Below, piece after piece: positions 1 through 64,000 of a DNA stretch of 64,000 nt. Numbering within the stretch: position 1 is the first letter of the stretch; each line of letters begins with the position of its first letter. Where the stretch lies: positions 608,001-672,000 of the forward strand of contig CAVYJM010000006.1 in NCBI GenBank assembly GCA_963768855.1. Direction: 5' to 3'. This stretch comes from an uncultured Thermoplasmata archaeon. GTDB taxonomy: Archaea > Thermoplasmatota > Thermoplasmata > RBG-16-68-12. The notes under the pieces were generated by a model. It was not told the origin of the DNA and did no database searches. It worked only from the letters and a program-made list of their open reading frames with translations. Position numbers and translations under genes: made by a program.

Positions 1-124
1 GTGGTCTAAAGGCCTTTGCTCATCCCCAGTCGACGCGCTCCCTGGGCTGAATCATGGCGACGCACATTCGCTCACCCCTCCCGCCTGCAGGACCTTGTAG
101 TCCTCCGCCCATGCAAACCCATTC

Positions 125-568
125 ATGGCCTACGATGCCCTGAAGGAGTTCGAGGGTGAGGAGTACAGCGGCATGCCCGTGGGCGGTGAGCATGCCTGGC
201 ACTACACGGACGCGCGGTGGCGGGAGCGAAAGGTGGCCCCGGATGCGTGGGAGTTCACGCTGACCTCCGTCAAGCGGCGCGACCGTCCTGCGCCGCCCGG
301 ATCCGGTGCAGCCGTGTTCACGGAGTACCACTGGTACCTGCTCGCCCATCAGTGGGCCCGCAAGATCGACGCGGACAGCTACACGACGTTCATGTCGGGG
401 ATGAAGTACAAGGTGGCCCACCGACGTCCGCACTGGCGCGCCTGGAGCTCCGAGTATCCGGGCCAGGAGACCGAGACGGAGCGGGTCGCCGGAATCCTCG
501 AATCGACGCTCGATCGGCTCCGGTCTTCGCGGGAGCGTCCGGCGCCCGTGTCCTTGGTCCTGCCCTGA
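125..568 (+). CDS. conserved hypothetical protein (aromatic-rich, 147 aa)
   Basis: Clean ORF with GC3-biased codons and protein-like sequence (KEFEGEEYSGMPVGG..W..TEYHWYLLAHQ..SYTTFMSGMKYKVAH); no function recognised. Confidence 0.75.
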   Translation: MAYDALKEFEGEEYSGMPVGGEHAWHYTDARWRERKVAPDAWEFTLTSVKRRDRPAPPGSGAAVFTEYHWYLLAHQWARKIDADSYTTFMSGMKYKVAHRRPHWRAWSSEYPGQETETERVAGILESTLDRLRSSRERPAPVSLVLP

Positions 569-579
569 GCCCGCTCGGC

Positions 580-1323
580 TCAACGGTACATGTCGGAGGG
601 GATCGTCGTCTCCTTGGGTGTCACGGGGATTGCCTGCTGCTTCAGCCGCTGCAGGTACTCCTCCAGTTGTTGCGCCTGCTGCTGGAGCGGCTTCAGGTCG
701 ATCGTCACGTCCTCCAGGAGCTCGTCGAGCGCGTGGACCAGGGCGACCGCGGCGTGGGCGTCCGGGAGGTCGGGACGCGCCTCCGCCAGGAGCGCGATCA
801 CGTTCGAGTTGCGCCAACGCCCCTCGTTCAGCAGGACCCCCGCCACGCCGGCGATCATCCCGGTCTCCAGCTGGTCGATCTTGTGCTTCTCGAGTTCCTG
901 CCTCGCGCCGTCCGTGCTCCCGACGCCCCAGACCGCGGGTCCCTCCGTCGGTCCGTCGCCCTCCATCGGCAGCCCCTCGAGGGAGATGATCCGGCGGCAC
1001 CCCTGTTTCTGGGCCCAGTCCAGGAGCGCGTAGGCCACCGCGCGATGGATGCGGGTCGGCAGCGGCATCTCGCAGACGAAAATGGCGAGCTTGTGCTCCG
1101 CGCTCGCGTACACGCGCGCGGGGAACTTCGGCTTCTTCGCGTAGATCATCGAGACGGACGGGAAGTCCTCCGACTCGAGGGCGCACACCTGGTCGACGGG
1201 GAGCATCTGGATCATGTAGGTGGCCGTGATCGTGCTGACGAGTCCGACGCTCGGGAACGCGGCGACGACCGTCCCGCCTTTCAGGTCGACCTGCTTGAGC
1301 GTGCGGACTTCAACCGTGGGCAT
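580..1323 (-). CDS. PAC2-family proteasome assembly chaperone
   Basis: VVAAFPSVGLVSTI, AQKQGCRRIISLEG, GMIAGVAGVLL and PDAHAA motifs typical of archaeal PAC2/PbaB proteins. Confidence 0.88.
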   Translation of the reverse strand: MPTVEVRTLKQVDLKGGTVVAAFPSVGLVSTITATYMIQMLPVDQVCALESEDFPSVSMIYAKKPKFPARVYASAEHKLAIFVCEMPLPTRIHRAVAYALLDWAQKQGCRRIISLEGLPMEGDGPTEGPAVWGVGSTDGARQELEKHKIDQLETGMIAGVAGVLLNEGRWRNSNVIALLAEARPDLPDAHAAVALVHALDELLEDVTIDLKPLQQQAQQLEEYLQRLKQQAIPVTPKETTIPSDMYR

Positions 1324-1378
1324 GGAGAACCCAAGCGAGGCATGCGACGGCGCTCGTAAGTAGTTTGGGCCTTCCGAG

Positions 1379-1726
1379 TCACAGGGCCTCGACGGCCTTG
1401 ACCGCCTCGTCGATTTCCTGCGACAACCGGGTGCGGGCCGCGGGATCGTGCCAGAGGTACGTGAGGTCGGGGCGCGTCTTGCGGCAGATGTCCAGCATCT
1501 CCTCGACCGTGGTCGCGCGAAGGACCTCGAGGACGACGGGGCGGAACGCCCGCAGCTCCGTCCCGTGGTGTCGCACGATGTCGGGGTAGAGCCAGAACTC
1601 CCCCTTCATCCAACGTTCCACGTACCCCCGGGACAGGGGCCGCACGCGCTTTGCGACCTGCCGCGTGAATGCGTCCTTCGCAAGCTCGAGGAGGAGCCGG
1701 TGCTCGGACTCCTGGGAGACCGCCAC
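1379..1726 (-). CDS. hypothetical protein (115 aa)
   Basis: Protein-like ORF with GC3 bias, same strand as and upstream of the PAC2 gene. Confidence 0.7.
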   Translation of the reverse strand: MAVSQESEHRLLLELAKDAFTRQVAKRVRPLSRGYVERWMKGEFWLYPDIVRHHGTELRAFRPVVLEVLRATTVEEMLDICRKTRPDLTYLWHDPAARTRLSQEIDEAVKAVEAL

Positions 1727-1987
1727 GGAAGGCGCCGATGGAGGCGGTTGGGCATAGACTTTGGTCTTTCCTGCCCGCGCCCGGACGGCCGTCGCTCCCC
1801 CGGGTCGATACTCTGCTTGCGGGGTGTGTCATCTAGGCACAGTAAGTGTTATCAATACCCATGTGCCAAATCGCATCGTGCCGGGTAGGTCCGCCAGAAT
1901 CCGGGTGAAATCGAAGAGCGCGCCTGCGATGGAGCGTGGCCGCCCGGACGGCGCTCGCATGCGGGACGCGCGGCGCGGGGGATCACC

Positions 1988-3856
1988 GTGTACGCTGAGA
2001 ACGAACGGATCGTGTCGGCCAAGGCAGGGGAAACCCTTCTCCTCCTCGGCAATGAGGCGATCGCCCGTGCGGCCGTCGAGGCCGGCGTGGACCTCGCGAC
2101 CACGTATCCGGGGACGCCGTCCTCGGAGATCGGCCTGGTCCTCGACGACGTTGCGAAAGAGGCCGGCCTAAAGTTCCAGTACGCGATCAACGAGAAGGTC
2201 GCGATGGAGGTCGCGGCGTCCGCGGCGGTCGGGGGCCTGAAGTCTCTCGTCTTCATGAAACACGTCGGGATGAACGTCGCCGCGGACGCCCTGATGACTC
2301 TCGCATACAGCGGCGTGCGGGGCGCGATGGTCGTCGTGACGGCGGACGACCCCGGATGCCACTCGAGCCAGAACGAGCAGGACAACCGGATCTTCGCGAA
2401 GTTCGCGAACCTGCCGCTCCTCGAGCCCGCGACGGCCCAGGAATGCCTCGACCTGACCAAGTTCGCCTTCGAGTTCTCCGCCTTCCTCGAGCTCCCGGTG
2501 ATCGTCCGCACGACGACCCGCGTGAGCCACGCCCGCGGTCCCGTGACGGTCGGCGACCGGCTCGCCCCGCGGCGAACGGCCCACTTCGACCGCGAGCCGA
2601 ACCGGTTCGTCATGCTGCCCGCGAACGCGCGGGAGGGTCACAAGCGGGTCCTCCAGAAGATGCGCCTTGCGGAGGGCATCTCCGAGTCGACCCCGTTCAA
2701 CCGCATCGAGGACCTCGGCCGGAAGGGGGACATCGGGATCGTGGCCTCGGGCCCCGCCTACCTGTACCTCATGGAGTTCGCGGACGACCTGATGGGCAAG
2801 GTCCTCAAGCTCGGCCTCACGAACCCGCTGCCGAAGTCGAAGATCACCCAGTTCCTGCGCAGCGTGAAGCGCGTCGTGGTCCTCGAGGAGCTCGAGCCCT
2901 TCCTGGAAGACCAGCTCCGCGCCCTGGCGAACGAGTTCGACATCCACGTCGACGTCTACGGCAAGGCGCAGGGCCTCCTGCCCCGGACCGGAGAGCTCGA
3001 CCCGGATCTGGTCGCCGAGGCGCTCGCGCGGCTGGAGATGCTCGACCCGAAGACGGTCCAGCGGCTGCGGGACGTCAAGCTCGCCAAGATCCCCGTCCGG
3101 CCGCCCGTCCTGTGCCCGGGCTGCGGCCACCGCGGCGTTGCCTTCGCGGCGCGGCAGGCATCCCGCCGCCAGGACGTCCTGTTCCCCGTGGACATCGGCT
3201 GCTACAGCCTCGTCGAGTACCCGCCCACCGCGACGGGGGACATCCTGCTCTGCATGGGCTCCTCGATCGGCACGGCCGCCGGCCTGGCTGCGACCACGGA
3301 CAAGAAGATCCTCGCGTTCATCGGCGACTCCACGTTCTACCATGCGGGCATCCCCGCGCTGATCCACTCCGTCCACCAGGATCTCACGATGACCGTGTGC
3401 ATCATGGACAACGGCACGACGGCCATGACGGGCCACCAGCCCCATCCGGGCGTCGCGCAACCCGGCCATCCCGCGGTGGACATGGAGGGCCTCGTCCGCG
3501 CATGCGGCGTCAAGAGCGTCGAGACGTACGACGCGTACGACGTGAAAGCCCTGACGAAGGCGTTCCGCCGGGCGCTGGACCGAGACGGCGTCAACGTGAT
3601 CATCGCGCGCCATGAGTGCCGCCTCCTCGAGCTCCGGGACCAGAAGGCGAAGGGGCAGGCCCCCGTCCTCTACGAGGTCCTCCCCGAGAAGTGCACGAAG
3701 TGCGGATTCTGCATCGACGCCTTCGCCTGCCCAGCCCTCGTCAAGCTCGAGGACGAGAGCGTGGCGATCGACCCGGCCCTGTGCAACGGCTGCGCCGTCT
3801 GCGCGGACATCTGCCCGCCCAAGGCGATCGTCCTGGTCAAGGAGGCGAGGGCATGA
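1988..3856 (+). CDS. iorA: indolepyruvate:ferredoxin oxidoreductase alpha subunit
   Basis: LLLGNEAIARAA, YPGTPSSEI, NEKVAMEVA, KHVGMNVAAD, DDPGCHSSQNEQDNR, TPP motif IGDSTFYH..DNGTTAMTG, and a C-terminal 2x[4Fe-4S] domain (CTKCGFC..CP, CNGCAVCADICP). Confidence 0.96.
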   Translation: MYAENERIVSAKAGETLLLLGNEAIARAAVEAGVDLATTYPGTPSSEIGLVLDDVAKEAGLKFQYAINEKVAMEVAASAAVGGLKSLVFMKHVGMNVAADALMTLAYSGVRGAMVVVTADDPGCHSSQNEQDNRIFAKFANLPLLEPATAQECLDLTKFAFEFSAFLELPVIVRTTTRVSHARGPVTVGDRLAPRRTAHFDREPNRFVMLPANAREGHKRVLQKMRLAEGISESTPFNRIEDLGRKGDIGIVASGPAYLYLMEFADDLMGKVLKLGLTNPLPKSKITQFLRSVKRVVVLEELEPFLEDQLRALANEFDIHVDVYGKAQGLLPRTGELDPDLVAEALARLEMLDPKTVQRLRDVKLAKIPVRPPVLCPGCGHRGVAFAARQASRRQDVLFPVDIGCYSLVEYPPTATGDILLCMGSSIGTAAGLAATTDKKILAFIGDSTFYHAGIPALIHSVHQDLTMTVCIMDNGTTAMTGHQPHPGVAQPGHPAVDMEGLVRACGVKSVETYDAYDVKALTKAFRRALDRDGVNVIIARHECRLLELRDQKAKGQAPVLYEVLPEKCTKCGFCIDAFACPALVKLEDESVAIDPALCNGCAVCADICPPKAIVLVKEARA

Positions 3857-4467
3857 AGGGCACGAGCATCGTCATCGGCGGCGTGGGCGGCCAGGGCGTC
3901 ATCCTGACAGCCCGCATCCTGTCCGAGGCCGCGCTCACCCACGGGCTCAAAGTCCAGATGTCCGAGGTCCACGGGATGAGCCAGCGCTACGGCTCGGTCG
4001 TCTCGACGGTCCGCATGGGGAACGTGCAGACCTCCATGGTCAAGAAGGGCGAGGCCGACGCGATCGTGGGCTTCGAGCCGCTCGAGAGCGTGCGGATGCT
4101 CCCGTACGCCGCTCGCAAGACGGTCGTCATCACCGCGCTCACGCCGATCCGGCCTCTCCTCGTCGTCCTCGGCAAGGAATCCTATCCCTCCCTGGAGGAG
4201 CTGCACCGCCAGCTCCGGGAGCGCGCGGGCCGCGTGCTCGCGGTGGACGCGGACCGCATCGCCCGGTCCGTCGGCGACCCCGTCGTCGCGAACAGCGTCC
4301 TCTTGGGCGCCCTGCTCGGCACGAAGGTCGTGCCGGTCCCGCTCGAGCGCATCCGGAGGACCCTCGCCGAGCACGTCCCGGGGAAGCTCCTTGCGGCGAA
4401 CCTAGAAGCCTTGGACATCGGTTATGGGATCGCGGTCCAGGACCAGTACTCGATCCAATTCGCCTAG
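3853..4467 (+). CDS. iorB: indolepyruvate:ferredoxin oxidoreductase beta subunit
   Basis: ATGA overlap with iorA; IVIGGVGGQGVIL, SEVHGMSQRYGSVVS, ANSVLLGAL, ANLEALDIG. Confidence 0.93.
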   Translation: MKGTSIVIGGVGGQGVILTARILSEAALTHGLKVQMSEVHGMSQRYGSVVSTVRMGNVQTSMVKKGEADAIVGFEPLESVRMLPYAARKTVVITALTPIRPLLVVLGKESYPSLEELHRQLRERAGRVLAVDADRIARSVGDPVVANSVLLGALLGTKVVPVPLERIRRTLAEHVPGKLLAANLEALDIGYGIAVQDQYSIQFA

Positions 4468-4475
4468 GTGACATC

Positions 4476-5450
4476 ATGTCGGAGAACTCACGCGGAATTT
4501 CGGGAAAGGCCGTGGCGCCGGGGATCCTCCTCGTGTTCCTGACGGTCCTTTTCAGCGGCGTCTCGAACTTCGTGAACGCGCAGGCCCTCGGACAGAACCC
4601 CGCCTGGAATTCGGACCTGTTCGTAACCCTGCGGAACGTGACCGTGGCGCTCCTGCTCGTGCCTCTGGTCTTCCTGGCCGGCCGGACCGCCCATGCTCGG
4701 CTCAGCCGGGTCGACTGGCTCAAGCTCGGGACGATCGGCCTCGTCGGCGGGGCGATCCCCTTTGTGCTGTTCTTCCGCGGACTCCAGATGGCCGGATCCA
4801 GCGGCGCGGCAACCGCCACGTTCGGGTACCGCGCCCTGTTCCTCGTCGCGGCGGTCCTCGGCGTCGTCTTCCTGAAGGAGCGTGTCTCCCCGCGCCTCGC
4901 GCTGACGGCAGTCCTCCTCCTGGCGGGGAACGCCCTTCTCCTCTCCCTGACCGCGCCGATCTGGACGGACGGGACGGCCTACGTCCTCCTGGCCACGGTC
5001 CTCTGGGCGGGCGAGTACACCCTCTCAAAGCACACCCTCCGGAACGTGTCGTCCGGGACGGTGGCCCTGGGCCGGATGGGCTTCGGCGGGGCCTTCCTCC
5101 TGGTCTACGTCGCACTCACGGGCCAGCTCTCCGGATTCGCCGCGATCAGCGGGCCGCAGTGGGGGTGGATCGCCCTCAGCGTGATCCTGCTCCTCGGGTT
5201 CGTGACGACCTGGTACGCAGGACTCAAGACGGTCGACGTGAGCCTGGCGACCGCCATGCTCGTCCTCGCCTTCCCGATCACCTGGGCCCTGGGATTCCTC
5301 GCGTCGAAGAGCACGTTCGGGCTGCCCCAGCTCGCGGGCGTCGTGGCGATTACGATCGGCGTCGCACTGGCCGTCGGCCTGGCCTCCCTCCGGGAGACCT
5401 GGAAGGCGGTCCTCGCATGGATCCGGACGAGGGCGCTCCGCGCGGAGTGA
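4476..5450 (+). CDS. EamA/DMT-family transporter
   Basis: About 10 hydrophobic segments in two EamA-like repeats (FLKERVS.., LLATVLWAGEYTLSK); ATG at 4476. Confidence 0.85.
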   Translation: MSENSRGISGKAVAPGILLVFLTVLFSGVSNFVNAQALGQNPAWNSDLFVTLRNVTVALLLVPLVFLAGRTAHARLSRVDWLKLGTIGLVGGAIPFVLFFRGLQMAGSSGAATATFGYRALFLVAAVLGVVFLKERVSPRLALTAVLLLAGNALLLSLTAPIWTDGTAYVLLATVLWAGEYTLSKHTLRNVSSGTVALGRMGFGGAFLLVYVALTGQLSGFAAISGPQWGWIALSVILLLGFVTTWYAGLKTVDVSLATAMLVLAFPITWALGFLASKSTFGLPQLAGVVAITIGVALAVGLASLRETWKAVLAWIRTRALRAE

Positions 5451-5453
5451 TCG

Positions 5454-6188
5454 ATGCAGGGCGTCCAACTGGCGGCGCGGTTCAGCATCGCGACGAACCG
5501 CCTGAAGTACTGCGGGCCCGCGGACGCGGAGCCCGCCCTCTTCCGGACGATCGTGGAAGGCAAGGACCTCGCCGCCTCGAGGAACGCCCTCCTGCACTTC
5601 GAGGCCCTCGAGCCCTACCTCACGGCCATCGCGGCGAAGCACGGCCTGGACCCGCTCGATCACGACGTCGTCGAGGCGTACTGGATCGGCAACAAGCTCC
5701 TCGACGACTTCACCCGGGACGACTTCCGGGGCGTCCTGGACACCCTCACCCGGCGCGGCCTGCCGCGGACCATGGCGGATGCTTTCGCCGCGCACTTGCC
5801 CGAGCGTCCCCTGCCCCACCACGTCTTCCACGTGAGCTACGTCGGCGTCGGGAACGTCACGGGCCACGTCAAGACGACCCTGCCGAACATGGAGGCGTGC
5901 CGACCCGCTTGGGCCCGCGTCCTCCGGATTTCGAAGGTCGGACTTGAGGTCGAGAAGCCCCCGCTCGAGTACGTCCGGGGCCGGCTGCGGCTCGGGGCTC
6001 CCGTCCGGGAGACGGTCGCGTACGATCCGAAGGTGCTCCGCGGGATTGCCGCGGGGGACCATGTGGCCCTCCATTGGAACTGGCCCGCGGTCATCCTGAC
6101 GGACGGCCAGCTCACGAACCTCAAGGAATACACGGAACGCTCCCTCTCCGCCGCGAGCGACGCCCTCGCCGACCTGCGCGCCCCGTGA
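5454..6188 (+). CDS. DUF6390-like protein with HypC-like C-terminus
   Basis: N-terminal [42 protein letters not shown], and C-terminal [11 protein letters not shown] resembling the HypC GDYVLVH motif. Confidence 0.7.
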
Positions 6189-6194
6189 CCGCGT

Positions 6195-6842
6195 TCAGCC
6201 CTCGACGACCGTGATCGTCCCACGCATGTATCCCGGCGTCTCCATCGAGGACGCGTCGCAGGGGGCCAGGCAGTGCCACGTGAACGAACCCGTGACGTTG
6301 AAGTAGGCCCGGAAAGTGACGATCATGGGGTCCGCCAGGCTGTTCGCGCGGGGGACCGGCACGTTCAGGGCATAGCCGCCCTGGTCCAGCGTGAAGGTGT
6401 GCGACACCTGGTCCGCGGGCACCGCGGCCATGTCCATCCCCTGGGCCTCGGAGGCCGCCCGCATCGTCTCCATGCCGCCGAGGGTCCCCACGACCCGCGC
6501 CGACTCGCTGGCCACGGGGTTCGAGACGTTGTCGTAGTTCGTGATCGTGACGAGGACGAGCGTGTGCGCGGGCACCGTGAAGTTCGCGGGCAGGTAGCGG
6601 TCGAGCCCCGTCGCGAAGTCGAACCCGATCGTCAGGAAAAGGTAGCCGGTCCCGGGCCCCGACGGTCCGGGACCCGGGCCCCCGGGTCAGGTAGCCGACG
6701 AGCCCGCCGCCGATGAGGCCGAGGACGAGCGACGACGACCGACGGCCAGGACTATCGTGCCTCGCGTCGGCGGCCGGGTCCCCCGCATCGTCCCGGGATG
6801 TGCGTTGCCGTCGATGCGGTCCTCGTACCCGTGGTTGGACAT
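6195..6842 (-). CDS. membrane-anchored cupredoxin/sulfocyanin-like protein (two compensating frameshifts near 6750 and 6690)
   Basis: ATG 6842 with GGAGG upstream; TM segment LVLGLIGGGLVGYL read in the shifted frame; then PANFTVPAHT.V.VTITNYD, SHTFT and C-terminal WHCLAPCDASSMETPGYMRGTITV. Confidence 0.7.
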
Positions 6843-6880
6843 GCCGCTCCTTCCTCCCTACCGACGGGGAGGCGTGGGAC

Positions 6881-6914
6881 ACTGTATCTTGCCCTTGCGC
6901 AAGTACTGTACTTG
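6881..6914. promoter_or_regulatory. candidate operator: perfect palindrome CAAGTAC-T-GTACTTG (6900-6914) plus a related half-site at 6881
   Basis: Seen directly about 60 bp upstream of the cupredoxin start. Confidence 0.5.
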
Positions 6915-6999
6915 GCGGGCGGTGTCGGGCGCACCGCGGCGACGCGAATCGCCCGACCCTGGTTGCGATTCGCCGGTCCAGGCCGCCGCGGTCCCCGCC

Positions 7000-8105
7000 T
7001 CACTTCGTCTTCCACGACAGGGCGCGCGCGGGGATCACGAAGAAGATGACCGCGATGACCGCGGTCACCGCTAGGTCGACGAGTGCTGCCCCATCGTTGC
7101 CCAGGACCATCGTGGACCGCAGGCCTTCGTTGAGGTAGGTCAGCGGCAGGAAGTTCGCGACGGTCTTCAGGTACGAGGGGAACAGGTCGATCGGGAAGAA
7201 GGAGCCGGAGAGGAACATCATCGGGAAGCCGATCGCGTTCGCGATCGCCGCCGAGGTCTCCTGGTCCCGGATGAAGATCCCGAGGAGCATGCCGAGCGAG
7301 GTGAACTCGACGGTCCCCGCGACGATCAGGAGGACCGCCACGGGCGTGATCGTGCCGTCCATGTGGAAGACGAAGACGCCCGCGACCAGGATGAGGACCA
7401 CGGAGACGAACATGAGCAGGGTGTAGAACAGGATCTTGGCCGCGAGCCATTCCGCCTTCGAGAGCTTCGTGGTCGCGAGGAATTTGAAGTACTTCCGGGT
7501 CCGGTACTCCGCGCAGATGCCCGTCATCCCGAACAGCGGTGTGGTGAGGACGGTGAAACCGATGATCCCCGGCAGGAAGAGGTCGATGTACTTCTCGCCT
7601 CGTTCGGAGACGGTGCCCGTCGTCAGATGGACGACGGGCTGGGTCGTTCGTCACGGCAAAGTTGAACCCGGTGATGGCTCCCGCCGACGGCGGACGCGGC
7701 GATGCCGAACGGGGACTGCGTCGGGTCGCCGTACAGGGTGACCGTTACCGTCGCGTTCGGGTCCCCGGCCTGGGCCCGGGAGACGTTGTCCCCGAACCCC
7801 TCCGGAATCAGGAGAGCAGTGTTGATCGAGTTCTCACGGATGTAGGTCGTGATGTTCACGTTACTCGGGATCGGGTTGTAGATGAGGATTGTCGTGTTGT
7901 TGAGGGCTTGGACGAACTGCCAGCTCGCCGTGGTTCCGTCCAGGTTCTGCACGTAGATCGGCAGGGTGGAGGTTCCACTGCCGCTGAAGATGGCGCCGAA
8001 GAGCAGGATGATGATGACCGGGAATGCCAGGGCAAAGAACGTCCCCGTGCGAGACCGCAGGTACTGCATGCCGAAGGCCTTCGCGTCGGCCAGGATACGG
8101 CTCAT
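7000..8105 (-). CDS. ABC-2 type exporter permease (frameshift around 7625-7690)
   Basis: N-part FFALAFPVIIILLFGAIFSG..IYVQNLD; C-part YFLPGIIGFTVL, PMMFLSGSFFPIDLFPSYLKTVANFLPLTY; the two ORFs join by a single shift. Confidence 0.82.
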
Positions 8106-9037
8106 TAGGCGAGCTCACCTTCCTTCATACGTGCGCCGATGAGCCTCAGGAACACATCCTCGAGGGTGGGCCTTCGGGTGTAGATTTCCTTCAAGGGCAT
8201 TTCGATTGACGCGACCTTGGCGAGCGTCCACCGCACGAGGGACGGGTCGTCCACGTGGACCAGGACGTTCCCGTTCTCCTGCTGCGCAACGATGCCGCGC
8301 GCCCGTAGCGCCTCGTAGCCCGCTTGGCCTGCGCCCGCTAGGACGATCGTGGTCCCGTGGCCGTAGCGGGTGATCAGCTCCTCGGGCGAACCGCGCGCGA
8401 CGATCCGGCCCTTGTTCATGATCGCGACGTCGTCGGCCAGCTGCTCGGCCTCGTCGAGGTAGTGCGTCGTCAGGAGGACCGTCTTCCCGGCCGATTGGAG
8501 GGAACGGATGAGCCCCCAGAGTTCTCGCCGGGCGCCGGGATCGAGCCCGGTCGTCGGCTCATCGAGGAAAACGAGGTCCGGGTTCCCGACGAGGGCCATC
8601 GCGATCCCGAGGCGTCGCTTCTCCCCGCCGGAAAGGTTGATTCCTTGGGTGTCCGCCCGGGAGGTGAGCCCGACGGTCTCGATGATCTTCGCAATCTCCT
8701 CCTCGCCCATCTTCTGATCGAAGAGGGAGGACCAGTACTCGACGGCCTCGGTGGGCTTGAGGCGGTCGAACGGCTCGAAATCCTGGGGGAGGACGCCGAC
8801 GCGCTCGCGGATGCGCCGGTATTCCCTCGTCACGTCGACGCCGAACACCTTGGCGGATCCCGCGGTGGGATCCCGGAGTCCCTCCAGAATCTCGACGGTC
8901 GTCGTCTTCCCGGCGCCGTTCGGACCCAGGAGGGAGAAGATCTGCCCGGGCCGGACCTCGAAGTCGATGCCGTCCACGGCCTTGATGTCCGGGTACTCCT
9001 TGCGGAGCCCCCGCACCTCGATGGCGAGATCCACCAT
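8105..9037 (-). CDS. ABC exporter ATP-binding protein
   Basis: Walker A GPNGAGKTT, signature LSGGEKRRL, Walker B VFLDEPT, TTHYLDEAE. Confidence 0.95.
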   Translation of the reverse strand: MVDLAIEVRGLRKEYPDIKAVDGIDFEVRPGQIFSLLGPNGAGKTTTVEILEGLRDPTAGSAKVFGVDVTREYRRIRERVGVLPQDFEPFDRLKPTEAVEYWSSLFDQKMGEEEIAKIIETVGLTSRADTQGINLSGGEKRRLGIAMALVGNPDLVFLDEPTTGLDPGARRELWGLIRSLQSAGKTVLLTTHYLDEAEQLADDVAIMNKGRIVARGSPEELITRYGHGTTIVLAGAGQAGYEALRARGIVAQQENGNVLVHVDDPSLVRWTLAKVASIEMPLKEIYTRRPTLEDVFLRLIGARMKEGELA

Positions 9038-9100
9038 TCCTCGGCCCCCGGCGAGGAACGGGGACTGGCCTTATGGAGTTTGTCGCGCACGGGTGCCCGC

Positions 9101-9475
9101 CTACGGATCCTCGAGGACCAGGGTGGCCCGCCGGACGACGAACCCCCGTCCGCCTCGGAGCTCCAGGGCGGCCCCGCAATCCGGGCAGAGAGCGCGGGGC
9201 AGCTCGTGGCCGTGGCCCGTGGGGAGCTCGAAGGGTTTCGCGGCCTTGCAGGACGGGCACACGGCCGTGGCGGGTACCAGGGAGACCCGGAGGACCGCGC
9301 CGTCGAGGAGGGTGTTCGCCGCCTCCAGATCGAAGGCGGCCTGCAGCTCCTGCGGGTTCAGGCCCTCCAGCTGGCCGAGATCGATGTCGATCGCCTTGCA
9401 GCCGCTCGCGCCCCGCTGGTCCATCTCCGCCAGGACCACGCGGACGACCTGCTGGGCGATGACGGTTTCATGCAT
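9101..9475 (-). CDS. hypA: hydrogenase maturation nickel metallochaperone HypA
   Basis: N-terminal MHE, IDLGQLEG, two CxxC (CPSC, CPDC), GRGFVV. Confidence 0.92.
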   Translation of the reverse strand: MHETVIAQQVVRVVLAEMDQRGASGCKAIDIDLGQLEGLNPQELQAAFDLEAANTLLDGAVLRVSLVPATAVCPSCKAAKPFELPTGHGHELPRALCPDCGAALELRGGRGFVVRRATLVLEDP

Positions 9476-9689
9476 CGCCGGCGGCCTCGACCTCGTCCCA
9501 CGCCTCGAGGATCTCCTCCGCCTCCTTGCGCTCGACGGTCATCATCGCGACGCCGCCTTGCACGAGGAGATACTCGCCGACGCGCGTCTTCACGTGGCTC
9601 GCGTCGACCTCGCGCGTCCAGCCGCGGGAGGTGACGACGGCCTTCTTGCCGCGCATCTCGAGGACCTTGGCCGGAACGGTGAGACACAT
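9468..9689 (-). CDS. hypC: hydrogenase maturation chaperone HypC
   Basis: MCLTVPAKV N-terminus, VGEYLLVQGGVA, EAEEILEAW. Confidence 0.9.
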   Translation of the reverse strand: MCLTVPAKVLEMRGKKAVVTSRGWTREVDASHVKTRVGEYLLVQGGVAMMTVERKEAEEILEAWDEVEAAGDA

Positions 9690-9806
9690 TTCGGTGACCC
9701 CGATTCGGAGACCCTTTTCGGCTCCGTCCCAAATATACCATCTATATGTACAAAACGTTAGCGACGTTCAAGTCGAACGGACCCCGTCGAATTGGTCGGC
9801 GGGACT

Positions 9807-10373
9807 GTGATCGAAATCCGCTTCCATGGTAGGGGAGGCCAAGGCGCCGTCATCGCGTCGGAGCTCCTTGCGCAGGCCGCCTTCCTCGAAGGTAAGCATC
9901 CCCAGAGTTTCCCGTTCTTTGGAGTGGAGCGCCGCGGGGCCCCCGTGACCGCCTTCACCCGCATCGACGACGCACCGATCCAGATCCGCACCAGCATCAC
10001 CGAACCGGACATCGTCGTCGTCCTCGACGCCGGTCTGATGCGCACGATCAACGTCACCGCGGGACTCAAGTCCGACGGGCTGATCCTCGTCAACACCGAG
10101 AAGGCCCCGGAGAAGCTCGAGGTCGCGTTCAAGGGTCGCCTCTCCACGATCGACGCGACCCGGATCGCCCTGGACCACGGCCTCGGCTCGAAGGCCATGC
10201 CCATTGTGAACACGGCGGTCCTCGGAGCCCTCGCCCGCGTCAGCGGGATTGTGTCCCTGGACTCCGTGCGGAAGGCCGTCGAGCGCTTCGTCCCCGCAAA
10301 GCAGCAGGCGAACGTCCTCGCGGTGGACGATGCCTATCAGCAGGTCCTCTCCCTGACGGCGGTGGCCCCATGA
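9807..10373 (+). CDS. porG: pyruvate/2-oxoacid:ferredoxin oxidoreductase gamma subunit
   Basis: GTG 9807; [35 protein letters not shown]. Confidence 0.93.
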
Positions 10374-10645
10374 CGAAGTACGAGGTGGAGGAAGACCTCC
10401 CGGAGGCGCCCATCGCGACGACCCCGAGCGACGTGATCCACACCGCATCCTGGCGGACGTTCCGGCCCGTCATCGACCTAACTCTCTGCACGAAGTGCAA
10501 CGTCTGTTGGAAGTTCTGCCCGGACAACGCGATCGCGTTCGACGGCGTCGGCTACCCGGTCATCCGCCTGGACTACTGCAAGGGCTGCGCGATCTGCGCC
10601 GAGGAGTGCCGGCCCAAGGCGATCGTGATGGTCAAGGAGGAGTGA
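10370..10645 (+). CDS. porD: pyruvate/2-oxoacid:ferredoxin oxidoreductase delta subunit
   Basis: WRTFRPVIDLTLCTKCNVCWKFCPD and DYCKGCAICAEECRPKAI. Confidence 0.93.
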   Translation: MTKYEVEEDLPEAPIATTPSDVIHTASWRTFRPVIDLTLCTKCNVCWKFCPDNAIAFDGVGYPVIRLDYCKGCAICAEECRPKAIVMVKEE

Positions 10646-10647
10646 CC

Positions 10648-11823
10648 ATGACGGAGCTCGTCATCAGCGGGAACTACGCGCAGTCCTACGCCGCGAAGCT
10701 CGCGCGGGTCCATGTCGTCTCGGCCTACCCGATCACCCCTCAGACCTCGATCGTCGAGAAGCTTGCGGAGTTCGTGGCCTCCGGCCAGCTCGACGCGGAG
10801 TACATCAAGGTCGAGTCGGAGCACTCCGCGCTCCAGGCGTGCATCTCCGCGTCCGCCCTCGGCGCCCGCACGTACACGGCCACATCGAGCCAGGGTCTCC
10901 TGCTCATGCACGAGCTCCTGCACTGGGCGGCCGGTGCCCGGACGCCCGTCGTGATGGGCGTCGTGAACCGCGCCGTCGCGCCGCCCTGGTCCATCTGGAC
11001 GGACCACACGGACACCGTGGCGCAGCGGGACACGGGCTGGATCCAGTTCTACGGAGAGAGCAACCAAGAGGTCCTCGACACGACCCTGATGGCCTTCCGC
11101 CTCGCGGAGCACCCCGAGGTCCGCCTCCCTGCCATGGTCACGGAGGATGCGTTCTACCTCTCCCACACCGTCGAGCCCGTGGACATCCCCTCCCAGGAGG
11201 AGGTGGACCGGTTCCTGCCGCCGCGCGAACTCAGTTCCACGATCCGGGTCGGCACAGGCATGCGGCTCGGTTCCTTCACCGGACCCGACCTGTACATGGA
11301 GTTCCGCCACAAGATCGCGCGGGCGATGGGCCGCGCGCGGGACGTGTTCCTCGAGATCGAGGACGACTACGCGCGGATCACCGGGAGGAACCACGGCGGC
11401 CTCTTGCCCACCTACAGGACCGACGACGCGGACACCGTGCTGATCACGATGGGCACCGCGACGACGACCGCGAGGGGCGTCGTGGACGCGATGCGCGCGG
11501 ACGGCCACAAGGTCGGCCTCGCCAAGCTCCGCACGTTCCGTCCGTTCCCCGTCGAGGAGCTCCGGGACCTGGGGGCCGGCGTCGACCGGATCGGCGTGCT
11601 AGACCGTTCCTTCACGTTCGGGGCCGCGGGTGCGGCGTTCACTGAGGTCGCGGGCACCCTGTACTCGCTCCCGCAGCGGCCGATCCTGCGCGACTTCGTC
11701 GCGGGCCTCGGCGGTCGCGACATCACCGCCGCAACAGTCCAGGAGGCGTTCCTCGATCTCCTGACCCGGGACGGGCCGGAATCTGAATGGGTCGAGCTCA
11801 AGACCCGCCAGGGGGCGGCCTGA
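10648..11823 (+). CDS. porA: pyruvate/2-oxoacid:ferredoxin oxidoreductase alpha subunit
   Basis: SAYPITPQTSI, VESEHSA, TATSSQGLLLMHE, FRPFP, GLGGRDI. Confidence 0.95.
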   Translation: MTELVISGNYAQSYAAKLARVHVVSAYPITPQTSIVEKLAEFVASGQLDAEYIKVESEHSALQACISASALGARTYTATSSQGLLLMHELLHWAAGARTPVVMGVVNRAVAPPWSIWTDHTDTVAQRDTGWIQFYGESNQEVLDTTLMAFRLAEHPEVRLPAMVTEDAFYLSHTVEPVDIPSQEEVDRFLPPRELSSTIRVGTGMRLGSFTGPDLYMEFRHKIARAMGRARDVFLEIEDDYARITGRNHGGLLPTYRTDDADTVLITMGTATTTARGVVDAMRADGHKVGLAKLRTFRPFPVEELRDLGAGVDRIGVLDRSFTFGAAGAAFTEVAGTLYSLPQRPILRDFVAGLGGRDITAATVQEAFLDLLTRDGPESEWVELKTRQGAA

Positions 11824-11824
11824 C

Positions 11825-12715
11825 ATGGCCCGCCTGACGATCCCGGCCGAGGAGCTCATGCGGTCGGGCCACAGCGCATGCCCCGGCTGCGGCGCGACCC
11901 TCGTCATGCGCTACATGCTCAAGGGCCTCGGGAAGCAGACGATCGTGACCGTGCCGGCGTGCTGCTGGACCGTCATCGCGACGCCGTTCCCGACGACCGC
12001 GCTGGACGTGCCCATGCTCGACTGTGCGTTCGAGGCCACGGGCGCATCGATCTCCGGCCTGCGGGCGGCGGCGGACAAGCTGGGTCTGAAGGACGTGACG
12101 ATCGTCGGCTTCGCCGGGGACGGCGGCACGGCGGACATCGGGCTCCAGGCGCTGAGCGGCATGCTCGAGCGCCGGACGGACGGCATCTACGTCATGTACG
12201 ACAACGAGGCGTACATGAACACGGGCGTCCAGCGGAGCGGCGCGACGCCGGAGGGTGCCTGGACGACCACCACGCCCGTCGACGAGCTGTCCCACGGCAA
12301 GCTCGAGCCGAAGAAGGACATCATGGCGATCGTCGCGGCGCACCGGCCTGCCTACGCGGCGACGGTCAACGTCGCGTTCCCCGAGGATTTCGTCAAGAAG
12401 GTGCAGAAGGCGAAGGCGATCCACGGCTCTCGATTCATCCACGCGCTCGCACCCTGCCCTCCCGGGTGGCGGTATTCCTCCGAGAAGACGATCGAGGTGG
12501 GCCGCCTCGCGACGGACACGAACATCTTCCCCCTCTATGAAATCGAGAACGGGGTCTACCGCATCACGCGCAAGCTCGGCGTCGCGAAGCCCGTCCAGGA
12601 GTACCTCCGGACACAGGGGCGGTTCGCCCACCTGGGCGAGACGGAGGTCGCTCAGATCCAGGCCGAGGTCAACGCAGCCTGGAAGCGGCTGGTCGCGCTC
12701 GAAGGCCTCGCGTGA
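11825..12715 (+). CDS. porB: pyruvate/2-oxoacid:ferredoxin oxidoreductase beta subunit
   Basis: GHSACPGCG, GDGGTADIGLQALSG, YDNEAYMNTGVQRS, PCPPGW. Confidence 0.95.
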   Translation: MARLTIPAEELMRSGHSACPGCGATLVMRYMLKGLGKQTIVTVPACCWTVIATPFPTTALDVPMLDCAFEATGASISGLRAAADKLGLKDVTIVGFAGDGGTADIGLQALSGMLERRTDGIYVMYDNEAYMNTGVQRSGATPEGAWTTTTPVDELSHGKLEPKKDIMAIVAAHRPAYAATVNVAFPEDFVKKVQKAKAIHGSRFIHALAPCPPGWRYSSEKTIEVGRLATDTNIFPLYEIENGVYRITRKLGVAKPVQEYLRTQGRFAHLGETEVAQIQAEVNAAWKRLVALEGLA

Positions 12716-12834
12716 TCGGCTTGCAGGGAACGGTGGGATGAGCCCGCGGGCAGGTCGTTCCGCAAGTACCCACGTTCTCAGGTACGGTCAATCGCACCGA
12801 AACCTTAAACAGGGGTCGGGCCAACTCCGCCTCC

Positions 12835-13413
12835 ATGTCTTCTCCACCCCCTGGTGGCCCGCAGACCCCTCCGCCATCGTACCCGCCGCAGTATCCGCAG
12901 CAATACCCGCCGCAGCAGCCTTACTATGCGCAGCCCGCGGCCCCACCGCCGAAGAAGTCGAACACGGCGCTGATCGTCGTCCTGGTCGTCGTCGTGGTGA
13001 TCGTGGTCGTTGCCGTGATGGCCTGGTGGGTCTTCACCTCCCTCATGGCTCCGGTGAACAACGCCCAGAACGTCACGGTCACGGGGGTCAGCTGGACGGT
13101 CGACTATCCCGGCTCCGTCAGCTACTTCGGCACGTCCCCGCTGACGACCTGCAGCACCTGCCCGATCCACGCCACGATCTACAGCCCGTTCAACTACGTC
13201 CTGTCGCTGACGAACTCGGACTCGTCGTCGCACAACGTGACGGACATCACCCTCTCCGGGTTCCAGTTCACGATCGTGAGCACGACCCCGACGATCACCT
13301 CGGGGTCCCCCTTGGTGTTCACCGCAGGTCAGACCCGGTCCATCACGCTGAGCATCCAGGTGACGCCGCTGACCGGCAACGGAGTGATGACGGGAACGAT
13401 CACGACGACCTGA
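12835..13413 (+). CDS. single-pass membrane protein with P/Q/Y-rich N-terminus and beta-rich external domain
   Basis: PPQYPQQYPPQQPYY tract, KKSN followed by a poly-Val TM helix, Thr/Ser-rich domain with one CxxC. Confidence 0.78.
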   Translation: MSSPPPGGPQTPPPSYPPQYPQQYPPQQPYYAQPAAPPPKKSNTALIVVLVVVVVIVVVAVMAWWVFTSLMAPVNNAQNVTVTGVSWTVDYPGSVSYFGTSPLTTCSTCPIHATIYSPFNYVLSLTNSDSSSHNVTDITLSGFQFTIVSTTPTITSGSPLVFTAGQTRSITLSIQVTPLTGNGVMTGTITTT

Positions 13414-13444
13414 TCCCATCGCGCGTCCGGCCCGTCGCCGCGGC

Positions 13445-13606
13445 TCACGCCTGGCCGACGAGCTCGAAGCCTCCGAAGGCCACGGCCGGCACGTAGGCAC
13501 AGCTCGGCGAGCCGTAGAACGCGTCGCGGGCTTCCAACTCGAGGTCGCCGAACTCGGCTCCGGCGGCCTCGAGTGCGCGGAGGACGGCGGAGAATGTGTC
13601 GGCCAT
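13445..13606 (-). CDS. small hypothetical protein (53 aa, absent from the ORF track)
   Basis: Hand translation MADTFSAVLRALEAAGAEFGDLELEARDAFYGSPSCAYVPAVAFGGFELVGQA; GC3-biased; directly downstream of hycI on the same strand. Confidence 0.5.
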   Translation of the reverse strand: MADTFSAVLRALEAAGAEFGDLELEARDAFYGSPSCAYVPAVAFGGFELVGQA

Positions 13607-13655
13607 GGTACGGCTCCCGCGCGGCGCAGGCCGGACGTCACTGAAGCGGTTTGCC

Positions 13656-14210
13656 TCACAGGGCGTGGGATTCGCGGTCCGCCTTCTTCGCGGGCTTCCG
13701 GGCCCTCGTCCGAGGCTCGCCCAGGACGTGGAAGACGCTCACGAGGAGGTGGGCCAATCCGGCCTGCTCCGGTCCCGCGGGGGTGAAGCCCTGCGCATCG
13801 AGGTCCGGTTGGATCCCCACGAGGCTCACCCGGGCTCCCGTGTCCTTCTCGAGGAACTCCATGACCACAGAGAGCGGGAGGGCGTGCGTCGAGAGGAGGG
13901 TCGCCCGGATCTCGTTCGGCTCGACGAGGGCCACGGCCCCCGGCCGGGCGCCCATGTCGGCGGCGTCCAGCAAGAGGACCGCGTCGGGCTTGAACCGCCG
14001 GATTGGGCCCGTCACGCTCTCCGGGACGGTCCCGGCGAGGAACACGCGGACGTTCGGCAGGTGGAGCCCCTCGACCTCCTTCGCGGCGAGCATGCCGAGG
14101 CGGTCGTGGACGTTCAGCTCATCCCCGACGCCGACGACCGCGATGCGCTTCGCTTCCCCCAACCGCCGGCGGAGCCGCAATTCGAAGTCGTGCTGGGCGA
14201 TGTACGTCAC
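13656..14210 (-). CDS. hycI: hydrogenase maturation endopeptidase (HycI-type)
   Basis: GTGA overlap start at 14210; IAVVGVGDEL..DRLG, GTVPES, LLDAADMG..PG, STHALPL, LVGIQP. Confidence 0.9.
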   Translation of the reverse strand: MTYIAQHDFELRLRRRLGEAKRIAVVGVGDELNVHDRLGMLAAKEVEGLHLPNVRVFLAGTVPESVTGPIRRFKPDAVLLLDAADMGARPGAVALVEPNEIRATLLSTHALPLSVVMEFLEKDTGARVSLVGIQPDLDAQGFTPAGPEQAGLAHLLVSVFHVLGEPRTRARKPAKKADRESHAL

Positions 14211-14572
14211 TTCACCACGACGGTCTTGTCCGGTCCAGAGCCGCTGAACGCGTTCGTCAGGTAGATGGCTTTCGGGTCCGTGGGGCAGTACTCCTCGCAC
14301 AGCCCGCAGCGGATGCAGAGGAAGAGCTCGACCTCGGGCTTCTTCTTGCGGATGATCTTCTTGCCCTTGACCTCGACCTCGCGCTCGTTCGCGACCATCG
14401 TGATGCACTGCGTCGGGCACACGACCGCGCACTTCGAGCAGCCGATGCACTTCTCGTCGAGGATCGCGATCTTCCCGCGGAACGCCGGCGGGATGACGAC
14501 CTTCTCCTTCGGGTACCGCGTCGTGCTGGGCTTGTGCGTCAGGTTGTCGAACATCTCCCGCAAGACGCTCAT
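14207..14572 (-). CDS. 2x[4Fe-4S] subunit (NuoI/EchF/MbhN-like)
   Basis: TTRYPKE..FRGK, CIGCSKCAVVCP and CIRCGLCEEYCP. Confidence 0.92.
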   Translation of the reverse strand: MSVLREMFDNLTHKPSTTRYPKEKVVIPPAFRGKIAILDEKCIGCSKCAVVCPTQCITMVANEREVEVKGKKIIRKKKPEVELFLCIRCGLCEEYCPTDPKAIYLTNAFSGSGPDKTVVVK

Positions 14573-15543
14573 CCGCTCACCCACCAGTAGTAGTTCATGA
14601 CCAGGACGAGCGCGACCTGGATGATCGCGGCGCTCGCGAGGTACTTCCACCCGATGTCGTTGAGCTGGTCGATCCGGATGCGCCCGGTCGCGACCTTGAT
14701 CGAGGACAGGACGAGGAGGATGGCCAGAGTCTTCGCGAAGAACACGAGGAACCCGACGATCCATCCGAACCAGTTCGGGGTGATCGCCCACGGGATCAGG
14801 GGGCCGCCCAGGAAGAGGGCCGCCACGAGGGCGCTGCCCACGACCAGGCTCACGTCCATCGTGAGCTTCATCAGGGCGAGGCGCCGGCCCGTGAGCTCCG
14901 TCGTCGGGCCTGCCACGATCTCCGTCTCCGCCTCGGGGATGTCGAAGGGGGTGCGCTCGAGCTTGGCCTGGAGGCCAATCAGCGCGACGATGAACCCGAT
15001 CGGCTGGAGGATCGCGAACCAGTAGTGCCCCTGCTCCCAGGTGACGATATCCGAGATGGACCAGCTACCCGCCATGAGCGCGGGGGCGAGGAGCGCGAGG
15101 AAGAACGGCACCTCGTAGATGAACATCTGCGTCACGGCGCGGACGCCGCCGATCGTCGAGTAGACGTTCCGGCTGAGCCAGCCCAGGAGGAACAGGACGA
15201 TTGTCGGGAGGGTCAGGAGGTACAGCACGAGGACCAGGTCGCCCTGGAACGCGAGGGGGCTGTTCCCTACGATGGGCACGTACAGGAACGCGGTCATCAC
15301 GGCCGCCAGGGCGAGGATCGGGGCGAAGTCGAAGGCCTTGCGGTCGACGCCATCCGGGTCGATGACCTCCTTCCCGAGCATCTTGATGAAGTCCGCGAAG
15401 GGCTGCAGGAGGGGCGGGCCGACTCGGTTCTGCATCCTCGCGGCGATCTTCCGGTCGAGGAACTGGAAGAAGAACGCGTATGTCAGGAGGAACAGGAACC
15501 CGGGGAACACGAGGAGGTAGACGACCTCGAGGATCGGGTCCAT
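14569..15543 (-). CDS. membrane anchor subunit (NuoH/EchB/MbhM-like)
   Basis: DRKIAARMQNRVGPP..QPFADFIKML.KE, AKLERTPFDIPEAETEIVAG..TE; 8 TM. Confidence 0.93.
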   Translation of the reverse strand: MDPILEVVYLLVFPGFLFLLTYAFFFQFLDRKIAARMQNRVGPPLLQPFADFIKMLGKEVIDPDGVDRKAFDFAPILALAAVMTAFLYVPIVGNSPLAFQGDLVLVLYLLTLPTIVLFLLGWLSRNVYSTIGGVRAVTQMFIYEVPFFLALLAPALMAGSWSISDIVTWEQGHYWFAILQPIGFIVALIGLQAKLERTPFDIPEAETEIVAGPTTELTGRRLALMKLTMDVSLVVGSALVAALFLGGPLIPWAITPNWFGWIVGFLVFFAKTLAILLVLSSIKVATGRIRIDQLNDIGWKYLASAAIIQVALVLVMNYYWWVSG

Positions 15544-16724
15544 CAGCGTCGCCCCCGTGCGCGGTAGAAGGCGCGTCCGTGCTCGCTCAGCTCATCCCAG
15601 GTCATCTCGCCCACCTTCCGCCCGCGCTCGTTGACCACCGTGATCCGGGAGGTGCACGAGAGGCAGGGGTCGATCGCCGCGACGACCACGGGGATGTCCG
15701 CGAGGTTCTGGTTCACCAGGCTCACCGCCACGGAGGTCCAGTTCGCCAGGCTCGGGGTACGGATGTCGAGGCGCTCGACCTTGTCCGTGTTGTTCGTGCG
15801 GATGAAGTGGACGAGCTCACCGCGGGGCGCCTCATAGCGCGAAAGGATCTCCGCCTTCGGCGCGGCCCGGGGCGGGGGCGTCCGGATGGGTCCCGCCGGG
15901 AGGTTCTCGAGGCAGTACCGCACGATCTGGAGGCTCTGCTGGAGCTCGCCGATCCGGACCAGCGTCCGGCCGTAGACGTCTCCGTGGGTGTCCGAGACGA
16001 CCTTCCACGGCACCTCCGCGTAGGCGATGTACGGGTCGTCGTGGCGGACGTCGAACTGGATGTCGCTCGCCCTCGCCGTCGGCCCGACCGTCCCGAACTT
16101 CAGGGCCTGCTCCTTCGTGAGCTTGCCGACGCCCTTGAACCGCATGAGGACGGTCTGCTCGTTGTTCACCATCTGGCCGTAGCCGGTGATGCGCCGCTCC
16201 AGCTTGGGCAGGCGATCGAGCGCCGCCTTAATCTGGTCCGGGGTGACGTCCCGGCGGACGCCGCCGACCTCGTTGATCCCGTGGTTCACCCGGTTCCCAG
16301 TCAGCTCTTCGAGCATGTCCAGGACGGACTCGCGGTCCCGCCAGCTCCACATGAAGAGGGTGTTGAACCCGACCTCGTGGCCCGCGACGCCGAGCCAGAG
16401 CAGGTGGGAGTGCATCCGCTCGAGCTCCGCGACGATTGTGCGGATGTACTGCGCCCGCGGCGGGATCTGGAGCTTCATCGCTTCCTCGATCCCCTTCACG
16501 AAGACCGTGGCGTGGGAGTGAGAGCAGATCCCGCAGACGCGTTCCAGGAGGGGCACGACGCGGACGAAGTCCCGCGCCTCGGCGGCCTTCTCGATGCCGC
16601 GGTGGTTGTAGGAGATGTCCAGCTCGAGGCGGACGATCTTCTCGCCGTCCGCGACGACCTTGAAGTTCACGGGCTCCTTGAGGGCCGGGTGCTGCGGCCC
16701 GACGGGCACGATGACCTCGGCCAT
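15543..16724 (-). CDS. group 4 [NiFe]-hydrogenase large subunit (NuoD-homologous)
   Basis: GPQHPALKEP, HRGIEK, L1 motif ERVCGICSHSH, L2 motif IDPCLSCTSR followed by a roughly 33-aa cleavable C-terminal tail. Confidence 0.95.
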   Translation of the reverse strand: MAEVIVPVGPQHPALKEPVNFKVVADGEKIVRLELDISYNHRGIEKAAEARDFVRVVPLLERVCGICSHSHATVFVKGIEEAMKLQIPPRAQYIRTIVAELERMHSHLLWLGVAGHEVGFNTLFMWSWRDRESVLDMLEELTGNRVNHGINEVGGVRRDVTPDQIKAALDRLPKLERRITGYGQMVNNEQTVLMRFKGVGKLTKEQALKFGTVGPTARASDIQFDVRHDDPYIAYAEVPWKVVSDTHGDVYGRTLVRIGELQQSLQIVRYCLENLPAGPIRTPPPRAAPKAEILSRYEAPRGELVHFIRTNNTDKVERLDIRTPSLANWTSVAVSLVNQNLADIPVVVAAIDPCLSCTSRITVVNERGRKVGEMTWDELSEHGRAFYRARGRR

Positions 16725-17207
16725 CTACCTCGCCTCCTCGTGGACTCCGCCGTAGAACCGGTTCGGGTCCATCTTCCAGTCCTTCCGCAGCGGGAACTCG
16801 TTGGCGGGCCAGTCCTCGTTCAGGATGATCCGCTTCAGGGCGGGGTGGCCCCGGAAGGTGATCCCCAGGAGGTCGTGGATCTGGCGCTCGTAGATCCCGG
16901 CCGGCGGCAGGAGGTCCGACGTGGTCGGCGCCTCGGGCCGGTCCCGCGGCAGCTCGATGGCCAGGGCCACGATCATCCGGTGGGGTCCGCTCAGGTGGTA
17001 GATGAGCTCGAACGTCTTCCCGTTGTCCGCGGCCGCGATCTGGACGAGGTGGTCGCACCCGAGGATGGACTGGGTCCGCAGGATCGCCTCCCGCACCTTC
17101 TCGACCGTCGTCGTGACCTTGGTCCGGTTCCACCGAACCTGCTCGACGGTCCCCAGGTCGCTGAGGGCCTCCTTCACGGTCTCCACCTTCAGGGAGGTCT
17201 CCGTCAT
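16725..17207 (-). CDS. NuoC/EchD-like subunit
   Basis: ELIYHL, PTTSDLLPPAGIYERQIHDLLGITFRGHP.LKRIILNEDWP..EFPLRKD. Confidence 0.9.
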   Translation of the reverse strand: MTETSLKVETVKEALSDLGTVEQVRWNRTKVTTTVEKVREAILRTQSILGCDHLVQIAAADNGKTFELIYHLSGPHRMIVALAIELPRDRPEAPTTSDLLPPAGIYERQIHDLLGITFRGHPALKRIILNEDWPANEFPLRKDWKMDPNRFYGGVHEEAR

Positions 17208-17722
17208 GCCGTCACCTCCGCGGGCTTCGCTGCGCTGGGCGGGATCTCCACCGTCTTCTTCTGGCGCCAGGCCTTGCCGCCGTGGTCGAGGTCCCCCTTC
17301 AGGAGGCCCAGGCACGCGACGACGCCGTCGATGATCTCGTCGGGTCGCGGCGGGCAGCCCGCGATGAACACGTCGACCGGGATGACGTTCTCGACGCCGT
17401 CCACGACGTGGTACAGGCCGCGGAAGACGCCGCCGGAGGCGCCGCAGGCCCCCATCGCGATCACGTACTTCGGCTCGGGCATCTGCTCCCAGATCCGCCG
17501 GAGCCGGGACGCCTGCTTCTTCGTCACGGGGCCCGTGACGATCAGGACGTCCGCGTGGCGGGGCGAGCCCTGGGCCACGATGCCGAAGCGCTCGACGTCG
17601 AAGCGCGGCGTCAGGGTCGCGATGACCTCGATGTCGCACCCGTTGCAAGCGCCGCTGTTGAACACCGTGATCCACGGAGACTTTACTCGGGCCCAGTTTG
17701 CGAGACGCTGACTCAGGGTCAT
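17204..17722 (-). CDS. [NiFe]-hydrogenase small subunit (NuoB/EchC-like)
   Basis: NSGACNGCDIEV, SPRHADVLIVTGPVT, PEPKYVIAMGACGASGG, VDVFIAGCPPRP. Confidence 0.94.
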   Translation of the reverse strand: MTLSQRLANWARVKSPWITVFNSGACNGCDIEVIATLTPRFDVERFGIVAQGSPRHADVLIVTGPVTKKQASRLRRIWEQMPEPKYVIAMGACGASGGVFRGLYHVVDGVENVIPVDVFIAGCPPRPDEIIDGVVACLGLLKGDLDHGGKAWRQKKTVEIPPSAAKPAEVTA

Positions 17723-18048
17723 TGTTCCCACCTCAGGATCATGATGGCGACCGCGACGACGCCCAGGTAGCCCACGGCCGCCCACGGCAGGATGTCGTGC
17801 GGCATGGTGGCGAGCACGAGGGCCGCCACGTGGACGAGCGTGAAGAACAGGGCGACGTAGAAGAACTGGTAGCCCGGCTGGAACGCCTGCGCGACGGCGG
17901 GCTCCCCGCCGACGTACGGCATGCGCTTGTCCCCGCCGCCCGCCGGCGTCGGCGCGATCGTGCGGGACCAGAAATACATCAGGTACCCGATCGCGATGGC
18001 AATGCCGAAGATGACGAACGGGGAGGTCAGGATGTCCGCGGTGGTCAT
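17719..18048 (-). CDS. NuoA-like 3-TM subunit
   Basis: TM, then loop KRMPYVGGE (compare NuoA K..PYECG), then YQFFYVALFF and 2 more TM; lies immediately upstream of the NuoB-like gene. Confidence 0.72.
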   Translation of the reverse strand: MTTADILTSPFVIFGIAIAIGYLMYFWSRTIAPTPAGGGDKRMPYVGGEPAVAQAFQPGYQFFYVALFFTLVHVAALVLATMPHDILPWAAVGYLGVVAVAIMILRWEQ

Positions 18049-19581
18049 TCAGTGCACCCCCCAGAAGGCGGTCAGGCCTTGTGCGGCTTTGCTAATCCAA
18101 TCGAAGAGGGTCTGCGGGAAGAGGCCCAGGTAGACCGTCACGATCGCGAGGATCGCGATGCCCGCGGACGTGCTCAGGGGCAGCTTCGCCTCGCCGCCGT
18201 CCGCGGCCGCGACGGGCGCCACGTGGGCCGCGTCGTGGCCCTGGAACAGGAGCGTGGACAGGATCGGCACGTAGTAGCCGAGGGAGAGCGCGCTGTTCGC
18301 CGCGAGGATGAGGGCGAGGAGCACGCCGCCGAGGACGTCCGTGGCCATGCCCGCCTGGAAGACGAGCAGCTTGCCCAGGAAGCCCGCGGTCGCCGGGACG
18401 CCGACGAGGCCCAGGATGAAGATCGTGAACGCCACGCCGACGACGGGATGGCGGGCGCCGAGGCCCCGCATCTTCGCCGTCTCGGGGGATCCGGCCGCGG
18501 CGGTGAACAGGTCCGCCGCGAGGAAGGCACCGCCCTTCATCACGCTGTACGCGACCGCATAGAAGAGCCCGGCCTCGAACCCGAGGAGGAGGCTGTACTG
18601 GATCCCGATCCCGAATCCCAGGAGGATGTATCCCATCTGAGCGACGCTCGAGTAGGCGAGCACGCGACGGAGGTCCTTCTGGTTCAGGGCGAGGAGGTTG
18701 CCCACGGTCATCGTCAGGACGGCGAGGACGCAGACCGCGACCCCGAGGAAGGTCTGTGACACCGCGGTCGGCGGCAACACGGACAGGGAGACGAGCAGGG
18801 CGACGAGGGCGCCCGCCTTCGTGGCGCCCGCCATGATGGCGGTCACGCCGCCCGGGGCGTGCGTGTAGGCGTCCGGCAGCCAGGTGTGCAGCGGGACGAT
18901 CGCGAGCTTGACGCCGTAGCCGAGGAGGATGAGGACCGCTGCGAGGCCGAGCAGGAACGGGTCCGCGTTCACGAGGGCGAGCCGCAGGCCGGAGATCGTC
19001 AGGGTGCCGCTGCCCGCGACGCGGCTGCTCGCGAGGTACAGGAGGGACACGCCCAGGAGGGCGGTCACCGTGCCCGTCACGCCCTGCACGAGGTACTTCA
19101 GCGCGGCGCTCAGGGAGCGCGGCTCCTCGCGGTACCGGTACGCCACGAGGGCGTAGGACGGGATCGCGCTGAGCTCGACCATCACGAAGACCGTGAACAG
19201 GTCGTCCGCGAACCCGACCGCCGTCGCGCCGGCAAGGGCGAACAGGAAGAGCGGGTAGTAGAGGTGGACCGGCCCGTCCGGGGCGATGCGGCCCTGGGAG
19301 GCGAACGCCGCCAGGGAGCCGAGCCCCGTGGCCAGGAGACCGACGATCAGCCCGAGGTACGACGGGGCGAGGATCGGGGCGAAGACGGAGCCGCCCGAGG
19401 ACGGAAAGCCGAGGTCCACCGCGTACAGGAGGAGGCCGAAGGCGGCCGCCAGCCAGGCGGCGGCCATCGCACCGGTCCAGCGGCGGAACCGCGGGCCGAC
19501 GAGCTTCGCGAAGAGGTACGCCTCGACGCCGCCGATCGCGATGAAGAGCGGCACGAAGAAGGCGAGGTCGGCGGCGTTCAC
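18049..19581 (-). CDS. antiporter-like subunit (NuoN/MrpD family)
   Basis: GTG 19581 overlaps the reconstructed upstream stop; VMVELSAIPSYALV, ALKYL, GYGVKLAIVPLHTWLPDAY, NQKDLRRVLAYSSVAQMGY, GVPATAGFLGK. Confidence 0.85.
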   Translation of the reverse strand: MNAADLAFFVPLFIAIGGVEAYLFAKLVGPRFRRWTGAMAAAWLAAAFGLLLYAVDLGFPSSGGSVFAPILAPSYLGLIVGLLATGLGSLAAFASQGRIAPDGPVHLYYPLFLFALAGATAVGFADDLFTVFVMVELSAIPSYALVAYRYREEPRSLSAALKYLVQGVTGTVTALLGVSLLYLASSRVAGSGTLTISGLRLALVNADPFLLGLAAVLILLGYGVKLAIVPLHTWLPDAYTHAPGGVTAIMAGATKAGALVALLVSLSVLPPTAVSQTFLGVAVCVLAVLTMTVGNLLALNQKDLRRVLAYSSVAQMGYILLGFGIGIQYSLLLGFEAGLFYAVAYSVMKGGAFLAADLFTAAAGSPETAKMRGLGARHPVVGVAFTIFILGLVGVPATAGFLGKLLVFQAGMATDVLGGVLLALILAANSALSLGYYVPILSTLLFQGHDAAHVAPVAAADGGEAKLPLSTSAGIAILAIVTVYLGLFPQTLFDWISKAAQGLTAFWGVH

Positions 19582-22500
19582 GCGCCCACCCCCAGGAGGA
19601 CCGCGGCGAGGACCACGACGAGCGCGCCTCCGAAGGCGACCATGTTCCAGTTCACGTCGCGGTTCTCCAAGCCCCATCGCCCGCTTGCCGAGGGCGAACA
19701 GGCCGAGGGCCGCGTCCGTCGCGCCTTCATAGACGAGGCGGAAGCCGGACTGCATCGCGGCGCTGAATCGCACGAAGCCCCGGCCGCCCGCGGCGTACGC
19801 GACGTCGACGTCCTTGAGGCGGGTGTCGTGCGGTGCGAGGACCGTACGGCCGATCGTGAAGAAGAAGGCGGCCGCGAGTCCGAGGACGAGGAGGCTCGTG
19901 CCCAGCTGGAGGGGCGCCCAGGCGTTCCAGACGCTCGGGACGGCCGCGGGCAGGATGTTGTAGAGCATCTGCGGGTACACGCCGATCGCGATGCACAGGG
20001 CCGCGGTGCCGAGCATGGCGGCCTGCATCGGCAGGGGCGGGTCGGAGGCCTCCGTCACGCCGCCCGCGGGCGCGGGCCGCAGGAACGTGAACCAGCCGAG
20101 TTTCAGGAAGGAGAGGAACGTCCCGAAGGACGCGATCTCGAGGAGGATCCACAGGTAGACGTTGACGTCCTCCGCCGCGAAGATGACCATGCCTTTCGAG
20201 ATGTAGCCGTTGAAGAGGGGCACGCCCGAAATGGAGAAGGCCGCGATCCAGAACGCGATCGCCGTGATGGGCATCTTCTTCTGGAGCCCGCCGAGGCGGT
20301 TCATCGTGTTCTCGCCCGTCTTCCAGATGACCACGCCGATCGTCATGAACAGGAGGGCCTTGTACAGGATGTGGTTGAAGACGTGGGCCATGCCGCCGTC
20401 CAGGCCGAGGACGCCCCACTCGTCCGCCATGCCGAGCCAGCCCGCGAGGCCGACCCCGGCGATCATGTAGCCGACCTGGGAGACGATGTGGTACGACAGG
20501 AGGCGGCGCATGTTGTTCTGGAACACCGCGAACGACACGCCGTACACGGCCATGACCGCGCCCATGATCGCGATCGCCTCGAAGGCGGGCTGCGGGTCCA
20601 GCTGGCCGATGAACATCCGTGCGAAGACGTAGACCGCGGTCTTCGTCGTGTAGACGCTCAGGAAGACGCTCGCGACGAAGTGCGCCCGCGGATAGGCGTC
20701 GGGAAGCCAGGAGTGGAGCGGGATGAAGGCCGCGTTCAGGCCGATGCCGAGGCAGATGAGGAGGGAGGGCCAGAACCCGGAGACCACGCCGACGGGCAGG
20801 AAGTTCTGTCCGGCGGGCATCTGCATGAACAGGAGCGCGATGCCGCCGCCCAGGAGGGCGCCGCCCGCGACATGGTACAGGAGGTACCGGAAGCCCGCTT
20901 TGATGCCGTCCTCGCCGCCCTGCATGATGAGCAACGTCGACGTGATGGCCATGAGCTCCCAGAAGAACAGGAGCGTGACCCAGTCCCCTGCGAACACGGC
21001 CCCGAGGGAGGTGCCCGCGTACAGGAGGGCGAACAGGTGCATCCACGGCTTGCCGAAGCCCGCGGCATAGAGGACCGCGAGGAACGTGATGATGCCGAAG
21101 ATGAGCCCGGTCAGGTAGGACAGGCTGTCGACCGTCATCAGGGTGAGCTGGTAGCCCATGAAGGGCAGCTGCCACTGGGCTCCCATGGGCAGGAAGATGA
21201 CGTCAAGGAGGGCCACGCCCGCCAGGATGATGAGGCCAATTTGGCGGGCACGGCCCTTGAGCAGGAGGACGAGGGGCCCGCCGATCAGGAAGATCAGGAA
21301 GGGCGGCACGGCGGTCCCCGTGATGATCGAGCCCATCGCGGGCGGGATCCAGGTGGCGACGCCGGTGGCCCCCTGGACAACGCTCGTCCCGATCGCGCGG
21401 GCGATCTCGAAGAAGCCGTAGGGCATCGAGGTCCAGAGGCCCAGGAGGACGGCGCCCGCGGCGGTGATGATGAGGGGGACGGCCAGGGTGGGCCGCGCCT
21501 CGCCGAGCTCGCCCTCGTAGGGGCGGAAGAACGCGCGGATGATGATCGGGAGCCAGTAGCCGAGGTTCAGGACGCTCGAGAGGACGAGGATGAGGGGGAT
21601 CCACCAGAAGCCCGCGTTCCAGGCGCCGACGGAGATGAACCACTTCGCGACGAAGCCCGCCATGGGAGGCAGGGCGACCATGCTCAGGGCGGCGAGGGTG
21701 AAGGCCACGAACTCCCGCGGCATCTTCTTGCCGATCCCGTCGAGCTGGGAGATCTTCGTCTTCCCCGTCTCCACGGCGACCGCGCCCGCGACGAAGAACA
21801 TGGTCAGCTTCCCGAAGGCGTGGGCCGCGATCGCGAAGGTCGTGCCGACGACGAGGGCGAACATGCCGTCCGCCGTGGAGCCGCCGACGGCCAATGGGAC
21901 GAGGAGGGCGGCGCCCAGGGTGATATAATTGAGCTGGCTGATCGTCGAGTACGCGAGCCGCATCTTGAAGTCATCCTGGACGAGCGCCAGCAGGGAGCCG
22001 CCGATTACCGTGACCGAGGCGGCGATGATCACGAGCCACTGTAGATTCAGGCCGACCATGAGGGTGGGCCCGAACAGGAAGAAGATGAGCCGCAGGATGC
22101 CGAAGACGCCCGCCTTGACGACCGCCACGGCGTGCAGGAGGCCGCTCACCGGCGTGGGCGCGATCATCGCGCTCGGCAGCCAGCCGTGCATGGGCATGAT
22201 CGCGGCCTTGACGCCGAAGCCGGCGAACAGCAGGACGAACCCGAGGCGGGCGAGGTCCGGGGCGATCGCCCCGATGGCCACGTTGCCGCCTGCGATGAAC
22301 GAGAGGGAGACGGAGCCGCCGAGGCCCTGGAGGAGCATCATGCCCGCGAGGATCGCGACGCCGCCGCTCAGGGTGTAGATGAGGTACTTGCGGCCCGCCG
22401 CGAACGCCTCCTCGCTCTCCTTGTGGACGACGAGGGGATACGTGGCGACGGTCAGGATCTCATAGAACAGGAAAAGGCTGAACAGGTTCGAAGACAGGGC

Positions 22501-22884
22501 GACGCCCATGGTCGCGCCGATGACGATGGCGAAGCACGCGTAGTAGCGCGTCTGGGCGTGCTCTTTGAGCCCGCGCATGTAGCCGATGCTGTAGACCGTG
22601 GTCAGGATCCAGAGGAACGAGGCGAGGACGGCGAAGAGCAGTCCGAGTCCGTCCGCGGTGAGCTGGAGGCTCAGGCCGAGGAACATGACCACTTCCGGTG
22701 TGGACGTCGGCGTGCCCGCGAAGACTGCGGGGAGCGCGAAGGCCGCGAACAGGAACGTCAGGAGGGCGGCCACGAGGGACGCCGCCTCGCGGAGATTCGG
22801 CCGGTTCCGGAACACGAGGACGAGGTACGCCCCGAGGAAGGGCGTGAGGACCGTGAGGAGGAGGACCCACTGGTTCAGATCCAT
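19578..22884 (-). CDS. double antiporter-like subunit (two MrpD/NuoL-M modules fused), with a 1-nt indel near 19673
   Basis: Two complete modules (FGVKAAIMPMHGWLPSAM..PTPVSGLLHAVAVVKAG and LNAAFIPLHSWLPDAYPRAH..SVFLSVYTTKT) in one frame. Removing one C of CCCC 19672-19675 restores the C-terminus LENRDVNWNMVAFGGALVVVLAAVLLGVGA-stop at 19578. Confidence 0.78.
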
Positions 22885-23207
22885 CAGAGGTCACCTCCGC
22901 GGATCTTCTGCGTGATCGAAGCGATGTCCAGGGTGCCCCAGGTGCGCTTCGCGAGGATCACCAAGGCGAGGGCGACCCCCGCCACGACCGCCTCGATGAT
23001 GATCAGGGTGAAGACGACGGCCTGGGACGTGCCCACGTCCCCGTTCAGGTAGCCGGCCGTCACGAAGACGAGGCTGACCCCCTTGCCGAGGATCTCGAGG
23101 CCGATGATCATCTTGACGAGGTGCGTGCGGGAGATGAGGCAGACGAGGCCGATCGCGAACAGGGCGCCCGCGACGGTCAGCAGGACGAGGGCCTCAGGCC
23201 CGATCAT
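22884..23207 (-). CDS. NuoK/MrpC-like subunit (chain 4L)
   Basis: ALFAIGLVCLISRTHLVKMIIGLEIL, QAVVFTLIIIEAVVAGVALAL..RTWGTLDI. Confidence 0.88.
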   Translation of the reverse strand: MIGPEALVLLTVAGALFAIGLVCLISRTHLVKMIIGLEILGKGVSLVFVTAGYLNGDVGTSQAVVFTLIIIEAVVAGVALALVILAKRTWGTLDIASITQKIRGGDL

Positions 23208-23446
23208 GGGCTCGCCTCCCGGGTGCGGCGGGAGCCGAGCAGGAGCAGGATCGCGACGACGCCGCCGAGCAGGATCACGCTCTGGAGGAGGACCTCGAAG
23301 GTCCGGTCCTGCCACATCGCGACGCCCACGCCCGTGACGGTCGGGCCCGCGGCGGGCCACAGGATCGCGCCGGGGAGGACCGCGTAGACGAGGAGACCGA
23401 GGAAGGCCAGGCCGATGACGATCCCGGCGACGAGCTTGCCGTTCAT
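23204..23446 (-). CDS. NuoJ C-terminal half-like subunit (J2)
   Basis: 81 codons with ATGA overlaps on both sides; GVAMWQDRTFEVLLQSVILLGGVVAILLL resembles the NuoJ C-terminal helix. Confidence 0.72.
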   Translation of the reverse strand: MNGKLVAGIVIGLAFLGLLVYAVLPGAILWPAAGPTVTGVGVAMWQDRTFEVLLQSVILLGGVVAILLLLGSRRTREASP

Positions 23447-23706
23447 GCGGGCACCTCCCGCTCCTCGCCGCCGGCGAGGATGAGCGCCACGAGGAACAGC
23501 ACGGCCACGAGGCCTGCGCCGACGGTCAGCTCGAGCGCGCCCGCGAAGGGCGACGCGAGGAGGAAGAACAGGGCCGCCAGGAACGCGCTCGCGAGCGCGT
23601 ACGCCACGACGGACCGCACGAGGTTCTTCAGCCCCACCGCGACGATCGCCATGCCGACTGCCGCCGCCCCGAGGACGGCCATCAGAACTAGCTCCAGCTC
23701 CGCCAT
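23443..23706 (-). CDS. NuoJ N-terminal half/MbhD-like subunit (J1)
   Basis: AIVAVGLKNLVRSVVAYALASAFLAALFFLLASPFAGALELTVGAGL; first gene of the operon. Confidence 0.8.
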   Translation of the reverse strand: MAELELVLMAVLGAAAVGMAIVAVGLKNLVRSVVAYALASAFLAALFFLLASPFAGALELTVGAGLVAVLFLVALILAGGEEREVPA

Positions 23707-23751
23707 GACGGCTCACGCTTCCCCGGGCATGTCCCCGGCTGGGACCCCCGG

Positions 23752-23762
23752 ACTATAAACGC
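23752..23762 (-). promoter_or_regulatory. TATA-box candidate for the hydrogenase operon
   Basis: Minus strand reads gcgTTTATAgtc about 50 bp upstream of ATG 23706; the same cgTTTATA occurs upstream of the gene at 51483. Confidence 0.5.
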
Positions 23763-23954
23763 TTCCGACAAGTGAAATTGACTCGAATCGCGGCCTCATC
23801 GAGCTTGCGACTCCCCGTCACGTGGAAAAGGTCTGGCGAAGTACTGCATGGGTCGTGCGTTCGTGATTGTACCCGCATATACACCGCTGGAGTTGGGAAC
23901 GACGGAGTCGTCCGGTGCCCGGGCTCCTCTCTCCGATCAGGGAAAAAGGAGGGG

Positions 23955-24143
23955 ATGGCGATCGCCCAAAACTTGGAGGGGAAGCGATGGAAGGCCGTTG
24001 AAGGCGACCGTCATCATCCCGAGCGTCGAACCGGCTGCGCGGTCTGTTGGTACGAGTTGCGAAACCGGCATGTCGCTCCCCTAGGCCCGTTTGGGCCCGA
24101 ACTGACACACGCCGCCGTCGCTATTGGAGGGTTCCGAGCATAA
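23955..24143 (+). CDS. possible small His/Cys protein (62 aa)
   Basis: AAGGAGGGG directly before the ATG; contains HH..CAVC..H; weaker codon bias. Confidence 0.3.
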   Translation: MAIAQNLEGKRWKAVEGDRHHPERRTGCAVCWYELRNRHVAPLGPFGPELTHAAVAIGGFRA

Positions 24144-24245
24144 AGTATATTCGCGACCCTTCGAACGCGCTCATGGAATCCTTCCCGGCCGCGGGCCTCC
24201 TGAGGATTCGGTATGGAACGTGTCGAGAAACGGAATATAGGACGG

Positions 24246-24284
24246 CTAGCCTCGCCAAAAGATATATTTACATGTAAAGGCTAG
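24246..24284. promoter_or_regulatory. palindromic site upstream of the PhoU-type regulator
   Basis: Perfect palindrome TTTACATGTAAA (24267-24278) inside the inverted repeat CTAGCCT..AGGCTAG. Confidence 0.4.
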
Positions 24285-24322
24285 TTACGAACCGAAGGCA
24301 CGATCGGACGGGGGAAGTCCGT

Positions 24323-25378
24323 ATGGAGAGCCGGAAAATCCAGAAAGTAGGCGCAGCCACATTGACCATCTCCCTCCCCAAGGAGTGGGTCACCCAGCGG
24401 AACCTGAAGAAGGGGGACCAGGTCTTCATCGTCGAGGAGGGCGACTCCCTCCGCATCCTTCCCGGGCCCGCCATGGAGGAGCGGAAGCGGAAGTGGGAGA
24501 CCTACGTGATCGACGCGGATCTGTGCGACGAGCCCGGCCTGCTCGAGCGGATCATCGTCGGGAACTACGTGCTCGGCCGGCAGAAGATCATCGTCCGCTC
24601 GGCGACGCGGCTGCGGAGCGAGCACATCGAGGAGGTCCGGAAGACCTCGAAGAAGCTCATGGGCCTCGGGATCATCGAGGAGACCTCCAGCAAGATCACC
24701 CTCCAGTGCGCCCTCGACCCGGCCAACTACCCGCTGGACGCGCTCGTGAAGCGCCTGTACAACCTCGGCGCGACGATGCTCGAGGAGGCGATCGAGGCCC
24801 TCGTGACGGGCGACCGCCGCCTCGCGGAGGACGCGATCAAGCGCGAGGACGACGCGGACATGATGTACTGGCTCATCCTGCGCCTCGTCCTGAGCGCCCA
24901 GGTCGACGAGGCGCTCGTCGAGCTGCTCGGGATGCGCTCGCGCCTCGAGATCGCCGGGTACCGCGTGATCGCGCGGGACCTGGAGACCGTCGCGGACTAC
25001 TGCGAGACGATCGCGCGGTCCGTGATCCAGCTCCTCGACATGAAGACGGAGATCAGCCCGTCCTTCGCGAAGCAGATCAAGGAGCTCGCCGACGCGGTCA
25101 CGGAGATCTACAGCAAGGCGATCGGAGGCCTGCTTTCGCGGGACATCAAGCAGGCGAACGACGCAATCCGCATGCAGGAAGCCATCGTCAAGCGGGAGCA
25201 CGACCTCGTGCGGATGATGCTCAAGGACTACGACGACACGAAGGTGATCATCCCGCTCCGCACGATCCTGGGCGGGATCGTCGAGATGTCCGAGTACGGG
25301 AACTCGATCGCGGTCATCGCGTTCAACCGCTACCTCGAGAAGCCGACGAACCTGAGCCGCCCCGCGCCGCCGGCGTGA
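24323..25378 (+). CDS. phoU: archaeal phosphate-uptake regulator (AbrB/SpoVT + PhoU domains)
   Basis: MESRKIQKVGAATLTISLPKEWV AbrB-like N-terminus; PhoU repeats (REDDADMMYW, RDLETVADY). Confidence 0.88.
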   Translation: MESRKIQKVGAATLTISLPKEWVTQRNLKKGDQVFIVEEGDSLRILPGPAMEERKRKWETYVIDADLCDEPGLLERIIVGNYVLGRQKIIVRSATRLRSEHIEEVRKTSKKLMGLGIIEETSSKITLQCALDPANYPLDALVKRLYNLGATMLEEAIEALVTGDRRLAEDAIKREDDADMMYWLILRLVLSAQVDEALVELLGMRSRLEIAGYRVIARDLETVADYCETIARSVIQLLDMKTEISPSFAKQIKELADAVTEIYSKAIGGLLSRDIKQANDAIRMQEAIVKREHDLVRMMLKDYDDTKVIIPLRTILGGIVEMSEYGNSIAVIAFNRYLEKPTNLSRPAPPA

Positions 25379-25422
25379 GCCGCCCCGCCGCGGGCGGCGT
25401 TGCCCTCCTGTGCGGGAGGCCG

Positions 25423-25461
25423 CGCTTTATATCCTCGCTTTATATCCCCGCTTATATATGC
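25423..25461 (+). repeat. three tandem 13-bp units each containing a TATA-like box
   Basis: CGCTTTATATCCT / CGCTTTATATCCC / CGCTTATATATGC, read directly. Confidence 0.7.
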
Positions 25462-25517
25462 TCCGGAGAGTATTTTTATAACCTGAGCGGCATGGCGCGG
25501 CCCAAGGTGAACACAAC

Positions 25518-25880
25518 ATGGCAGCTCCACCCCAAGGACCTGGCCCGATGATGCCGCCCCAACCCTACCCGGGGATGTACTACCAGCCGATGTCCCCCGA
25601 GAACATACTCTCGCGGCGCAACGTGTGGTTCGTGAACGTGCTCGGACTCGGCATGATCTGGCTCGCGTTCATCCTGCGGCTCGTGAGCGATGACGTGAAC
25701 CTGCTGAAGTTCGACATCTTCCTGGTCATCTCGGGTGCGGTCCTCGTGGGCCTGACCAACGTGGCCGCCGCGCTCGGCTCCAAGAAGACCACGGACATGC
25801 AGAACCTCGGCCTGTTCATCTGGTCCGGGTTCGTGCTGGCCTTCGCGGCTTCGCTCCTGGCGGCGCTCCGACTCTTCTGA
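25518..25880 (+). CDS. hypothetical membrane protein (Pro-rich N-terminus, 3-4 TM)
   Basis: Clean GC3-biased ORF with hydrophobic helices. Confidence 0.75.
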   Translation: MAAPPQGPGPMMPPQPYPGMYYQPMSPENILSRRNVWFVNVLGLGMIWLAFILRLVSDDVNLLKFDIFLVISGAVLVGLTNVAAALGSKKTTDMQNLGLFIWSGFVLAFAASLLAALRLF

Positions 25881-25919
25881 GCCCGCCCCTTCCCCCTTTT
25901 CGGGTGCGTCCCTTTTCCC

Positions 25920-26789
25920 TCAGCCCATGAGCTCGCGCAGCGCACTCGCGAACTCGGGCGCGACGCTGACCTTCGTGTGCGGTGAGACGATCGTGTCCGT
26001 GGCCACGACCTCGTCGCAGACCTTCAGGTTCTCCTCCGCCCGGCCGACGAACAGGCCGTGGACGCAGGTCGCCAGGACGCGGGTCGCGCCCTGGGCCTTG
26101 AGCTCCTTCGCCGCGGTCGCGATCGTGCCGCCCGTCGAGATGACGTCGTCCACGATCGCCACGGACTTGCCCTTCACGTTCAGTTCCTTCGGCTTCACGC
26201 GGACCGTGTACGAGTCCAGGCGCTCCTTGTCCAGGAAGTCGTACGGCGTCCCGGCGATCGCGGCGGCCTCCTTCGCGAGGCGGACCGCGTTGTCGTCCGG
26301 GGCGAGGAGGAGGTCCACGCCGACGGCCTTCAGGTAGCGTCCGAGGGCGGGGACCCCGCTCACCTCCCGGGCGCGGATCGGGAACATCGCGAGGATGTCC
26401 GGGTTGTGGATCGTCATCGTCAGCATCTCGTCGGCATCGAGGGCGATGTGCTTCATCATCGTCTTCGCGCTGACCGCCTCGCCGTCCGCGAAGCGCTTGT
26501 CCTGCCGCCCGTAGCCGAAGTACGGGATCACGGCCGTGAGGCGGCTCGCGCCCGCGTCGCGGATCGCGTCCGCGAGGAGGAGGTACTCGACGATCATGGG
26601 ATCCGGGTGCGTGGTCTGCACGAGCACGACGTGCTCCCCCGCGACGGACCCGAGGAGGCGGACGTACCGCTCCCCGTCCGGGAAGCCGCCCGGGTGCTTC
26701 TCGAAGCTCGCGTCGACGAAGGGCGCTCCGAGTTGCCGCGCGAGGGCGCGGGCGAGGGGCAGGGACGCCGAGCCGCCGACGACCTTCAC
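25920..26789 (-). CDS. prs: ribose-phosphate pyrophosphokinase
   Basis: GTG 26789; FPDGERYVR, IPYFGYGRQDKRF..GEAVS, PRPP-binding AIVDDVISTGGTI, TCVHGLF. Confidence 0.95.
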   Translation of the reverse strand: MKVVGGSASLPLARALARQLGAPFVDASFEKHPGGFPDGERYVRLLGSVAGEHVVLVQTTHPDPMIVEYLLLADAIRDAGASRLTAVIPYFGYGRQDKRFADGEAVSAKTMMKHIALDADEMLTMTIHNPDILAMFPIRAREVSGVPALGRYLKAVGVDLLLAPDDNAVRLAKEAAAIAGTPYDFLDKERLDSYTVRVKPKELNVKGKSVAIVDDVISTGGTIATAAKELKAQGATRVLATCVHGLFVGRAEENLKVCDEVVATDTIVSPHTKVSVAPEFASALRELMG

Positions 26790-26907
26790 GCTGGCACCGC
26801 GCGACGGATTCGCCACGGCGTATTTGAAGTGTCGGACGCGTGACGCGGCCGATAATGGCCTCCGAGCGTTCTTATACGCACGGGACGGGTCGGCGAAGGA
26901 GAGGGCC

Positions 26908-28119
26908 ATGGGCCTCGAGGCGTGGGCCGCGAAGATGGCGACGCACCGCCGAGCCCTGGGGCTCGTGGGGCTGCTCGTCGCCTTCACCGGCGTGAGCATG
27001 GTCCTGAATCCGACCCACGCGACGGACCTGACGTGGATCGGCGTCGTACTCCTGGTCGTCGGGGCGGTCCTGTTCGCGATCCTCCTCTGGCCCCAGGCCG
27101 CGGCTCAGGCGCCAGTCGAGACGCCGTCCCTCGGGGCGCGCCTCATCCGCCGCCTTGCGTGGGACGGGCGCCTGATCCGGCTCTTCCCCGCGCTCGGCGT
27201 CGCGCTCGTCGTCCTCGACCTGGGATACAACCTCGTCCTGTCCGCCTCGCCCGCTCTCCTGACGGAGGACATCATCGTGCTGCTGTCCGCCGCAGCGCTC
27301 CTCGGGTACGGCTTCGTGCCATCGCGGTACGCGCGGGAGCGGGACTTCGTGCTCCTGTTCTTCCTGTTCCTCGACCTCATCCTGGTCGTCCCGCTCCTGG
27401 TCGCCCGGGTTGTGACCCACAGCGCGGACGCCTCCGTGGATGCGTATTCGTGGACCGCCCTCGCGCCGGAGGTCGGCGCGATTCTCTCCGGCCTGGGCGT
27501 CGCGAACTCCGTGCACGCGGTCTCCGGCTACACGGCGCCCGGGCTGACCTTCAGCCCGGTGCAGATCGGCGCTTCCGTGACCCTCGTGATCACGACGTCC
27601 TGCTCCGGGATCTACTCGTTCGGCATCTTCGCGGCCGCCTACGTCTCCTTCCTGACGACGGAGTACGCGCACCCATCGCGGCGCCTGTGGCTCCTCCTCG
27701 GCCTGGGCTTCGCCGCATCGTACGTCGCGAACCTGTTGCGCATGGTCATCATCGTTCTCGTCGGCTACTACATGGACACGGCCGCCTCGGACCTGCAGAA
27801 CCTGCTCCTCGCGCATTCCTACGCGGGCTGGATCATCTTCCTCGCGTGGCTCGCCCTGTTCTGGGGACTCTTGTTCAGGTTCCTGCCGATGGAGAAGGAG
27901 GAGCCCGAGGCCCGGTCTGCGGAGGTCGCCTCGCCTCCGGCGAGGGCTCGAGGCGCGATGTGCGCGATCTGCGCCAAATCGCTGAGCCCTGCGATCCCCG
28001 CGACGCGGTGCGCCTGCGGCACGTACTATCATCGGGCGTGTGGGGCCACGGCGGGAGAGTGCCCGGTCTGTCATCGAAAAACGAGCGCGGTGTCCGGTGG
28101 GATTCCGAGCGGGGACTAG
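26908..28119 (+). CDS. exosortase/archaeosortase-family protein with C-terminal RING/PHD-like Zn finger
   Basis: Polytopic; catalytic-type motifs ITTSCSGIYS (Cys), ANLLRM (Arg), HSYAGW (His); C-terminal C-x2-C-x12-C-x-C-x4-H-x2-C-x6-C-x2-C. Confidence 0.85.
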   Translation: MGLEAWAAKMATHRRALGLVGLLVAFTGVSMVLNPTHATDLTWIGVVLLVVGAVLFAILLWPQAAAQAPVETPSLGARLIRRLAWDGRLIRLFPALGVALVVLDLGYNLVLSASPALLTEDIIVLLSAAALLGYGFVPSRYARERDFVLLFFLFLDLILVVPLLVARVVTHSADASVDAYSWTALAPEVGAILSGLGVANSVHAVSGYTAPGLTFSPVQIGASVTLVITTSCSGIYSFGIFAAAYVSFLTTEYAHPSRRLWLLLGLGFAASYVANLLRMVIIVLVGYYMDTAASDLQNLLLAHSYAGWIIFLAWLALFWGLLFRFLPMEKEEPEARSAEVASPPARARGAMCAICAKSLSPAIPATRCACGTYYHRACGATAGECPVCHRKTSAVSGGIPSGD

Positions 28120-28122
28120 GCC

Positions 28123-28536
28123 TCAGATCCCGAGGATCTCGGACAGCTCGCGGCTGAGGCGCTGGACCTCGATCCGCACGAGGCCGAGGTTCGCGAAGCC
28201 CTCGAGGACGACGATCACGGAGAGCTGGCCCTCCGCGACGTTCGAGACGAAGACGGTCGAGTCGGGGCCGACCATGACGACCTCGTTCGGGCCGGCGAGG
28301 GCGAGGTTCTGGTAGACGCGCTGGGACGACTGGATCGCCATCGTCGCCATCGCGGTGACCGTGAGGACGTTCGCGCGCGTCGTGAAGGACGAGGACACGG
28401 GGAGGCCGCTCTTGTCCGCGATTGCGACGCCGCGGACGCCGTCGACGCGGGACTGGAACGCGCTGAGGAGGGCCTGGAGCTTCTCGGCGGGTCCGTCCGC
28501 CGTGATCTCGATCTCGGCCGTCTTCATGGGTGTCAT
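28123..28536 (-). CDS. roadblock/LC7 domain protein
   Basis: VDGVRGVAIADKSGLPVSS..AMATMA..GPNEVVMVG..ANLGLVRIEV, a roadblock/MglB-like pattern. Confidence 0.85.
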   Translation of the reverse strand: MTPMKTAEIEITADGPAEKLQALLSAFQSRVDGVRGVAIADKSGLPVSSSFTTRANVLTVTAMATMAIQSSQRVYQNLALAGPNEVVMVGPDSTVFVSNVAEGQLSVIVVLEGFANLGLVRIEVQRLSRELSEILGI

Positions 28537-28746
28537 GGCATCCCCGTCGGGGTTCTCATCCGCTTCTCGTGAGTCCTCCTTGCACGTCCCGGCGTAATAA
28601 AGGGGTACTCAAGAAAACCCGACAAGGTCAGGAATCGGGTCGCGCGCCCGTAGACCTCGCGCCCACGGGTAGCGATTGAACCGCTGAGACCCGTTTCCTT
28701 CTCCGGGATTGGAACCTTTAAGGGGCTGGGGGGGTTCGGGGCCGCA

Positions 28747-30249
28747 GTGTTTCGGGCCCGGACCGCGCAGAACGTCGCAATTAACGTCGCCCTGCAATGG
28801 CTGAACCGCCTCCTCGGGATCGTCACGAAGATCGTGCTGGTCCGGCTTCTCTTCCCTGACGATTTCGGAGTCTTCGCCCTCGCTAGCGGGCTCATCGGGT
28901 TCGTCGGCACGTTCGGCAACTTCGGCTTGGACTATGCGATCATCCAGAAGAACGACACGGCGACTAAAGAAGACTACGACGTCGGCATGAGCCTCCGGAT
29001 CATCATCGCGGTGGGCCTATTCGTCATATCGTTAGTCGTCGCAGGACCGTGGGCGTCGCTCTTTGGAAGTCCCGTCGTCGGGCCGACGACGCAAGTCCTC
29101 GCCCTCATGTATATCTTCGGCATTTGGTCCTTTGTACCGGGTACTCGCCTCGTCACAGAACTGCGCTACCGCGCAATTGCGATCCCAAGCCTCGCCGCAC
29201 AGGTCGCCAACACCGTCGTATCTATCCTGCTTGCCTTTGCCGGGTACGGCGTGTGGGCGCTTGTGTGGGGCTCGGTGGTGTCGGTTGCCATATCGACCGG
29301 GACGTACTGGGTCCTTCATCCTTGGCGGTTCCGTTTCTCGCTGAAGCGGAGCGTAGCGACGCCGCTCCTGAAGTATGCGCAACACCTGACCAGCGCCGCG
29401 GTGCTCGCGTTCCTCATTACGAACATCGACAACTTCGCCGTCGGGAAGTTACTGGGTACCTATCAGCTCGGGTTCTACGCCGTTGCCTACGGGTACGGCT
29501 ATCTTCCGGTGTCGATGTTCTCCGGTCCCGCGGGCCAAGCTTTCTTCCCATCCCTGACGAAGATCCAAGGGGAGCTCGCCTCTCTGAAGCGAGGATACCT
29601 CGAAGGATTCGGATACGCTATGGCGATTATCGCCCCCGCAGCGATTGGGATGGCCGTGCTGTCGCCGGAGATTGTGAATATACTTTTCGGTCCTCTCTGG
29701 GCGCCGGCGACGCTCCCGCTCCTCGTGCTCTCGTTCTACGGATTGTTTCGGGCGATCATCGACTTCGGCTCTCCGCTGTTCGGGGCGATAGGGAAACCGA
29801 GGATCATCGCGGAGCTCAATCTTTACATCCTCATCCTGTCCCTCATACCCCTGGTTCCTCTCACCCTGTACGCGGGAATCGTCGGAACCTCGTTAGCCAT
29901 GACGATACCCGTGGTAATCGTAGCGGTGCTCTCTATCTGGAAGTCCGCCAAGGTGGTTGGTGGGAAGATGAGCGAGTTCTACGCGCGCCTGCGAGGTCCG
30001 ATAATGGCAACGGAGGCAATGGGTGTGGGGGTCTTTGCTCTCCGGTTTGCGCTTCTAGAGATTCTCCCGTCACGTGTACCCTTCCCACTCTCTCCCCACG
30101 GAGTCAGCGAGGTGACTATTGTGCTAGCCGTAGGTGTTTCTGCGGGGATGTTGCTATACTTCGGAGTCCTTCGGCTCGTTGACCGCGAAACATACGATGG
30201 GTTTACGCGAACCATTGCGATGGTGGTCCGCCGAGGCGCTCGCCGATAG
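28747..30249 (+). CDS. Wzx-type polysaccharide flippase (PST family)
   Basis: VLVRLLFPDDFGVFALA..FGNFGLDYAIIQK, NIDNFAVGKLLG..LGFYAVAY; about 14 TM. Confidence 0.9.
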   Translation: MFRARTAQNVAINVALQWLNRLLGIVTKIVLVRLLFPDDFGVFALASGLIGFVGTFGNFGLDYAIIQKNDTATKEDYDVGMSLRIIIAVGLFVISLVVAGPWASLFGSPVVGPTTQVLALMYIFGIWSFVPGTRLVTELRYRAIAIPSLAAQVANTVVSILLAFAGYGVWALVWGSVVSVAISTGTYWVLHPWRFRFSLKRSVATPLLKYAQHLTSAAVLAFLITNIDNFAVGKLLGTYQLGFYAVAYGYGYLPVSMFSGPAGQAFFPSLTKIQGELASLKRGYLEGFGYAMAIIAPAAIGMAVLSPEIVNILFGPLWAPATLPLLVLSFYGLFRAIIDFGSPLFGAIGKPRIIAELNLYILILSLIPLVPLTLYAGIVGTSLAMTIPVVIVAVLSIWKSAKVVGGKMSEFYARLRGPIMATEAMGVGVFALRFALLEILPSRVPFPLSPHGVSEVTIVLAVGVSAGMLLYFGVLRLVDRETYDGFTRTIAMVVRRGARR

Positions 30250-30427
30250 GGCTGCCGGGCAGCTCACTGGCATTTCGGGTGCCGATTCTACGCGATACCA
30301 TCCTCGTGGCGAGGTCCTACGTGTGTGTTGCTGGGAGAGTCGCGAGATTGGCTGCCTTCCGCGCCACTATCACAAACCCGGCAGGAATTTCTGTCCCAAC
30401 CTATACGTCTTCGACCTTCTTAGTTGA

Positions 30428-31160
30428 TCAGGAGCCGTAAGCAGGAGGATTGCAGACAGAAGGGAGAGTCTCAGAGGCGGTTGTGCCGTCCCCGTCCTGG
30501 GGAGGCCGCGGTACCAGAGGCTGTACAAGACGGCACTCAACCCTCCTCGTGTGGTAGAACGAGTCTTCGACTACCATCCCTTGCTCCTCCAATCTGCGCT
30601 CGAGGTCTTCGGGTCGGTAGTGCCTCAGGTGACCCACTGCTTGGTCGAATGATTCCCCGAAGAACTTGGGACACCTTCCCCGTGGGCACGGAAATCACAA
30701 GACGGCCACCCGCACGAAGTGCTCGTGAAACTGCTTCGAGTGCACGTCCCTCATCATGGATGTGTTCCAAGACATCGATCGCGAGGACTTGGTCTACAGA
30801 CTGTCACTGAAGGAACCATGTCGAGGCGTCTGCAGCCGGGATTTCGAATCTGCTCTCATGCGGTATGCCTCTCAGTCGCCACCTCGGGTAGAAGGCCTCA
30901 TCAACCGTGTAGATGGCCGCGACGCAAGACGAGCCGGTGTCCCCGACAAAGGCGATCATCATGTTGCCGTCTCGTGCGCCAATTTCGACAGTATACCCGC
31001 CGGGAGTGGATAGCCGCCTCACCGCTTGGAGTCGAAGGTGGGAGTGCAAGTCCTGCAACCCAAAGAGGTGGACTAAAGTACACGCCAGCGAGACCTTCCC
31101 GTGAAGTTGGGCTTTGAGGACATCCGCCATCCATGATCCATAGGCACTCGGCACTACCAC
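30428..31160 (-). pseudogene. fragmented class I SAM-dependent methyltransferase
   Basis: Pieces in three frames: VEIGARDG (motif I-like), EHIHDEGRALEAVSRALRAGGRLVISVP, GHLRHYRPEDLERRLEEQGMVV. Confidence 0.65.
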
Positions 31161-31172
31161 ACTCCGCTGAAC

Positions 31173-32150
31173 TCAATTGGAGACGGGCTCAATCAGGTCG
31201 GCTCTCGGGGGCCTTTTGTGGAGCGGGTAAGTGAGGCCGTCAAATTGACCTTTCAGTGTTGACCAAAGCACTCTTCGATTCTTCCTGGCCGCAAACGCTA
31301 GGAGAGTCCTTAGCTGGGTGCTCCCGAAGTCATACGTATACCACGCGAGAAAATGAGGAGGACTGAGATGCTTGCGGGCTAACAGAATCCTACTGCGGGC
31401 TGAGTGATAGGCTCTAAACGGGGTTTGGATGGCTCGGTTGTCCGAGACTTTGTGATCGGCAACGGCGCTCGGAACGTACACTGACCCGATGCCTCGCTCC
31501 TTTCCCCGAAGACACCAGTCAATGTCGTCTTGATACATGAAGAATGACTCGTCGAGACCGCCGATCTGATCAATCACCTCACGTCGGACCAACATAGCTG
31601 CACCGTTCGGAGCCCCAATCCTCAGCTCTTGGTTGAACTGACCAAGATCCTTGACTTCGTATCCAATATAAAAACGATCGAGAAAGAAGCCGAAGTCATT
31701 CCCGATTGTCTGGATGATTTGGTCTTCGCGGTTGTCCGCTATGTAGACTTTGCCTCCAAAGAAGCCCGCCTCGGGGTGCGAGCGTGCGGCAGCCGTTAAC
31801 TGCAGCAGGAAGTCCGGTCGGAGGCAGGCGTCAGCGTCGAGTTTGAGCACGAAGTCGAACCTCCTCTTGGCCTCCTCTAAACCCCTGTTGAAAGCCGCCG
31901 GAAACCCTTGGTCGGTTGTGAGCTCAACGAGATTTGTCGGCACTGAGTTCCGTCGATATTCCGCGATTACGGCTCGAGCACGCTCTCGACACTCCGGAGT
32001 GGAGGCCGCATCCACCACGACAATCTCCACTCCTTGCGTGTAGCCGAGCTGAGACAAGACGGATTGGAGGGCAGTTGACAAGTCTGAAGACTGGTTCTTG
32101 TGCACGATGATGCAGAGTACTGCGGCCTTCGTAGCTTCCGCCTCGGCCAC
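31173..32150 (-). CDS. GT2 family glycosyltransferase
   Basis: IVVVDAAS, GFPAAFNRG, VLKLDADA, GAAMLVRREV..IGGLDESFFMYQDDIDWC. Confidence 0.92.
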   Translation of the reverse strand: MAEAEATKAAVLCIIVHKNQSSDLSTALQSVLSQLGYTQGVEIVVVDAASTPECRERARAVIAEYRRNSVPTNLVELTTDQGFPAAFNRGLEEAKRRFDFVLKLDADACLRPDFLLQLTAAARSHPEAGFFGGKVYIADNREDQIIQTIGNDFGFFLDRFYIGYEVKDLGQFNQELRIGAPNGAAMLVRREVIDQIGGLDESFFMYQDDIDWCLRGKERGIGSVYVPSAVADHKVSDNRAIQTPFRAYHSARSRILLARKHLSPPHFLAWYTYDFGSTQLRTLLAFAARKNRRVLWSTLKGQFDGLTYPLHKRPPRADLIEPVSN

Positions 32151-33443
32151 TTAACTCCCCCCGGTCCGAGAATCGGTTCGGGGATTACGGTGACTCGCAA
32201 GCCACTCGACTATGGGTGGAAATACCGCTGCCGGAAGGTTCGCAGTCGCCAGATCGGGGTTCTCCCTTAGGGCTGCGACGAATTGTCCCAGGCTCTCTTG
32301 GTCGAAGGCTAGGAAGGCGTTGGCGTAGCTTCTTCTCTCGTGCTTCGCCTGGATGCCAATTTGCGTTTCACTGACGATACTTGTTGCAGGTAGCTCCGAG
32401 GCTAGAATCGGTCGCCCCAAGGCAAGTGCCTCCACCAGTTTGAGTGGGGAACTCGCAACGTACTGCTCGATATCGGCAGGAATTGCCACGACTGCAACTG
32501 TTGCCATGCTGAGGATTCTTTGGAGTGCTTCCTGCGTCTGCCACGGGTAGAATAGAACTCGAACTCGTCCTTCACGTCGGACTAGTGCTTCCAGCGGTGC
32601 CTTGTCGTCTCCTTCTCCAACAAGAACTAGCTCTCGCGGGGTGTTTGGATCCTGGTGGCAAGCGTCAATGAAACCCGACACCAGCTCCTCCAGTCTTCGA
32701 GCCTTGCTGATTGAACCCCAGTAGACAAACCGAATCAGCCCTCTCGGTCCAAGCGCCACAGCCGGCGGTCGCTGGAACGTTGGAGACACTGTGCTCTGCA
32801 CCACCCATGGAGCGCCTCCGTAGCTTTCCGAGAGTATTCGCGAGCAACTGGGCGAAAGTGCAATGACCAGGGAGGACAGCTTGTAGGCGAACCTCTCGGC
32901 GCGCAGCAAGAGCCACTGTCTCAAGTTGTGCACGTCGGCAGCGCGATGAAAGACTGGAGGATTTCGGTAATCTAGGACAACGGGAAAGCCGCGAATGCGC
33001 GACAACAGCAGGGGGAGCACAAACGGGATAGCCTTCCCGTCGTCGAAGAAGTACGAGATGTGCCACTCGGACCCTAGGACGTGCCATGCTGCACGCAGGT
33101 TGAACCATAGCACTGCAGAGCTCACGTCGCTCAATGGCACGATAACTCGCAATATCCGCGGGTCATCATGCCTAGGGTTCGGCTCTCTCTCCCCCGAGAT
33201 GCCGGGACATACAATCGTTACACTTTCGATTTCCTTCGAGGTCGCGAGGAACTTGCAGAACTGGTATTTGTGTGGATCATTGAAGGCAATTGGTCTGTAG
33301 AATCCGGATGGGTCTGAGGGCAGCACGTTCGCCGACCACACGTAGACCTCCACGTCCACGCTCGTCTCGGGCCTCATTGATGGCGGAATCGTGGCATTCG
33401 CGCCTTTACGCGGCTCGTCTGGAGAGCTAGGCGTGGCTTCCAT
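32151..33443 (-). CDS. GT4 family glycosyltransferase
   Basis: YWGSISKARRLEEL, LVLVGEGDD, SPLKLVEALALGRPILAS. Confidence 0.85.
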   Translation of the reverse strand: MEATPSSPDEPRKGANATIPPSMRPETSVDVEVYVWSANVLPSDPSGFYRPIAFNDPHKYQFCKFLATSKEIESVTIVCPGISGEREPNPRHDDPRILRVIVPLSDVSSAVLWFNLRAAWHVLGSEWHISYFFDDGKAIPFVLPLLLSRIRGFPVVLDYRNPPVFHRAADVHNLRQWLLLRAERFAYKLSSLVIALSPSCSRILSESYGGAPWVVQSTVSPTFQRPPAVALGPRGLIRFVYWGSISKARRLEELVSGFIDACHQDPNTPRELVLVGEGDDKAPLEALVRREGRVRVLFYPWQTQEALQRILSMATVAVVAIPADIEQYVASSPLKLVEALALGRPILASELPATSIVSETQIGIQAKHERRSYANAFLAFDQESLGQFVAALRENPDLATANLPAAVFPPIVEWLASHRNPRTDSRTGGS

Positions 33444-33581
33444 TCAATACCCGCTCCGGCCGAGTGAAGGGATGGTTACTGAGCAAGCGACGAAGTCGGG
33501 AGGCGCTGCGTCAGGTCCTGCGCACTGCTGACGTCGCCTACAATGCTGTTCCCGACAACATTCCCGCTGCATCGTTGGCTC

Positions 33582-35255
33582 CTACAACGAGAAGGTACGC
33601 TGCAATTCGTCCGCATAGATGACGTAGTTGGTTGAGTTGAGGCTCGAGAAGAAAGGAGTCTGCGCTCCCGGGCAGCGCTCGATTGCGTACCGGGACTGAT
33701 AGTACTGCATGATTTGGGCCGCGACCGGGGAATCCGGCGAATTCTGCAGGAGCACGAACGTGTGCTTGCTCCAGTAGTAGTCCGAGTACCCTCCGATTGC
33801 AGGAAGCCATTCTCGGGCGGCGATGAGTCGCTGGTCATTCACGAGAGATTCAATGGGATTGGGGTCCGCGGTGAGCTGCACATTGGTCTTATGCCTCAAC
33901 CACGGGTATTCGAGGGTCCCAATTGACTCGAGGGGCTCAACGCTCGGAACACCTGATATCGCCTCAATTCTGCTTGCCTCGATTCCGTTGTCCCAGACGA
34001 ACGTGAAGTTGCCCTCCCCGACGTACTTGATATACATGCCCGCATTGTAGGTCTGGTCGTCGAGTGCGTACGATTGATGGCAAGTGAGTGTCGCCGATCG
34101 TGGGATAGTGACCATCGCCGGTATCGCAATGGTTAGGATCGCAACTGTCAAACCGATACCCACGATAACGGCAGGAGGACGGCTCGTTCTCTCTTGCTTC
34201 CGAGTCTTACTGAGAGTCAAAGAAAATGTCGAGACGAGCAGTAGTAACGGCAACGCGAGGGCAATGCCGTATATGGGGTCCAGAGAAACCGGGAGGAACA
34301 CGACAGATAGGCCCACGAGGGCGTACCTTTGACGGCTCTCAGGTCTCTTCAACACCCCGTAGAGCCCTAACGGGAGCAGCGCGACGCCCAGTCCGACGAC
34401 CGTGGCGTACTGGAGACCGAGGTTGGTGACTACGTTACTGGGAATGCCACCGCCAAGGATCTGCGGGAGTCCGCTTGCTGTCCTTAGCTGCCCTGGGCCG
34501 AATTCCATGAAGGCGGACAGGACGATGCACACGACGGCAGCGGAGACGAGTACCGCCCTTGAGCTCGAGGAGAAACCATACCGGCGTCTGAGAAGTGAAT
34601 CCTCGGCGCGCGCAAGTCTGAAAATGAGCCACGCAGCGGTGAGCGAGGGCACCAGAAGCATCCACAGTGCATGGATGAATGTCATCACACCGAGGACCAG
34701 CCCGAGTGCTAGCCAGATCGGCCTAGGTCGGCCACTTGCCATAGTCGCTTTGATGAACAGCGCTATGGCCAGAGGGGTAAACACGTAGAATGTTCCCCTT
34801 GTCGACAAAGTCCAGTCCGTGAAACCGACCATGCCTTGAGCAGACGTAATCAAGAAGGCAAAGAAGATTGAGAGTTCCTCTCGTCGGCAAGCCGCCTTGC
34901 CCAGCAGGAACGAGACCCATGGCGTGAGTATCGCCAGGAATGAGGAGTAAAACAAGACCGCAGGCTCCATGTCAAGACCGCCCAGCTGAGCAAAAGAGGC
35001 CATTGAAACCGGGACAGCTGGTGAATATGAGAATGGTGCGAGTCCAATGTAGGAGGGCGGGGAAATCAGCCAGTTCATGGAACCCGTGCTGGAAATGGCT
35101 GCTGCCAAACCGTGCACGAAGTAGGAATCGACGCCGATTTCATGTCCCTCTGGGTATCTCAGCAGAACAGCGAGCATCGAGAGCGCGGCTAGCAGAGTAA
35201 GGGTTGACTTCCTGCCTTTGTTTCGCATGCTTCGAACCCGAGGGGAATCGTTCAA
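33582..35255 (-). CDS. polytopic membrane protein, GT-C/glycan polymerase-like
   Basis: HEIGVDSYFVH in the first external loop, many TM helices, soluble C-terminal domain; embedded among GT genes. Confidence 0.6.
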   Translation of the reverse strand: MNDSPRVRSMRNKGRKSTLTLLAALSMLAVLLRYPEGHEIGVDSYFVHGLAAAISSTGSMNWLISPPSYIGLAPFSYSPAVPVSMASFAQLGGLDMEPAVLFYSSFLAILTPWVSFLLGKAACRREELSIFFAFLITSAQGMVGFTDWTLSTRGTFYVFTPLAIALFIKATMASGRPRPIWLALGLVLGVMTFIHALWMLLVPSLTAAWLIFRLARAEDSLLRRRYGFSSSSRAVLVSAAVVCIVLSAFMEFGPGQLRTASGLPQILGGGIPSNVVTNLGLQYATVVGLGVALLPLGLYGVLKRPESRQRYALVGLSVVFLPVSLDPIYGIALALPLLLLVSTFSLTLSKTRKQERTSRPPAVIVGIGLTVAILTIAIPAMVTIPRSATLTCHQSYALDDQTYNAGMYIKYVGEGNFTFVWDNGIEASRIEAISGVPSVEPLESIGTLEYPWLRHKTNVQLTADPNPIESLVNDQRLIAAREWLPAIGGYSDYYWSKHTFVLLQNSPDSPVAAQIMQYYQSRYAIERCPGAQTPFFSSLNSTNYVIYADELQRTFSL

Positions 35256-36352
35256 GGTCGCTTTAGCTCCTGCTCTGCAGCTGTGTAGATATCGAGGACC
35301 CGTTCTGCAATCGGCCCCCAGCCATATCCTTGTGACGACCGCCTGCAGTCAAGTCGAAGGGCCGAGAGGGAGCTCATTCGTTTAATGAGAACTCGATTGA
35401 GGTCAGCCGGTGTTCCATCAAAGAAGAACCCGGTGCGGCCCTCGCTGATGACAGACTCAAGGTCACCGACGCGCGTGGAAATGATTGGCGTTCCGCATGC
35501 AAGCGCCTCCAGAACAACCGTGGGCATGCCCTCGTATGCTGAAGGGAGGACGAGTGCATCTGCCGCCGAATAGAGTTTCGGCATTTCCAAATGGTCGCGG
35601 GTTCCAAGGAACCGTACAGGTAGCCCGAGCGCTCGCTTTCGCAGCTCGTTACCTAGGCGGCCATCCCCTGCAACCAAGAGTAATGGGGGGTTTGGAATAT
35701 CGCGCATCGCCTCGAGGATTACTTGCACCCTCTTCTCCGTTTCAAGGCGGCCAACGAAGAGAATCATCGGACCCGGCGGGAGGTCGAGAGAGCTCCTGGC
35801 GCTCTCGCGGTCGATAGGGAGAAATGCTGTCAAGTCTATGCCGATTGGTATGACACATGACTTGGACCGTAGCCACGGAAACCGCTTGAGGTAGGCATCC
35901 AGCCCGGTCGTACTCACTGAGATGATGCGTGTCGCACCCTTCAGGGCCAGTTTCTCTGCATGGTGGTAAAGCAGTCTTCCTACTCTGCGCCGCTGCGCGA
36001 CGCCTCTTGCGGGGTCTCCATGAAGGGTGCAGACGAAGCTGGTCCGAGACGACTTCCGAACAAAGGGCCACAGTTCATCCGGTCGTTGACAGTGGACAAT
36101 TGAGTCTGGGACTAGCGGGCGCTTGCGGAGCCATGTCCAAAGGGCATGAATATAGCTGTACTCAGACAAGGGGAACTTCCGTGCGACACTTATGAACTCA
36201 CAGAAGTCAATCTGCGCTTCTGGCCCAGCCCCGACCAAGTAGACCTGATGGCCTCTTCGGGTCAGATTCTTTGCGAGCCCGAGCGTGTAGGATCTCGCAC
36301 CTCCCGCGGTGGTGATGGTTGGGTGGATTCCCGAGACCAGGTAGATTCTCAT
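35252..36352 (-). CDS. GT4 family glycosyltransferase
   Basis: ILFVGRLETEKRV, LYSAADALVLPSAYEGMPTVVLEALACGTPIISTRVG. Confidence 0.93.
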   Translation of the reverse strand: MRIYLVSGIHPTITTAGGARSYTLGLAKNLTRRGHQVYLVGAGPEAQIDFCEFISVARKFPLSEYSYIHALWTWLRKRPLVPDSIVHCQRPDELWPFVRKSSRTSFVCTLHGDPARGVAQRRRVGRLLYHHAEKLALKGATRIISVSTTGLDAYLKRFPWLRSKSCVIPIGIDLTAFLPIDRESARSSLDLPPGPMILFVGRLETEKRVQVILEAMRDIPNPPLLLVAGDGRLGNELRKRALGLPVRFLGTRDHLEMPKLYSAADALVLPSAYEGMPTVVLEALACGTPIISTRVGDLESVISEGRTGFFFDGTPADLNRVLIKRMSSLSALRLDCRRSSQGYGWGPIAERVLDIYTAAEQELKRP

Positions 36353-36499
36353 GTCAACGTCCCCTCTCTGTGTCTGATGGGCCATTCGACGCCGACGCAG
36401 GGAAACACAGATTGCGATTCGAGCGTCCCTGGATTTTGTGTGCGATTATGATTCGCGTTTTGTCGCACCCCATCGTCAAGGTCCTTCGGATCACTGTCT

Positions 36500-37681
36500 T
36501 CACGGTCTCCGCTCGTTAGGAAGCGCGTACGCACTGGCCAGGCGTTCAACCATTACATTCCAGTCGCATGCCGCAAGGATGCCCGCGGCTCGCTGCGTCA
36601 AATCATGCTTCAGCATCGTGTCCTCGAGGATTCTCGTCAATTGCCTCGCGAGATCGTCAGGATCCGCCGGACGATAGTACAGCGCGGCATCTCCGAAAAT
36701 CCGACGAACCGCTTGGAGGTTTGCGATAACCAACGGCTTCCCTGCCGCAACATACTCCAGCGCTTTGGTCGGCATGGAAAGCTCCGTCAACGGGTTGCTT
36801 TGGTACGTGATGGCCCCCAGCTCGCTGAGGGAGATGTACGAGAATGCCTCATCATGAGGGACTTGACCTCCCACGAAGCTGTCTGCGAGTCCCTCGTGCA
36901 GGGCGAGTTCTCGAATTCGGTCTCTATATCGCTGGTCCCCATGCCCTATGATCACCAGCTTCAGCCGGTTGGAAGATTTCAATCGAGCCACTGCACGCAC
37001 TAAGGTTTCCAAGTCTCGTTCGGGGTTTACACCTCCGACATAGACGATTGCTCTCGCATCGGAAAGACCGAGACTCTGACGGCGTGCATGTAAGTCGGTC
37101 ACGACGAGGGACCCAGGAGGCGGCGAATTCATCACCGTACTGACCTTGCCTTCTGCGAGACCGCGCCGGGTGATGCGCTCGCGCAGCGTTTCGTTTACGA
37201 CGAGAACATGGTCGGCAAACAGGCAGCAGGTCAGCTCAGCGGCCTGGACGATTCGGACACTCCAAGCTGTCATGAGCAGGTGGAATCGGGCAGCAAACAG
37301 TTCTGGCATTGCTTCGTGCATGTCCAGAACCACTCGGACCCCCATCGCTTTTTCAGGAATGGCACAGAAGACCTGGAAATCCGGCAGCGAGTGAACATGG
37401 ACAATATCAAGTCTGGTGCGGATGTGAAGTCTGAGTAGCATCGCCGAGGAGCCGAGCAGGAAGATCAGGTACTGGAACAGGTATCTGGCCCTTCCACCCC
37501 GCACGACGGGGAGTGGGAATCGGTGAACGTGCACGCCTGACACGTCTTCCTCGAGAGGTTGTTCTACGTCCCGCATGGCAATGACATGTAACTCGTGCCC
37601 CAGTCGAGCGAACGTTTCAGCGGCGCGGCGGGGACGTGGATTCTGAGGATAGTACTGATAGACGACATGGCAGATTCTCAT
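36500..37681 (-). CDS. GT4 family glycosyltransferase (WbuB-like)
   Basis: MRICHVV, DIVHVHSLPDF, VLDMHEAMPE, MPTKALEYVAAGKPLV. Confidence 0.9.
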   Translation of the reverse strand: MRICHVVYQYYPQNPRPRRAAETFARLGHELHVIAMRDVEQPLEEDVSGVHVHRFPLPVVRGGRARYLFQYLIFLLGSSAMLLRLHIRTRLDIVHVHSLPDFQVFCAIPEKAMGVRVVLDMHEAMPELFAARFHLLMTAWSVRIVQAAELTCCLFADHVLVVNETLRERITRRGLAEGKVSTVMNSPPPGSLVVTDLHARRQSLGLSDARAIVYVGGVNPERDLETLVRAVARLKSSNRLKLVIIGHGDQRYRDRIRELALHEGLADSFVGGQVPHDEAFSYISLSELGAITYQSNPLTELSMPTKALEYVAAGKPLVIANLQAVRRIFGDAALYYRPADPDDLARQLTRILEDTMLKHDLTQRAAGILAACDWNVMVERLASAYALPNERRP

Positions 37682-38598
37682 AAGCTCATCGCGACTCCCA
37701 CCACCACCGCGGCGCATATGAGTGCCTCGACACCCCACAGAATCTCGACGATCTGCCATTCTCTAAGTTTCCGCCCGCGCATGATCACATGAGTAAGGGA
37801 CTGAATCGGCCCTTCGTAGTGCAGGTATCCGTGGGGGTCGACTCCTCCGTAGTTCTCGGCCTGAAACCTTCCGCGGGCTTTCAAGAGGAATTCAGCAATC
37901 ATCGGAGCAAACAGAATCGCCGCGAGCGTCTTCATGGAGGGAGAGGACACGATAGCCGCTGCAGCCACTGTTGCCCCTGCGAAAAGTGTCATCGAGTCTC
38001 CAGGGAATACTCGAGCCGGGAAGCGGTTGTACCAAAGAAACGCCACGAGGCTCCCAAGGAGGGGAAAAAGAAGGAAGACCCCCTCGCTCGAGCCGATGAG
38101 GTATGCGAGTGTGATGAGCGTGGTGGTTATGATGATCATCAGGCCGCATCCCAGCCCATTCAGTCCTTCGAGCATGTTCGCCGCGTTGGCCGCACTAGTG
38201 ATGCCGAGGGCCACCACGACCACGACCAGTATACCGAGATTCAGCCCCAGCAGGAACGTGTCACCAGTCTGAAACAGGGCCGCGCCGAGGGGGAGGGCGA
38301 GGAAGAAAGGGAGCAGGGCTTTCGTCCTCTTCCGGAGCCCGAACATGTCATCGAGGAGACCCACGACGCCCGCCCCGAGCGATGCTAGCAAGGCAGCGTA
38401 GAAGTAAGGGCGCGCGGGGGCATCAACAGGGTCCGAGAACACCACGAGGAGTGTCACCCCGATGTAGAACCCCAGCATGACACCCAACCCTCCCATTTCA
38501 GGCACTAGGGGCTTGCCCAGCTTGTTGAGATCCTTTCCAACAGCCTTCGTCCCATGAAGGCTCTTAATCAGCCAGGGGAGGAAGATGTAAGTAGCCAC
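37678..38598 (-). CDS. polyprenyl/dolichyl-phosphate GlcNAc-1-P transferase (MraY/GPT/AglH family); true start probably slightly upstream
   Basis: VGKDLNK..VPEMGG, VGLLDD, ANAANMLEGLNGL, YNRFPARVFPGDS; the frame stays open upstream of the GTG (TLLRYLTASALVAF) but has no clean start. Confidence 0.88.
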   Translation of the reverse strand: MATYIFLPWLIKSLHGTKAVGKDLNKLGKPLVPEMGGLGVMLGFYIGVTLLVVFSDPVDAPARPYFYAALLASLGAGVVGLLDDMFGLRKRTKALLPFFLALPLGAALFQTGDTFLLGLNLGILVVVVVALGITSAANAANMLEGLNGLGCGLMIIITTTLITLAYLIGSSEGVFLLFPLLGSLVAFLWYNRFPARVFPGDSMTLFAGATVAAAAIVSSPSMKTLAAILFAPMIAEFLLKARGRFQAENYGGVDPHGYLHYEGPIQSLTHVIMRGRKLREWQIVEILWGVEALICAAVVVGVAMSL

Positions 38599-38787
38599 GA
38601 AGGCGACGAGCGCCGAGGCTGTGAGGTATCTCAGGAGCGTTGGAGCACCGTTGCATCGATGCTTCGGTGCCCCTATTTCTCCCTATAGCCGACATTCTAG
38701 CAACTGATAACGCTCATCAACTCGATGTATCATGCGCGATAGCGACTCGATAAGCTTCTTAAGCCTCATGGCGAACAACGAACATTG

Positions 38788-38919
38788 ATGCAAGCCGAGA
38801 AGATTCGAACCGCGTACATGCCCTCGTTTCGTCTCGAGCCCCGCGAGGTCATGATTTTGATGAGCTTCGTCGGCGTCGCCGCGTACCTTCTCGGTTTTAT
38901 CATCGGTATGCTGAACTGA
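38788..38919 (+). CDS. small single-TM protein (43 aa, absent from the ORF track)
   Basis: Hand translation MQAEKIRTAYMPSFRLEPREVMILMSFVGVAAYLLGFIIGMLN. Confidence 0.4.
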   Translation: MQAEKIRTAYMPSFRLEPREVMILMSFVGVAAYLLGFIIGMLN

Positions 38920-38972
38920 TCTTCTCTGTACTCGGAAAGTTACTTGTGCATCCAGCGCGCATCCCGAAGTTG

Positions 38973-39542
38973 ATGGGCGCCAAGATTCATCCAACCGCTG
39001 AAGTCTCGGCGGAAGCTGATGTCGGCGACGGCACCTCGATCTGGCACTGGGCCCAGGTCCGCGAGCGAGCGCGGATCGGCGCACGCTGCAACATCGGCAA
39101 GGACGTCTACATCGACACGGACGTGGTCGTGGGCGACGACTGCAAGATCCAGAACTTCGCAACCCTCTACCACGGCCTGACCGTCGGGAACCGCGTGTTC
39201 ATCGGCCCCCACGCCTGCTTCACGAACGACCCGTACCCGAGGGCCGTGAGCCCAGACTGGAAGGTCGTCCCTACGAAGGTCGAGGACGGCGCGTCGATCG
39301 GCGCGAACGCGACGATCCTCTGCGGGATCACGATCGGCCGGAACGCGATGGTCGCGGCGGGCGCCGTCGTCACGAAGGACGTCCCCGCGCACGCCCTCGT
39401 CGCCGGCGTGCCCGCGAAGGTCGTCGGCTGGGTCTGCGAATGCGGCCGCCCCCTGGACGCCCGGATGCGCTGCGCCCACGACGGCAAGTCCTTCCCCGAC
39501 CTGAAGCCGAAGAGGGCGAAGCCTTCCCGCCGCCGGAAGTGA
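38973..39542 (+). CDS. wbpD: hexapeptide-repeat N-acetyltransferase (WbpD/WlbB-like)
   Basis: IHPTAEVS..VGDGTSIWHWAQVR, CKIQN, FIGPHACFTND.YPR, SIGANATILCG, C-terminal CECG. Confidence 0.88.
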   Translation: MGAKIHPTAEVSAEADVGDGTSIWHWAQVRERARIGARCNIGKDVYIDTDVVVGDDCKIQNFATLYHGLTVGNRVFIGPHACFTNDPYPRAVSPDWKVVPTKVEDGASIGANATILCGITIGRNAMVAAGAVVTKDVPAHALVAGVPAKVVGWVCECGRPLDARMRCAHDGKSFPDLKPKRAKPSRRRK

Positions 39543-39584
39543 GGAGCGAACCTTCATACCATCCGCGTCCGTTGCGCGCGCCCG

Positions 39585-40685
39585 ATGATCCCGATCGCGA
39601 AGCCCCTCCTCGGCGAGGCCGAGCTCGCCGCGATCAAGGAGGTCCTCGAGTCCGGGCGGCTCGTCCAGGGCCCGAAGGTCGAGGCGTTCGAGAAGGCCTT
39701 CGCCTCCTACCTGGGCCGCAAGCACGCGATCGCCGTCGCCACGGGCACGGCCGCGCTCCAGGTCGCCCTCCTCGCCCACCGGATCGGGAAGGGCCGCGAG
39801 GTCGTCATCCCCCCGCTCACGTTCTTCGCCTCCGCCTCGACCGTCCTCCAGGCGGGCGCCAGGCCCGTCTTCTCCGACGTCGACCGCGCGTCGTACAACC
39901 TCGACCCGGCGAAGCTCCCCGCCGCGATCACGCGTAAGACGCAGGCCGTCATGCCCGTCCACCTGTACGGCCAGACGACGGACATGGACCCCGTCCTCGA
40001 GGCGGCGAAGGACCACGACCTCGTCGTGATCGAGGACGCCTGCCAGGCCCACGGGGCCGAGTACCACGGCAAGAAGGCGGGTCACCTCGGCGATTCCGCG
40101 TGCTTCTCGTTCTACGCGACGAAGAACATGACGACGGGCGAGGGCGGCATGGTCGTCACGGACGACGCGGACGTGGCGGAGCGCGCGCGCCTGCTGCGGG
40201 ACCACGGCCAGGCGCACAAGTACGAGCACGTGATGCTCGGCTACAACCTGCGCATGACGGAGATCGCGGCGGCCATCGGCCTCGTGCAGCTCTCCAAGCT
40301 CGAGGGCTGGGTCCAGCGGCGCCGCGAGAACGCGAAGGCGCTGACGAAGGGCCTCGCGGGAATCGACGGCCTCATCCCGCCTGCGGAGGGCAACTGGATG
40401 GTCCACGCGTACTACCAGTACATCGTCCGCGCGGAGCCGCCCTTCCGCCTGTCCCGGGACGAGGTCATCCAGGCCCTGACCGACGACGGCGTGGGCTCGC
40501 GCGCCTCGTACCCCCTGCCGCTGTACAAGCAGGCGGCCCTCAAGGATCTCCGGCTCCGCGGGCGCTGCCCCGTGGCCGAGGAGGTCGTCGGTCGGCTCTT
40601 CGAGCTGCCCGTCCACCCCGCCGTCACGTCCGCGGACCTCGAGACGATCGTCGAGGCGGTCAACCGCGTCGCCACGCCGGCGTGA
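39585..40685 (+). CDS. wbpE: DegT/DnrJ/EryC1/StrS aminotransferase (WbpE-like)
   Basis: TFFASAS, MPVHLYGQ, IEDACQAHGA, SFYATKNMTTGEGG, GYNLRMTEIAAAIG. Confidence 0.9.
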   Translation: MIPIAKPLLGEAELAAIKEVLESGRLVQGPKVEAFEKAFASYLGRKHAIAVATGTAALQVALLAHRIGKGREVVIPPLTFFASASTVLQAGARPVFSDVDRASYNLDPAKLPAAITRKTQAVMPVHLYGQTTDMDPVLEAAKDHDLVVIEDACQAHGAEYHGKKAGHLGDSACFSFYATKNMTTGEGGMVVTDDADVAERARLLRDHGQAHKYEHVMLGYNLRMTEIAAAIGLVQLSKLEGWVQRRRENAKALTKGLAGIDGLIPPAEGNWMVHAYYQYIVRAEPPFRLSRDEVIQALTDDGVGSRASYPLPLYKQAALKDLRLRGRCPVAEEVVGRLFELPVHPAVTSADLETIVEAVNRVATPA

Positions 40686-40728
40686 GCCGTAACCGAACGA
40701 AGGAAAGATTCAAGCCCTCGCGCGCCGA

Positions 40729-41937
40729 GTGGCGCGGCGGAGGTGGGGGTCCACGAACTGCCCCGCGTGCGCCACGTGGAACAAGGACGAGGCGCTCTTC
40801 TGCAAGTACTGCGGCTTCGACCTGTCGAAGGTCCCGAAGCCCGTCGTCCCGCCGCCGCCCGCGGCGCCTCCCGCCCCGGCGTACGCGCCGCCCGCGGCCG
40901 TTGTCCCGCGGCCCGTGCGCGTCCGCACGTGGTGGCACGGGATCGGCGTGTTCGTCATCCTGGCGGTCGCCCTCCTCGTGATCGATGTGGCGGCGAACGC
41001 GCGGTTCACGTGGTCCTTCGTCGGCGTCCTCTCGGCCGCCTTCATCGTCGGGGGCGTGATGATCCTCCAGTTCCTCGCCACGACGGATCGCCGGGACCGG
41101 CGGCCGTTCGTCGCGGGCGCCGCCCTCCTCATCGGCGCGGTCCTCCTCCTGCCCGTGGCCGTGGCCCTGCAGAGCACCCCGACCTTCACGGACACGTACA
41201 CGGTCGCCAACCGCTCCGGCATCGGCACGGTCGCCCTGGACGTCCGGGACTACGTCGGGCACGTGACCGTCGCCTTCGCCTCGTCTCCGGGCTACTTGCT
41301 GCGCGCGGAGGTCACCCACCTGGGCGGCCTGTTCTCGAGCCACTACCCCGGCGACGCCGTCGCCTCGAACGCGACGTCCGGGAACACCCTCAACTTCACC
41401 CTCGTCGCGAAGGGGGTGCAGGGACTCTTCTTCCTGGGCGGGCACGACATCGTCGTGACCGTCTCGACCGCCGTGGCGGTGACCATGCAGCTCCAGTCGA
41501 CGACGGGGGACGTCGACGTCACGGTGCCCGCGGGCGTGGTCCTGGCGAGCCCCGGGATCTCCGCCACGGTGACGACGGGCAGCGTGCGTATCACCGCGAC
41601 GGACGCGGTCTACCGGGCCGGCGCGGGGCTGCGGGGCGCGTCGACGACGGGCAACGTGGCGATCACGGTCACGCAGACCGTCCCCCAGGGGGCGGTCGCC
41701 ACGGTCTCCGGGTCGTCCACGACCGGATCCGTCGCCTTCACGTTCAACCACGGGAGCGGGGTCGCGGCCCGCGTGGCCTCGTCCGTGACCACGGGCTCCG
41801 TGAACCCGGACCTGTCCAAGTATTCGGGGGCGACCAACGCCCTCCTCTTCGCCCCGGACGTGGCGATCTACGACGCCGCCGCGATGCAATTCCAGGTGAC
41901 GCTCGAGTCGACGACCGGGAGCATCGATCTGAGGTGA
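40729..41937 (+). CDS. Zn-ribbon membrane protein with C-terminal adhesin-like (DUF4097-type) beta repeats
   Basis: CPAC..CKYC, Pro-rich linker, 4 TM, repeated STTG(D/S/N)V motifs. Confidence 0.78.
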   Translation: MARRRWGSTNCPACATWNKDEALFCKYCGFDLSKVPKPVVPPPPAAPPAPAYAPPAAVVPRPVRVRTWWHGIGVFVILAVALLVIDVAANARFTWSFVGVLSAAFIVGGVMILQFLATTDRRDRRPFVAGAALLIGAVLLLPVAVALQSTPTFTDTYTVANRSGIGTVALDVRDYVGHVTVAFASSPGYLLRAEVTHLGGLFSSHYPGDAVASNATSGNTLNFTLVAKGVQGLFFLGGHDIVVTVSTAVAVTMQLQSTTGDVDVTVPAGVVLASPGISATVTTGSVRITATDAVYRAGAGLRGASTTGNVAITVTQTVPQGAVATVSGSSTTGSVAFTFNHGSGVAARVASSVTTGSVNPDLSKYSGATNALLFAPDVAIYDAAAMQFQVTLESTTGSIDLR

Positions 41938-41943
41938 ACGTGG

Positions 41944-42306
41944 ATGTTCTGCAGCCGCTGCGGGGGCCGGAATGACGAGGACGCGAAGTTCTGCGAGAAG
42001 TGCGGGGCCGACCTGGGCGCGATGCCGAGGCCCAGCGTCGTGGGCGCCGCACCCGCGGCCGCGCCGAGCCCGCCGCCCGGGATGGCGCCCCCCGTGGCGC
42101 CTCCGTACGCCTACCCGCCCGCGCACCGTCACACCTGGTGGTACCCGATCGGCGTGTGGGTCATCCTCTCCGGGTTCTTCGCCTTCATCGACGTGACCGC
42201 GACGCGCACGATCACCTGGAGCGTCTGGCCCATCGGGATCCTCGGGATCTTCATGGTCGGCATCCCGCTCCTGAACCTCCTCGAGGAGAAGTCGACCCGT
42301 CGGTGA
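41944..42306 (+). CDS. Zn-ribbon + 2TM-like membrane protein
   Basis: MFCSRCG..FCEKCG, Pro-rich linker, TWWYPIGVWVIL..IDV..TWSVWPIGILG. Confidence 0.82.
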   Translation: MFCSRCGGRNDEDAKFCEKCGADLGAMPRPSVVGAAPAAAPSPPPGMAPPVAPPYAYPPAHRHTWWYPIGVWVILSGFFAFIDVTATRTITWSVWPIGILGIFMVGIPLLNLLEEKSTRR

Positions 42307-42414
42307 TCCCCGGGACCTGATCCCGAGCACCGGATACCACGCGCTCCGGGACGCAAAGAGGGAAATGGGGCCGCAGGTTCTCCCGCGGGGAGCGAGGTGG
42401 GCCGGATCGACCCG

Positions 42415-43084
42415 ATGGAGTACGCGTCGCGCCTCCGCGAAGGCGAAGCGCACGAGCGGCGCCTCGAGTGGGAGACCGCGGCGGGCCTCTACGACCGCCT
42501 CCTTGGCGACCTCGGCTCCGTCGCGGCGGACGACCGCACGGGACGTCGGCTGCGGGCCCTGGTCCGCCTGCGCCGCGCGAACGCCCTGATGGAGTTGGAG
42601 CGATGGGACGAGGCCCGCGGCGCGCTGGACGGAGCGCTCGATGACGCGAAGGCGTCCGCGGATGGCGAGGTCCTCGCCCAGGCCCTCCTCGCCGCGGGAG
42701 TCTACGCCACGAACCGCGGGGACACCGCGCGGGCGGAGGCGTTCCTCATGGACGCGCTTGGACCGCTACCACCGCACGGACGACCGCGCGGCCCTCCAGG
42801 GCCGCGGCTGGGCCTTCCTGAACCTCGCCGCCCTGTACGGCAAGACGGCCCGGCTCGACCTCGCGTTCGTGACGTTCACGAAGGCGCAGGACGTGCTCGG
42901 GGCCGCGGAGGACTGGGCTGGGGTCGCGGCGGCCTGGGAGGCCCAGGCCCAGCTGCGCCGCGCGATCCAGGACGAGGACCGCTGGCGGGACGACCTCGCG
43001 GAGGCCGTCGTGTTCTACGACCGTGCGGCGATGAAGGAGAAGGCGGACCGCCTGCGCGGCCTGCTCGGCCGCCGGCTCGTCTGA
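42415..43084 (+). CDS. TPR-like helical protein (1-nt indel near 42765)
   Basis: Two overlapping ORFs join at atggacgcgcttggaccgctac into ..MDALDRYHRTDD..; helical A/L-rich repeats. Confidence 0.72.
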
Positions 43085-43121
43085 TCGGAAAGCCCGCGGG
43101 GGACCGTGGCCCGTCGGAGCG

Positions 43122-43147
43122 AAGCCAACCTTGTTTAAGGTTGACTT
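43122..43147. promoter_or_regulatory. palindromic operator overlapping a TTTAAG TATA-like box
   Basis: AAG(C)CAACCTT-GTTT-AAGGTTG(A)CTT, 10 of 11 bp inverted repeat, upstream of the Cys-rich gene at 43231. Confidence 0.55.
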
Positions 43148-43230
43148 GCGCCGCATTCCCGGGATCGCGCCGGTGGTACGTATTGCAGGCACGGAGCCTT
43201 GAAGCCGCCGAGGTCGGCTCGTCCACCGGA

Positions 43231-43647
43231 ATGGAAGACTCGGTCTACTACGCGAACATCCTCCGGTCACGGGAGTGCTCTGTGTGCGGCGCGGATCGCA
43301 GGGCTGCCGTGGTCCTCGTGGTCCAGGCGTGCGCGGTCTGCCGCACGGCCCTCGACGACGGCCACGCGCTCCTCGCGATCGCGAAAGGCGCGGCAAAGGC
43401 CGTGTGCTCCTACCCCTGCCTCGAGGTCGTCCTGAACGAGGGTCTGGCGGGCGGGACCGTGTGTCCGGCGTGCGCGAGCGAGTGGTCCGCGGCGGCGCCC
43501 CATCCCCGTTCCTGCCGCACCTGCGCGAAGGAGCTGTCCTTCGACGTGGGCTACGTCGGGCTATGGCAGGGCGGCCGGGTGCTCACCCTCTGCGGGATGC
43601 CGTGCCTCGAGATGCACGACGCCCGTGTGAACCCGTTCTGCGGCTGA
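43231..43647 (+). CDS. Cys-rich protein with two TRASH/MYM-like metal-binding units
   Basis: CSVC; CAVC..x21..CSYPC; CPAC; CRTC..x22..CGMPC. Confidence 0.72.
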   Translation: MEDSVYYANILRSRECSVCGADRRAAVVLVVQACAVCRTALDDGHALLAIAKGAAKAVCSYPCLEVVLNEGLAGGTVCPACASEWSAAAPHPRSCRTCAKELSFDVGYVGLWQGGRVLTLCGMPCLEMHDARVNPFCG

Positions 43648-43707
43648 CGTCCGGGAACGCCACCCCACCCTTCAAGTGGTGCGGCGTCTTGGGAGGCGCC
43701 GAGCCCC

Positions 43708-44532
43708 ATGTCTCAGACGTATGTGACCCGCTACCATGGCGAAGAGCCGGTCCTCAACATCCAGAACCTCTGGAAGGCCTACGACGGCTCGCCGGCGCTG
43801 CAGGGGCTCTACCTCGCCTCGTACCCGGGCGAGATCTTCGGGCTCATCGGCCCGAACGGCGCGGGGAAGACGACGACGATCAAGATCCTCGTCGGCCTCT
43901 TGCGGCCCGACGCGGGCGAGGTGCACCTCCTGAACGAGGACATCCTCCGCGACCCAATCTCCTACAAGTCCAAGATCGGCTACATGCCCGAGGCGCCCAC
44001 CCTGCCCGAGTACCTCACGCCGACCGAGTTCCTCGGCTATGTCGCGCGCGTGCGGGACCTGCCGCGGGACCAGATCGCCCCGCGCACGGAGGAGCTCCTG
44101 CGGATGTACGACCTCTCCTCGAAGGCGGACGAGACGGTCGCCTCCCTGTCCAAGGGGATGAAGGCGAAGCTCGCGTTCGCCGCGGCGACGATCCACCGCC
44201 CCGTGTTCCTGATCCTCGACGAGCCCCTCATCGGGATCGACCCCGCGGGCCAGCACCTCGTGAAGGAGCACCTCGTCGACATCGCGAAGTCCGGTGGCAC
44301 GGTCCTCGTGTCGACGCACCAGCTCGACACGGCGGAGCGCCTGTGCAGCCGCGTCGCGATCGTCCACCGCGGCCGGAACGTGGCGACGGGCGACCTCGCG
44401 GCCCTCCGGTCCCAGGCCCACGCGGGCGAGCAGGGTTCGCTCGAGGAGATCTTCCTCAAGCTCACGGAGGAGGCCGGGCTGCCCGAGCCGGAGCGCCCGC
44501 GCCGCCGCGGCCTGCTCTCGCGACGGAGGTAG
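43708..44532 (+). CDS. ABC transporter ATP-binding protein
   Basis: GPNGAGKTT, LSKGMKAKL, LILDEPLIGIDP, STHQLD. Confidence 0.93.
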   Translation: MSQTYVTRYHGEEPVLNIQNLWKAYDGSPALQGLYLASYPGEIFGLIGPNGAGKTTTIKILVGLLRPDAGEVHLLNEDILRDPISYKSKIGYMPEAPTLPEYLTPTEFLGYVARVRDLPRDQIAPRTEELLRMYDLSSKADETVASLSKGMKAKLAFAAATIHRPVFLILDEPLIGIDPAGQHLVKEHLVDIAKSGGTVLVSTHQLDTAERLCSRVAIVHRGRNVATGDLAALRSQAHAGEQGSLEEIFLKLTEEAGLPEPERPRRRGLLSRRR

Positions 44533-44533
44533 G

Positions 44534-46087
44534 ATGTCCCGCGTCCTGACGCTCCTCTCCTACAAGATCCGATTCTTCTTCGGCCCCGCCCTCCGTGGAC
44601 GGCTCGGCCCGCTCGTCTACCTCGGACTGATCCTGCTCTTCGTCCCCTCGGGCTTCGGGATCGGGGTCGCGATCGCCTCGGGCATCAAGGACGCCAGCCC
44701 GGCCCAGGGCGTGGCCACGCTCAGCGGACCGCTCGGCCTGATCCTCGCGGTCGGGTTCCTCTACTCGGTCTTCTCCGGGGTCACCGCCCACGTCTCCGAG
44801 TTCGACTTCTTCATGACCTCGGACATCCGCCCCCGGGAATACCTGCTCGCGGACCTCCTCTTCCAGTTCTTCACCCTGTTCGGCGCGGGCGGGCTCGCCG
44901 CGATCGTCGCGGCGTTCGGGATGGTGTCGTTCGTCGGGCGTCCGATCGGTGCCGTCCTCCCCCTCGTCCTCTGCCTCTTCTCATTCGCCCTCGTCGTCCT
45001 CATGATCATCCAGATCGTCACGATCCTGGGCGTCCGGTATCCGAAGCGACCCGTCCGGTCGGCGGCGCTCGTCCTCTTCCTGCTCTCCCTGCTCCCCGCC
45101 GCGTCGCTCGCCTTCCCCGCGCTGCCCCTCCATCTCCAGGGGATCCCGCTCCCCACGACCGCCTTCGGCACCCTGGGCTACGATGCGCTCATGGGCCTTC
45201 CCCTCGACCCGACGAGCCTGCTCGTCGCCCTGGCGACCGTCCTCCTGGTCGCAGGCCTGTGGGTCGCCGTCTCCGACACGTACATCTTCCACGGGATCCA
45301 CCCGAGCCTCTCCGCGGGGTTCGGCCAGGTCGACATGGCGGCGCGGATGGCGCAGCAGCGGCGCATGACGGCGGGCTTCGGGAAGTTCACGACCGGCCTC
45401 ACCGTGCGGACGGACCGCGGGAACGACACGAGCTACATGTCGCGCTACCACCTCCTCCGGATCGTCCGCGACGGCAGCATCGTCTTCATCGCGCTCTTCG
45501 GGCTCATCTCCCTCATGCCCGTGTCCTTCACGGGCACGTCGACCGCCGCGGCCGGGGAGGCGCCCGTGGCCTACTTGGCGACCCAGATGCTGACCTTCCT
45601 CGTCGCCGTCCTCGCGCTGAACTGGTCCTACTACGAGCGGGAGAACCTCTGGATCGTGGTCGTCGCGGCCCGCTCCCCGGCGGCTTACTTCCGCGGTCTG
45701 CTCGTGAGCTTCATGGTGCTGGGCCTGCTCGTCGCCGCGGTCTTCAGCGTCTTCGTCGTGGCGACGAGCCCGTCCCTCGTCCCGCTCTCCCAGCTCGCGG
45801 TCCCGATCGCCGCGGCGGTCGCGGCCGCGCTCGTCTCGACCGCGCTCCTGACGAGGCTGAAGGTCCAGCCCTCGGCCTTCTCCGCTTCGATGCTCGCCAT
45901 CCTGGTCGCCGCGGTCCTCGCCGGTTACATGGGAGGGCTCCTCGCCCAGGGTCTCCTGATCGTCAGCGAGATCTCGCTCGGCCTGAACACGCTCGCCCAG
46001 GCGTTCGTCCTCCTCGCGTACTGCAGCGCCCTCGCCGCCTTCGGGATGTGGTGGGTCAGCCGGCTTGCCGCGGGCTTCCGTCTCTAG
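44534..46087 (+). CDS. polytopic membrane protein, probable ABC exporter permease
   Basis: About 12 TM; starts 1 nt after the ATPase stop. Confidence 0.78.
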   Translation: MSRVLTLLSYKIRFFFGPALRGRLGPLVYLGLILLFVPSGFGIGVAIASGIKDASPAQGVATLSGPLGLILAVGFLYSVFSGVTAHVSEFDFFMTSDIRPREYLLADLLFQFFTLFGAGGLAAIVAAFGMVSFVGRPIGAVLPLVLCLFSFALVVLMIIQIVTILGVRYPKRPVRSAALVLFLLSLLPAASLAFPALPLHLQGIPLPTTAFGTLGYDALMGLPLDPTSLLVALATVLLVAGLWVAVSDTYIFHGIHPSLSAGFGQVDMAARMAQQRRMTAGFGKFTTGLTVRTDRGNDTSYMSRYHLLRIVRDGSIVFIALFGLISLMPVSFTGTSTAAAGEAPVAYLATQMLTFLVAVLALNWSYYERENLWIVVVAARSPAAYFRGLLVSFMVLGLLVAAVFSVFVVATSPSLVPLSQLAVPIAAAVAAALVSTALLTRLKVQPSAFSASMLAILVAAVLAGYMGGLLAQGLLIVSEISLGLNTLAQAFVLLAYCSALAAFGMWWVSRLAAGFRL

Positions 46088-46417
46088 TCAGAGCGCGCCC
46101 TTCCGGAAGTCGTCGACCACGTCGCCGTACGCCTGGACGAAGTAGCGTGCCGCGTCCCGGAGGCCCTGGCGGCCCTCCCGGGTCAGGCGGTAGACCTTCT
46201 TCCCCGATCGGCCCTGGGGCTTGATGAGCCCCTCTTCCTGGAGGGCCTTCAGCGCGGGGTAGATCGTCCCGGGCGTGGGGCGGTCGAAGCGGCGCTTCGT
46301 GAGCTCGGTCGCGATCTCCGACCCGTACATGGGCCGCTTGCCGAGCAGGTAGAGGATCGAGAAGCTGAGGAAGCCGCGCATGTCGCAGCAGGCGGGCGGG
46401 GGACAGCACTCCGCCAT
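46088..46417 (-). CDS. PadR-family transcriptional regulator with CC-x4-CC N-terminal tag
   Basis: MAECCPPPACCDMRGFLSFSILYLL..PMYGSEI..PTPGTIYPALKAL.EEGLI..KKVYRLT.EG. Confidence 0.9.
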   Translation of the reverse strand: MAECCPPPACCDMRGFLSFSILYLLGKRPMYGSEIATELTKRRFDRPTPGTIYPALKALQEEGLIKPQGRSGKKVYRLTREGRQGLRDAARYFVQAYGDVVDDFRKGAL

Positions 46418-46460
46418 GGGGAGTTCCATGGAGGTCGGAAGCTCCCGGCGACGGATAAAT

Positions 46461-46536
46461 GTATTGGGCGTACGATTATTGGATGTACGATATCCTTATG
46501 TACCGCATCGGGAATCGGGTATTGGGCGTCCAATAC
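46461..46536. promoter_or_regulatory. repeated palindromic operator between padR and arsM
   Basis: Perfect GTATTGG-GCGT-CCAATAC (46519-46536), with degenerate copies GTATTGGGCGTACGATTA (46461) and TATTGGATGTACGATA (46478). Confidence 0.65.
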
Positions 46537-46551
46537 GCCTTGGAGACCGAG

Positions 46552-46677
46552 ATGTTCGGGAACTACGACGAACTGGCGAAGGTGCTGATGAAGGAGCGGG
46601 CGCGGACCGCATGCTGCCGCGGCCCGTTGCGAGAGTGGTGCAACCTCGAGTGCAGGACGGTCGTGCGGCATGGATGA
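46552..46677 (+). CDS. small Cys-rich peptide (41 aa) coupled to arsM
   Basis: TGGAG RBS-like sequence, ATG 46552, MFGNYDELAKVLMKERARTACCRGPLREWCNLECRTVVRHG; overlaps the arsM start. Confidence 0.5.
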   Translation: MFGNYDELAKVLMKERARTACCRGPLREWCNLECRTVVRHG

Positions 46678-47389
46678 ACTGACGATCCGCAGGACGGTCC
46701 GCGAGGTGTACGCGGGCCGGATGAAGGACTGCTGCGGGCCCGAGTCCGCATCGGACTGCGGATGCTCCTCCAACGTTCCCGCCTCGGATGCATCGAGTCC
46801 GCTCCTTTCCATCGGCAAGATGGGAGTCGGGAGCCCCGTGTCCACCCTCGACCCCCGTCCCGGCGAGATCGTCGTCGACCTGGGCAGCGGGCCTGGGCAC
46901 GATGTGCTCGAGGCCGCGGAACGCGTCGGGCCGAACGGACGCGCAATCGGCGTGGACGCGACCGCCGAGATGGTCTACCGCGCCCGGGAGGCCGCCCAGG
47001 CGCTCGGCCGGTCCAACGCGGAGTTCCGGCTCGGCGAGATCGAACACCTGCCCATCGAGTCGGGGACCGTCGACGCGGTCACCTCGGATTGCGTGATCAA
47101 CCTCTCCCCGGACAAGGCGGCCGTCTTCCGCGAAGCCTTCCGGATCCTGAAGCCCGGCGGACGGATCGTCGTCTCCGACGTCGTGGCGGACCGGGAGCTG
47201 CCCGCCGAGGTGCGGCGGGACGCCCAGCTCTGGGCCGCCTGCATCGCCGGGGCCGAGACGGAGGCGACGTACCTTGCGCTCCTCCGGGTCGCCGGTTTCG
47301 AGGACCTCCATTCCGAGAAGAAGGGCGTGTACGCGGCCGGTCTCTCGAAGGCGGTCGTCACCGCGAGGAAACCCCGGACCGCCGCCTGA
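46670..47389 (+). CDS. arsM: arsenite S-adenosylmethyltransferase-like protein
   Basis: VREVYA..CCG..CGC, PGEIVVDLGSGPGHD, IGVDATAEM, FRLGEIEHLP, VTSDCVINLSPDK, WAACIAGA. Confidence 0.82.
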   Translation: MDELTIRRTVREVYAGRMKDCCGPESASDCGCSSNVPASDASSPLLSIGKMGVGSPVSTLDPRPGEIVVDLGSGPGHDVLEAAERVGPNGRAIGVDATAEMVYRAREAAQALGRSNAEFRLGEIEHLPIESGTVDAVTSDCVINLSPDKAAVFREAFRILKPGGRIVVSDVVADRELPAEVRRDAQLWAACIAGAETEATYLALLRVAGFEDLHSEKKGVYAAGLSKAVVTARKPRTAA

Positions 47390-47391
47390 AC

Positions 47392-47406
47392 GTCGGGAAA
47401 CCCGAC
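47392..47406 (+). terminator. hairpin immediately after the arsM stop
   Basis: GTCGGG-AAA-CCCGAC, 6-bp GC-rich stem; no U-tract. Confidence 0.3.
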
Positions 47407-47464
47407 AACAGGCTCATATAGCCCCGCCCCGTCGGGACGCCTCTGCTAGCTGAGAGGATGTCCC

Positions 47465-48214
47465 ATGGCCGTCGAGTCGTCGCCGAACAACGGATCCAAC
47501 GGAACCGCGCCCCCGAAGGACGACCGGATCGTCGTCGCGCGCAAGCTCGTGAAGACGTACGATACGGGCGAGATCGAGGTCCGCGCCCTGCGGGGCGTGA
47601 ACATCGACGTGCGGAAGGGCGAGATGGTCGCGGTCATGGGCCCGTCGGGTTGCGGCAAGACGACCCTCCTGAACTGCCTCTCCGGCATCGACGAGTTCAG
47701 CGGCGGGGAGGTCTGGATCGCAGGCCAGCGTCTCTCCCAGATGAACGACAACCAGAAGACGGATTTCCGGGCGATGAAGATGGGCTTCATCTTCCAGAAC
47801 TACAACCTGCTCCCGGTCCTGAGGTCCGTCGAGAACGTGGAGCTCCCGCTCCTCGTCCGCGGCGACGAGCCGAAGGAGTCCCGCCAGCGCGCGCTCGCGG
47901 CGCTCGAGGCCGTCGGCCTCCATGAGGAGGCGAACAAAAAGCCCGCCGAGCTGAGCGGCGGACAGCAGCAGCGCGTCTCGATCGCCCGCGCCCTCGTTAA
48001 CGAGCCGGACATCGTCTTCGGCGACGAGCCCACGGGCAACCTGGACTCGGAGACCACGCACGAGGTGCTCGACGTGATGAAGGCGTTGCATCGGGAGAAG
48101 CGGCTCACCTTCATCATCGTGACCCACGACTCGACCGTCGGGAACTCGACGGAGCGGGTCATCCTGATGCGGAACGGCCAGATCCTGAAGTCCTTCCGGC
48201 CCGCAGGCCTGTGA
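47465..48214 (+). CDS. ABC transporter ATP-binding protein (LolD/MacB type)
   Basis: GPSGCGKTT, GFIFQNYNLLP, LSGGQQQRVSIARAL, FGDEPTGNLD, IIVTHD. Confidence 0.95.
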   Translation: MAVESSPNNGSNGTAPPKDDRIVVARKLVKTYDTGEIEVRALRGVNIDVRKGEMVAVMGPSGCGKTTLLNCLSGIDEFSGGEVWIAGQRLSQMNDNQKTDFRAMKMGFIFQNYNLLPVLRSVENVELPLLVRGDEPKESRQRALAALEAVGLHEEANKKPAELSGGQQQRVSIARALVNEPDIVFGDEPTGNLDSETTHEVLDVMKALHREKRLTFIIVTHDSTVGNSTERVILMRNGQILKSFRPAGL

Positions 48215-48219
48215 GGCCC

Positions 48220-51156
48220 ATGGCGCTGGATCAGGGCGTCGTGCTGCTGGCCATCGTCGGCCTGGTCGTCCTCGTCCTCCTGGTCTGGACGGGGCGCAAG
48301 CGCTTCCCGCTCCGGATCGGCATGGGGAACTTCTTCCGCCGCAAGACCCAGGTGGCCATCGTCGTCGCGGGCCTCCTGATCGGCACCGCGATCATCAGCT
48401 CCTCCTACGTCATTCAGTCCACCTTCGACTATACGATCCGGAGCACGGTGTTCCACCAGCTCGACTACATCGACGAGACGATCACCGCCTCCAACGCCAC
48501 GGCCAACCGCATCCCCTTCGACCTTTCCGTGTTCCAGGGCCTCCAGGACAATCTGACGCGAGGGGAAATGCCCGCGGTGGCGAAGCTAGCCCCGCGGTAC
48601 GTGGTAGGCGCAGCCAGCAACGACACGAGGACGCTGCTCTTCGAGCCCACGGGGACGCTCATCGGCTTCAACGCGACGTACGACCTAGGCGAGTTCGTGC
48701 GGGCCGACGGCACGACGTGGAACGGCACGGGACTCGCGCAAAGCGAAGTCATCGTGAACCAGGCGTACGCGAACGACACGGAGGCGAAGGTCGGAGACCA
48801 GCTCTTCGTGTTCCCGGCGGGAATGGTTCACCCCCTCCGGCTCACCGTGGCCGCCGTCGTCTTGGACCAAGGTCGCGGAGGCTACAGTGGGAACGCGAAC
48901 CTATTTGCGCCGCTCGAGACGGTCCAGTCCGCCTTCGTTCTACCGTTCCAGCCCGTGAAGCCTCTCATCAACACGATCGTCGTCGCCAACGTCGGGGGGC
49001 CGACGCAGGGGTACCTCCACACGAGTGACGTCGACGCCCAGCTCACCGCGCACCTGCCTACGGGCCTCGGCCTGAGCATCTCGAACGTGAAGGAGGACGC
49101 AGTCACGCAGGCAACCCAGAATGTGGACATGCTGAGCCAGATCTTCCTCCTGCTCGGCTCTTTCACCATCATCGCGGGTGTCTTGCTCATCATCAACATC
49201 TTCGTCATGCTCGCGGAGGAGAGAAAGGGCGAGATGGGCGTGGAGCGAGCGCTCGGGATGCGCCGCAGCCACCTCGTCCAGAGCTTCGTCGCGGAGGGGC
49301 TGGCCTACGCGCTCTTGTCCGCGGCCGTGGGCACCTTCGCAGGCCTCCTCATCGCGGGCGTCATCCTGTGGGCCTTCACCTTGATCTTCCCCGCGCAGCT
49401 CTTCGGCGGCGTCCAGTTCGTCCTTACGTGGACGGCCCTCGACCTCATCCGGGGGTTTGCGATTGGCTTCCTGATCACGATGGGCACGATCCTCCTCGCT
49501 TCGTGGAGGGTCTCCAGGCTGAACATCGTGCGCGCGATCCGGGACATACCGGAGCCCGTGGAGCACCGCTCAACGAAGTGGCAGCTCGCCCTCGGCGGCT
49601 CTCTCGCGGGCCTCGGGGCCCTCCTCTCTCGTCGCCGCGATCGTCCGCGGAGACGTCCTTTTCCAGGACCTGGGACCGTCGAGCCTCGCCGTCGGGCTCG
49701 CAATTCTGCTTCGCAACGTCGTGACCCCTCGGGCGGCCTTCACCGCGGCGGGCGCGTTCATGGTCGTCTGGCTCCTGCTCCCCGAGCAAGCCCATCACGA
49801 GCTCGGACGTGAACATCGACGTGTTCGTCGCCGCGGGCCTCCTCATGGTCTTCGGGGCTCTCCTCCTGGTCATGTTCAACAGCGAGGTCCTCATCTGGGT
49901 GGCCACCCGGATCGGGCGGAAGCGCACCTGGCGCCCCGTTGTACGCACGGCGGTTGCCTACCCGATGAACAAGAAGTTCCGCACAGGTACGACCCTCGCC
50001 ACGATCTCCTGATCATGTTCACAATCGCCACGATGTCCGGGATCCAAGGGATCATCGGCTCGAGCATCACGACGACGGTCGTGCGGCAGAGCGGCGGCTA
50101 TGACCTCATCGGGAACTCCATCAGGCCCATCTCGGAGTCGAGCATCACCGAGAACCTTACGACACACCCCGCGTTGGGGCAGAACATCAGCGAGCTATGG
50201 GGCTTGTCCGCCATGAGGGCTGCGACCTCCTTCAACGCGAGCATGTCAGGGGACCTGCACAATACGACCCTGCTCGGCGTGCCGCAGGCCTGGGTGAACG
50301 CATCCATCCCGCTTGAGTTCCAGTCCTTGGATGCGAACTACTCCTCGCCACAGGCCGCCTGGGAGGCCATCGAGACGGATCCGCACCTCGCGATCGCGGA
50401 CGGGAGCGTCGTGCCTGGCGGGATGGGGGCGGGGGCCGGGTTCGGCGGGCGGAGGGTTCTTCACCTTCAGCGCGAAGGTGGGCGACACCCTATACTACGG
50501 CAGCAGGACCACCCAGCTCGGGTACGTGAAGCTCATCGGTATCCTATACGAGCAATTCGTGCCGGGGCTCTTCGTCGGCCGGAACGTGGTCACGGCGCTC
50601 TTCCCACATCGACGCGTCAAGCATCTTCTACGTGAAGGTGAGGGCGGGGGTCGACGCAACCGCCGTGGCGCACAACCTAGAGCGGGCCTTCCTCGAGGAG
50701 GGCATGGTGGCCATCGACCTCAACAACCTCGTCAGCCAGATCACGGACGTCATCACGGGCGTCTTCAACCTCCTCGAGGCGTACCTCGCCCTCGGCCTCA
50801 TCGTCGGGATCGCGGGGTTGGGCGTCATCACGATGCGGAATGTCGTCGAGCGGCGCACGGAGACGGGAGCGTTGCGTGCCCTGGGCTTCCGGAAGTCCAT
50901 GATTCTCGCCTCCTTCCTCCTCGAGCTCATGTTCATCGCGGTCACGGGGATCGCGATCGGCGACGCCCTCGGGATTGCTCTGTCGTATGACCTGTTCTTG
51001 AAGTTCTTCGCGGACACTGGGTACTTCTCGATCCCGTGGGACCGACTCGTCTTGCTGAGTTCCATCGCGTTCGTGGGCGCCGTCGTGGCCACGGCGAGTC
51101 CGGCGATCCGCGCGGCCCGCATGCCTCCGGCGGAGGCCCTGCGGAGCTACGAGTGA
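48220..51156 (+). pseudogene. large FtsX/MacB-type ABC permease broken by about 5 indels (near 49630, 49787, 50008, 50450, 50607)
   Basis: Two FtsX modules (ERKGEMGVERALG and ERRTETGALRALG) can be reassembled across frames; either errors or recent decay. Confidence 0.75.
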
Positions 51157-51198
51157 GATTCGCTCATTCTGCTCAATTGGGCAGAAACGCGGCGGAGA

Positions 51199-51378
51199 TC
51201 AGTAGACGGCTTCCTTCTGGCGGCGTTCGAGGACGAGCTCGCGGAAGTGCTCGGGCTTGCGGTCGAACGCGAGCTGGCACTCCTCGGAGCAGAAGTAGTA
51301 GGGCGTCCCCTTGTACCAGATCATCCAGTACGCGTTGTGCGGGTTGACCGGCTTCTCGCAGACGGGATCGACCGCCAT
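51199..51378 (-). CDS. YHS-domain protein (59 aa, absent from the ORF track)
   Basis: Hand translation MAVDPVCEKPVNPHNAYWMIWYKGTPYYFCSEECQLAFDRKPEHF.. with the YHS pattern DPVC..Y.FCS..C..F..P. Confidence 0.88.
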   Translation of the reverse strand: MAVDPVCEKPVNPHNAYWMIWYKGTPYYFCSEECQLAFDRKPEHFRELVLERRQKEAVY

Positions 51379-51482
51379 GATGCCTCGGTCCTCGGTCCGC
51401 CGAAGACGCGGCTCGATATGAAGGCTTCGCCCGCACCCCGTCCGCGCCGTGCGTTTATATCCCCGCGCCCGATACGCGACGC

Positions 51483-52502
51483 GTGCCCCAGCGGGTCGCG
51501 GTCATCGGCGTGGGCAACATGGGCCAGAACCACGCCCGCGTGTACTCCGAGATCGCGGACCTCGTGGGGATCGCCGACCCGGACGTCAAGGCGGGAGGCG
51601 CTCTGCTCAACCGCCTCCCGGTGAAGAGCTACTTCCCCGACTACCGGGCCCTCCTGAAGGAGGACATCGATGCGGTGAGCATCTGCGTGCCGACGAGCCT
51701 GCACGCGAAGGTCGCGCTGGACGCCATCCGCGCCGGCGTCGACCTCCTCGTCGAGAAGCCCCTCGCGCCGACCGTGGCGGCCGCGAAGAAGATCGTGGAG
51801 GCCGCAGAACGCGCGAAGGTCACCCTGGCCGTCGGGCACGTGGAGCGACACAACCCGGCCATCGCTCTGGTCAAGCGCCAGCTCGACGCGGGAGACTTCG
51901 GCAACCTGATCACCCTCTCGGCGCGGCGCGTGAGCTCGTTCCCCACCCGCGTGCGTGACATCGGCGTGATCCTCGACCTCGGGGTGCACGACATCGACGT
52001 GATGCGGTACCTGGTCGGCTCCCGCGTCGAGAGCGTCTACGCGCTCTCCGGCCGGCGCCTCCACGAGCGCTTCGAGGACCATGCGAACGTGCTGCTGCGC
52101 TTCGCGGACGGGGTCCACGGGTTCATCGAAGTGAACTGGCTCACGCCGACCAAGGTCCGCCACCTCGCGCTCACGGCCCAGAAGAGCTTCGTCGAGGTCG
52201 ACTACACGGACCAGAGCGTCACGGTGAGCTCGAGCACCCTGGGCCGGCTCGACTCCTTCAACCTGTACCAGATCCCGCTCGAGCACCACGTCCGGCGGAT
52301 CCACGTGCGGAAGGAGGAACCGCTGCGGCGCGAGCTCGTCGATTTCCTCGAGGCCTCGAAGAGCCACCGCCCGCCCCTCGTGACCGGAAGGGACGCGATC
52401 GAGACGCTCCGCGTCGTCGAGGCGGCGATGCTCTCCCACCACCTCCAGCAGGCGATCAACCTCGCCCGGAGCGCGGGCAGGCCCCGTTCGAGGCGGTCCT
52501 AG
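51483..52502 (+). CDS. wbpB: Gfo/Idh/MocA oxidoreductase (WbpB-like)
   Basis: VAVIGVGNMGQNHARV, LVEKPLA, VGHVERHNP, DLGVHDID. Confidence 0.85.
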   Translation: MPQRVAVIGVGNMGQNHARVYSEIADLVGIADPDVKAGGALLNRLPVKSYFPDYRALLKEDIDAVSICVPTSLHAKVALDAIRAGVDLLVEKPLAPTVAAAKKIVEAAERAKVTLAVGHVERHNPAIALVKRQLDAGDFGNLITLSARRVSSFPTRVRDIGVILDLGVHDIDVMRYLVGSRVESVYALSGRRLHERFEDHANVLLRFADGVHGFIEVNWLTPTKVRHLALTAQKSFVEVDYTDQSVTVSSSTLGRLDSFNLYQIPLEHHVRRIHVRKEEPLRRELVDFLEASKSHRPPLVTGRDAIETLRVVEAAMLSHHLQQAINLARSAGRPRSRRS

Positions 52503-53797
52503 AACTGCCCCTTGCCGATCCCGCGGTACACGAATCCCGCCCGGACCACCTCGGGCCCGTGGAACACGTTGCGTCCGTCCACGAGGACCTTCCGCCTCAG
52601 GAGCCGGCCGATCCGCTTCAGGTCGAGGCGGCGATACGCCGAGTGCGCCGTCACGAGGACGAGGGCGTCCGCGCCCCGTGCGGCCGCCTCGAGGTCCCGC
52701 ACGATCGTGAACCCATGCTCCGTCCGCGCGTACGGGTCGTGGATGACCGTGTCCGCGCCGCGGCGGCGCAGCTCGCGGATGATCGGGATCGCGGGCGTGT
52801 TCCTCGAGTCCTCCGTGTCCTCGCGGTAGGCGAATCCGAGCACCGCGACCCGAGCTCCCTTGAGCCGCCGGCCCGAGGCGACGAGCGCCTCGTCGACGAG
52901 CTGGGCCATGCGACGCGGCATGTAGTCGTTCACGGACCGCGCCACGGGGATCAGCTCGGGCTTCGTGTGGATCGCGGGGTGGACGAGGAGCCACGGATCC
53001 TTGGGGATGCAGTGCCCGCCCACGCCGGCACCGGGGAAGAGCATCGCGCGGTAGGGGCACGTGTTCACGAGCTCGCGCACGCGGAACGCATCGACGCCGA
53101 GCTCCTCGGAGATGAGCGCGACCTCGTTCGCGAACGCGATCTGGACGTCCCAATACGCGTTCTCCGCGGTCTTCGCGACCTCCGCGGTCGTCCAATCCGT
53201 TTCGTGGAGGTCGCCCTTCACGAACCGCTTGTAGAAAGCCACCGCCTTCCGGGCCCCCGTGGGCTCGGCGGCCCCGAGCACGCGGTGCAGGGTCGTCAGG
53301 TTGTAGAGGAGCTTCCCGGCCGTCAGGCGCTCGGGGCAGTGGACGAGGTGCACGTCCCGGCCGACCTTCTTCCCCGAGGCGCGCTCGAGGGTGGGGCGGA
53401 CGACCTTCTCCATCGTTCCGGGCGAGAGCGTCGACTCGATCGAGACGAGCGCACCACGCTTTAGGTGCGGGCCGATCCCGGCGAGGGCGGACTTGAGCGC
53501 GCGGTACGCGGGGTCGTGCGTGACGGCATCAATGGGCGTCTCGACCGCGACCACGACCACGTCCGCGGATCCAATGGCCGCGTAGTCGGTGGTCGCCGTG
53601 AACCGCTTGGCCGCCACCTGGGCCTTGATGAGTTCCGACAGCCCGGGCTCGCGTCCCCGGAGCGGGTTGTGTCCCCGGTTGATGACGTCGACCTTCTTCG
53701 CGTCGATGTCCACGCCGACGACCCGGACGCCCGTCGCGGCCACGGAGACGGCCACGGGCACGCCGACGTAGCCCAGCCCGACCACCGCGGCTCTCAC
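52499..53797 (-). CDS. UDP-N-acetylhexosamine 6-dehydrogenase (WbpA/WecC family)
   Basis: GTG 53797; AVVGLGYVGVP, ESTLSPGT, HCPERL, AKTAENAY.DVQIAFANE, GAGVGGHCIPKDP, GFAYREDTEDSRNTP. Confidence 0.92.
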   Translation of the reverse strand: MRAAVVGLGYVGVPVAVSVAATGVRVVGVDIDAKKVDVINRGHNPLRGREPGLSELIKAQVAAKRFTATTDYAAIGSADVVVVAVETPIDAVTHDPAYRALKSALAGIGPHLKRGALVSIESTLSPGTMEKVVRPTLERASGKKVGRDVHLVHCPERLTAGKLLYNLTTLHRVLGAAEPTGARKAVAFYKRFVKGDLHETDWTTAEVAKTAENAYWDVQIAFANEVALISEELGVDAFRVRELVNTCPYRAMLFPGAGVGGHCIPKDPWLLVHPAIHTKPELIPVARSVNDYMPRRMAQLVDEALVASGRRLKGARVAVLGFAYREDTEDSRNTPAIPIIRELRRRGADTVIHDPYARTEHGFTIVRDLEAAARGADALVLVTAHSAYRRLDLKRIGRLLRRKVLVDGRNVFHGPEVVRAGFVYRGIGKGQF

Positions 53798-53865
53798 GGG
53801 CGCGCGGATACAGGCCTCTCCTGATAAAGGTTTCAGCCTCGGGTCGCGGTCCGGGAGGCGGAGGC

Positions 53866-54828
53866 TCAGTCGAGCGCGGACTCCGTGATCGTGAGGGCCG
53901 GCCTGTCCGCGTCCAAGGTCGCGCGGACGCCGACGGGCACAGGATGGTTCCATTTCCCGTGGCCAACGCACAGGCCCGTGAACGAGGGCGCGCGCACCCG
54001 CGCCAGATGGTCCGCGAGGACCTCCTCGAGGCTCGGCTGGGCCTCCTCGCGCTTCGCGAACTTGGAGAACTGGCCGACCGCGATCCCTGCGGCTGCGCGG
54101 AGCTTGCCCGCGAGTTCGAACGCCGTCAGCTCGTACTCGACGTAGTACTCGGAGATGTGCACGTCCTCGAAGAACAGGATGCGCCCCTTCGTGTCGACCT
54201 CGAAGGGCGAGCCGAGGGTGTGCGTCATCATGGAGAGGTTCCCCCCGATCGTGAGGCCCTCGGCCTTCCCGCCGCGGACCGTCCGCAGGAGCATGCCCTC
54301 GGGCGGGTTGCGGATCTCCCCCCAGGGCTCCGTGGACGACAGGAGCCTCAGCGCCTTCTCCAGCTTCGAGGGGTCCGGCTTCCCTTTCTCCGAGTCGGGT
54401 TCGTCCGCGCCGACGGACTCGACGCCAGGGCCGTGGAAGGTCACGAGTCCGGCCTTCTGGGCGAAGTTGACGTGCAGGGTCGTGATGTCGGAGTATCCCA
54501 TGAAGATCTTCGGGTGGTCCCGCACGACGTCGTAGTCGAGCAGGGGGAGGACCCGCATCGTGCCGTACCCGCCGCGGGAGCAGATGACCGCGTCGACCGC
54601 GTCGTCGCGGAACGCGTCGAGGAGTTCCTTCGCCCGCATCTCGTCCGTCGCGGAGACCATCCCCTGCCGCGTCAGCCTTCGAGTGCACTCGCCGAGGACG
54701 ACCTTGTAGCCCTTCTTCCGGAGGAAGGCGATGCCCTGGCCCAGGCCGAAGGGTTCCGCGAAGCTCGCCGGACTGACGACCGCGATCGTGGCGCCGCGCT
54801 TCAGGTGGGCCGGCTTCTGTCGCTGCAT
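53866..54828 (-). CDS. S66 family LD-carboxypeptidase (LdcA/MccF-like)
   Basis: IAVVSPAS, RGGYG, GYSDIT (Ser), GGNLS, LFFEDV (Glu), VGH (His). Confidence 0.92.
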   Translation of the reverse strand: MQRQKPAHLKRGATIAVVSPASFAEPFGLGQGIAFLRKKGYKVVLGECTRRLTRQGMVSATDEMRAKELLDAFRDDAVDAVICSRGGYGTMRVLPLLDYDVVRDHPKIFMGYSDITTLHVNFAQKAGLVTFHGPGVESVGADEPDSEKGKPDPSKLEKALRLLSSTEPWGEIRNPPEGMLLRTVRGGKAEGLTIGGNLSMMTHTLGSPFEVDTKGRILFFEDVHISEYYVEYELTAFELAGKLRAAAGIAVGQFSKFAKREEAQPSLEEVLADHLARVRAPSFTGLCVGHGKWNHPVPVGVRATLDADRPALTITESALD

Positions 54829-54967
54829 CGGCGGCGGGAACGCGGACCGCTGGATAACGTCATCGCCGCGGCCCGGACCCGCGCCGATGCGCCAGGCCTT
54901 GCGCACCGGCGCGCGCCCCGCGTGCTTGACAGAATCTTCTTATCCCCCGCGGCCGGTTCGACCCGCA

Positions 54968-56029
54968 GTGAAGGTCGCCAGCGTCGTCGGGGCCCGCCCC
55001 CAGTTCATCAAGGCCGCCCCCGTGAGCCGCGAGATCCGGGAGCACAACGAGGAGGTCCTCGTCCACACGGGGCAGCACTACGACCCGAACATGAGCGAGG
55101 TCTTCTTCCAGGTCCTCGACCTCCCGAAACCCGACTACAACCTCGAGGTCGGCTCCGGGAGCCACGCTTGGCAGACCGCGGAGATGATGAAGCGCCTTGA
55201 CGAGGTGTTCGAGAAGGAGAAGCCCGACTTCGTCCTCGTGTACGGCGACACGAACTCCACGGTCGCTGGCGCGCTCACGGCGGCCAAGGCGGGTCTTCCG
55301 CTCGGCCACGTGGAGGGCGGCCTCCGTTCGTACAACCGCACGATGCCCGAGGAGATCAACCGGGTCGTCACGGACCACCTCTCCACCCTGATCTTCTGCC
55401 CGACCCAGACGGCCGTGGACAACCTCGCCCGCGAGGGAATCACCCGGGGCGTCCACCTCGTCGGGGACGTCATGTACGACGTCGCGCTGCACATGGCCCA
55501 GCCCGCCCGGGCTCGCGGCGTCGTCAAGCGCCTGGAGCTCGTGGCGGGCGACTACATCCTGGCGACGATCCACCGCCCCTCGAACGCGGACAGCAAGGAG
55601 ACGCTCTCGGGGATCGTCGAGGCCCTCGTCGACTGCGGCCGGACGGTCGTGTTCCCCGTCCACCCGCGCACGAAGAAGAACCTGCAGGCCTTCGGCCTCT
55701 GGGACGAGCTCGAGTCGAAGGTCAGGGTCCTCCCCCCGGTCGACTACCTCGACTTCCTCGGCCTCCTCATCGACGCGGCCAAGGTCGTCACGGACAGCGG
55801 CGGGGTCCAGAAGGAGGCGTACTTCTTCGGCATCCCGTGCATCACCCTCCGCGACGAGACGGAGTGGATCGAGACGGTCGAGGACGGCTGGAACGCGCTC
55901 GTCGGGACGGAGACAGAGGACGTCCTCCACGCGATCCAGCACTTCAACCCCTCCGGCACGAAGTCCAAGAGCTTCGGGGACGGCCACGCGGCGGAGCAGA
56001 TCGCGCGGATCGTTGACAAGTCCCTGTGA
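54968..56029 (+). CDS. wecB: UDP-N-acetylglucosamine 2-epimerase, non-hydrolysing (WecB/WbpI family)
   Basis: VGARPQFIK, HTGQHYD, VYGDTNST, HVEGGLRS..MPEEINR, TDSGGVQKEA. Confidence 0.95.
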   Translation: MKVASVVGARPQFIKAAPVSREIREHNEEVLVHTGQHYDPNMSEVFFQVLDLPKPDYNLEVGSGSHAWQTAEMMKRLDEVFEKEKPDFVLVYGDTNSTVAGALTAAKAGLPLGHVEGGLRSYNRTMPEEINRVVTDHLSTLIFCPTQTAVDNLAREGITRGVHLVGDVMYDVALHMAQPARARGVVKRLELVAGDYILATIHRPSNADSKETLSGIVEALVDCGRTVVFPVHPRTKKNLQAFGLWDELESKVRVLPPVDYLDFLGLLIDAAKVVTDSGGVQKEAYFFGIPCITLRDETEWIETVEDGWNALVGTETEDVLHAIQHFNPSGTKSKSFGDGHAAEQIARIVDKSL

Positions 56030-56073
56030 CGCGAGCCGCGCAGGCTTAATATCGCCCGGCGAATGCGCGCCCC

Positions 56074-56997
56074 GTGGCTCTCGCCGGCTTCTCCGACCCG
56101 GTCTCCTTCGTGGCGGTCGCGGTCATCGTCGGCGCCCTCGCGTACTCGTACTGGCGGAAGGCCCTGCTCACCTTCACGATCACCGTCGCCTGCGGCCTCG
56201 TCTTCGCCCTCGAGATCGTGTCGACAGGCGGGTTCGTGATCTGGCCCTTCGGCATCCTGGGGGACCTCAGCCTCGTCGAGATCGGCGGGTACGTGTCGCC
56301 TCCCTGGACCTTCGTCACCTTCCAGTACCTCCACGCGAGCCTCAGCCACCTGCTGTTCAACGTCCTCGCCCTCGTCCTCATCGCGCCCGTGTTCGAGGAC
56401 CGGATCGGGTCGTTGCGGTTCGGCGTCCTGTACTTCGTCGGTGGCATCTTGGGCGCGGCGGGGTTCCTCCTCTTGAACCTCGGACACTCCGTCGTCCTGG
56501 TCGGGGCGTCCGCGGGAATCTCGTCCGTCTTCGGTGCGTACGGCCGCCTCTATCCGCGGGACCGGGTACAGCTCTTCCTGCCTCTCCCAGGGATGCCGGC
56601 GTTCCGGGTCATCGACCTCGTGATCGCGTTCCTCGTCCTCGAGACCGCGCTGAGTTACGTCGGAGGCCTCTTTGGCCCGCTCGCAGGCATCGCCTGGCAG
56701 GCCCACGTGGTCGCGATGATCTTCGGCTTCGCCTGCGCGCCGCTCGTGATGCGGATCCCCTCGAAGCGGCAGCGCCCCCTGAAGAAGATGTCCTTCCAGG
56801 CGTGGCGCGCGTTGGCCATGACGCCGGAACTGCGGTCCATCCTCGACGAGGCGGAGCGCGCGGACCTGCCCGAGATCCGCGACGCGTGGCTCGAGAAGTT
56901 CATCCGCGCCATGCGATGCCCCCAGTGCGGGGGTCCGGTGAAGCGGAGCTTCGGACAGCTCCGGAGCCGGTGCGGGTGGAAGGCTCGGCTCGGCTGA
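56074..56997 (+). CDS. rhomboid family intramembrane serine protease with C-terminal Zn ribbon
   Basis: PWTFVTFQYLHASLSHLLFN, GASAG (Ser), AHV (His), C-terminal CPQC. Confidence 0.9.
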   Translation: MALAGFSDPVSFVAVAVIVGALAYSYWRKALLTFTITVACGLVFALEIVSTGGFVIWPFGILGDLSLVEIGGYVSPPWTFVTFQYLHASLSHLLFNVLALVLIAPVFEDRIGSLRFGVLYFVGGILGAAGFLLLNLGHSVVLVGASAGISSVFGAYGRLYPRDRVQLFLPLPGMPAFRVIDLVIAFLVLETALSYVGGLFGPLAGIAWQAHVVAMIFGFACAPLVMRIPSKRQRPLKKMSFQAWRALAMTPELRSILDEAERADLPEIRDAWLEKFIRAMRCPQCGGPVKRSFGQLRSRCGWKARLG

Positions 56998-57049
56998 CGC
57001 CGGCCTGAGGTCGCAATCCTTTTGGCCCACCGGTCCGTACCTGCTCCCG

Positions 57050-57652
57050 ATGTCGGCGCCGAGCGCCCTCGTTCTCCACTGCGATACCTGCGGCGACGTG
57101 CCCCACAGGGTCCTCCGCGGCAAGGTGACCGGGAAGGACGAGGTGATCTTCGAGGGCATCGTGAAGTGCTCCAAGTGCGACCAGGTCCGCTCCGTCGTCA
57201 CGCGCGAGCCGAAGCCGATCGCGGTGCCGCTGATCATCAGCTTCCTCGAGAAATCGGAGCGGACCTCCCTCGAGTTCTCCCCGGACGAGCAGATCGAGCT
57301 CGGCCAGGAGATCGAGCTCGGGGACACGCAGCTCAAGGTGACCGCGATCGAGGTCCAGGGGCGCCGGATGGACGGCGCGGTCGCGAAGGAGGTCTCCACG
57401 CTCTGGGCGAAGCGGACGGACCGGGTGCGGGTCAAGTTCAGCGTGAACATGGGGAACCGGACCGTCCCCCACGACGTCCTGGCGAGCCGGGACGAGGAGT
57501 TCGAGGTTGGGGACATCATCGACCTGGGCCGCGTCCGGGCGGTCGTCCATCACATCCGCACGCCGCACCGGACGATCCACGAGGGCCGCGCGCGCGCCGA
57601 TGAGATCGTGCGCATGTACGGCCGTCGCGTGCGGGAGCGGACGCGCCGCTGA
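57050..57652 (+). CDS. HVO_0476-type archaeal Zn-finger protein (COG1326-like)
   Basis: CDTCG..HRVLRG..VKCSKC, then two beta-rich halves. Confidence 0.8.
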   Translation: MSAPSALVLHCDTCGDVPHRVLRGKVTGKDEVIFEGIVKCSKCDQVRSVVTREPKPIAVPLIISFLEKSERTSLEFSPDEQIELGQEIELGDTQLKVTAIEVQGRRMDGAVAKEVSTLWAKRTDRVRVKFSVNMGNRTVPHDVLASRDEEFEVGDIIDLGRVRAVVHHIRTPHRTIHEGRARADEIVRMYGRRVRERTRR

Positions 57653-57840
57653 CCCCGTGGACGGGCTCTCGCAAGATGCGGTTCATGTTCCTCCACACCG
57701 TCCCATAGATGAACGAGGGCGAGGGGGAGAAAGCGAAGCACGACCTCTCGAGGGTCCTCGCCGGGCGCATCGAGTCCGAGCGCGTCGGACCCGACCCTCG
57801 ACAAAGCGTTATGCCGGTCGGGGCTGTTGAGGCCCCCGGC

Positions 57841-58530
57841 ATGATCACGCTCCTCGGCGTCGGGCACGTCTTCGACCTGGAGGCCTCCATCCGGAGCGCG
57901 ATCCAGCGGCGCGCCCCCAAGGTCGTCGCCCTGGAGCTCGACCCCGCCCGGTTCGCCTACCTGATGAACCGCCCGCCCCACGCCCGGAGGGCGTCCGTGT
58001 TCGGCTTGATCGCGGAGTTCCAGGCGCGAATCGCGCAGCAGTACGGCGTGCAGGTAGGCGACGAGATGGTCGCCGCCGCGAAGGTTGCGCGGGAGGTCGG
58101 CTCCGAGATCGCCCTGATCGACCAGGACTCGCGGGTCACCCTGAGCCGGGCGTGGCAGTCCATGTCCTTTCCGGAGCGGGTCCGCCTCGTCGTGTTCGCC
58201 GTGAGCGGGCTCTTCGTCCGCCGGAAGCGGGTCGAGGCGGAGCTCGACCGGTTCTACCAGGACGAGAGCGGCTACATCGAGCAGTTCGCGAAGGAGCTCC
58301 CCACCGTGAAGCGCGTCCTGATCGACGAGCGCGATGCGCACATGGCGGACGCGCTGCGGCAGCTGCACGCCGCGAAGGGCGAGGTCGTCGCGGTCGTCGG
58401 CGACGGCCACGTGGACGGGCTCGGTCGCCTCCTTCACGACGTGCCCCTCGAGGTCGTGCGCCTGCGCGAGCTCCAGCAGGGAGCGCCACCCGGTAGCTCC
58501 GCCTCCGCGACCGTCTCCTATCGTCTCTGA
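57841..58530 (+). CDS. TraB/PrgY-family protein
   Basis: ITLLGVGHV, VVALELDPAR, GDEMVAA, LIDQD, LIDERDAHMA, VAVVGDGHV.G. Confidence 0.85.
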   Translation: MITLLGVGHVFDLEASIRSAIQRRAPKVVALELDPARFAYLMNRPPHARRASVFGLIAEFQARIAQQYGVQVGDEMVAAAKVAREVGSEIALIDQDSRVTLSRAWQSMSFPERVRLVVFAVSGLFVRRKRVEAELDRFYQDESGYIEQFAKELPTVKRVLIDERDAHMADALRQLHAAKGEVVAVVGDGHVDGLGRLLHDVPLEVVRLRELQQGAPPGSSASATVSYRL

Positions 58531-59009
58531 TGCGGCCGCCGCGGGATCCACCGGGGCACGAGGTCGCGGTACGCCCGGTAGGCCTCTCCATACCTTTCTT
58601 CGAGGGACCGTTCCTCGTGGCGCACGATGAACTGGACCGGGAGGCCGAGCAGGAGTACGAGCAGGGCGGCCGCCGGAGACGCCACCGCGAAGGCGAGGCC
58701 GAGCGCGGCGAGGGCATGGGAGAGGATGATCGGATTGCGGGTCCATGCGAACGGCCCCAGAGTCACCAGGGTCTGCGGCGGCACGAGCGGATTGGGCGTC
58801 CCCTTCCCGACGCGGACGAAGAGCGTGAAGCACCAGGCGATCCCGGCCGCACCGGCCGCGAGCGGTAGGAGGCCGATCCACCGCACCGCTTCCGGGAACG
58901 GGGCCCAGCCGAGCAGGCCGTCGAGGGCGAGCCCCGCCGCCGGCAGCCCGGCATAGAGGGCGACGAAGAGGGCCACGCTCTCGAGCCAGGCGGCCGCGCG
59001 GCTTGCCAC
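58518..59009 (-). CDS. isoprenylcysteine/phospholipid methyltransferase (ICMT/PEMT) family membrane protein
   Basis: GKGTPNPLVPPQTLVTLGPFAWTRNP, EERSLEERYGEAYRAYRDLVPRW. Confidence 0.85.
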   Translation of the reverse strand: MASRAAAWLESVALFVALYAGLPAAGLALDGLLGWAPFPEAVRWIGLLPLAAGAAGIAWCFTLFVRVGKGTPNPLVPPQTLVTLGPFAWTRNPIILSHALAALGLAFAVASPAAALLVLLLGLPVQFIVRHEERSLEERYGEAYRAYRDLVPRWIPRRPHQRR

Positions 59010-59127
59010 GTCCGCGGCGAGCGCCTCCGGCCTATTTCCGTGTTCGTCCGGCTGGCCTGGCCCGGGCGTGCGGTCCGCGGACCTCCCGGCAACCCTTAAG
59101 CCCGCGGCCCGCGTTCGCACGGCCACC

Positions 59128-60414
59128 ATGGTCGTGACGCAGGCCGATCCCGCCAAGGAGGCCACGGCCGAGTGGCTCCGGACGCAGTACCGGCGCTACT
59201 ATGCCACGACGAAGCGCATCCTACCCGACCGGTTCGGCCGGCGGGAATTCGGCTTCATGTTCTTCAACAGCACGATGGTCATCCGCCACCTCGGCTTCGC
59301 CCGCGAGCAGGAGCTGACCGACTTCCTCGTCGGCAAGACGCCGGCCCACGCCTACTACTCCTCGGCGTACTACGAGAAGCCGGGCGCGCCGACGATGGAA
59401 GAGAAGGGCTGGCTCGGCGCCGATCTGATCTTCGACCTCGACGCGGACCACCTGCCCAACGCGAAGTCGATGAGCTACCCCGAGATGCTCGAGGCGATCC
59501 GCCAGCGGATCATGAAGCTCTACGACGACTTCCTGCGGTCCGACTTCGGGTTTGACGAGGCCCGGATGCGCCTCGTGTTCTCCGGGGGCCGGGGGTACCA
59601 CATCCACGTCTTCGACGAGCGCGTGTGGACCCTCGGCAGCCACGAGCGCCGCGAGATCGTGGACTGGGTCACGGGGAAGGGGCTCGACGTCGATTCCCTG
59701 TTCCGCGAGTCCGCGTTCGACAAGCGCGAGTTCCAGGGCCGTGCGCGCGTGAAGAAGAAGGTCATTGGGCCGGCGCAGAACGAGCCGGGCTGGCGGGGCA
59801 AGATCGCACGGGGCATGGACCAGCTCGTGACGACGCTCGAGGCGATGGACCATGACAAGGCGGTCGCGTTCCTGGTCTCCTTCGAGGGCGTCAAGGAGTC
59901 CGCGGCCGAGGACCTCTGCGAGAACCTTTTCAAGCCGCGGGCCACGAAGCCGAAGGTCATCCGGGGCGTCGACCGACTGCGGGAGGGGCAGATCGAGGCC
60001 CTGTCCGACCGAAGCCGGGACCTCCTTATCCGGATCGTCAAGGAGGTGCAGGAGATCCACCTCGACCAGCAGGCCGGGGTCGCGCTGGATGGGATCGTCC
60101 AGCGAGGCGACACGGACGAACCCGTCACCTCGGACATCAAGCGCCTCATCCGGCTGCCGTCAAGCTTGCACGGGAAGACCGGGCTCCGCGTCATCCCGCT
60201 CACCCGCGACGAGGTCGACGGCTTCCGCCCGCTCCGCGACGCGGTCCCGGATACGTGGACGGACGAGCCCGTCTCCATGCGGCTGGCCAATAGAATCAAT
60301 CTGGAGATTAAGGGAGAAGCCTTTAATTTGGCACCTGGGGTAAACGACATCCCGCAGTTCCTGGCCATCTTCCTCGCGGCCAGAGGACTCGCCACGGTCA
60401 ACCCAGAGGCCTAA
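59128..60414 (+). CDS. priS: DNA primase catalytic subunit PriS
   Basis: REFGF, HAYYSSAYY.KP, GADLIFDLDAD, LVFSGGRGYHIHV, DEPVTSDIKRLIRLPSSLHGKTG. Confidence 0.95.
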   Translation: MVVTQADPAKEATAEWLRTQYRRYYATTKRILPDRFGRREFGFMFFNSTMVIRHLGFAREQELTDFLVGKTPAHAYYSSAYYEKPGAPTMEEKGWLGADLIFDLDADHLPNAKSMSYPEMLEAIRQRIMKLYDDFLRSDFGFDEARMRLVFSGGRGYHIHVFDERVWTLGSHERREIVDWVTGKGLDVDSLFRESAFDKREFQGRARVKKKVIGPAQNEPGWRGKIARGMDQLVTTLEAMDHDKAVAFLVSFEGVKESAAEDLCENLFKPRATKPKVIRGVDRLREGQIEALSDRSRDLLIRIVKEVQEIHLDQQAGVALDGIVQRGDTDEPVTSDIKRLIRLPSSLHGKTGLRVIPLTRDEVDGFRPLRDAVPDTWTDEPVSMRLANRINLEIKGEAFNLAPGVNDIPQFLAIFLAARGLATVNPEA

Positions 60415-60421
60415 AGCACCC

Positions 60422-62560
60422 ATGTCGGGGTACCAGCAACGCATCCAGGGCATGGACCGGCTCCTCCGAATCCGGCGCATGCGCAAGGCCGTCTACGCAG
60501 CCCTGCTCTTCGTCACGGTCGTCCTCATGTACGCGCGAATGCAGAGCGAGGGCGGCAGCCTCAAGCCCTTCTTCGTCCCCCTGGACGGCGTCGTCGAGAT
60601 CGGCCTGATGATGGGCCTGGTCGGCACGATCCTCGGGTTGTACCTCAAGAACCTAGAGATCCAGCGCGCCCAGACGGACAGCCAGCGGTACCTGCTGTCC
60701 AAGTACAGCATGAGCCGCGCGATGACCACAGCGATCCTCGCGCTCGCGCTCGGGGTCATCCTCCTCATCCCCTTGACCGGCGCAGGCCTGGCGTCCGTCG
60801 TGACGGAGCCCGCCCGGTACGTGAGCATCTCACCTGGGTCGTCCGAGACGGTCCTCTTCGCGAGCCCGGATGCCTTCGGCGTCAGCTACGTGAAGACGGT
60901 CCATGTGCAGGCCGCCTCTGGGTCCATCGGCGTCCTGATCGTCAAGAACAACGGGACGGTGGCGAGCGGCTCCGTGAGCGGCTCGAACTCCCTCGACCTG
61001 TCCATCCAGCCGAACGGATGGTCCACGAACGCGAATTGGTCCCTTGTGTTCCACAACATCGGGGGCTCGACGACCGCCTCGCTGACCTACAGTCTGACTC
61101 GGCCGCACTCATGCCGTCTCTCTTCTCGACGGTCCCCTTCCTTCTCTTCCTCTACGTGGCCGCGAACCTCGGCTGGTGGTTCGGCCTCCGGCCTATCCGG
61201 GACCGGACGAAGGCCGAGGCCCTCTATGCAGGGACCAACAACTCGACCGTGATGGACATGGGCGAGCGCGCGTACGTGGAGTACGCGATGCAGCCCCAGG
61301 CCGAATCCGCGCGCGGCTCTCCCCGCGGCGTTCGAACCGCCGCCCCCGCCCCCCTCGACGCCTCCGCCTCCTCCCGCTCCGGCAGTCTCGGTCCCGATGC
61401 CCGTCGTCAAGCCGGCGGCGGAACCGCGATCGGTTCCGCAGGCCGAGACCGCGGACACCCTCGCCGCGAAGGGGGACACGCTGTTCACCCTGCAGCAATA
61501 CCCCTCCGCGATCGCGGCCTACGATGAATCGCTGCGGATCAACCCGAACTCGGTTCGGGTCCTCCTGTCCAAGGCGACCGCCCTGAGCGCCATGACCGAC
61601 ACGGGCACGGCCCTCGACGTCTACCGTCGGGTCCTCGCCCTCGAGCCGGGGAACGAGCTCGCCCTCCGCGAATCCTCCAAGCTCCTCGCCGTGCAGCGGC
61701 GCTGGCGGGAGTGCCTCGAGAACACCGAGGCGCTGCTGCAGCGACGGCCCAACGATGTCGGAGCGCTCCAGCTGAAAGGCGACGTCCTCACGAACCTCGG
61801 CCGACGCGCCGAGGCGCTCGCGGCCTTCGAGGCCGCGCAGGCCCTGGACCCGCAGGACGCGAATCTGAGGCAGAAGATCGAGGAGGTCCGCGTCGACGTC
61901 CCCGGCCTCCTGAGCCGCGCGCTGATTGCCTCGGCGAGCGGCAATTATCCCCAGGCCCTGAACCTCTTCGACGACATCCTCGAGGTCGAGCCGAGCAACG
62001 TCAATGCGCTCATCGGGAAGGCGGTCGCCTACCGCCGCAGCGGCAAGCCGAACGAGGCGGTGAACTGCCTCGACATGGTCCTGAACTACCAACCGACGAA
62101 CGCCTCCGCGCTGCTGCACCGGGGGCGCCTGCTCGCCGAGAAGGGTGACCTCGACGCGGCCCTCGAGGCCTTCGACAAGCTCGTCACGATCAGTCCGCAG
62201 GACGAGGAGGCCTGGGCAGCCCAGGGCGACGTCTTCGTCAAGATGGGCCGGGACGACGATGCGCTGCGCGCGTTCTCGGAGGCCCTGAAGCTCAACCCGG
62301 GTGACGAGGAGATCCAGCACAAGATCCACGAGCTGGAGACCTCGCGGTCCGTCCACGCGGACATCCTCCAGGACCTGTATCGGATCAAAGGGGTCGGACC
62401 CGCGCGCGCGAAGGCGCTGATCGAGGCGGGGTTCCGGACCGCAGAGGACTACGAGAAGGCGACCGTGGAGCAGCTCCTTGCAGTCAAGGGGATCACGCGG
62501 CGGATCGCGGAGGACCTCGTGAAACACTTCAAGGTGCCCGTCCCCGTCGCGGCGCACTGA
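60422..62560 (+). CDS. membrane protein + Pro linker + TPR repeats + C-terminal helix-hairpin-helix (compensating indels near 61095 and 61310)
   Basis: The first (60422) and last (61397) ORFs share a frame; the intermediate TM segment is in a shifted frame; TPR repeats; IKGVGPARAKAL and VKGITRRIAEDL HhH motifs. Confidence 0.7.
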
Positions 62561-62563
62561 CGC

Positions 62564-63571
62564 TCAGGCGAGCCCGCGGTACTGCACTTCGTAGTAGGCG
62601 CGGAACTCCCCCGACTTGACCGGCTTCCACCACGCCTCGTTCGTGCGGTACCATTCGACCGTCTCCCGCAGCCCCTGTTCGAAGGTCCGGGAGGGTTTCC
62701 ACCCGAGGCGCGCGCGGATCTTCGTCCAGTCCACCGCATGCCGAGCCACGTTCCCGGGTCGGTCGGCGACGGAGCGCAGGAGGGACTGCGGCTTGCCGAG
62801 CGCTTCCAGGATGGCCGTCGCCACGGTCCGGACGTCCCGCTCCTGGTCCGCCCCGATGTTGAAGACCTCGCCCTCGACGTCTCGCGCCGTGAGGAGGAGG
62901 TCCAGGGCCGCGCAATGGTCGTCCACGTGGATCCAGTCCCGCGAGCTCGTGCCCTCCCCGTACATGGGGAGCGGCTGCTCCTCCAGGGCATTCGTCACGA
63001 AGAGGGGGATGAGCTTCTCCGGGTGCTGGTACGGCCCGTAGTTGTTCGTGCAGCGGGAGATGACGGCCGGGAGCCCGTACGTCGTGAAGTAGGACCACAC
63101 GAGGCGGTCCGCGCCGGCCTTGCTCGCCGCGTAGGGCGACTTCGGCGAGAGCGTCGCGGCCTCCGTGCAGGGCGCGTCGCCCGCCTCGCCGTAGACCTCG
63201 TCCGTCGAGATGTGCACGAGCCGCGAGACGTCGGCCTTGCGGCATGCCTCGAGGACCGCGTACGTTCCGACCACGTCGGTCAGGATGAAGGAGCCGGCAT
63301 CCAGGATGGAGCGGTCCACGTGGGTCTCCGCGGCGAAGTGGACGACGGCATCCGCCCCGCGGACGACGCGATCCATGAGTCCCCGGTCACACACGTCCCC
63401 GCGGACGAACGTGAGCCTCTTGTCGTCCTTGAAGTCCTTCAGGTTGTTCGGGTTGCCCGCGTAGGTGAGCTTGTCTACGACGAGGATCTCGTCCGTACCG
63501 GAGGCAAGCCGCCGCCGGACGAAGTTGCTCCCGATGAACCCCATGCCGCCCGTGACGACGAGGCGCGCCAT
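62564..63571 (-). CDS. rfbB: dTDP-glucose 4,6-dehydratase
   Basis: VTGGMGFIGSNF, DKLTYAGN, HFAAETHVDRSI, HISTDEVYG, PYAASKA, NNYGPYQHPEKLIP. Confidence 0.95.
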   Translation of the reverse strand: MARLVVTGGMGFIGSNFVRRRLASGTDEILVVDKLTYAGNPNNLKDFKDDKRLTFVRGDVCDRGLMDRVVRGADAVVHFAAETHVDRSILDAGSFILTDVVGTYAVLEACRKADVSRLVHISTDEVYGEAGDAPCTEAATLSPKSPYAASKAGADRLVWSYFTTYGLPAVISRCTNNYGPYQHPEKLIPLFVTNALEEQPLPMYGEGTSSRDWIHVDDHCAALDLLLTARDVEGEVFNIGADQERDVRTVATAILEALGKPQSLLRSVADRPGNVARHAVDWTKIRARLGWKPSRTFEQGLRETVEWYRTNEAWWKPVKSGEFRAYYEVQYRGLA

Positions 63572-63577
63572 GCCGCC

Positions 63578-64000
63578 TCACTTGAGCTGGACGTCCCAGT
63601 CGTACGGGATGTCCTTCGAGTTGGACGGCACGCGGAACTCGTCCGGCTTCGCGTAGTCGTAGAGCTCCGTCGGGAAGTTCACCACGTACACGGGCTCGCC
63701 GCCGATCGCCTTGAACCCATGGAGCACGTAGGGCGGGATCTTGATGAGCATCGGGTTCCGCTCGCCCGGAAAGAACTCGTTCACCTTGCCCTTCGTCGGC
63801 GAGCCTTCGCGGGAGTCGTAGCACACGACCTTCGCGGTGCCGTTCACGACGACGAAGTGGTCCGTCTGCTTCTTGTGATAGTGCCAGCCCTTCACGATCC
63901 CCGGGTACGCGATCGTGATGTAGGACTGGGCGAAGCGGTCGAACTCAGGCCAGTCGGTCCGGAGCATCTCCATGAGGTACCCGCGTTCGTCGTGGATCTG
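63578..64000 (-). CDS. rfbC: dTDP-4-dehydrorhamnose 3,5-epimerase (5' partial, runs off the window)
   Basis: HDERGYLME, PGIVKGWHYH..QTDHF, VCYDSREGSPT, IPPYVLHGF. Confidence 0.88.
   Translation of the reverse strand, partial: QIHDERGYLMEMLRTDWPEFDRFAQSYITIAYPGIVKGWHYHKKQTDHFVVVNGTAKVVCYDSREGSPTKGKVNEFFPGERNPMLIKIPPYVLHGFKAIGGEPVYVVNFPTELYDYAKPDEFRVPSNSKDIPYDWDVQLK

Follow-up and report, generated by a model that had tools for sequence, protein, structure and literature searches.

The window (the whole 64,000-nucleotide stretch of an uncultured Thermoplasmata genome that we analysed) carries an intact operon that probably encodes a group 4, membrane-bound [NiFe] hydrogenase from the Mbh lineage. 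Equipped with its own HycI protease and an enlarged pump arm, the enzyme would pass electrons from ferredoxin to protons, giving H2. We first describe what the sequences show of the operon (genes, motifs, conservation, synteny and distribution), and then weigh how the encoded complex might work.

Operon organization and gene content

The operon occupies positions 13656-23706 of the minus strand and comprises 12 translationally coupled genes in the order J1-J2-K-(L+M)-N-A-B-C-D-H-I-hycI, every junction being a 4-nt or 1-nt overlap or a direct abutment; the genes and their order are those that an earlier note on this DNA had described. Pfam/NCBIfam matches were strong (E 1e-18 to 1e-142) for K, the three Proton_antipo_M modules, B, C, D, H, I and HycI, fell under the curated cut-off for J1 and A, and were absent for J2.

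23754..23759, minus strand: candidate archaeal promoter (TTTATA box), ~50 nt before J1 begins and conspicuous in a 68% G+C background
23443..23706, minus strand: J1, MbhD-like / NuoJ TM1-3-like, 87 aa (Pfam Oxidored_q3 E 2e-7, MbhD E 9e-3, both under cut-off)
23204..23446, minus strand: J2, two-helix membrane protein in the MbhE / NuoJ TM4-5 position, 80 aa (named chiefly from position)
22884..23207, minus strand: K, NuoK / MrpC / MbhG-like, 107 aa (Pfam Oxidored_q2 E 4e-18)
19578..22884, minus strand: L+M, fused double antiporter-like subunit, ~1100 aa after discounting an extra base (Pfam Proton_antipo_M, Proton_antipo_N)
18049..19581, minus strand: N, antiporter subunit of the NuoN/ND2 type, 510 aa, whose GTG start overlaps the L+M TGA (PDB matches)
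17719..18048, minus strand: A, NuoA/ND3-like three-helix subunit in the MbhI position, 109 aa (Pfam Oxidored_q4 E 1.6e-3, under cut-off)
17204..17722, minus strand: B, hydrogenase small subunit / NuoB-like, 172 aa (Pfam Oxidored_q6 E 6e-34)
16725..17207, minus strand: C, NuoC-like, 160 aa (Pfam Complex1_30kDa E 5e-27)
15543..16724, minus strand: D, [NiFe] large subunit, 393 aa (Pfam Complex1_49kDa and NiFeSe_Hases)
14569..15543, minus strand: H, NuoH/MbhM-like membrane anchor, 324 aa (Pfam NADHdh E 1e-84)
14207..14572, minus strand: I, 2x[4Fe-4S] ferredoxin-like, NuoI/MbhN-like, 121 aa (Fer4 families; two CxxCxxCxxxCP motifs)
13656..14210, minus strand: hycI, HycI-type large-subunit maturation endopeptidase, 184 aa (NCBIfam TIGR00072, 69 bits, above cut-off)

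All eleven complex I core families are present and, given the NuoA-like subunit and the three antiporter modules, the parts list is that of the eleven-subunit complex I core, as had been claimed. Also in keeping with the earlier reading, which recognised no Mrp module of the Thermococcales Mbh type, a genome-wide family search found no member of the MrpE or MrpG families, and the coupled genes leave no space for an MbhF gene. The order J1-J2-K-antiporters-A-B-C-D-H-I is the letter order of the matching 6CFW chains (D, G, H, L, M) and that of Pyrococcus mbh (mbhD,E,G,H,I,J,K,L,M,N), minus mbhA-C/F and plus extra antiporter modules, and the operon is therefore not merely a permuted nuo operon. 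The circular nuo permutation proposed earlier thus tells only part of the story, as the order also follows the mbh letters, with J split as MbhD/MbhE. Because the order tracks the 6CFW chains, the simplest reading would be an Mbh-lineage operon in which the Na+ module is absent and antiporter modules were gained.

Membrane arm

The J1 profile scored higher against MbhD (3e-9) than against MbsD (8.5e-8) or residues 6-79 of E. coli NuoJ (3e-6) among PDB chains. For J2 we found no sequence matches in Pfam, NCBIfam or PDB, and its hhalign comparison with E. coli NuoJ 99-155 was weak (E 0.021, probability 2%); the protein is kept in relatives with R48, E51 and Q55 invariant, and is assigned mainly by position as the second half of a split NuoJ (MbhE-like). 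K matched E. coli NuoK over its full length (2.4e-8) and MbhG in part (2.6e-8), while H scored 139 bits against NdhA, 135 against Nqo8, 120 against MbhM and 86 against HycD. As for A, 12 of its 13 orthologues independently matched PF00507, the loop motif K-x-M-P-Y-x-G-G-E is conserved, and the profile recovered Nqo7 (3e-4), NuoA (8e-4) and also ND3 from PDB with no MbhI chain among matches at E up to 10; A thus resembles NuoA and not MbhI.

As assembled, L+M and N form a single 1611-aa ORF with three Proton_antipo_M stretches, two of them in the L+M part. Comparison with a congeneric genome placed one surplus base at ~19667-19670 in the window, and with this base removed L+M ends with its conserved last helix and a TGA overlapping the GTG start of N. 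A fused L+M of about 1095 aa is kept as an ORF in L008, L009, L011, L015 and L023, and N is its own ORF in relatives. We therefore regard the 1611-aa reading as an artefact that this base creates; the L+M fusion that had been proposed stands, but the further joining to N does not. Were the frameshift real, the last L+M helix would be replaced and L+M fused to N, and the enzyme may then be impaired in this organism.

The best PDB matches of L+M were MbhH and MrpA, and module 1 has an N-terminus of the NuoL/MrpA type. Module 2, modelled with AF2 on the sequence of the congeneric L038 (pLDDT 71), has a helix at 504-551 followed by one at 559-576, which we take as a predicted long lateral helix and last transmembrane anchor helix; its best Foldseek matches were MrpA, MbhH, NdhF and NuoL, and it carries an invariant Asn at the usual TM7 Lys site. 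N matched mycobacterial NuoN (168 bits), NdhB (147) and MbhH (137) best and retains the TM5 Glu and the TM7, TM8 and TM12 Lys, and the complete channel Glu/Lys set is retained in both the L and N modules.

Catalytic subunits and maturation

Motif alignment of D revealed RVCGIC and DPCLSCTSR, a catalytic Glu in HPALKEP and a cleavable C-terminal tail of 32 aa, confirming the metal motifs and tail reported before, and these are retained in orthologues, with a rough dN/dS of 0.19-0.44 indicating purifying selection. In PDB, D scored 292 bits against MbhL, 279 against HycE, 206 against NdhH, 201 against Nqo4 and 181 against MbsL. The cluster motif of B is C-x-x-C as in HycG/HyfI, versus CC in NuoB; D is unfused and there is no HyfA-type or formate dehydrogenase gene, in contrast to Hyc/Hyf. 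The hycI product, which closes the operon as noted earlier, also scored 90 bits against TIGR00142 (hycI), under that family's cut-off. The same genome encodes a separate canonical complex I (with NuoM twice) whose NuoD is without Ni-Fe ligands, catalytic Glu or HycE-like tail, and no additional hydrogenase large subunit was found in it. Two maturation genes and a ferredoxin-linked oxidoreductase lie nearby, the latter convergent with the hydrogenase operon and annotated by a Pfam scan that left out the ORF at 10370-10645:

9101-9475, minus strand: hypA (Pfam HypA E 4e-20)
9468-9689, minus strand: hypC (Pfam HupF_HypC E 1e-17)
9792..12715, plus strand: 2-oxoacid:ferredoxin oxidoreductase, four genes (gamma, small delta-like ORF, alpha, beta; Pfam POR, POR_N, PFOR_II, TPP_enzyme_C)

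In this genome, which is 93.6% complete, no match to HypB, HypD, HypE or HypF passed its cut-off; HypD was likewise not found in 7 of the 9 other operon-carrying Thermoplasmata genomes, nor HypF in any of five relatives tested. In each HypD-less carrier examined, D retains the four Cys and the catalytic Glu as well as its cleavable tail, and the protease gene is still in the operon. By its motifs alone the D complex is likely a genuine hydrogenase; the earlier claim of a real [NiFe] hydrogenase is borne out in those motifs, but since HypD, HypE and HypF were not found, its status as a working hydrogenase is likely rather than proven.

Distribution and phylogeny

The operon family is patchy in Thermoplasmata and Methanoregulaceae, plus one Planctomycetota MAG; Thermoplasmata, Methanoregula and that MAG share the gene order, with D identities of 57-95%. 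Methanoregulaceae orthologues (71-75% identity) occurred in 9 of 61 sampled genomes, and at the Methanoregula loci an Ech-like cluster directly adjoins the operon. In the large-subunit tree the family forms its own clade (SH-aLRT support 100%), with HycE, HyfG and EchE placed outside it and the Asgard sequence P0131 in the adjoining clade, while the FastTree neighbours P0182, P0195 and P0217 have lost all four Cys. We found no characterised relative of the family.

Comparison with known systems

No solved structure matches D, J1 or antiporter modules 1 and 2 better than Pyrococcus furiosus Mbh (HydDB 4d; PDB 6CFW), which shares with this operon the mbhD-N letter order, a NuoJ split in two small proteins and ferredoxin as presumed donor. 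The operon differs from it in having no MbhA-C (MrpEFG) or MbhF, three antiporter modules rather than one, and NuoN-like and NuoA-like components. Hydrogenase 4 of E. coli (Hyf, HydDB 4a) likewise has three antiporter-like subunits (HyfB, D, F) and a [NiFe] large subunit with a HycI-type tail, but that large subunit carries a fused NuoC domain and is distant from the family in the tree, the enzyme has HyfA and a formate link, it lacks a NuoA-like subunit, and HyfE replaces split J and K. Respiratory complex I and Fpo-like 11-subunit complexes share the eleven protein families, and complex I chains are the best or equal match for H, N and A, whereas this operon retains Ni-Fe ligands and has a CxxC small subunit, another gene order and a split J.

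Hfo of Bathyarchaeia, described in 2021, is a [NiFe] hydrogenase of eleven complex I core families and a proposed hydrogenase-complex I link (PMC7886697), and Asgard groups 4j-4q (2024) are complex I-like [NiFe] hydrogenases predicted to reduce protons (bioRxiv 10.1101/2024.07.04.601786). The idea of a hydrogenase-to-complex I intermediate is therefore already in print, and the operon is less novel than it had seemed. By its description, Hfo resembles this operon in a [NiFe] large subunit with L1/L2 motifs and in being without the Mrp sodium module, NuoEFG and FpoF; its reported order is A-B-C-D-H-I-J-K-L-M-N (Fpo/Nuo; PMC7886697), whereas this operon begins with J1, splits J and joins two antiporter modules in one gene. 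Asgard 4j, 4m, 4p and 4q, also compared by description, are like this operon predicted proton reducers built on the complex I plan (bioRxiv 10.1101/2024.07.04.601786).

Proposed function and alternatives

We infer the electron donor, the direction (H2 evolution), the ion and the stoichiometry as follows. Reduced ferredoxin, for example from the adjoining 2-oxoacid:ferredoxin oxidoreductase, would feed the two clusters of subunit I, from which electrons would pass through the single cluster of B and reach the Ni-Fe site of D for the reduction of protons to H2. The antiporter modules, coupled through H, A, J1/J2 and K to changes at the interface of D, B, H and A, would transport H+ (possibly Na+) across the membrane, and the reaction is expected to be reversible. 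Counting against this scheme are the unfound Hyp proteins, the L+M frameshift of the assembly, the missing TM7 Lys of module 2 and the small energy drop from ferredoxin to H+.

The same enzyme might instead run backwards, with membrane potential driving electrons uphill from H2 to ferredoxin, a direction we consider possible though rather unlikely. Eha, Ehb and Ech perform such uphill transfer in methanogens, the energy drop from ferredoxin to H+ is far below that from NADH to quinone, and a forward four-channel pump would be hard to power at ordinary H2; many ion channels, with a high H+/2e- ratio, would in turn allow ferredoxin to be reduced at trace H2, and general energetics thus favour many channels for uphill transfer. 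The Methanoregulaceae with orthologues are H2 consumers, the adjoining Ech-like cluster of Methanoregula fits the same direction, and Loh et al. proposed it for Hfo (PMC7886697). In this Thermoplasmata genome, however, the neighbour is a ferredoxin-producing oxidoreductase and no second hydrogenase large subunit was found, a gene context more in line with shedding reducing equivalents than with taking up H2.

We think it improbable that the HypDEF-less Thermoplasmata have no working [NiFe] hydrogenase, the complex being a relic or holding another metal site that reduces a different acceptor, in the manner of Mbs, Ehr and Fpo-like complexes. The failure to find HypD/E/F in this genome and HypD or HypF in the majority of Thermoplasmata carriers, the Cys-less FastTree neighbours and the frameshifted L+M of this assembly would suit such a reading, but the known non-hydrogenase relatives lack the four Cys, catalytic Glu, tail and in-operon protease that every HypD-less carrier examined keeps, D is under purifying selection, and hypA and hypC are still present. 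That we have over-read an ordinary 14-subunit Mbh (HydDB 4d) or Hyf/Ech is barely credible and is refuted by gene content, which differs from all three: the best solved-structure matches (MbhL for D, MbhD for J1, MbhH for modules 1 and 2) and the mbh letter order point towards Mbh, but MrpE/MrpG and room for MbhF are missing, three antiporter modules stand against one, the matches of A and N are to NuoA and NuoN, and H scores NdhA/Nqo8 above MbhM, while the unfused D, the lack of HyfA-type or formate dehydrogenase genes and the position of HycE, HyfG and EchE outside the clade speak against Hyc/Hyf and Ech.

With the ferredoxin-to-H2 hydrogenase as the preferred reading, the odd feature is a carrier genome without the usual metal-centre assembly genes. 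The complex-I-like hydrogenase design itself is real and widespread in uncultured archaea.

Gene content and catalytic motifs of the operon

We found the twelve minus-strand genes at 13656-23706 to be tightly packed, with each start either overlapping the preceding stop (by 4 nt or 1 nt) or following it directly, and with GGAGG-type ribosome-binding sites upstream of the operon genes. Scanning the products against Pfam and NCBIfam gave the following assignments, and an Rfam search of the whole window returned no match.

Operon genes in order
J1: 87 aa, NuoJ/MbhD-like
J2: 80 aa, membrane protein, no family match
K: NuoK-like
L+M and N: single 1611-aa open reading frame containing three Proton_antipo_M modules
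A: 109 aa, weak NuoA match
B, C, D, H and I: NuoB-, NuoC-, NuoD-, NuoH- and NuoI-like
hycI: final gene of the operon, HycI-type protease

All eleven families (NuoA, B, C, D, H, I, J, K, L, M, N) are represented, with A and J weak as single sequences and J2 by position only, and by Pfam the operon holds a group 4-type set of NuoB-like, NuoI-like 2x[4Fe-4S] and NuoC-like subunits, a NuoH-like anchor and antiporter modules. The large subunit D carries both Ni-Fe ligand motifs (L1, RVCGIC; L2, DPCLSCTSR), which align with HycE, HyfG and EchE, together with the Glu of HPALKEP and, after DPCLSCTSR, a 32-residue tail resembling that of HycE, for which the cognate HycI-type endopeptidase is encoded in the same operon. 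The cluster motif of B, a small subunit with one [4Fe-4S] site, is CxxC as in HycG/HyfI, versus CC in NuoB. Scan and motif alignment bear out the earlier note's description of genes and motifs; we infer from these motifs that the product is likely a real hydrogenase, as that note had it, the main reservation being a gap in the maturation genes.

Genome G000, to which the operon belongs, also encodes a canonical complex I, with its genes in nuo order, whose NuoD is without the Ni-Fe motifs, Glu or tail seen in D. This complex I operon, in region L042 (G000:C12:60000-79000), contains two adjacent NuoM-like genes at about 12417-15492, making it a "2M" complex I. We rejected the operon as a recent copy of this complex I, since the subunits are only 28-35% identical.

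Gene order and subunit affinities

Formally, the earlier note was correct to call the gene order a circularly permuted nuoA-N, but the order is also that of mbh, the operon of the Pyrococcus furiosus membrane-bound hydrogenase (Mbh; HydDB 4d, PDB 6CFW). Along the operon the matching 6CFW chains run D, G, H, L, M, so that its order equals mbhD-E-G-H-I-J-K-L-M-N without mbhA-C and mbhF, with A, B, C and I occupying the positions of MbhI, J, K and N. Mbh likewise has the NuoJ split (MbhD/MbhE), but it has a single antiporter-like MbhH, against three Proton_antipo_M modules here, and its 14 subunits include a sodium module MbhA-C (MrpE, F, G) and MbhF (MrpB) that the operon lacks. Searches of the whole genome for PF01899 and PF03334 (the MrpE and MrpG families) found none, and no extra gene lies among J2, K and L of the operon, hence no MbhF there. 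In our reading, the operon probably encodes an enzyme of the Mbh lineage that has no sodium module and has gained an arm like that of complex I.

Among other known systems, complex I and Fpo-like complexes contain the same eleven core families, but their NuoD is without the Ni-Fe cysteines and their NuoB has CC, whereas D keeps all four Cys and B keeps CxxC. The Bathyarchaeia complex I-type hydrogenase Hfo (group 4g-6), compared here from its published description, shares with the operon the eleven complex I-type subunits, the [NiFe] large subunit and the lack of an Mrp module, but is reported to have Fpo/Nuo gene order. In Hyf/Hyc (4a) the large subunit is fused to a NuoC domain, unlike the unfused 393-aa D, and is accompanied by a ferredoxin-like subunit (HyfA/HycB) and a formate dehydrogenase partner for which the operon has no genes; HycE and HyfG are also distant from D in the tree. 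An ordinary Mbh, Hyf or Ech enzyme was rejected on gene content.

Against solved structures, D scored 292 bits with MbhL, 279 with HycE, about 200 with NdhH/Nqo4 and 181 with MbsL, and J1 matched best MbhD, then MbsD, then NuoJ TM1-3. For K, NuoK and MbhG tied; the two antiporter-like halves of the fused L+M (modules 1 and 2) had MbhH and MrpA as top matches and the NuoN-like subunit (module N) had NuoN and NdhB, and H matched NdhA/Nqo8 slightly better than MbhM and much better than HycD. For A, a profile built from orthologues matched Nqo7, NuoA and ND3 over their whole length, loop motif included, and among solved structures retrieved no MbhI chain even at E 10; Pfam NuoA was matched individually by 12 of 13 A orthologues. 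J2 had no sequence match among solved chains, and hhalign aligned it only weakly with NuoJ TM4-5. These affinities form a mosaic of Mbh-like and complex I-like parts.

Antiporter modules and the extra base

Relatives have a fused L+M gene of ~1095 aa with N separate in another frame. In the window, the conserved last L+M helix (ENRDVNWNMVAF...GVGA, then stop) sits in the +1 frame, and DNA alignment with a same-genus genome revealed one extra base at about 19667-19670, followed by 100 nt that are near-identical. This base throws the last helix out of frame and joins L+M to N as the 1611-aa reading frame; once it is discounted, the L+M stop TGA (19578-19580) overlaps the N start GTG at 19581. 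The base may come from misassembly or from a genuine mutation of recent date. A native L+M+N triple fusion was rejected, as relatives are unfused to N and the conserved helix is out of frame.

Modules 1 and N retain the proton-channel residues (TM5 Glu and TM7, TM8 and TM12 Lys), and module 2 has an invariant Asn where the TM7 Lys is expected. In an AlphaFold model (pLDDT 71) of module 2 as encoded by a congeneric genome, the chain closes with a helix of 48 residues and then a last helix, and the model's best fold matches (MrpA, MbhH, NdhF, NuoL) all bear a lateral helix; in the published view, a longer lateral helix goes with more antiporter modules clamped. Two-module and three-module forms are interleaved in the large-subunit tree. 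Between the relatives' loci L010 and L008 (also L017, L022 and L041), which differ in antiporter module number (two versus three), D, H and I are 67-78% identical and K, the long antiporter and N only 32-46%. The distal membrane arm seems to evolve, or to be exchanged, as a separate block.

Distribution and phylogeny

D has thousands of database homologues. More than 120 clusters reach at least 72% identity, with source names of "membrane-bound hydrogenase subunit alpha" or "NADH-quinone oxidoreductase subunit D". The entire gene order is repeated in Thermoplasmata MAGs, in Methanoregula/Methanoregulaceae MAGs (D 73-78% identical) and in one Planctomycetota MAG (D 67% identical). Carriers of the operon are patchy, comprising 4 of the 12 genomes of the window's genus, 9 of 61 Methanoregulaceae genomes and a handful among 301 Thermoplasmata sampled, a tally that takes in two unpublished genomes (G098 and G212) on which no specific claim depends.

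In the IQ-TREE phylogeny of the large subunit, the operon family forms a clade with 100% support, and the methanogen sequences are nested within Thermoplasmata diversity, which points to transfer between these co-occurring archaea. The neighbouring clade holds two-module operons of other Thermoplasmata families with the same gene order (in one, L043, the upstream neighbours are unrelated to Mrp); also adjacent are a second, paralogous operon of one Methanomicrobiales MAG and one Asgard sequence, with EchE, HycE/HyfG and NuoD placed further out. The nearest 50%-identity representatives of D are all uncharacterised MAG proteins (Bacillota, Bathyarchaeota, Asgard, Moorella, Anaerolineales).

Several further loci accompanied this survey. 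The second Methanomicrobiales operon (L009:13102-21176, minus strand; L, M, N, A, B, C, D, H, I) is divergent, shares the architecture of the first and lies tail to tail with it. Compared with the window's subunits, identity is 47% for D and 66% for the L and M modules, but no more than 35-37% for N, A and C. In Methanoregula loci (L011:166-2337, L012:129-2333 and others) the operon is immediately preceded upstream by an Ech-like cluster of a small subunit, a large subunit (42% identity) and a ferredoxin subunit. Three database proteins beside the operon family in a FastTree phylogeny (P0182, P0195 and P0217, from Bacillota MAGs and unnamed sources) have lost every Ni-Fe cysteine along with the catalytic Glu. 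Possibly they are derivatives of Ehr type, and long-branch effects may also account for their placement.

Neighbourhood of the operon and the maturation gap

The operon is flanked by the following features.

9101-9689: hypA and hypC, near the operon
9792-12715, plus strand: four-gene 2-oxoacid:ferredoxin oxidoreductase between hypA/hypC and the operon, convergent with the latter
12835-13413, plus strand: 192-aa protein between oxidoreductase and operon, no Pfam family, its N-terminus rich in proline and glutamine, also containing a single hydrophobic helix and a domain rich in Thr and Ser
24323-25378, plus strand: AbrB/MazE-type DNA-binding domain fused to PhoU domains, a candidate regulator divergent from the operon across a 616-nt, AT-richer spacer

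Hydrogenase activity, as distinct from family definition, needs the Hyp machinery, in which HypC, D, E and F serve the Fe(CN)2CO group and HypA and B serve Ni. In G000 (93.6% complete), HypD, HypE, HypF and HypB gave no match above the cut-off in a search that returned matches in control genomes. HypD was also missing from 7 of the 9 other Thermoplasmata carriers, namely five others of the same family (77-98% complete), one more genome of the order and an RBG_19FT Thermoplasmata MAG, and HypF from all five carriers tested. In all, eight genomes (G000, G128, G214, G256, G092, G274, G250 and G304) gave no HypD, nor HypE or HypF where these were searched, alongside an intact [NiFe] large subunit, HycI, HypA and HypC, a number of genomes for which incompleteness is no explanation. 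Carriers that do have HypD are the order-level G114 and G184 and those from Methanoregula and Planctomycetota.

Even so, none of the carriers without HypD has lost a ligand, the tail or the protease, and a rough dN/dS of 0.19-0.44 places D under purifying selection. It is conceivable, if in our judgement unlikely, that these archaea build the Ni-Fe centre by another route that keeps HypA, HypC and HycI and dispenses with HypD/E/F, and that this route serves a hydrogenase whose genes follow mbh order and whose arm is of complex I type, complete with three antiporters. [quoted passage not shown]

Proposed working of the enzyme

The predicted enzyme most likely works in an Mbh-like, ferredoxin-linked manner, in which reversible proton reduction would be coupled to ion translocation through more channels than in Mbh. 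The ferredoxin/H+ energy span is small relative to NADH/quinone, so forward running of a four-channel pump would be difficult to power except where H2 is kept very low. Such gearing is equally suited to running in reverse, with the gradient driving reduction of ferredoxin by trace H2, a direction that fits the methanogen carriers and has been proposed for Hfo (PMC7886697). For this Thermoplasmata genome, however, H2 evolution is favoured by the adjacent 2-oxoacid:ferredoxin oxidoreductase, a plausible local source of reduced ferredoxin, and by the absence of other hydrogenases, none having been found in G000.

Relation to described hydrogenases and meaning

A [NiFe] hydrogenase made from eleven complex I parts was published in 2021 for Bathyarchaeia (Hfo, group 4g-6; PMC7886697), and the concept was extended in 2024 to Asgard archaea (groups 4j-4q; bioRxiv 10.1101/2024.07.04.601786), group 4g itself being a polyphyletic catch-all. 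We found no description in the searchable literature of this particular hydrogenase family, defined by mbh order, split J, fused double antiporter, interleaved two- and three-module forms and its Thermoplasmata/Methanoregula distribution. The operon's general design is already known.

On the prevailing view, complex I evolved from hydrogenases bound to the membrane, and enzymes mixing hydrogenase and complex I features are, to our knowledge, the only living evidence for the intermediate steps. The present family shares its gene order and split NuoJ with Mbh, while its NuoA, NuoN and NuoH-like subunits are of complex I type and its ion channels number three, and because close operons hold either two or three antiporter modules, they offer a natural series on how channels were added. 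The missing HypDEF, if confirmed, bears on the separate question of how Ni-Fe centres can be built, and this gap could raise the value of the finding. The operon is common in archaea of peat, soil and aquifers, methanogens included, and in such archaea it may set ferredoxin/H2 coupling at very low H2.

Follow-up and report, generated by a model that had tools for sequence, protein, structure and literature searches.

The gene arsM drives the methylation and the volatilisation of arsenic in anoxic sediments, in paddy soils and in aquifers. The As(III) repressors of the ArsR/SmtB family, among them R773 ArsR, AfArsR (Cys95/96/102) and CgArsR1 (Cys15/16/55), are small dimeric winged-helix autorepressors that leave their palindromic operators when three thiolates bind As(III). 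Three thiols are the usual ligands of As(III), and CC-x4/5-C sites are established in ArsD and AfArsR. Most characterised PadR proteins take organic ligands. One member of the PadR family that acts on arsenic genes, PadRars, reportedly comes from Azospirillum halopraeferens Au 4 and is said to be the work of Zhang, Wu, Tang, Chen, Rosen and Zhao, in Environ Microbiol in 2022. PadRars reportedly senses trivalent metalloids via cysteine pairs; it is also said to target arsV and arsW and to be a longer protein, with its cysteines in internal and C-terminal pairs.

PMC12817078 and PMC11566425 cite PadRars as a bacterial PadR arsenic repressor, and the former gives its operator as CCTTGA-N11-TCAAGG. 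Another bacterial regulator, MarR_ars (AdMarR_ars of Achromobacter deleyi As-55), combines two vicinal cysteines with a third and dissociates in response to As(III) or Sb(III); a Cys site of the MarR_ars type senses As(III), Sb(III) and MAs(III) (bioRxiv 10.1101/2021.08.12.456183). Our literature search returned no account of a PadR protein with arsM, nor of PadR in archaeal arsenic control, nor of the archaeal CPPxCC family described below.

The locus described here shares with PadRars a putative PadR-family repressor of an arsenic gene and inverted repeats in the repressor's own promoter region, to which binding is here predicted. Compared by description and at family level only, the two differ in several ways. 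PadRars is bacterial, whereas the regulator here is archaeal, would have arsM as its target and carries cysteines only in an N-terminal tail, and its palindrome, TATYGG-N4-CCRATA, does not match the PadRars type of operator. As with MarR_ars, a non-ArsR winged-helix repressor with vicinal cysteines and a third appears to have been recruited to arsenic genes; MarR_ars, however, has the MarR fold, is bacterial and regulates arsV, whereas this protein is a PadR, is archaeal and is paired with arsM. The N-terminal vicinal Cys pair of CgArsR1 has its likeness in the PadR tail. Since both a bacterial PadR arsenic repressor and MarR_ars have been published, the archaeal module is not categorically new, and "undescribed", the word used in the sequence-only reading that preceded this analysis, was too strong. 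What is new is the Thermoplasmata variant, with its triple operator, coupled micro-ORF, ArsM without Cys72 and coexistence with arsR-acr3.

A PadR-family protein with an N-terminal cysteine tail

The window analysed is a stretch of 64,000 nucleotides from a Thermoplasmata assembly of 2.87 Mb (65.9% G+C, 93.6% complete, 7.7% contamination) whose closest named relatives are Thermoplasmata MAGs. All positions refer to this window. The padR-type repressor gene lies on the minus strand at 46088 to 46429 and encodes a protein of 113 aa with a wHTH and a long C-terminal helix. In a profile search, residues 25 to 91 matched Pfam PF03551 (PadR; 5.3e-16) at 58.8 bits, well over the cut-off of 27, whereas the ArsR-type HTH_5 profile reached 16.6 bits on the same protein, under its cut-off of 22. 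The protein is PadR-type and not ArsR, as the sequence-only reading had it, and its fold family is a different one from that of the ArsR/SmtB repressors.

The fold was modelled with AlphaFold2 using 28 relatives as input (pLDDT 82.8). The model has helices at residues 17 to 31, 36 to 45 and 53 to 65, a beta wing at 69 to 82 and a further helix at 84 to 109, which is the layout of single-domain PadR proteins (a wHTH and then one long C-terminal helix, about 110 aa). Its best Foldseek matches in the PDB, all of them small single-domain PadR proteins found at a probability of 1.00 and TM values of 0.6 to 0.8, were TA0346 of Thermoplasma, CdPadR_0991, Rv3488, RosR and LmrR.

The only cysteines in the protein are residues 8, 9, 14 and 15, which form an N-terminal CC-x4-CC. 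The codons for residues 8 to 15 (46385 to 46408, minus strand) fall immediately N-terminal of helix 1, and this conserved tail is a candidate thiolate site. The first 16 residues, Cys tail included, are unstructured and of low confidence in the model, so the model gives no geometric backing for an S3 site. In relatives at about 50% identity, the tail motif C-C-P-P-x-C-C-D-M-R-G is kept across several archaeal phyla; the lineages that carry it include Thermoplasmata, Thor-, Hermod-, Hod- and Bathyarchaeia, Hydrothermarchaeales, Methanocellales, Methanosarcinaceae and others. The core of the tail in most loci that retain arsM is C-P-P-x-C-C, that is, three thiols. The earlier description of a CC-tagged PadR divergent from arsM is therefore accurate for the cysteines, and it is equally so for the arrangement of the two genes, which lie on opposite strands.

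Predicted operators and promoters between padR and arsM

The control region between padR and arsM is 240 bp long and contains three copies of a 16-bp palindrome, TATYGG-RYRY-CCRATA, each a predicted operator. O1 (46520 to 46535) matches the consensus perfectly and is conserved in all relatives; it sits inside an 18-bp palindrome at 46519 to 46536, the perfect palindrome already seen in the sequence-only reading. O2 (46477 to 46492) has one mismatch and O3 (46462 to 46477) has two, and they have one base in common. The same reading had counted two degenerate copies of its own pattern; against that pattern each has four mismatches and none lies within three, but against the family consensus the two copies hold up, with the one and two mismatches just given.

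Each of the tandem sites abuts a predicted promoter element. A TATA-like box for padR is placed at 46455 to 46460 on the minus strand, 26 nt 5' of the ATG, next to O3; it was called from its sequence and a conserved block, and the padR transcript would be leaderless or near-leaderless. On the other side, O2 abuts a conserved A/T-rich block at 46495 to 46502 on the plus strand, the putative TATA-like box for the micro-ORF-arsM transcript, which reads TTATGTA, TTAAGTA, TTTTATA or TCATRTA across six genomes. O1 lies about 25 nt downstream of this box, and thus over the predicted arsM-side transcription start. A conserved Shine-Dalgarno-like GGAG follows at 46542 to 46545 (plus strand), 6 nt 5' of the micro-ORF start, and GG(A/G)G is found at this ribosome-binding site in 6/6 aligned genomes. 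A scan for sigma-70 promoters and intrinsic terminators gave no match, as expected for an archaeon. The TATA boxes and transcription starts are predicted elements, read from the DNA.

When the control regions of six species of the genus were aligned, conservation was confined to the TATA boxes, O1 to O3 and the ribosome-binding site. From the PadR side the conserved blocks run in the order ATAAA(T) at 26 nt from the ATG, O3, O2, a TTATGTA-like block, O1 and GGAG. All seven related species of the genus with an intact locus have the three sites at the same positions, about -210, -195 and -150 relative to the arsM ATG. An exact match to the 16-bp consensus occurs once in the 2.87-Mb genome, at O1, so the regulon looks local.

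Operator and gene linkage across archaeal relatives

The comparative set comprised the best 80 PadR relatives, one per species genome, and an operator site was counted at one mismatch or fewer to TATYGG-RYRY-CCRATA. By this measure there were 165 sites in 17.8 kb upstream of PadR genes and 15 in 736 kb of flanking sequence, an enrichment of about 450-fold. At least one operator was present upstream of PadR in 77/80 regions and at least two in 64/80. An ArsM homologue (>100 bits) stood immediately upstream and divergent in 67 of the 80 species loci, across gaps of 69 to 640 bp, and two further loci had a partial ArsM at a contig end or on a fragment. Conserved linkage was one of the points on which the sequence-only reading had offered to be refuted, and with divergent arsM in 67 loci and the palindrome in 77 it came through. 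These arsM partners have the canonical four Cys and GCGNP across phyla and are ordinary arsenite methyltransferases. Clustering of all ORFs in the 80 loci revealed no cross-lineage partner besides arsM, and no transporter. Operator number and layout in the other lineages were tallied rather than compared position by position.

The tail cysteines and arsM linkage co-vary. Loci whose PadR has a CC-x-CC tail carried arsM in 56 cases and lacked it in 4; with three tail Cys the counts were 9 and 4, a CC-only tail went with arsM in 2 loci and without it in 2, and none of the 3 loci with a single tail Cys had arsM. As a reverse control, 80 metagenome loci were chosen by ArsM similarity. Only 4/80 had this PadR gene; the operator was present in those 4 and, as a stray match, in one locus among the remaining 76. 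It follows that the palindrome goes with the PadR gene and not with arsM.

Within the window's order, 9/79 genomes had the module, all of them from one genus, in which it is present in 8 of the other 37 genomes; its distribution is patchy and the trait accessory. All species of the genus with an intact locus have the O2/O3 tandem plus O1, the 41- to 44-codon ORF and the Val-variant ArsM, a set that no other examined lineage shows. The flanking ABC transporter genes were weighed as a further part of the module and rejected, their synteny being limited to the genus.

Other arsenic genes in the genome

The padR, micro-ORF and arsM genes are each single-copy in the genome. The sequence-only reading had reported no arsR, arsC or acr3 nearby. 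For the window this stands: no homologue of arsR, acr3 or arsC was found there, in a search that for arsC covered the LMWP type. It does not stand genome-wide. Another contig (C10) has a bona fide ACR3 gene (TIGR00832, 417.6 bits) immediately downstream of one for ArsR/SmtB (NF033788, 89.5 bits), with an LMWP ArsC-like gene 2 kb from the pair. Given this classical arsR-acr3 pair, ArsR has not been displaced by PadR in the genome as a whole; PadR would act beside it as a further regulator, devoted to arsM.

An ArsM-like enzyme without the Cys72 equivalent

The gene at 46670 to 47389 (plus strand) encodes an ArsM-like SAM methyltransferase of 239 aa. Its match to NCBIfam PRK11873 scored 241.1 bits against a cut-off of 263 and spanned profile positions 29 to 237 of 272. 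The best PDB matches were ArsM structures; in the alignment to 5evj (5.7e-30), GVGSP falls on GCGNP. Three of the four conserved ArsM cysteines (CmArsM Cys44, 72, 174 and 224) are present, with Val at the Cys72 position, and the N-terminal CC, the Cys of DCVINL and the Cys of ACIAGA are invariant. The enzyme thus resembles CmArsM and AS3MT in fold, SAM motif, As-binding pair (Cys174 and Cys224 equivalents) and N-terminal CC, but differs in having Val for the Cys72 equivalent, no C-terminal domain (239 aa versus about 380) and a coupled micro-ORF on its 5' side.

The earlier label of an ArsM variant is confirmed, in that Val replaces the GCGNP Cys, and the replacement proved to be a property of the genus. 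GVG[S/D/E/A][P/T] occurs in 8/8 species of the genus, in 0/16 sequences of alignment A3 and in 0/74 metagenome ArsMs with a recognisable motif. A metagenome scan with the clade ArsM alignment yielded no further GVG-type ArsM, all matches being at most 59% identical. Methylation of As(III) requires all four conserved ArsM cysteines, and Cys44 and Cys72 are dispensable for turning MAs(III) into DMAs(III) (Rosen laboratory review, PMC6138428). By analogy, the window ArsM may take MAs(III) alone, provided that no different thiol stands in. A score just under the NCBI cut-off and one missing catalytic Cys make its substrate less certain, which counts against the arsenic reading.

A micro-ORF overlapping the start of arsM

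A micro-ORF of 41 codons at 46552 to 46677 (plus strand) encodes a peptide with CC and CxxxC and overlaps the arsM ATG by 8 nt (ATGGATGA), as the sequence-only reading had pointed out. An open frame of 41 to 44 codons with its start codon at the same place is present in 8/8 species of the genus, and the 8-nt overlap is invariant in 7/8. Conservation of the peptide is loose: an MFG start and a W/F-C-x-x-E core extend across the 8 species, an E in the centre is also kept, identity is 34 to 41% beyond the nearest relative, and there is no conserved 7-mer. One cysteine, preceded by W or F, is invariant; CxxxC is found in 6/8 species and CC in 2/8, and every copy has at least two Cys. Codon-position bias is weak, a slight sign of selection on the protein, with no third-codon-position excess in distant pairs. 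An exact look-up in public gene calls found 1/4 peptide variants, which is uninformative because gene callers skip such ORFs. A complex prediction for ArsM and the 41-aa peptide scored 0.02, which is neutral for and against binding. Both proteins contain CC-x7-C, and an origin of the peptide as a duplicated ArsM N-terminus was rejected when a profile-profile comparison found nothing.

The sequence-only reading had cast the peptide as an ArsD-like shuttle, and this part of it is not supported. ArsD has Cys12-Cys13-Cys18 and ArsA as its partner, whereas Pfam and NCBIfam searches with the peptide gave no family match and the CC pair is present in so few species. A search of the genome found no ArsD gene, and the only ArsA_ATPase match is marginal, at 26.9 bits against a cut-off of 24.3 over 32 of 305 profile positions.

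Because no GGAG belongs to arsM itself, the least function to be assigned to the micro-ORF is translational coupling, and a role for the peptide as a thiol partner is no more than a possibility. That coupling is all there is to it, with a micro-ORF that has no protein function and merely brings ribosomes to arsM on a long leader, we rate at slightly under an even chance. Such a device agrees with the poor conservation of the peptide and the codon statistics of distant pairs, with an overlap kept in nearly every species next to an arsM that lacks GGAG, and with the absence of the micro-ORF from all other lineages carrying the module. It agrees less well with a length held at 41 to 44 codons and with an MFG start, a W/F-C-x-x-E core and at least two Cys that persist in all 8 species. 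The micro-ORF also coincides exactly with loss of the GCGNP Cys, in 8/8 species versus 0 of about 130 other ArsM loci, a coincidence that is suggestive only, as it amounts to one evolutionary event.

Proposed mechanism and alternatives

We propose that PadR, a dimer by family precedent, binds the three 16-bp palindromes, whose half-site centres lie 10 bp apart. O2 and O3 would then occupy the stretch that separates the two divergent TATA boxes, and O1 would cover the predicted start of the micro-ORF-arsM transcript; from this placement of the operators, bound repressor would silence both its own gene and arsM. A PadR-family autorepressor that controls arsM through these palindromes is, in our judgment, highly probable. 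The flexible N-terminal tail would offer three conserved thiols (C-P-P-x-C-C) and a fourth. A trivalent arsenical such as As(III) or MAs(III), or conceivably Sb(III), may bind these thiols and alter the packing of the tail on helix 1 of the DNA-binding domain, upon which the DNA would be released. Lacking a ribosome-binding site of its own, arsM probably depends for its translation on coupling to the 41-codon ORF. The analogy of CmArsM mutants suggests that an enzyme without the Cys72 equivalent may have MAs(III) as its main substrate. The full reading, in which trivalent arsenicals are the inducer of this autorepressor of arsM and act through the Cys tail, is the one we lean toward, with some confidence. 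Three things suggest the ligand: arsM as the exclusive partner, the three-thiol core, with a CC-x4-C spacing reminiscent of ArsD and AfArsR, and the two bacterial precedents, MarR_ars and PadRars, in which winged-helix proteins gained vicinal-Cys sites for metalloids. The recurrence of the PadR/arsM pairing across several archaeal phyla points to a probable arsenic switch of a non-ArsR type.

A cluster of four cysteines would suit redox sensing, or the binding of Cd, Hg, Cu or Zn, just as well, and the arsR-acr3 pair in the same genome already supplies an arsenic sensor, which counts against the arsenic reading. With the same regulator architecture, the tail might sense thiol oxidation or disulfide stress, reactive sulfur species or one of these metals, and the enzyme might methylate another thiophilic substrate. 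The PadR-fold relatives include RosR, a reactive-oxygen regulator, and Rv3488, whose ligand in a PDB complex is reportedly cadmium; the enzyme, too, falls under the ArsM cut-off and has no Cys72. Set against this, the only partner across phyla is an ArsM with the canonical four Cys and GCGNP, the three-thiol core fits the known ligand number of As(III), and trivalent metalloids are the signal for each of the two published winged-helix regulators outside ArsR that have vicinal Cys. We consider a non-arsenical sensor unlikely. The tail might instead be structural, as a Zn knuckle or a dimer staple, with an organic ligand in the PadR pocket or none, and arsM autoregulated or constitutively damped. 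Most characterised PadR proteins do bind organic ligands (LmrR and PadR structures are among the Foldseek matches), and the tail is unresolved in the AlphaFold2 model. A single-domain PadR of this size, however, has no separate ligand domain, and loss of tail Cys accompanies loss of arsM linkage, which ties the tail to arsM function and not to the fold; a structural tail is accordingly very improbable.

The arsenic-responsive autorepressor can be extended to a joint reading, in which the micro-protein supplies the lost redox cysteine (the Cys72 equivalent) in trans or gates ArsM to MAs(III), and PadR is an MAs(III)-selective sensor beside ArsR. This extension is a long shot. If it is true, ArsM would be a two-part enzyme in this Thermoplasmata genus, and one archaeon would have separate channels for sensing inorganic and methylated arsenic, with ArsR controlling As(III) efflux.

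Implications for archaeal arsenic control

A dedicated regulator that is found across phyla, has a defined 16-bp operator and carries a tail of three thiols would offer an answer, open to direct test, on how archaeal arsM is controlled. It would be a third independent gain of a trivalent-metalloid Cys site on a winged helix, after ArsR and alongside PadRars and MarR_ars. The operator and the PadR signature could flag regulated arsM genes in metagenomes, and the module may yield a compact archaeal biosensor part. For the disulfide-cascade model of how arsenic is methylated, the Cys72-less ArsM of the Thermoplasmata genus, with its coupled micro-ORF, would serve as a natural experiment.

Distribution and setting of the module

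The module, comprising the Cys-tailed PadR gene, the palindromic operators and the divergent arsM, was sought throughout the order to which the window belongs. It was found in 9 of 38 genomes of the window genus, whereas the order's nine other genera, represented by 41 genomes, gave no instance of it. This patchy presence suggests that the module was gained by transfer or has often been lost. Sets of ABC transporter genes lie on either side of it (43708-46087 and 47465-51156). On the upstream side, a permease gene on the strand opposite to the PadR gene runs up to 46087, so that a single base separates its end from the PadR stop. A MacB/FtsX-like pair begins 75 nt 3′ of arsM on the same strand as arsM. 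Synteny of these flanking genes with the module is confined to the window genus, and no operator lies ahead of them.

The genome of the window also carries a classical arsenic locus outside the window, on another contig (C10:74757-78072; loci L081 and L165). There, an ArsR/SmtB regulator gene is immediately 5′ of an ACR3 arsenite efflux gene, which adjoins a Ni-superoxide dismutase gene, and an LMWP ArsC-like gene follows about 2 kb beyond arsR-acr3.

Variation among related loci

In one related genome (L002/L169), the control region and the 5′ half of arsM are disrupted and the translated frames are broken, with the ArsM alignment limited to residues 82-235. The interruption is possibly an assembly gap, and the locus was left out of scoring.

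In a sister group of the PadR proteins (loci L067, L069, L071, L073, L078, L079 and L080), the first Cys pair is absent and the tail has only (C)C-D-M-R-G. These loci are without arsM, and four of them instead carry, directly downstream, a conserved gene for a 208-aa helix-turn-helix-like protein. In alignment A1, which covers Asgard and Bathyarchaeia relatives, most of the PadR relatives from outside Thermoplasmata have an additional motif at the C-terminal side, C-x-C or C-x-x-C. The window PadR has no such motif, which may form a second thiol site.

Among the Thorarchaeota loci in which the PadR-arsM gap is wide, many contain in it a small ORF of about 45 codons (L016, L018, L024, L025, L030, L031, L036, L046, L048, L051 and L061), unlike the micro-ORF of the window genus. 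It is placed between the operator and arsM and encodes a core of S-C-Q-x-S-(x)-C and a hydrophobic end. Some of these loci contain, in addition, a separate copy of the ArsM N-terminal helix with CC. Small Cys ORFs preceding arsM thus have more than one origin.
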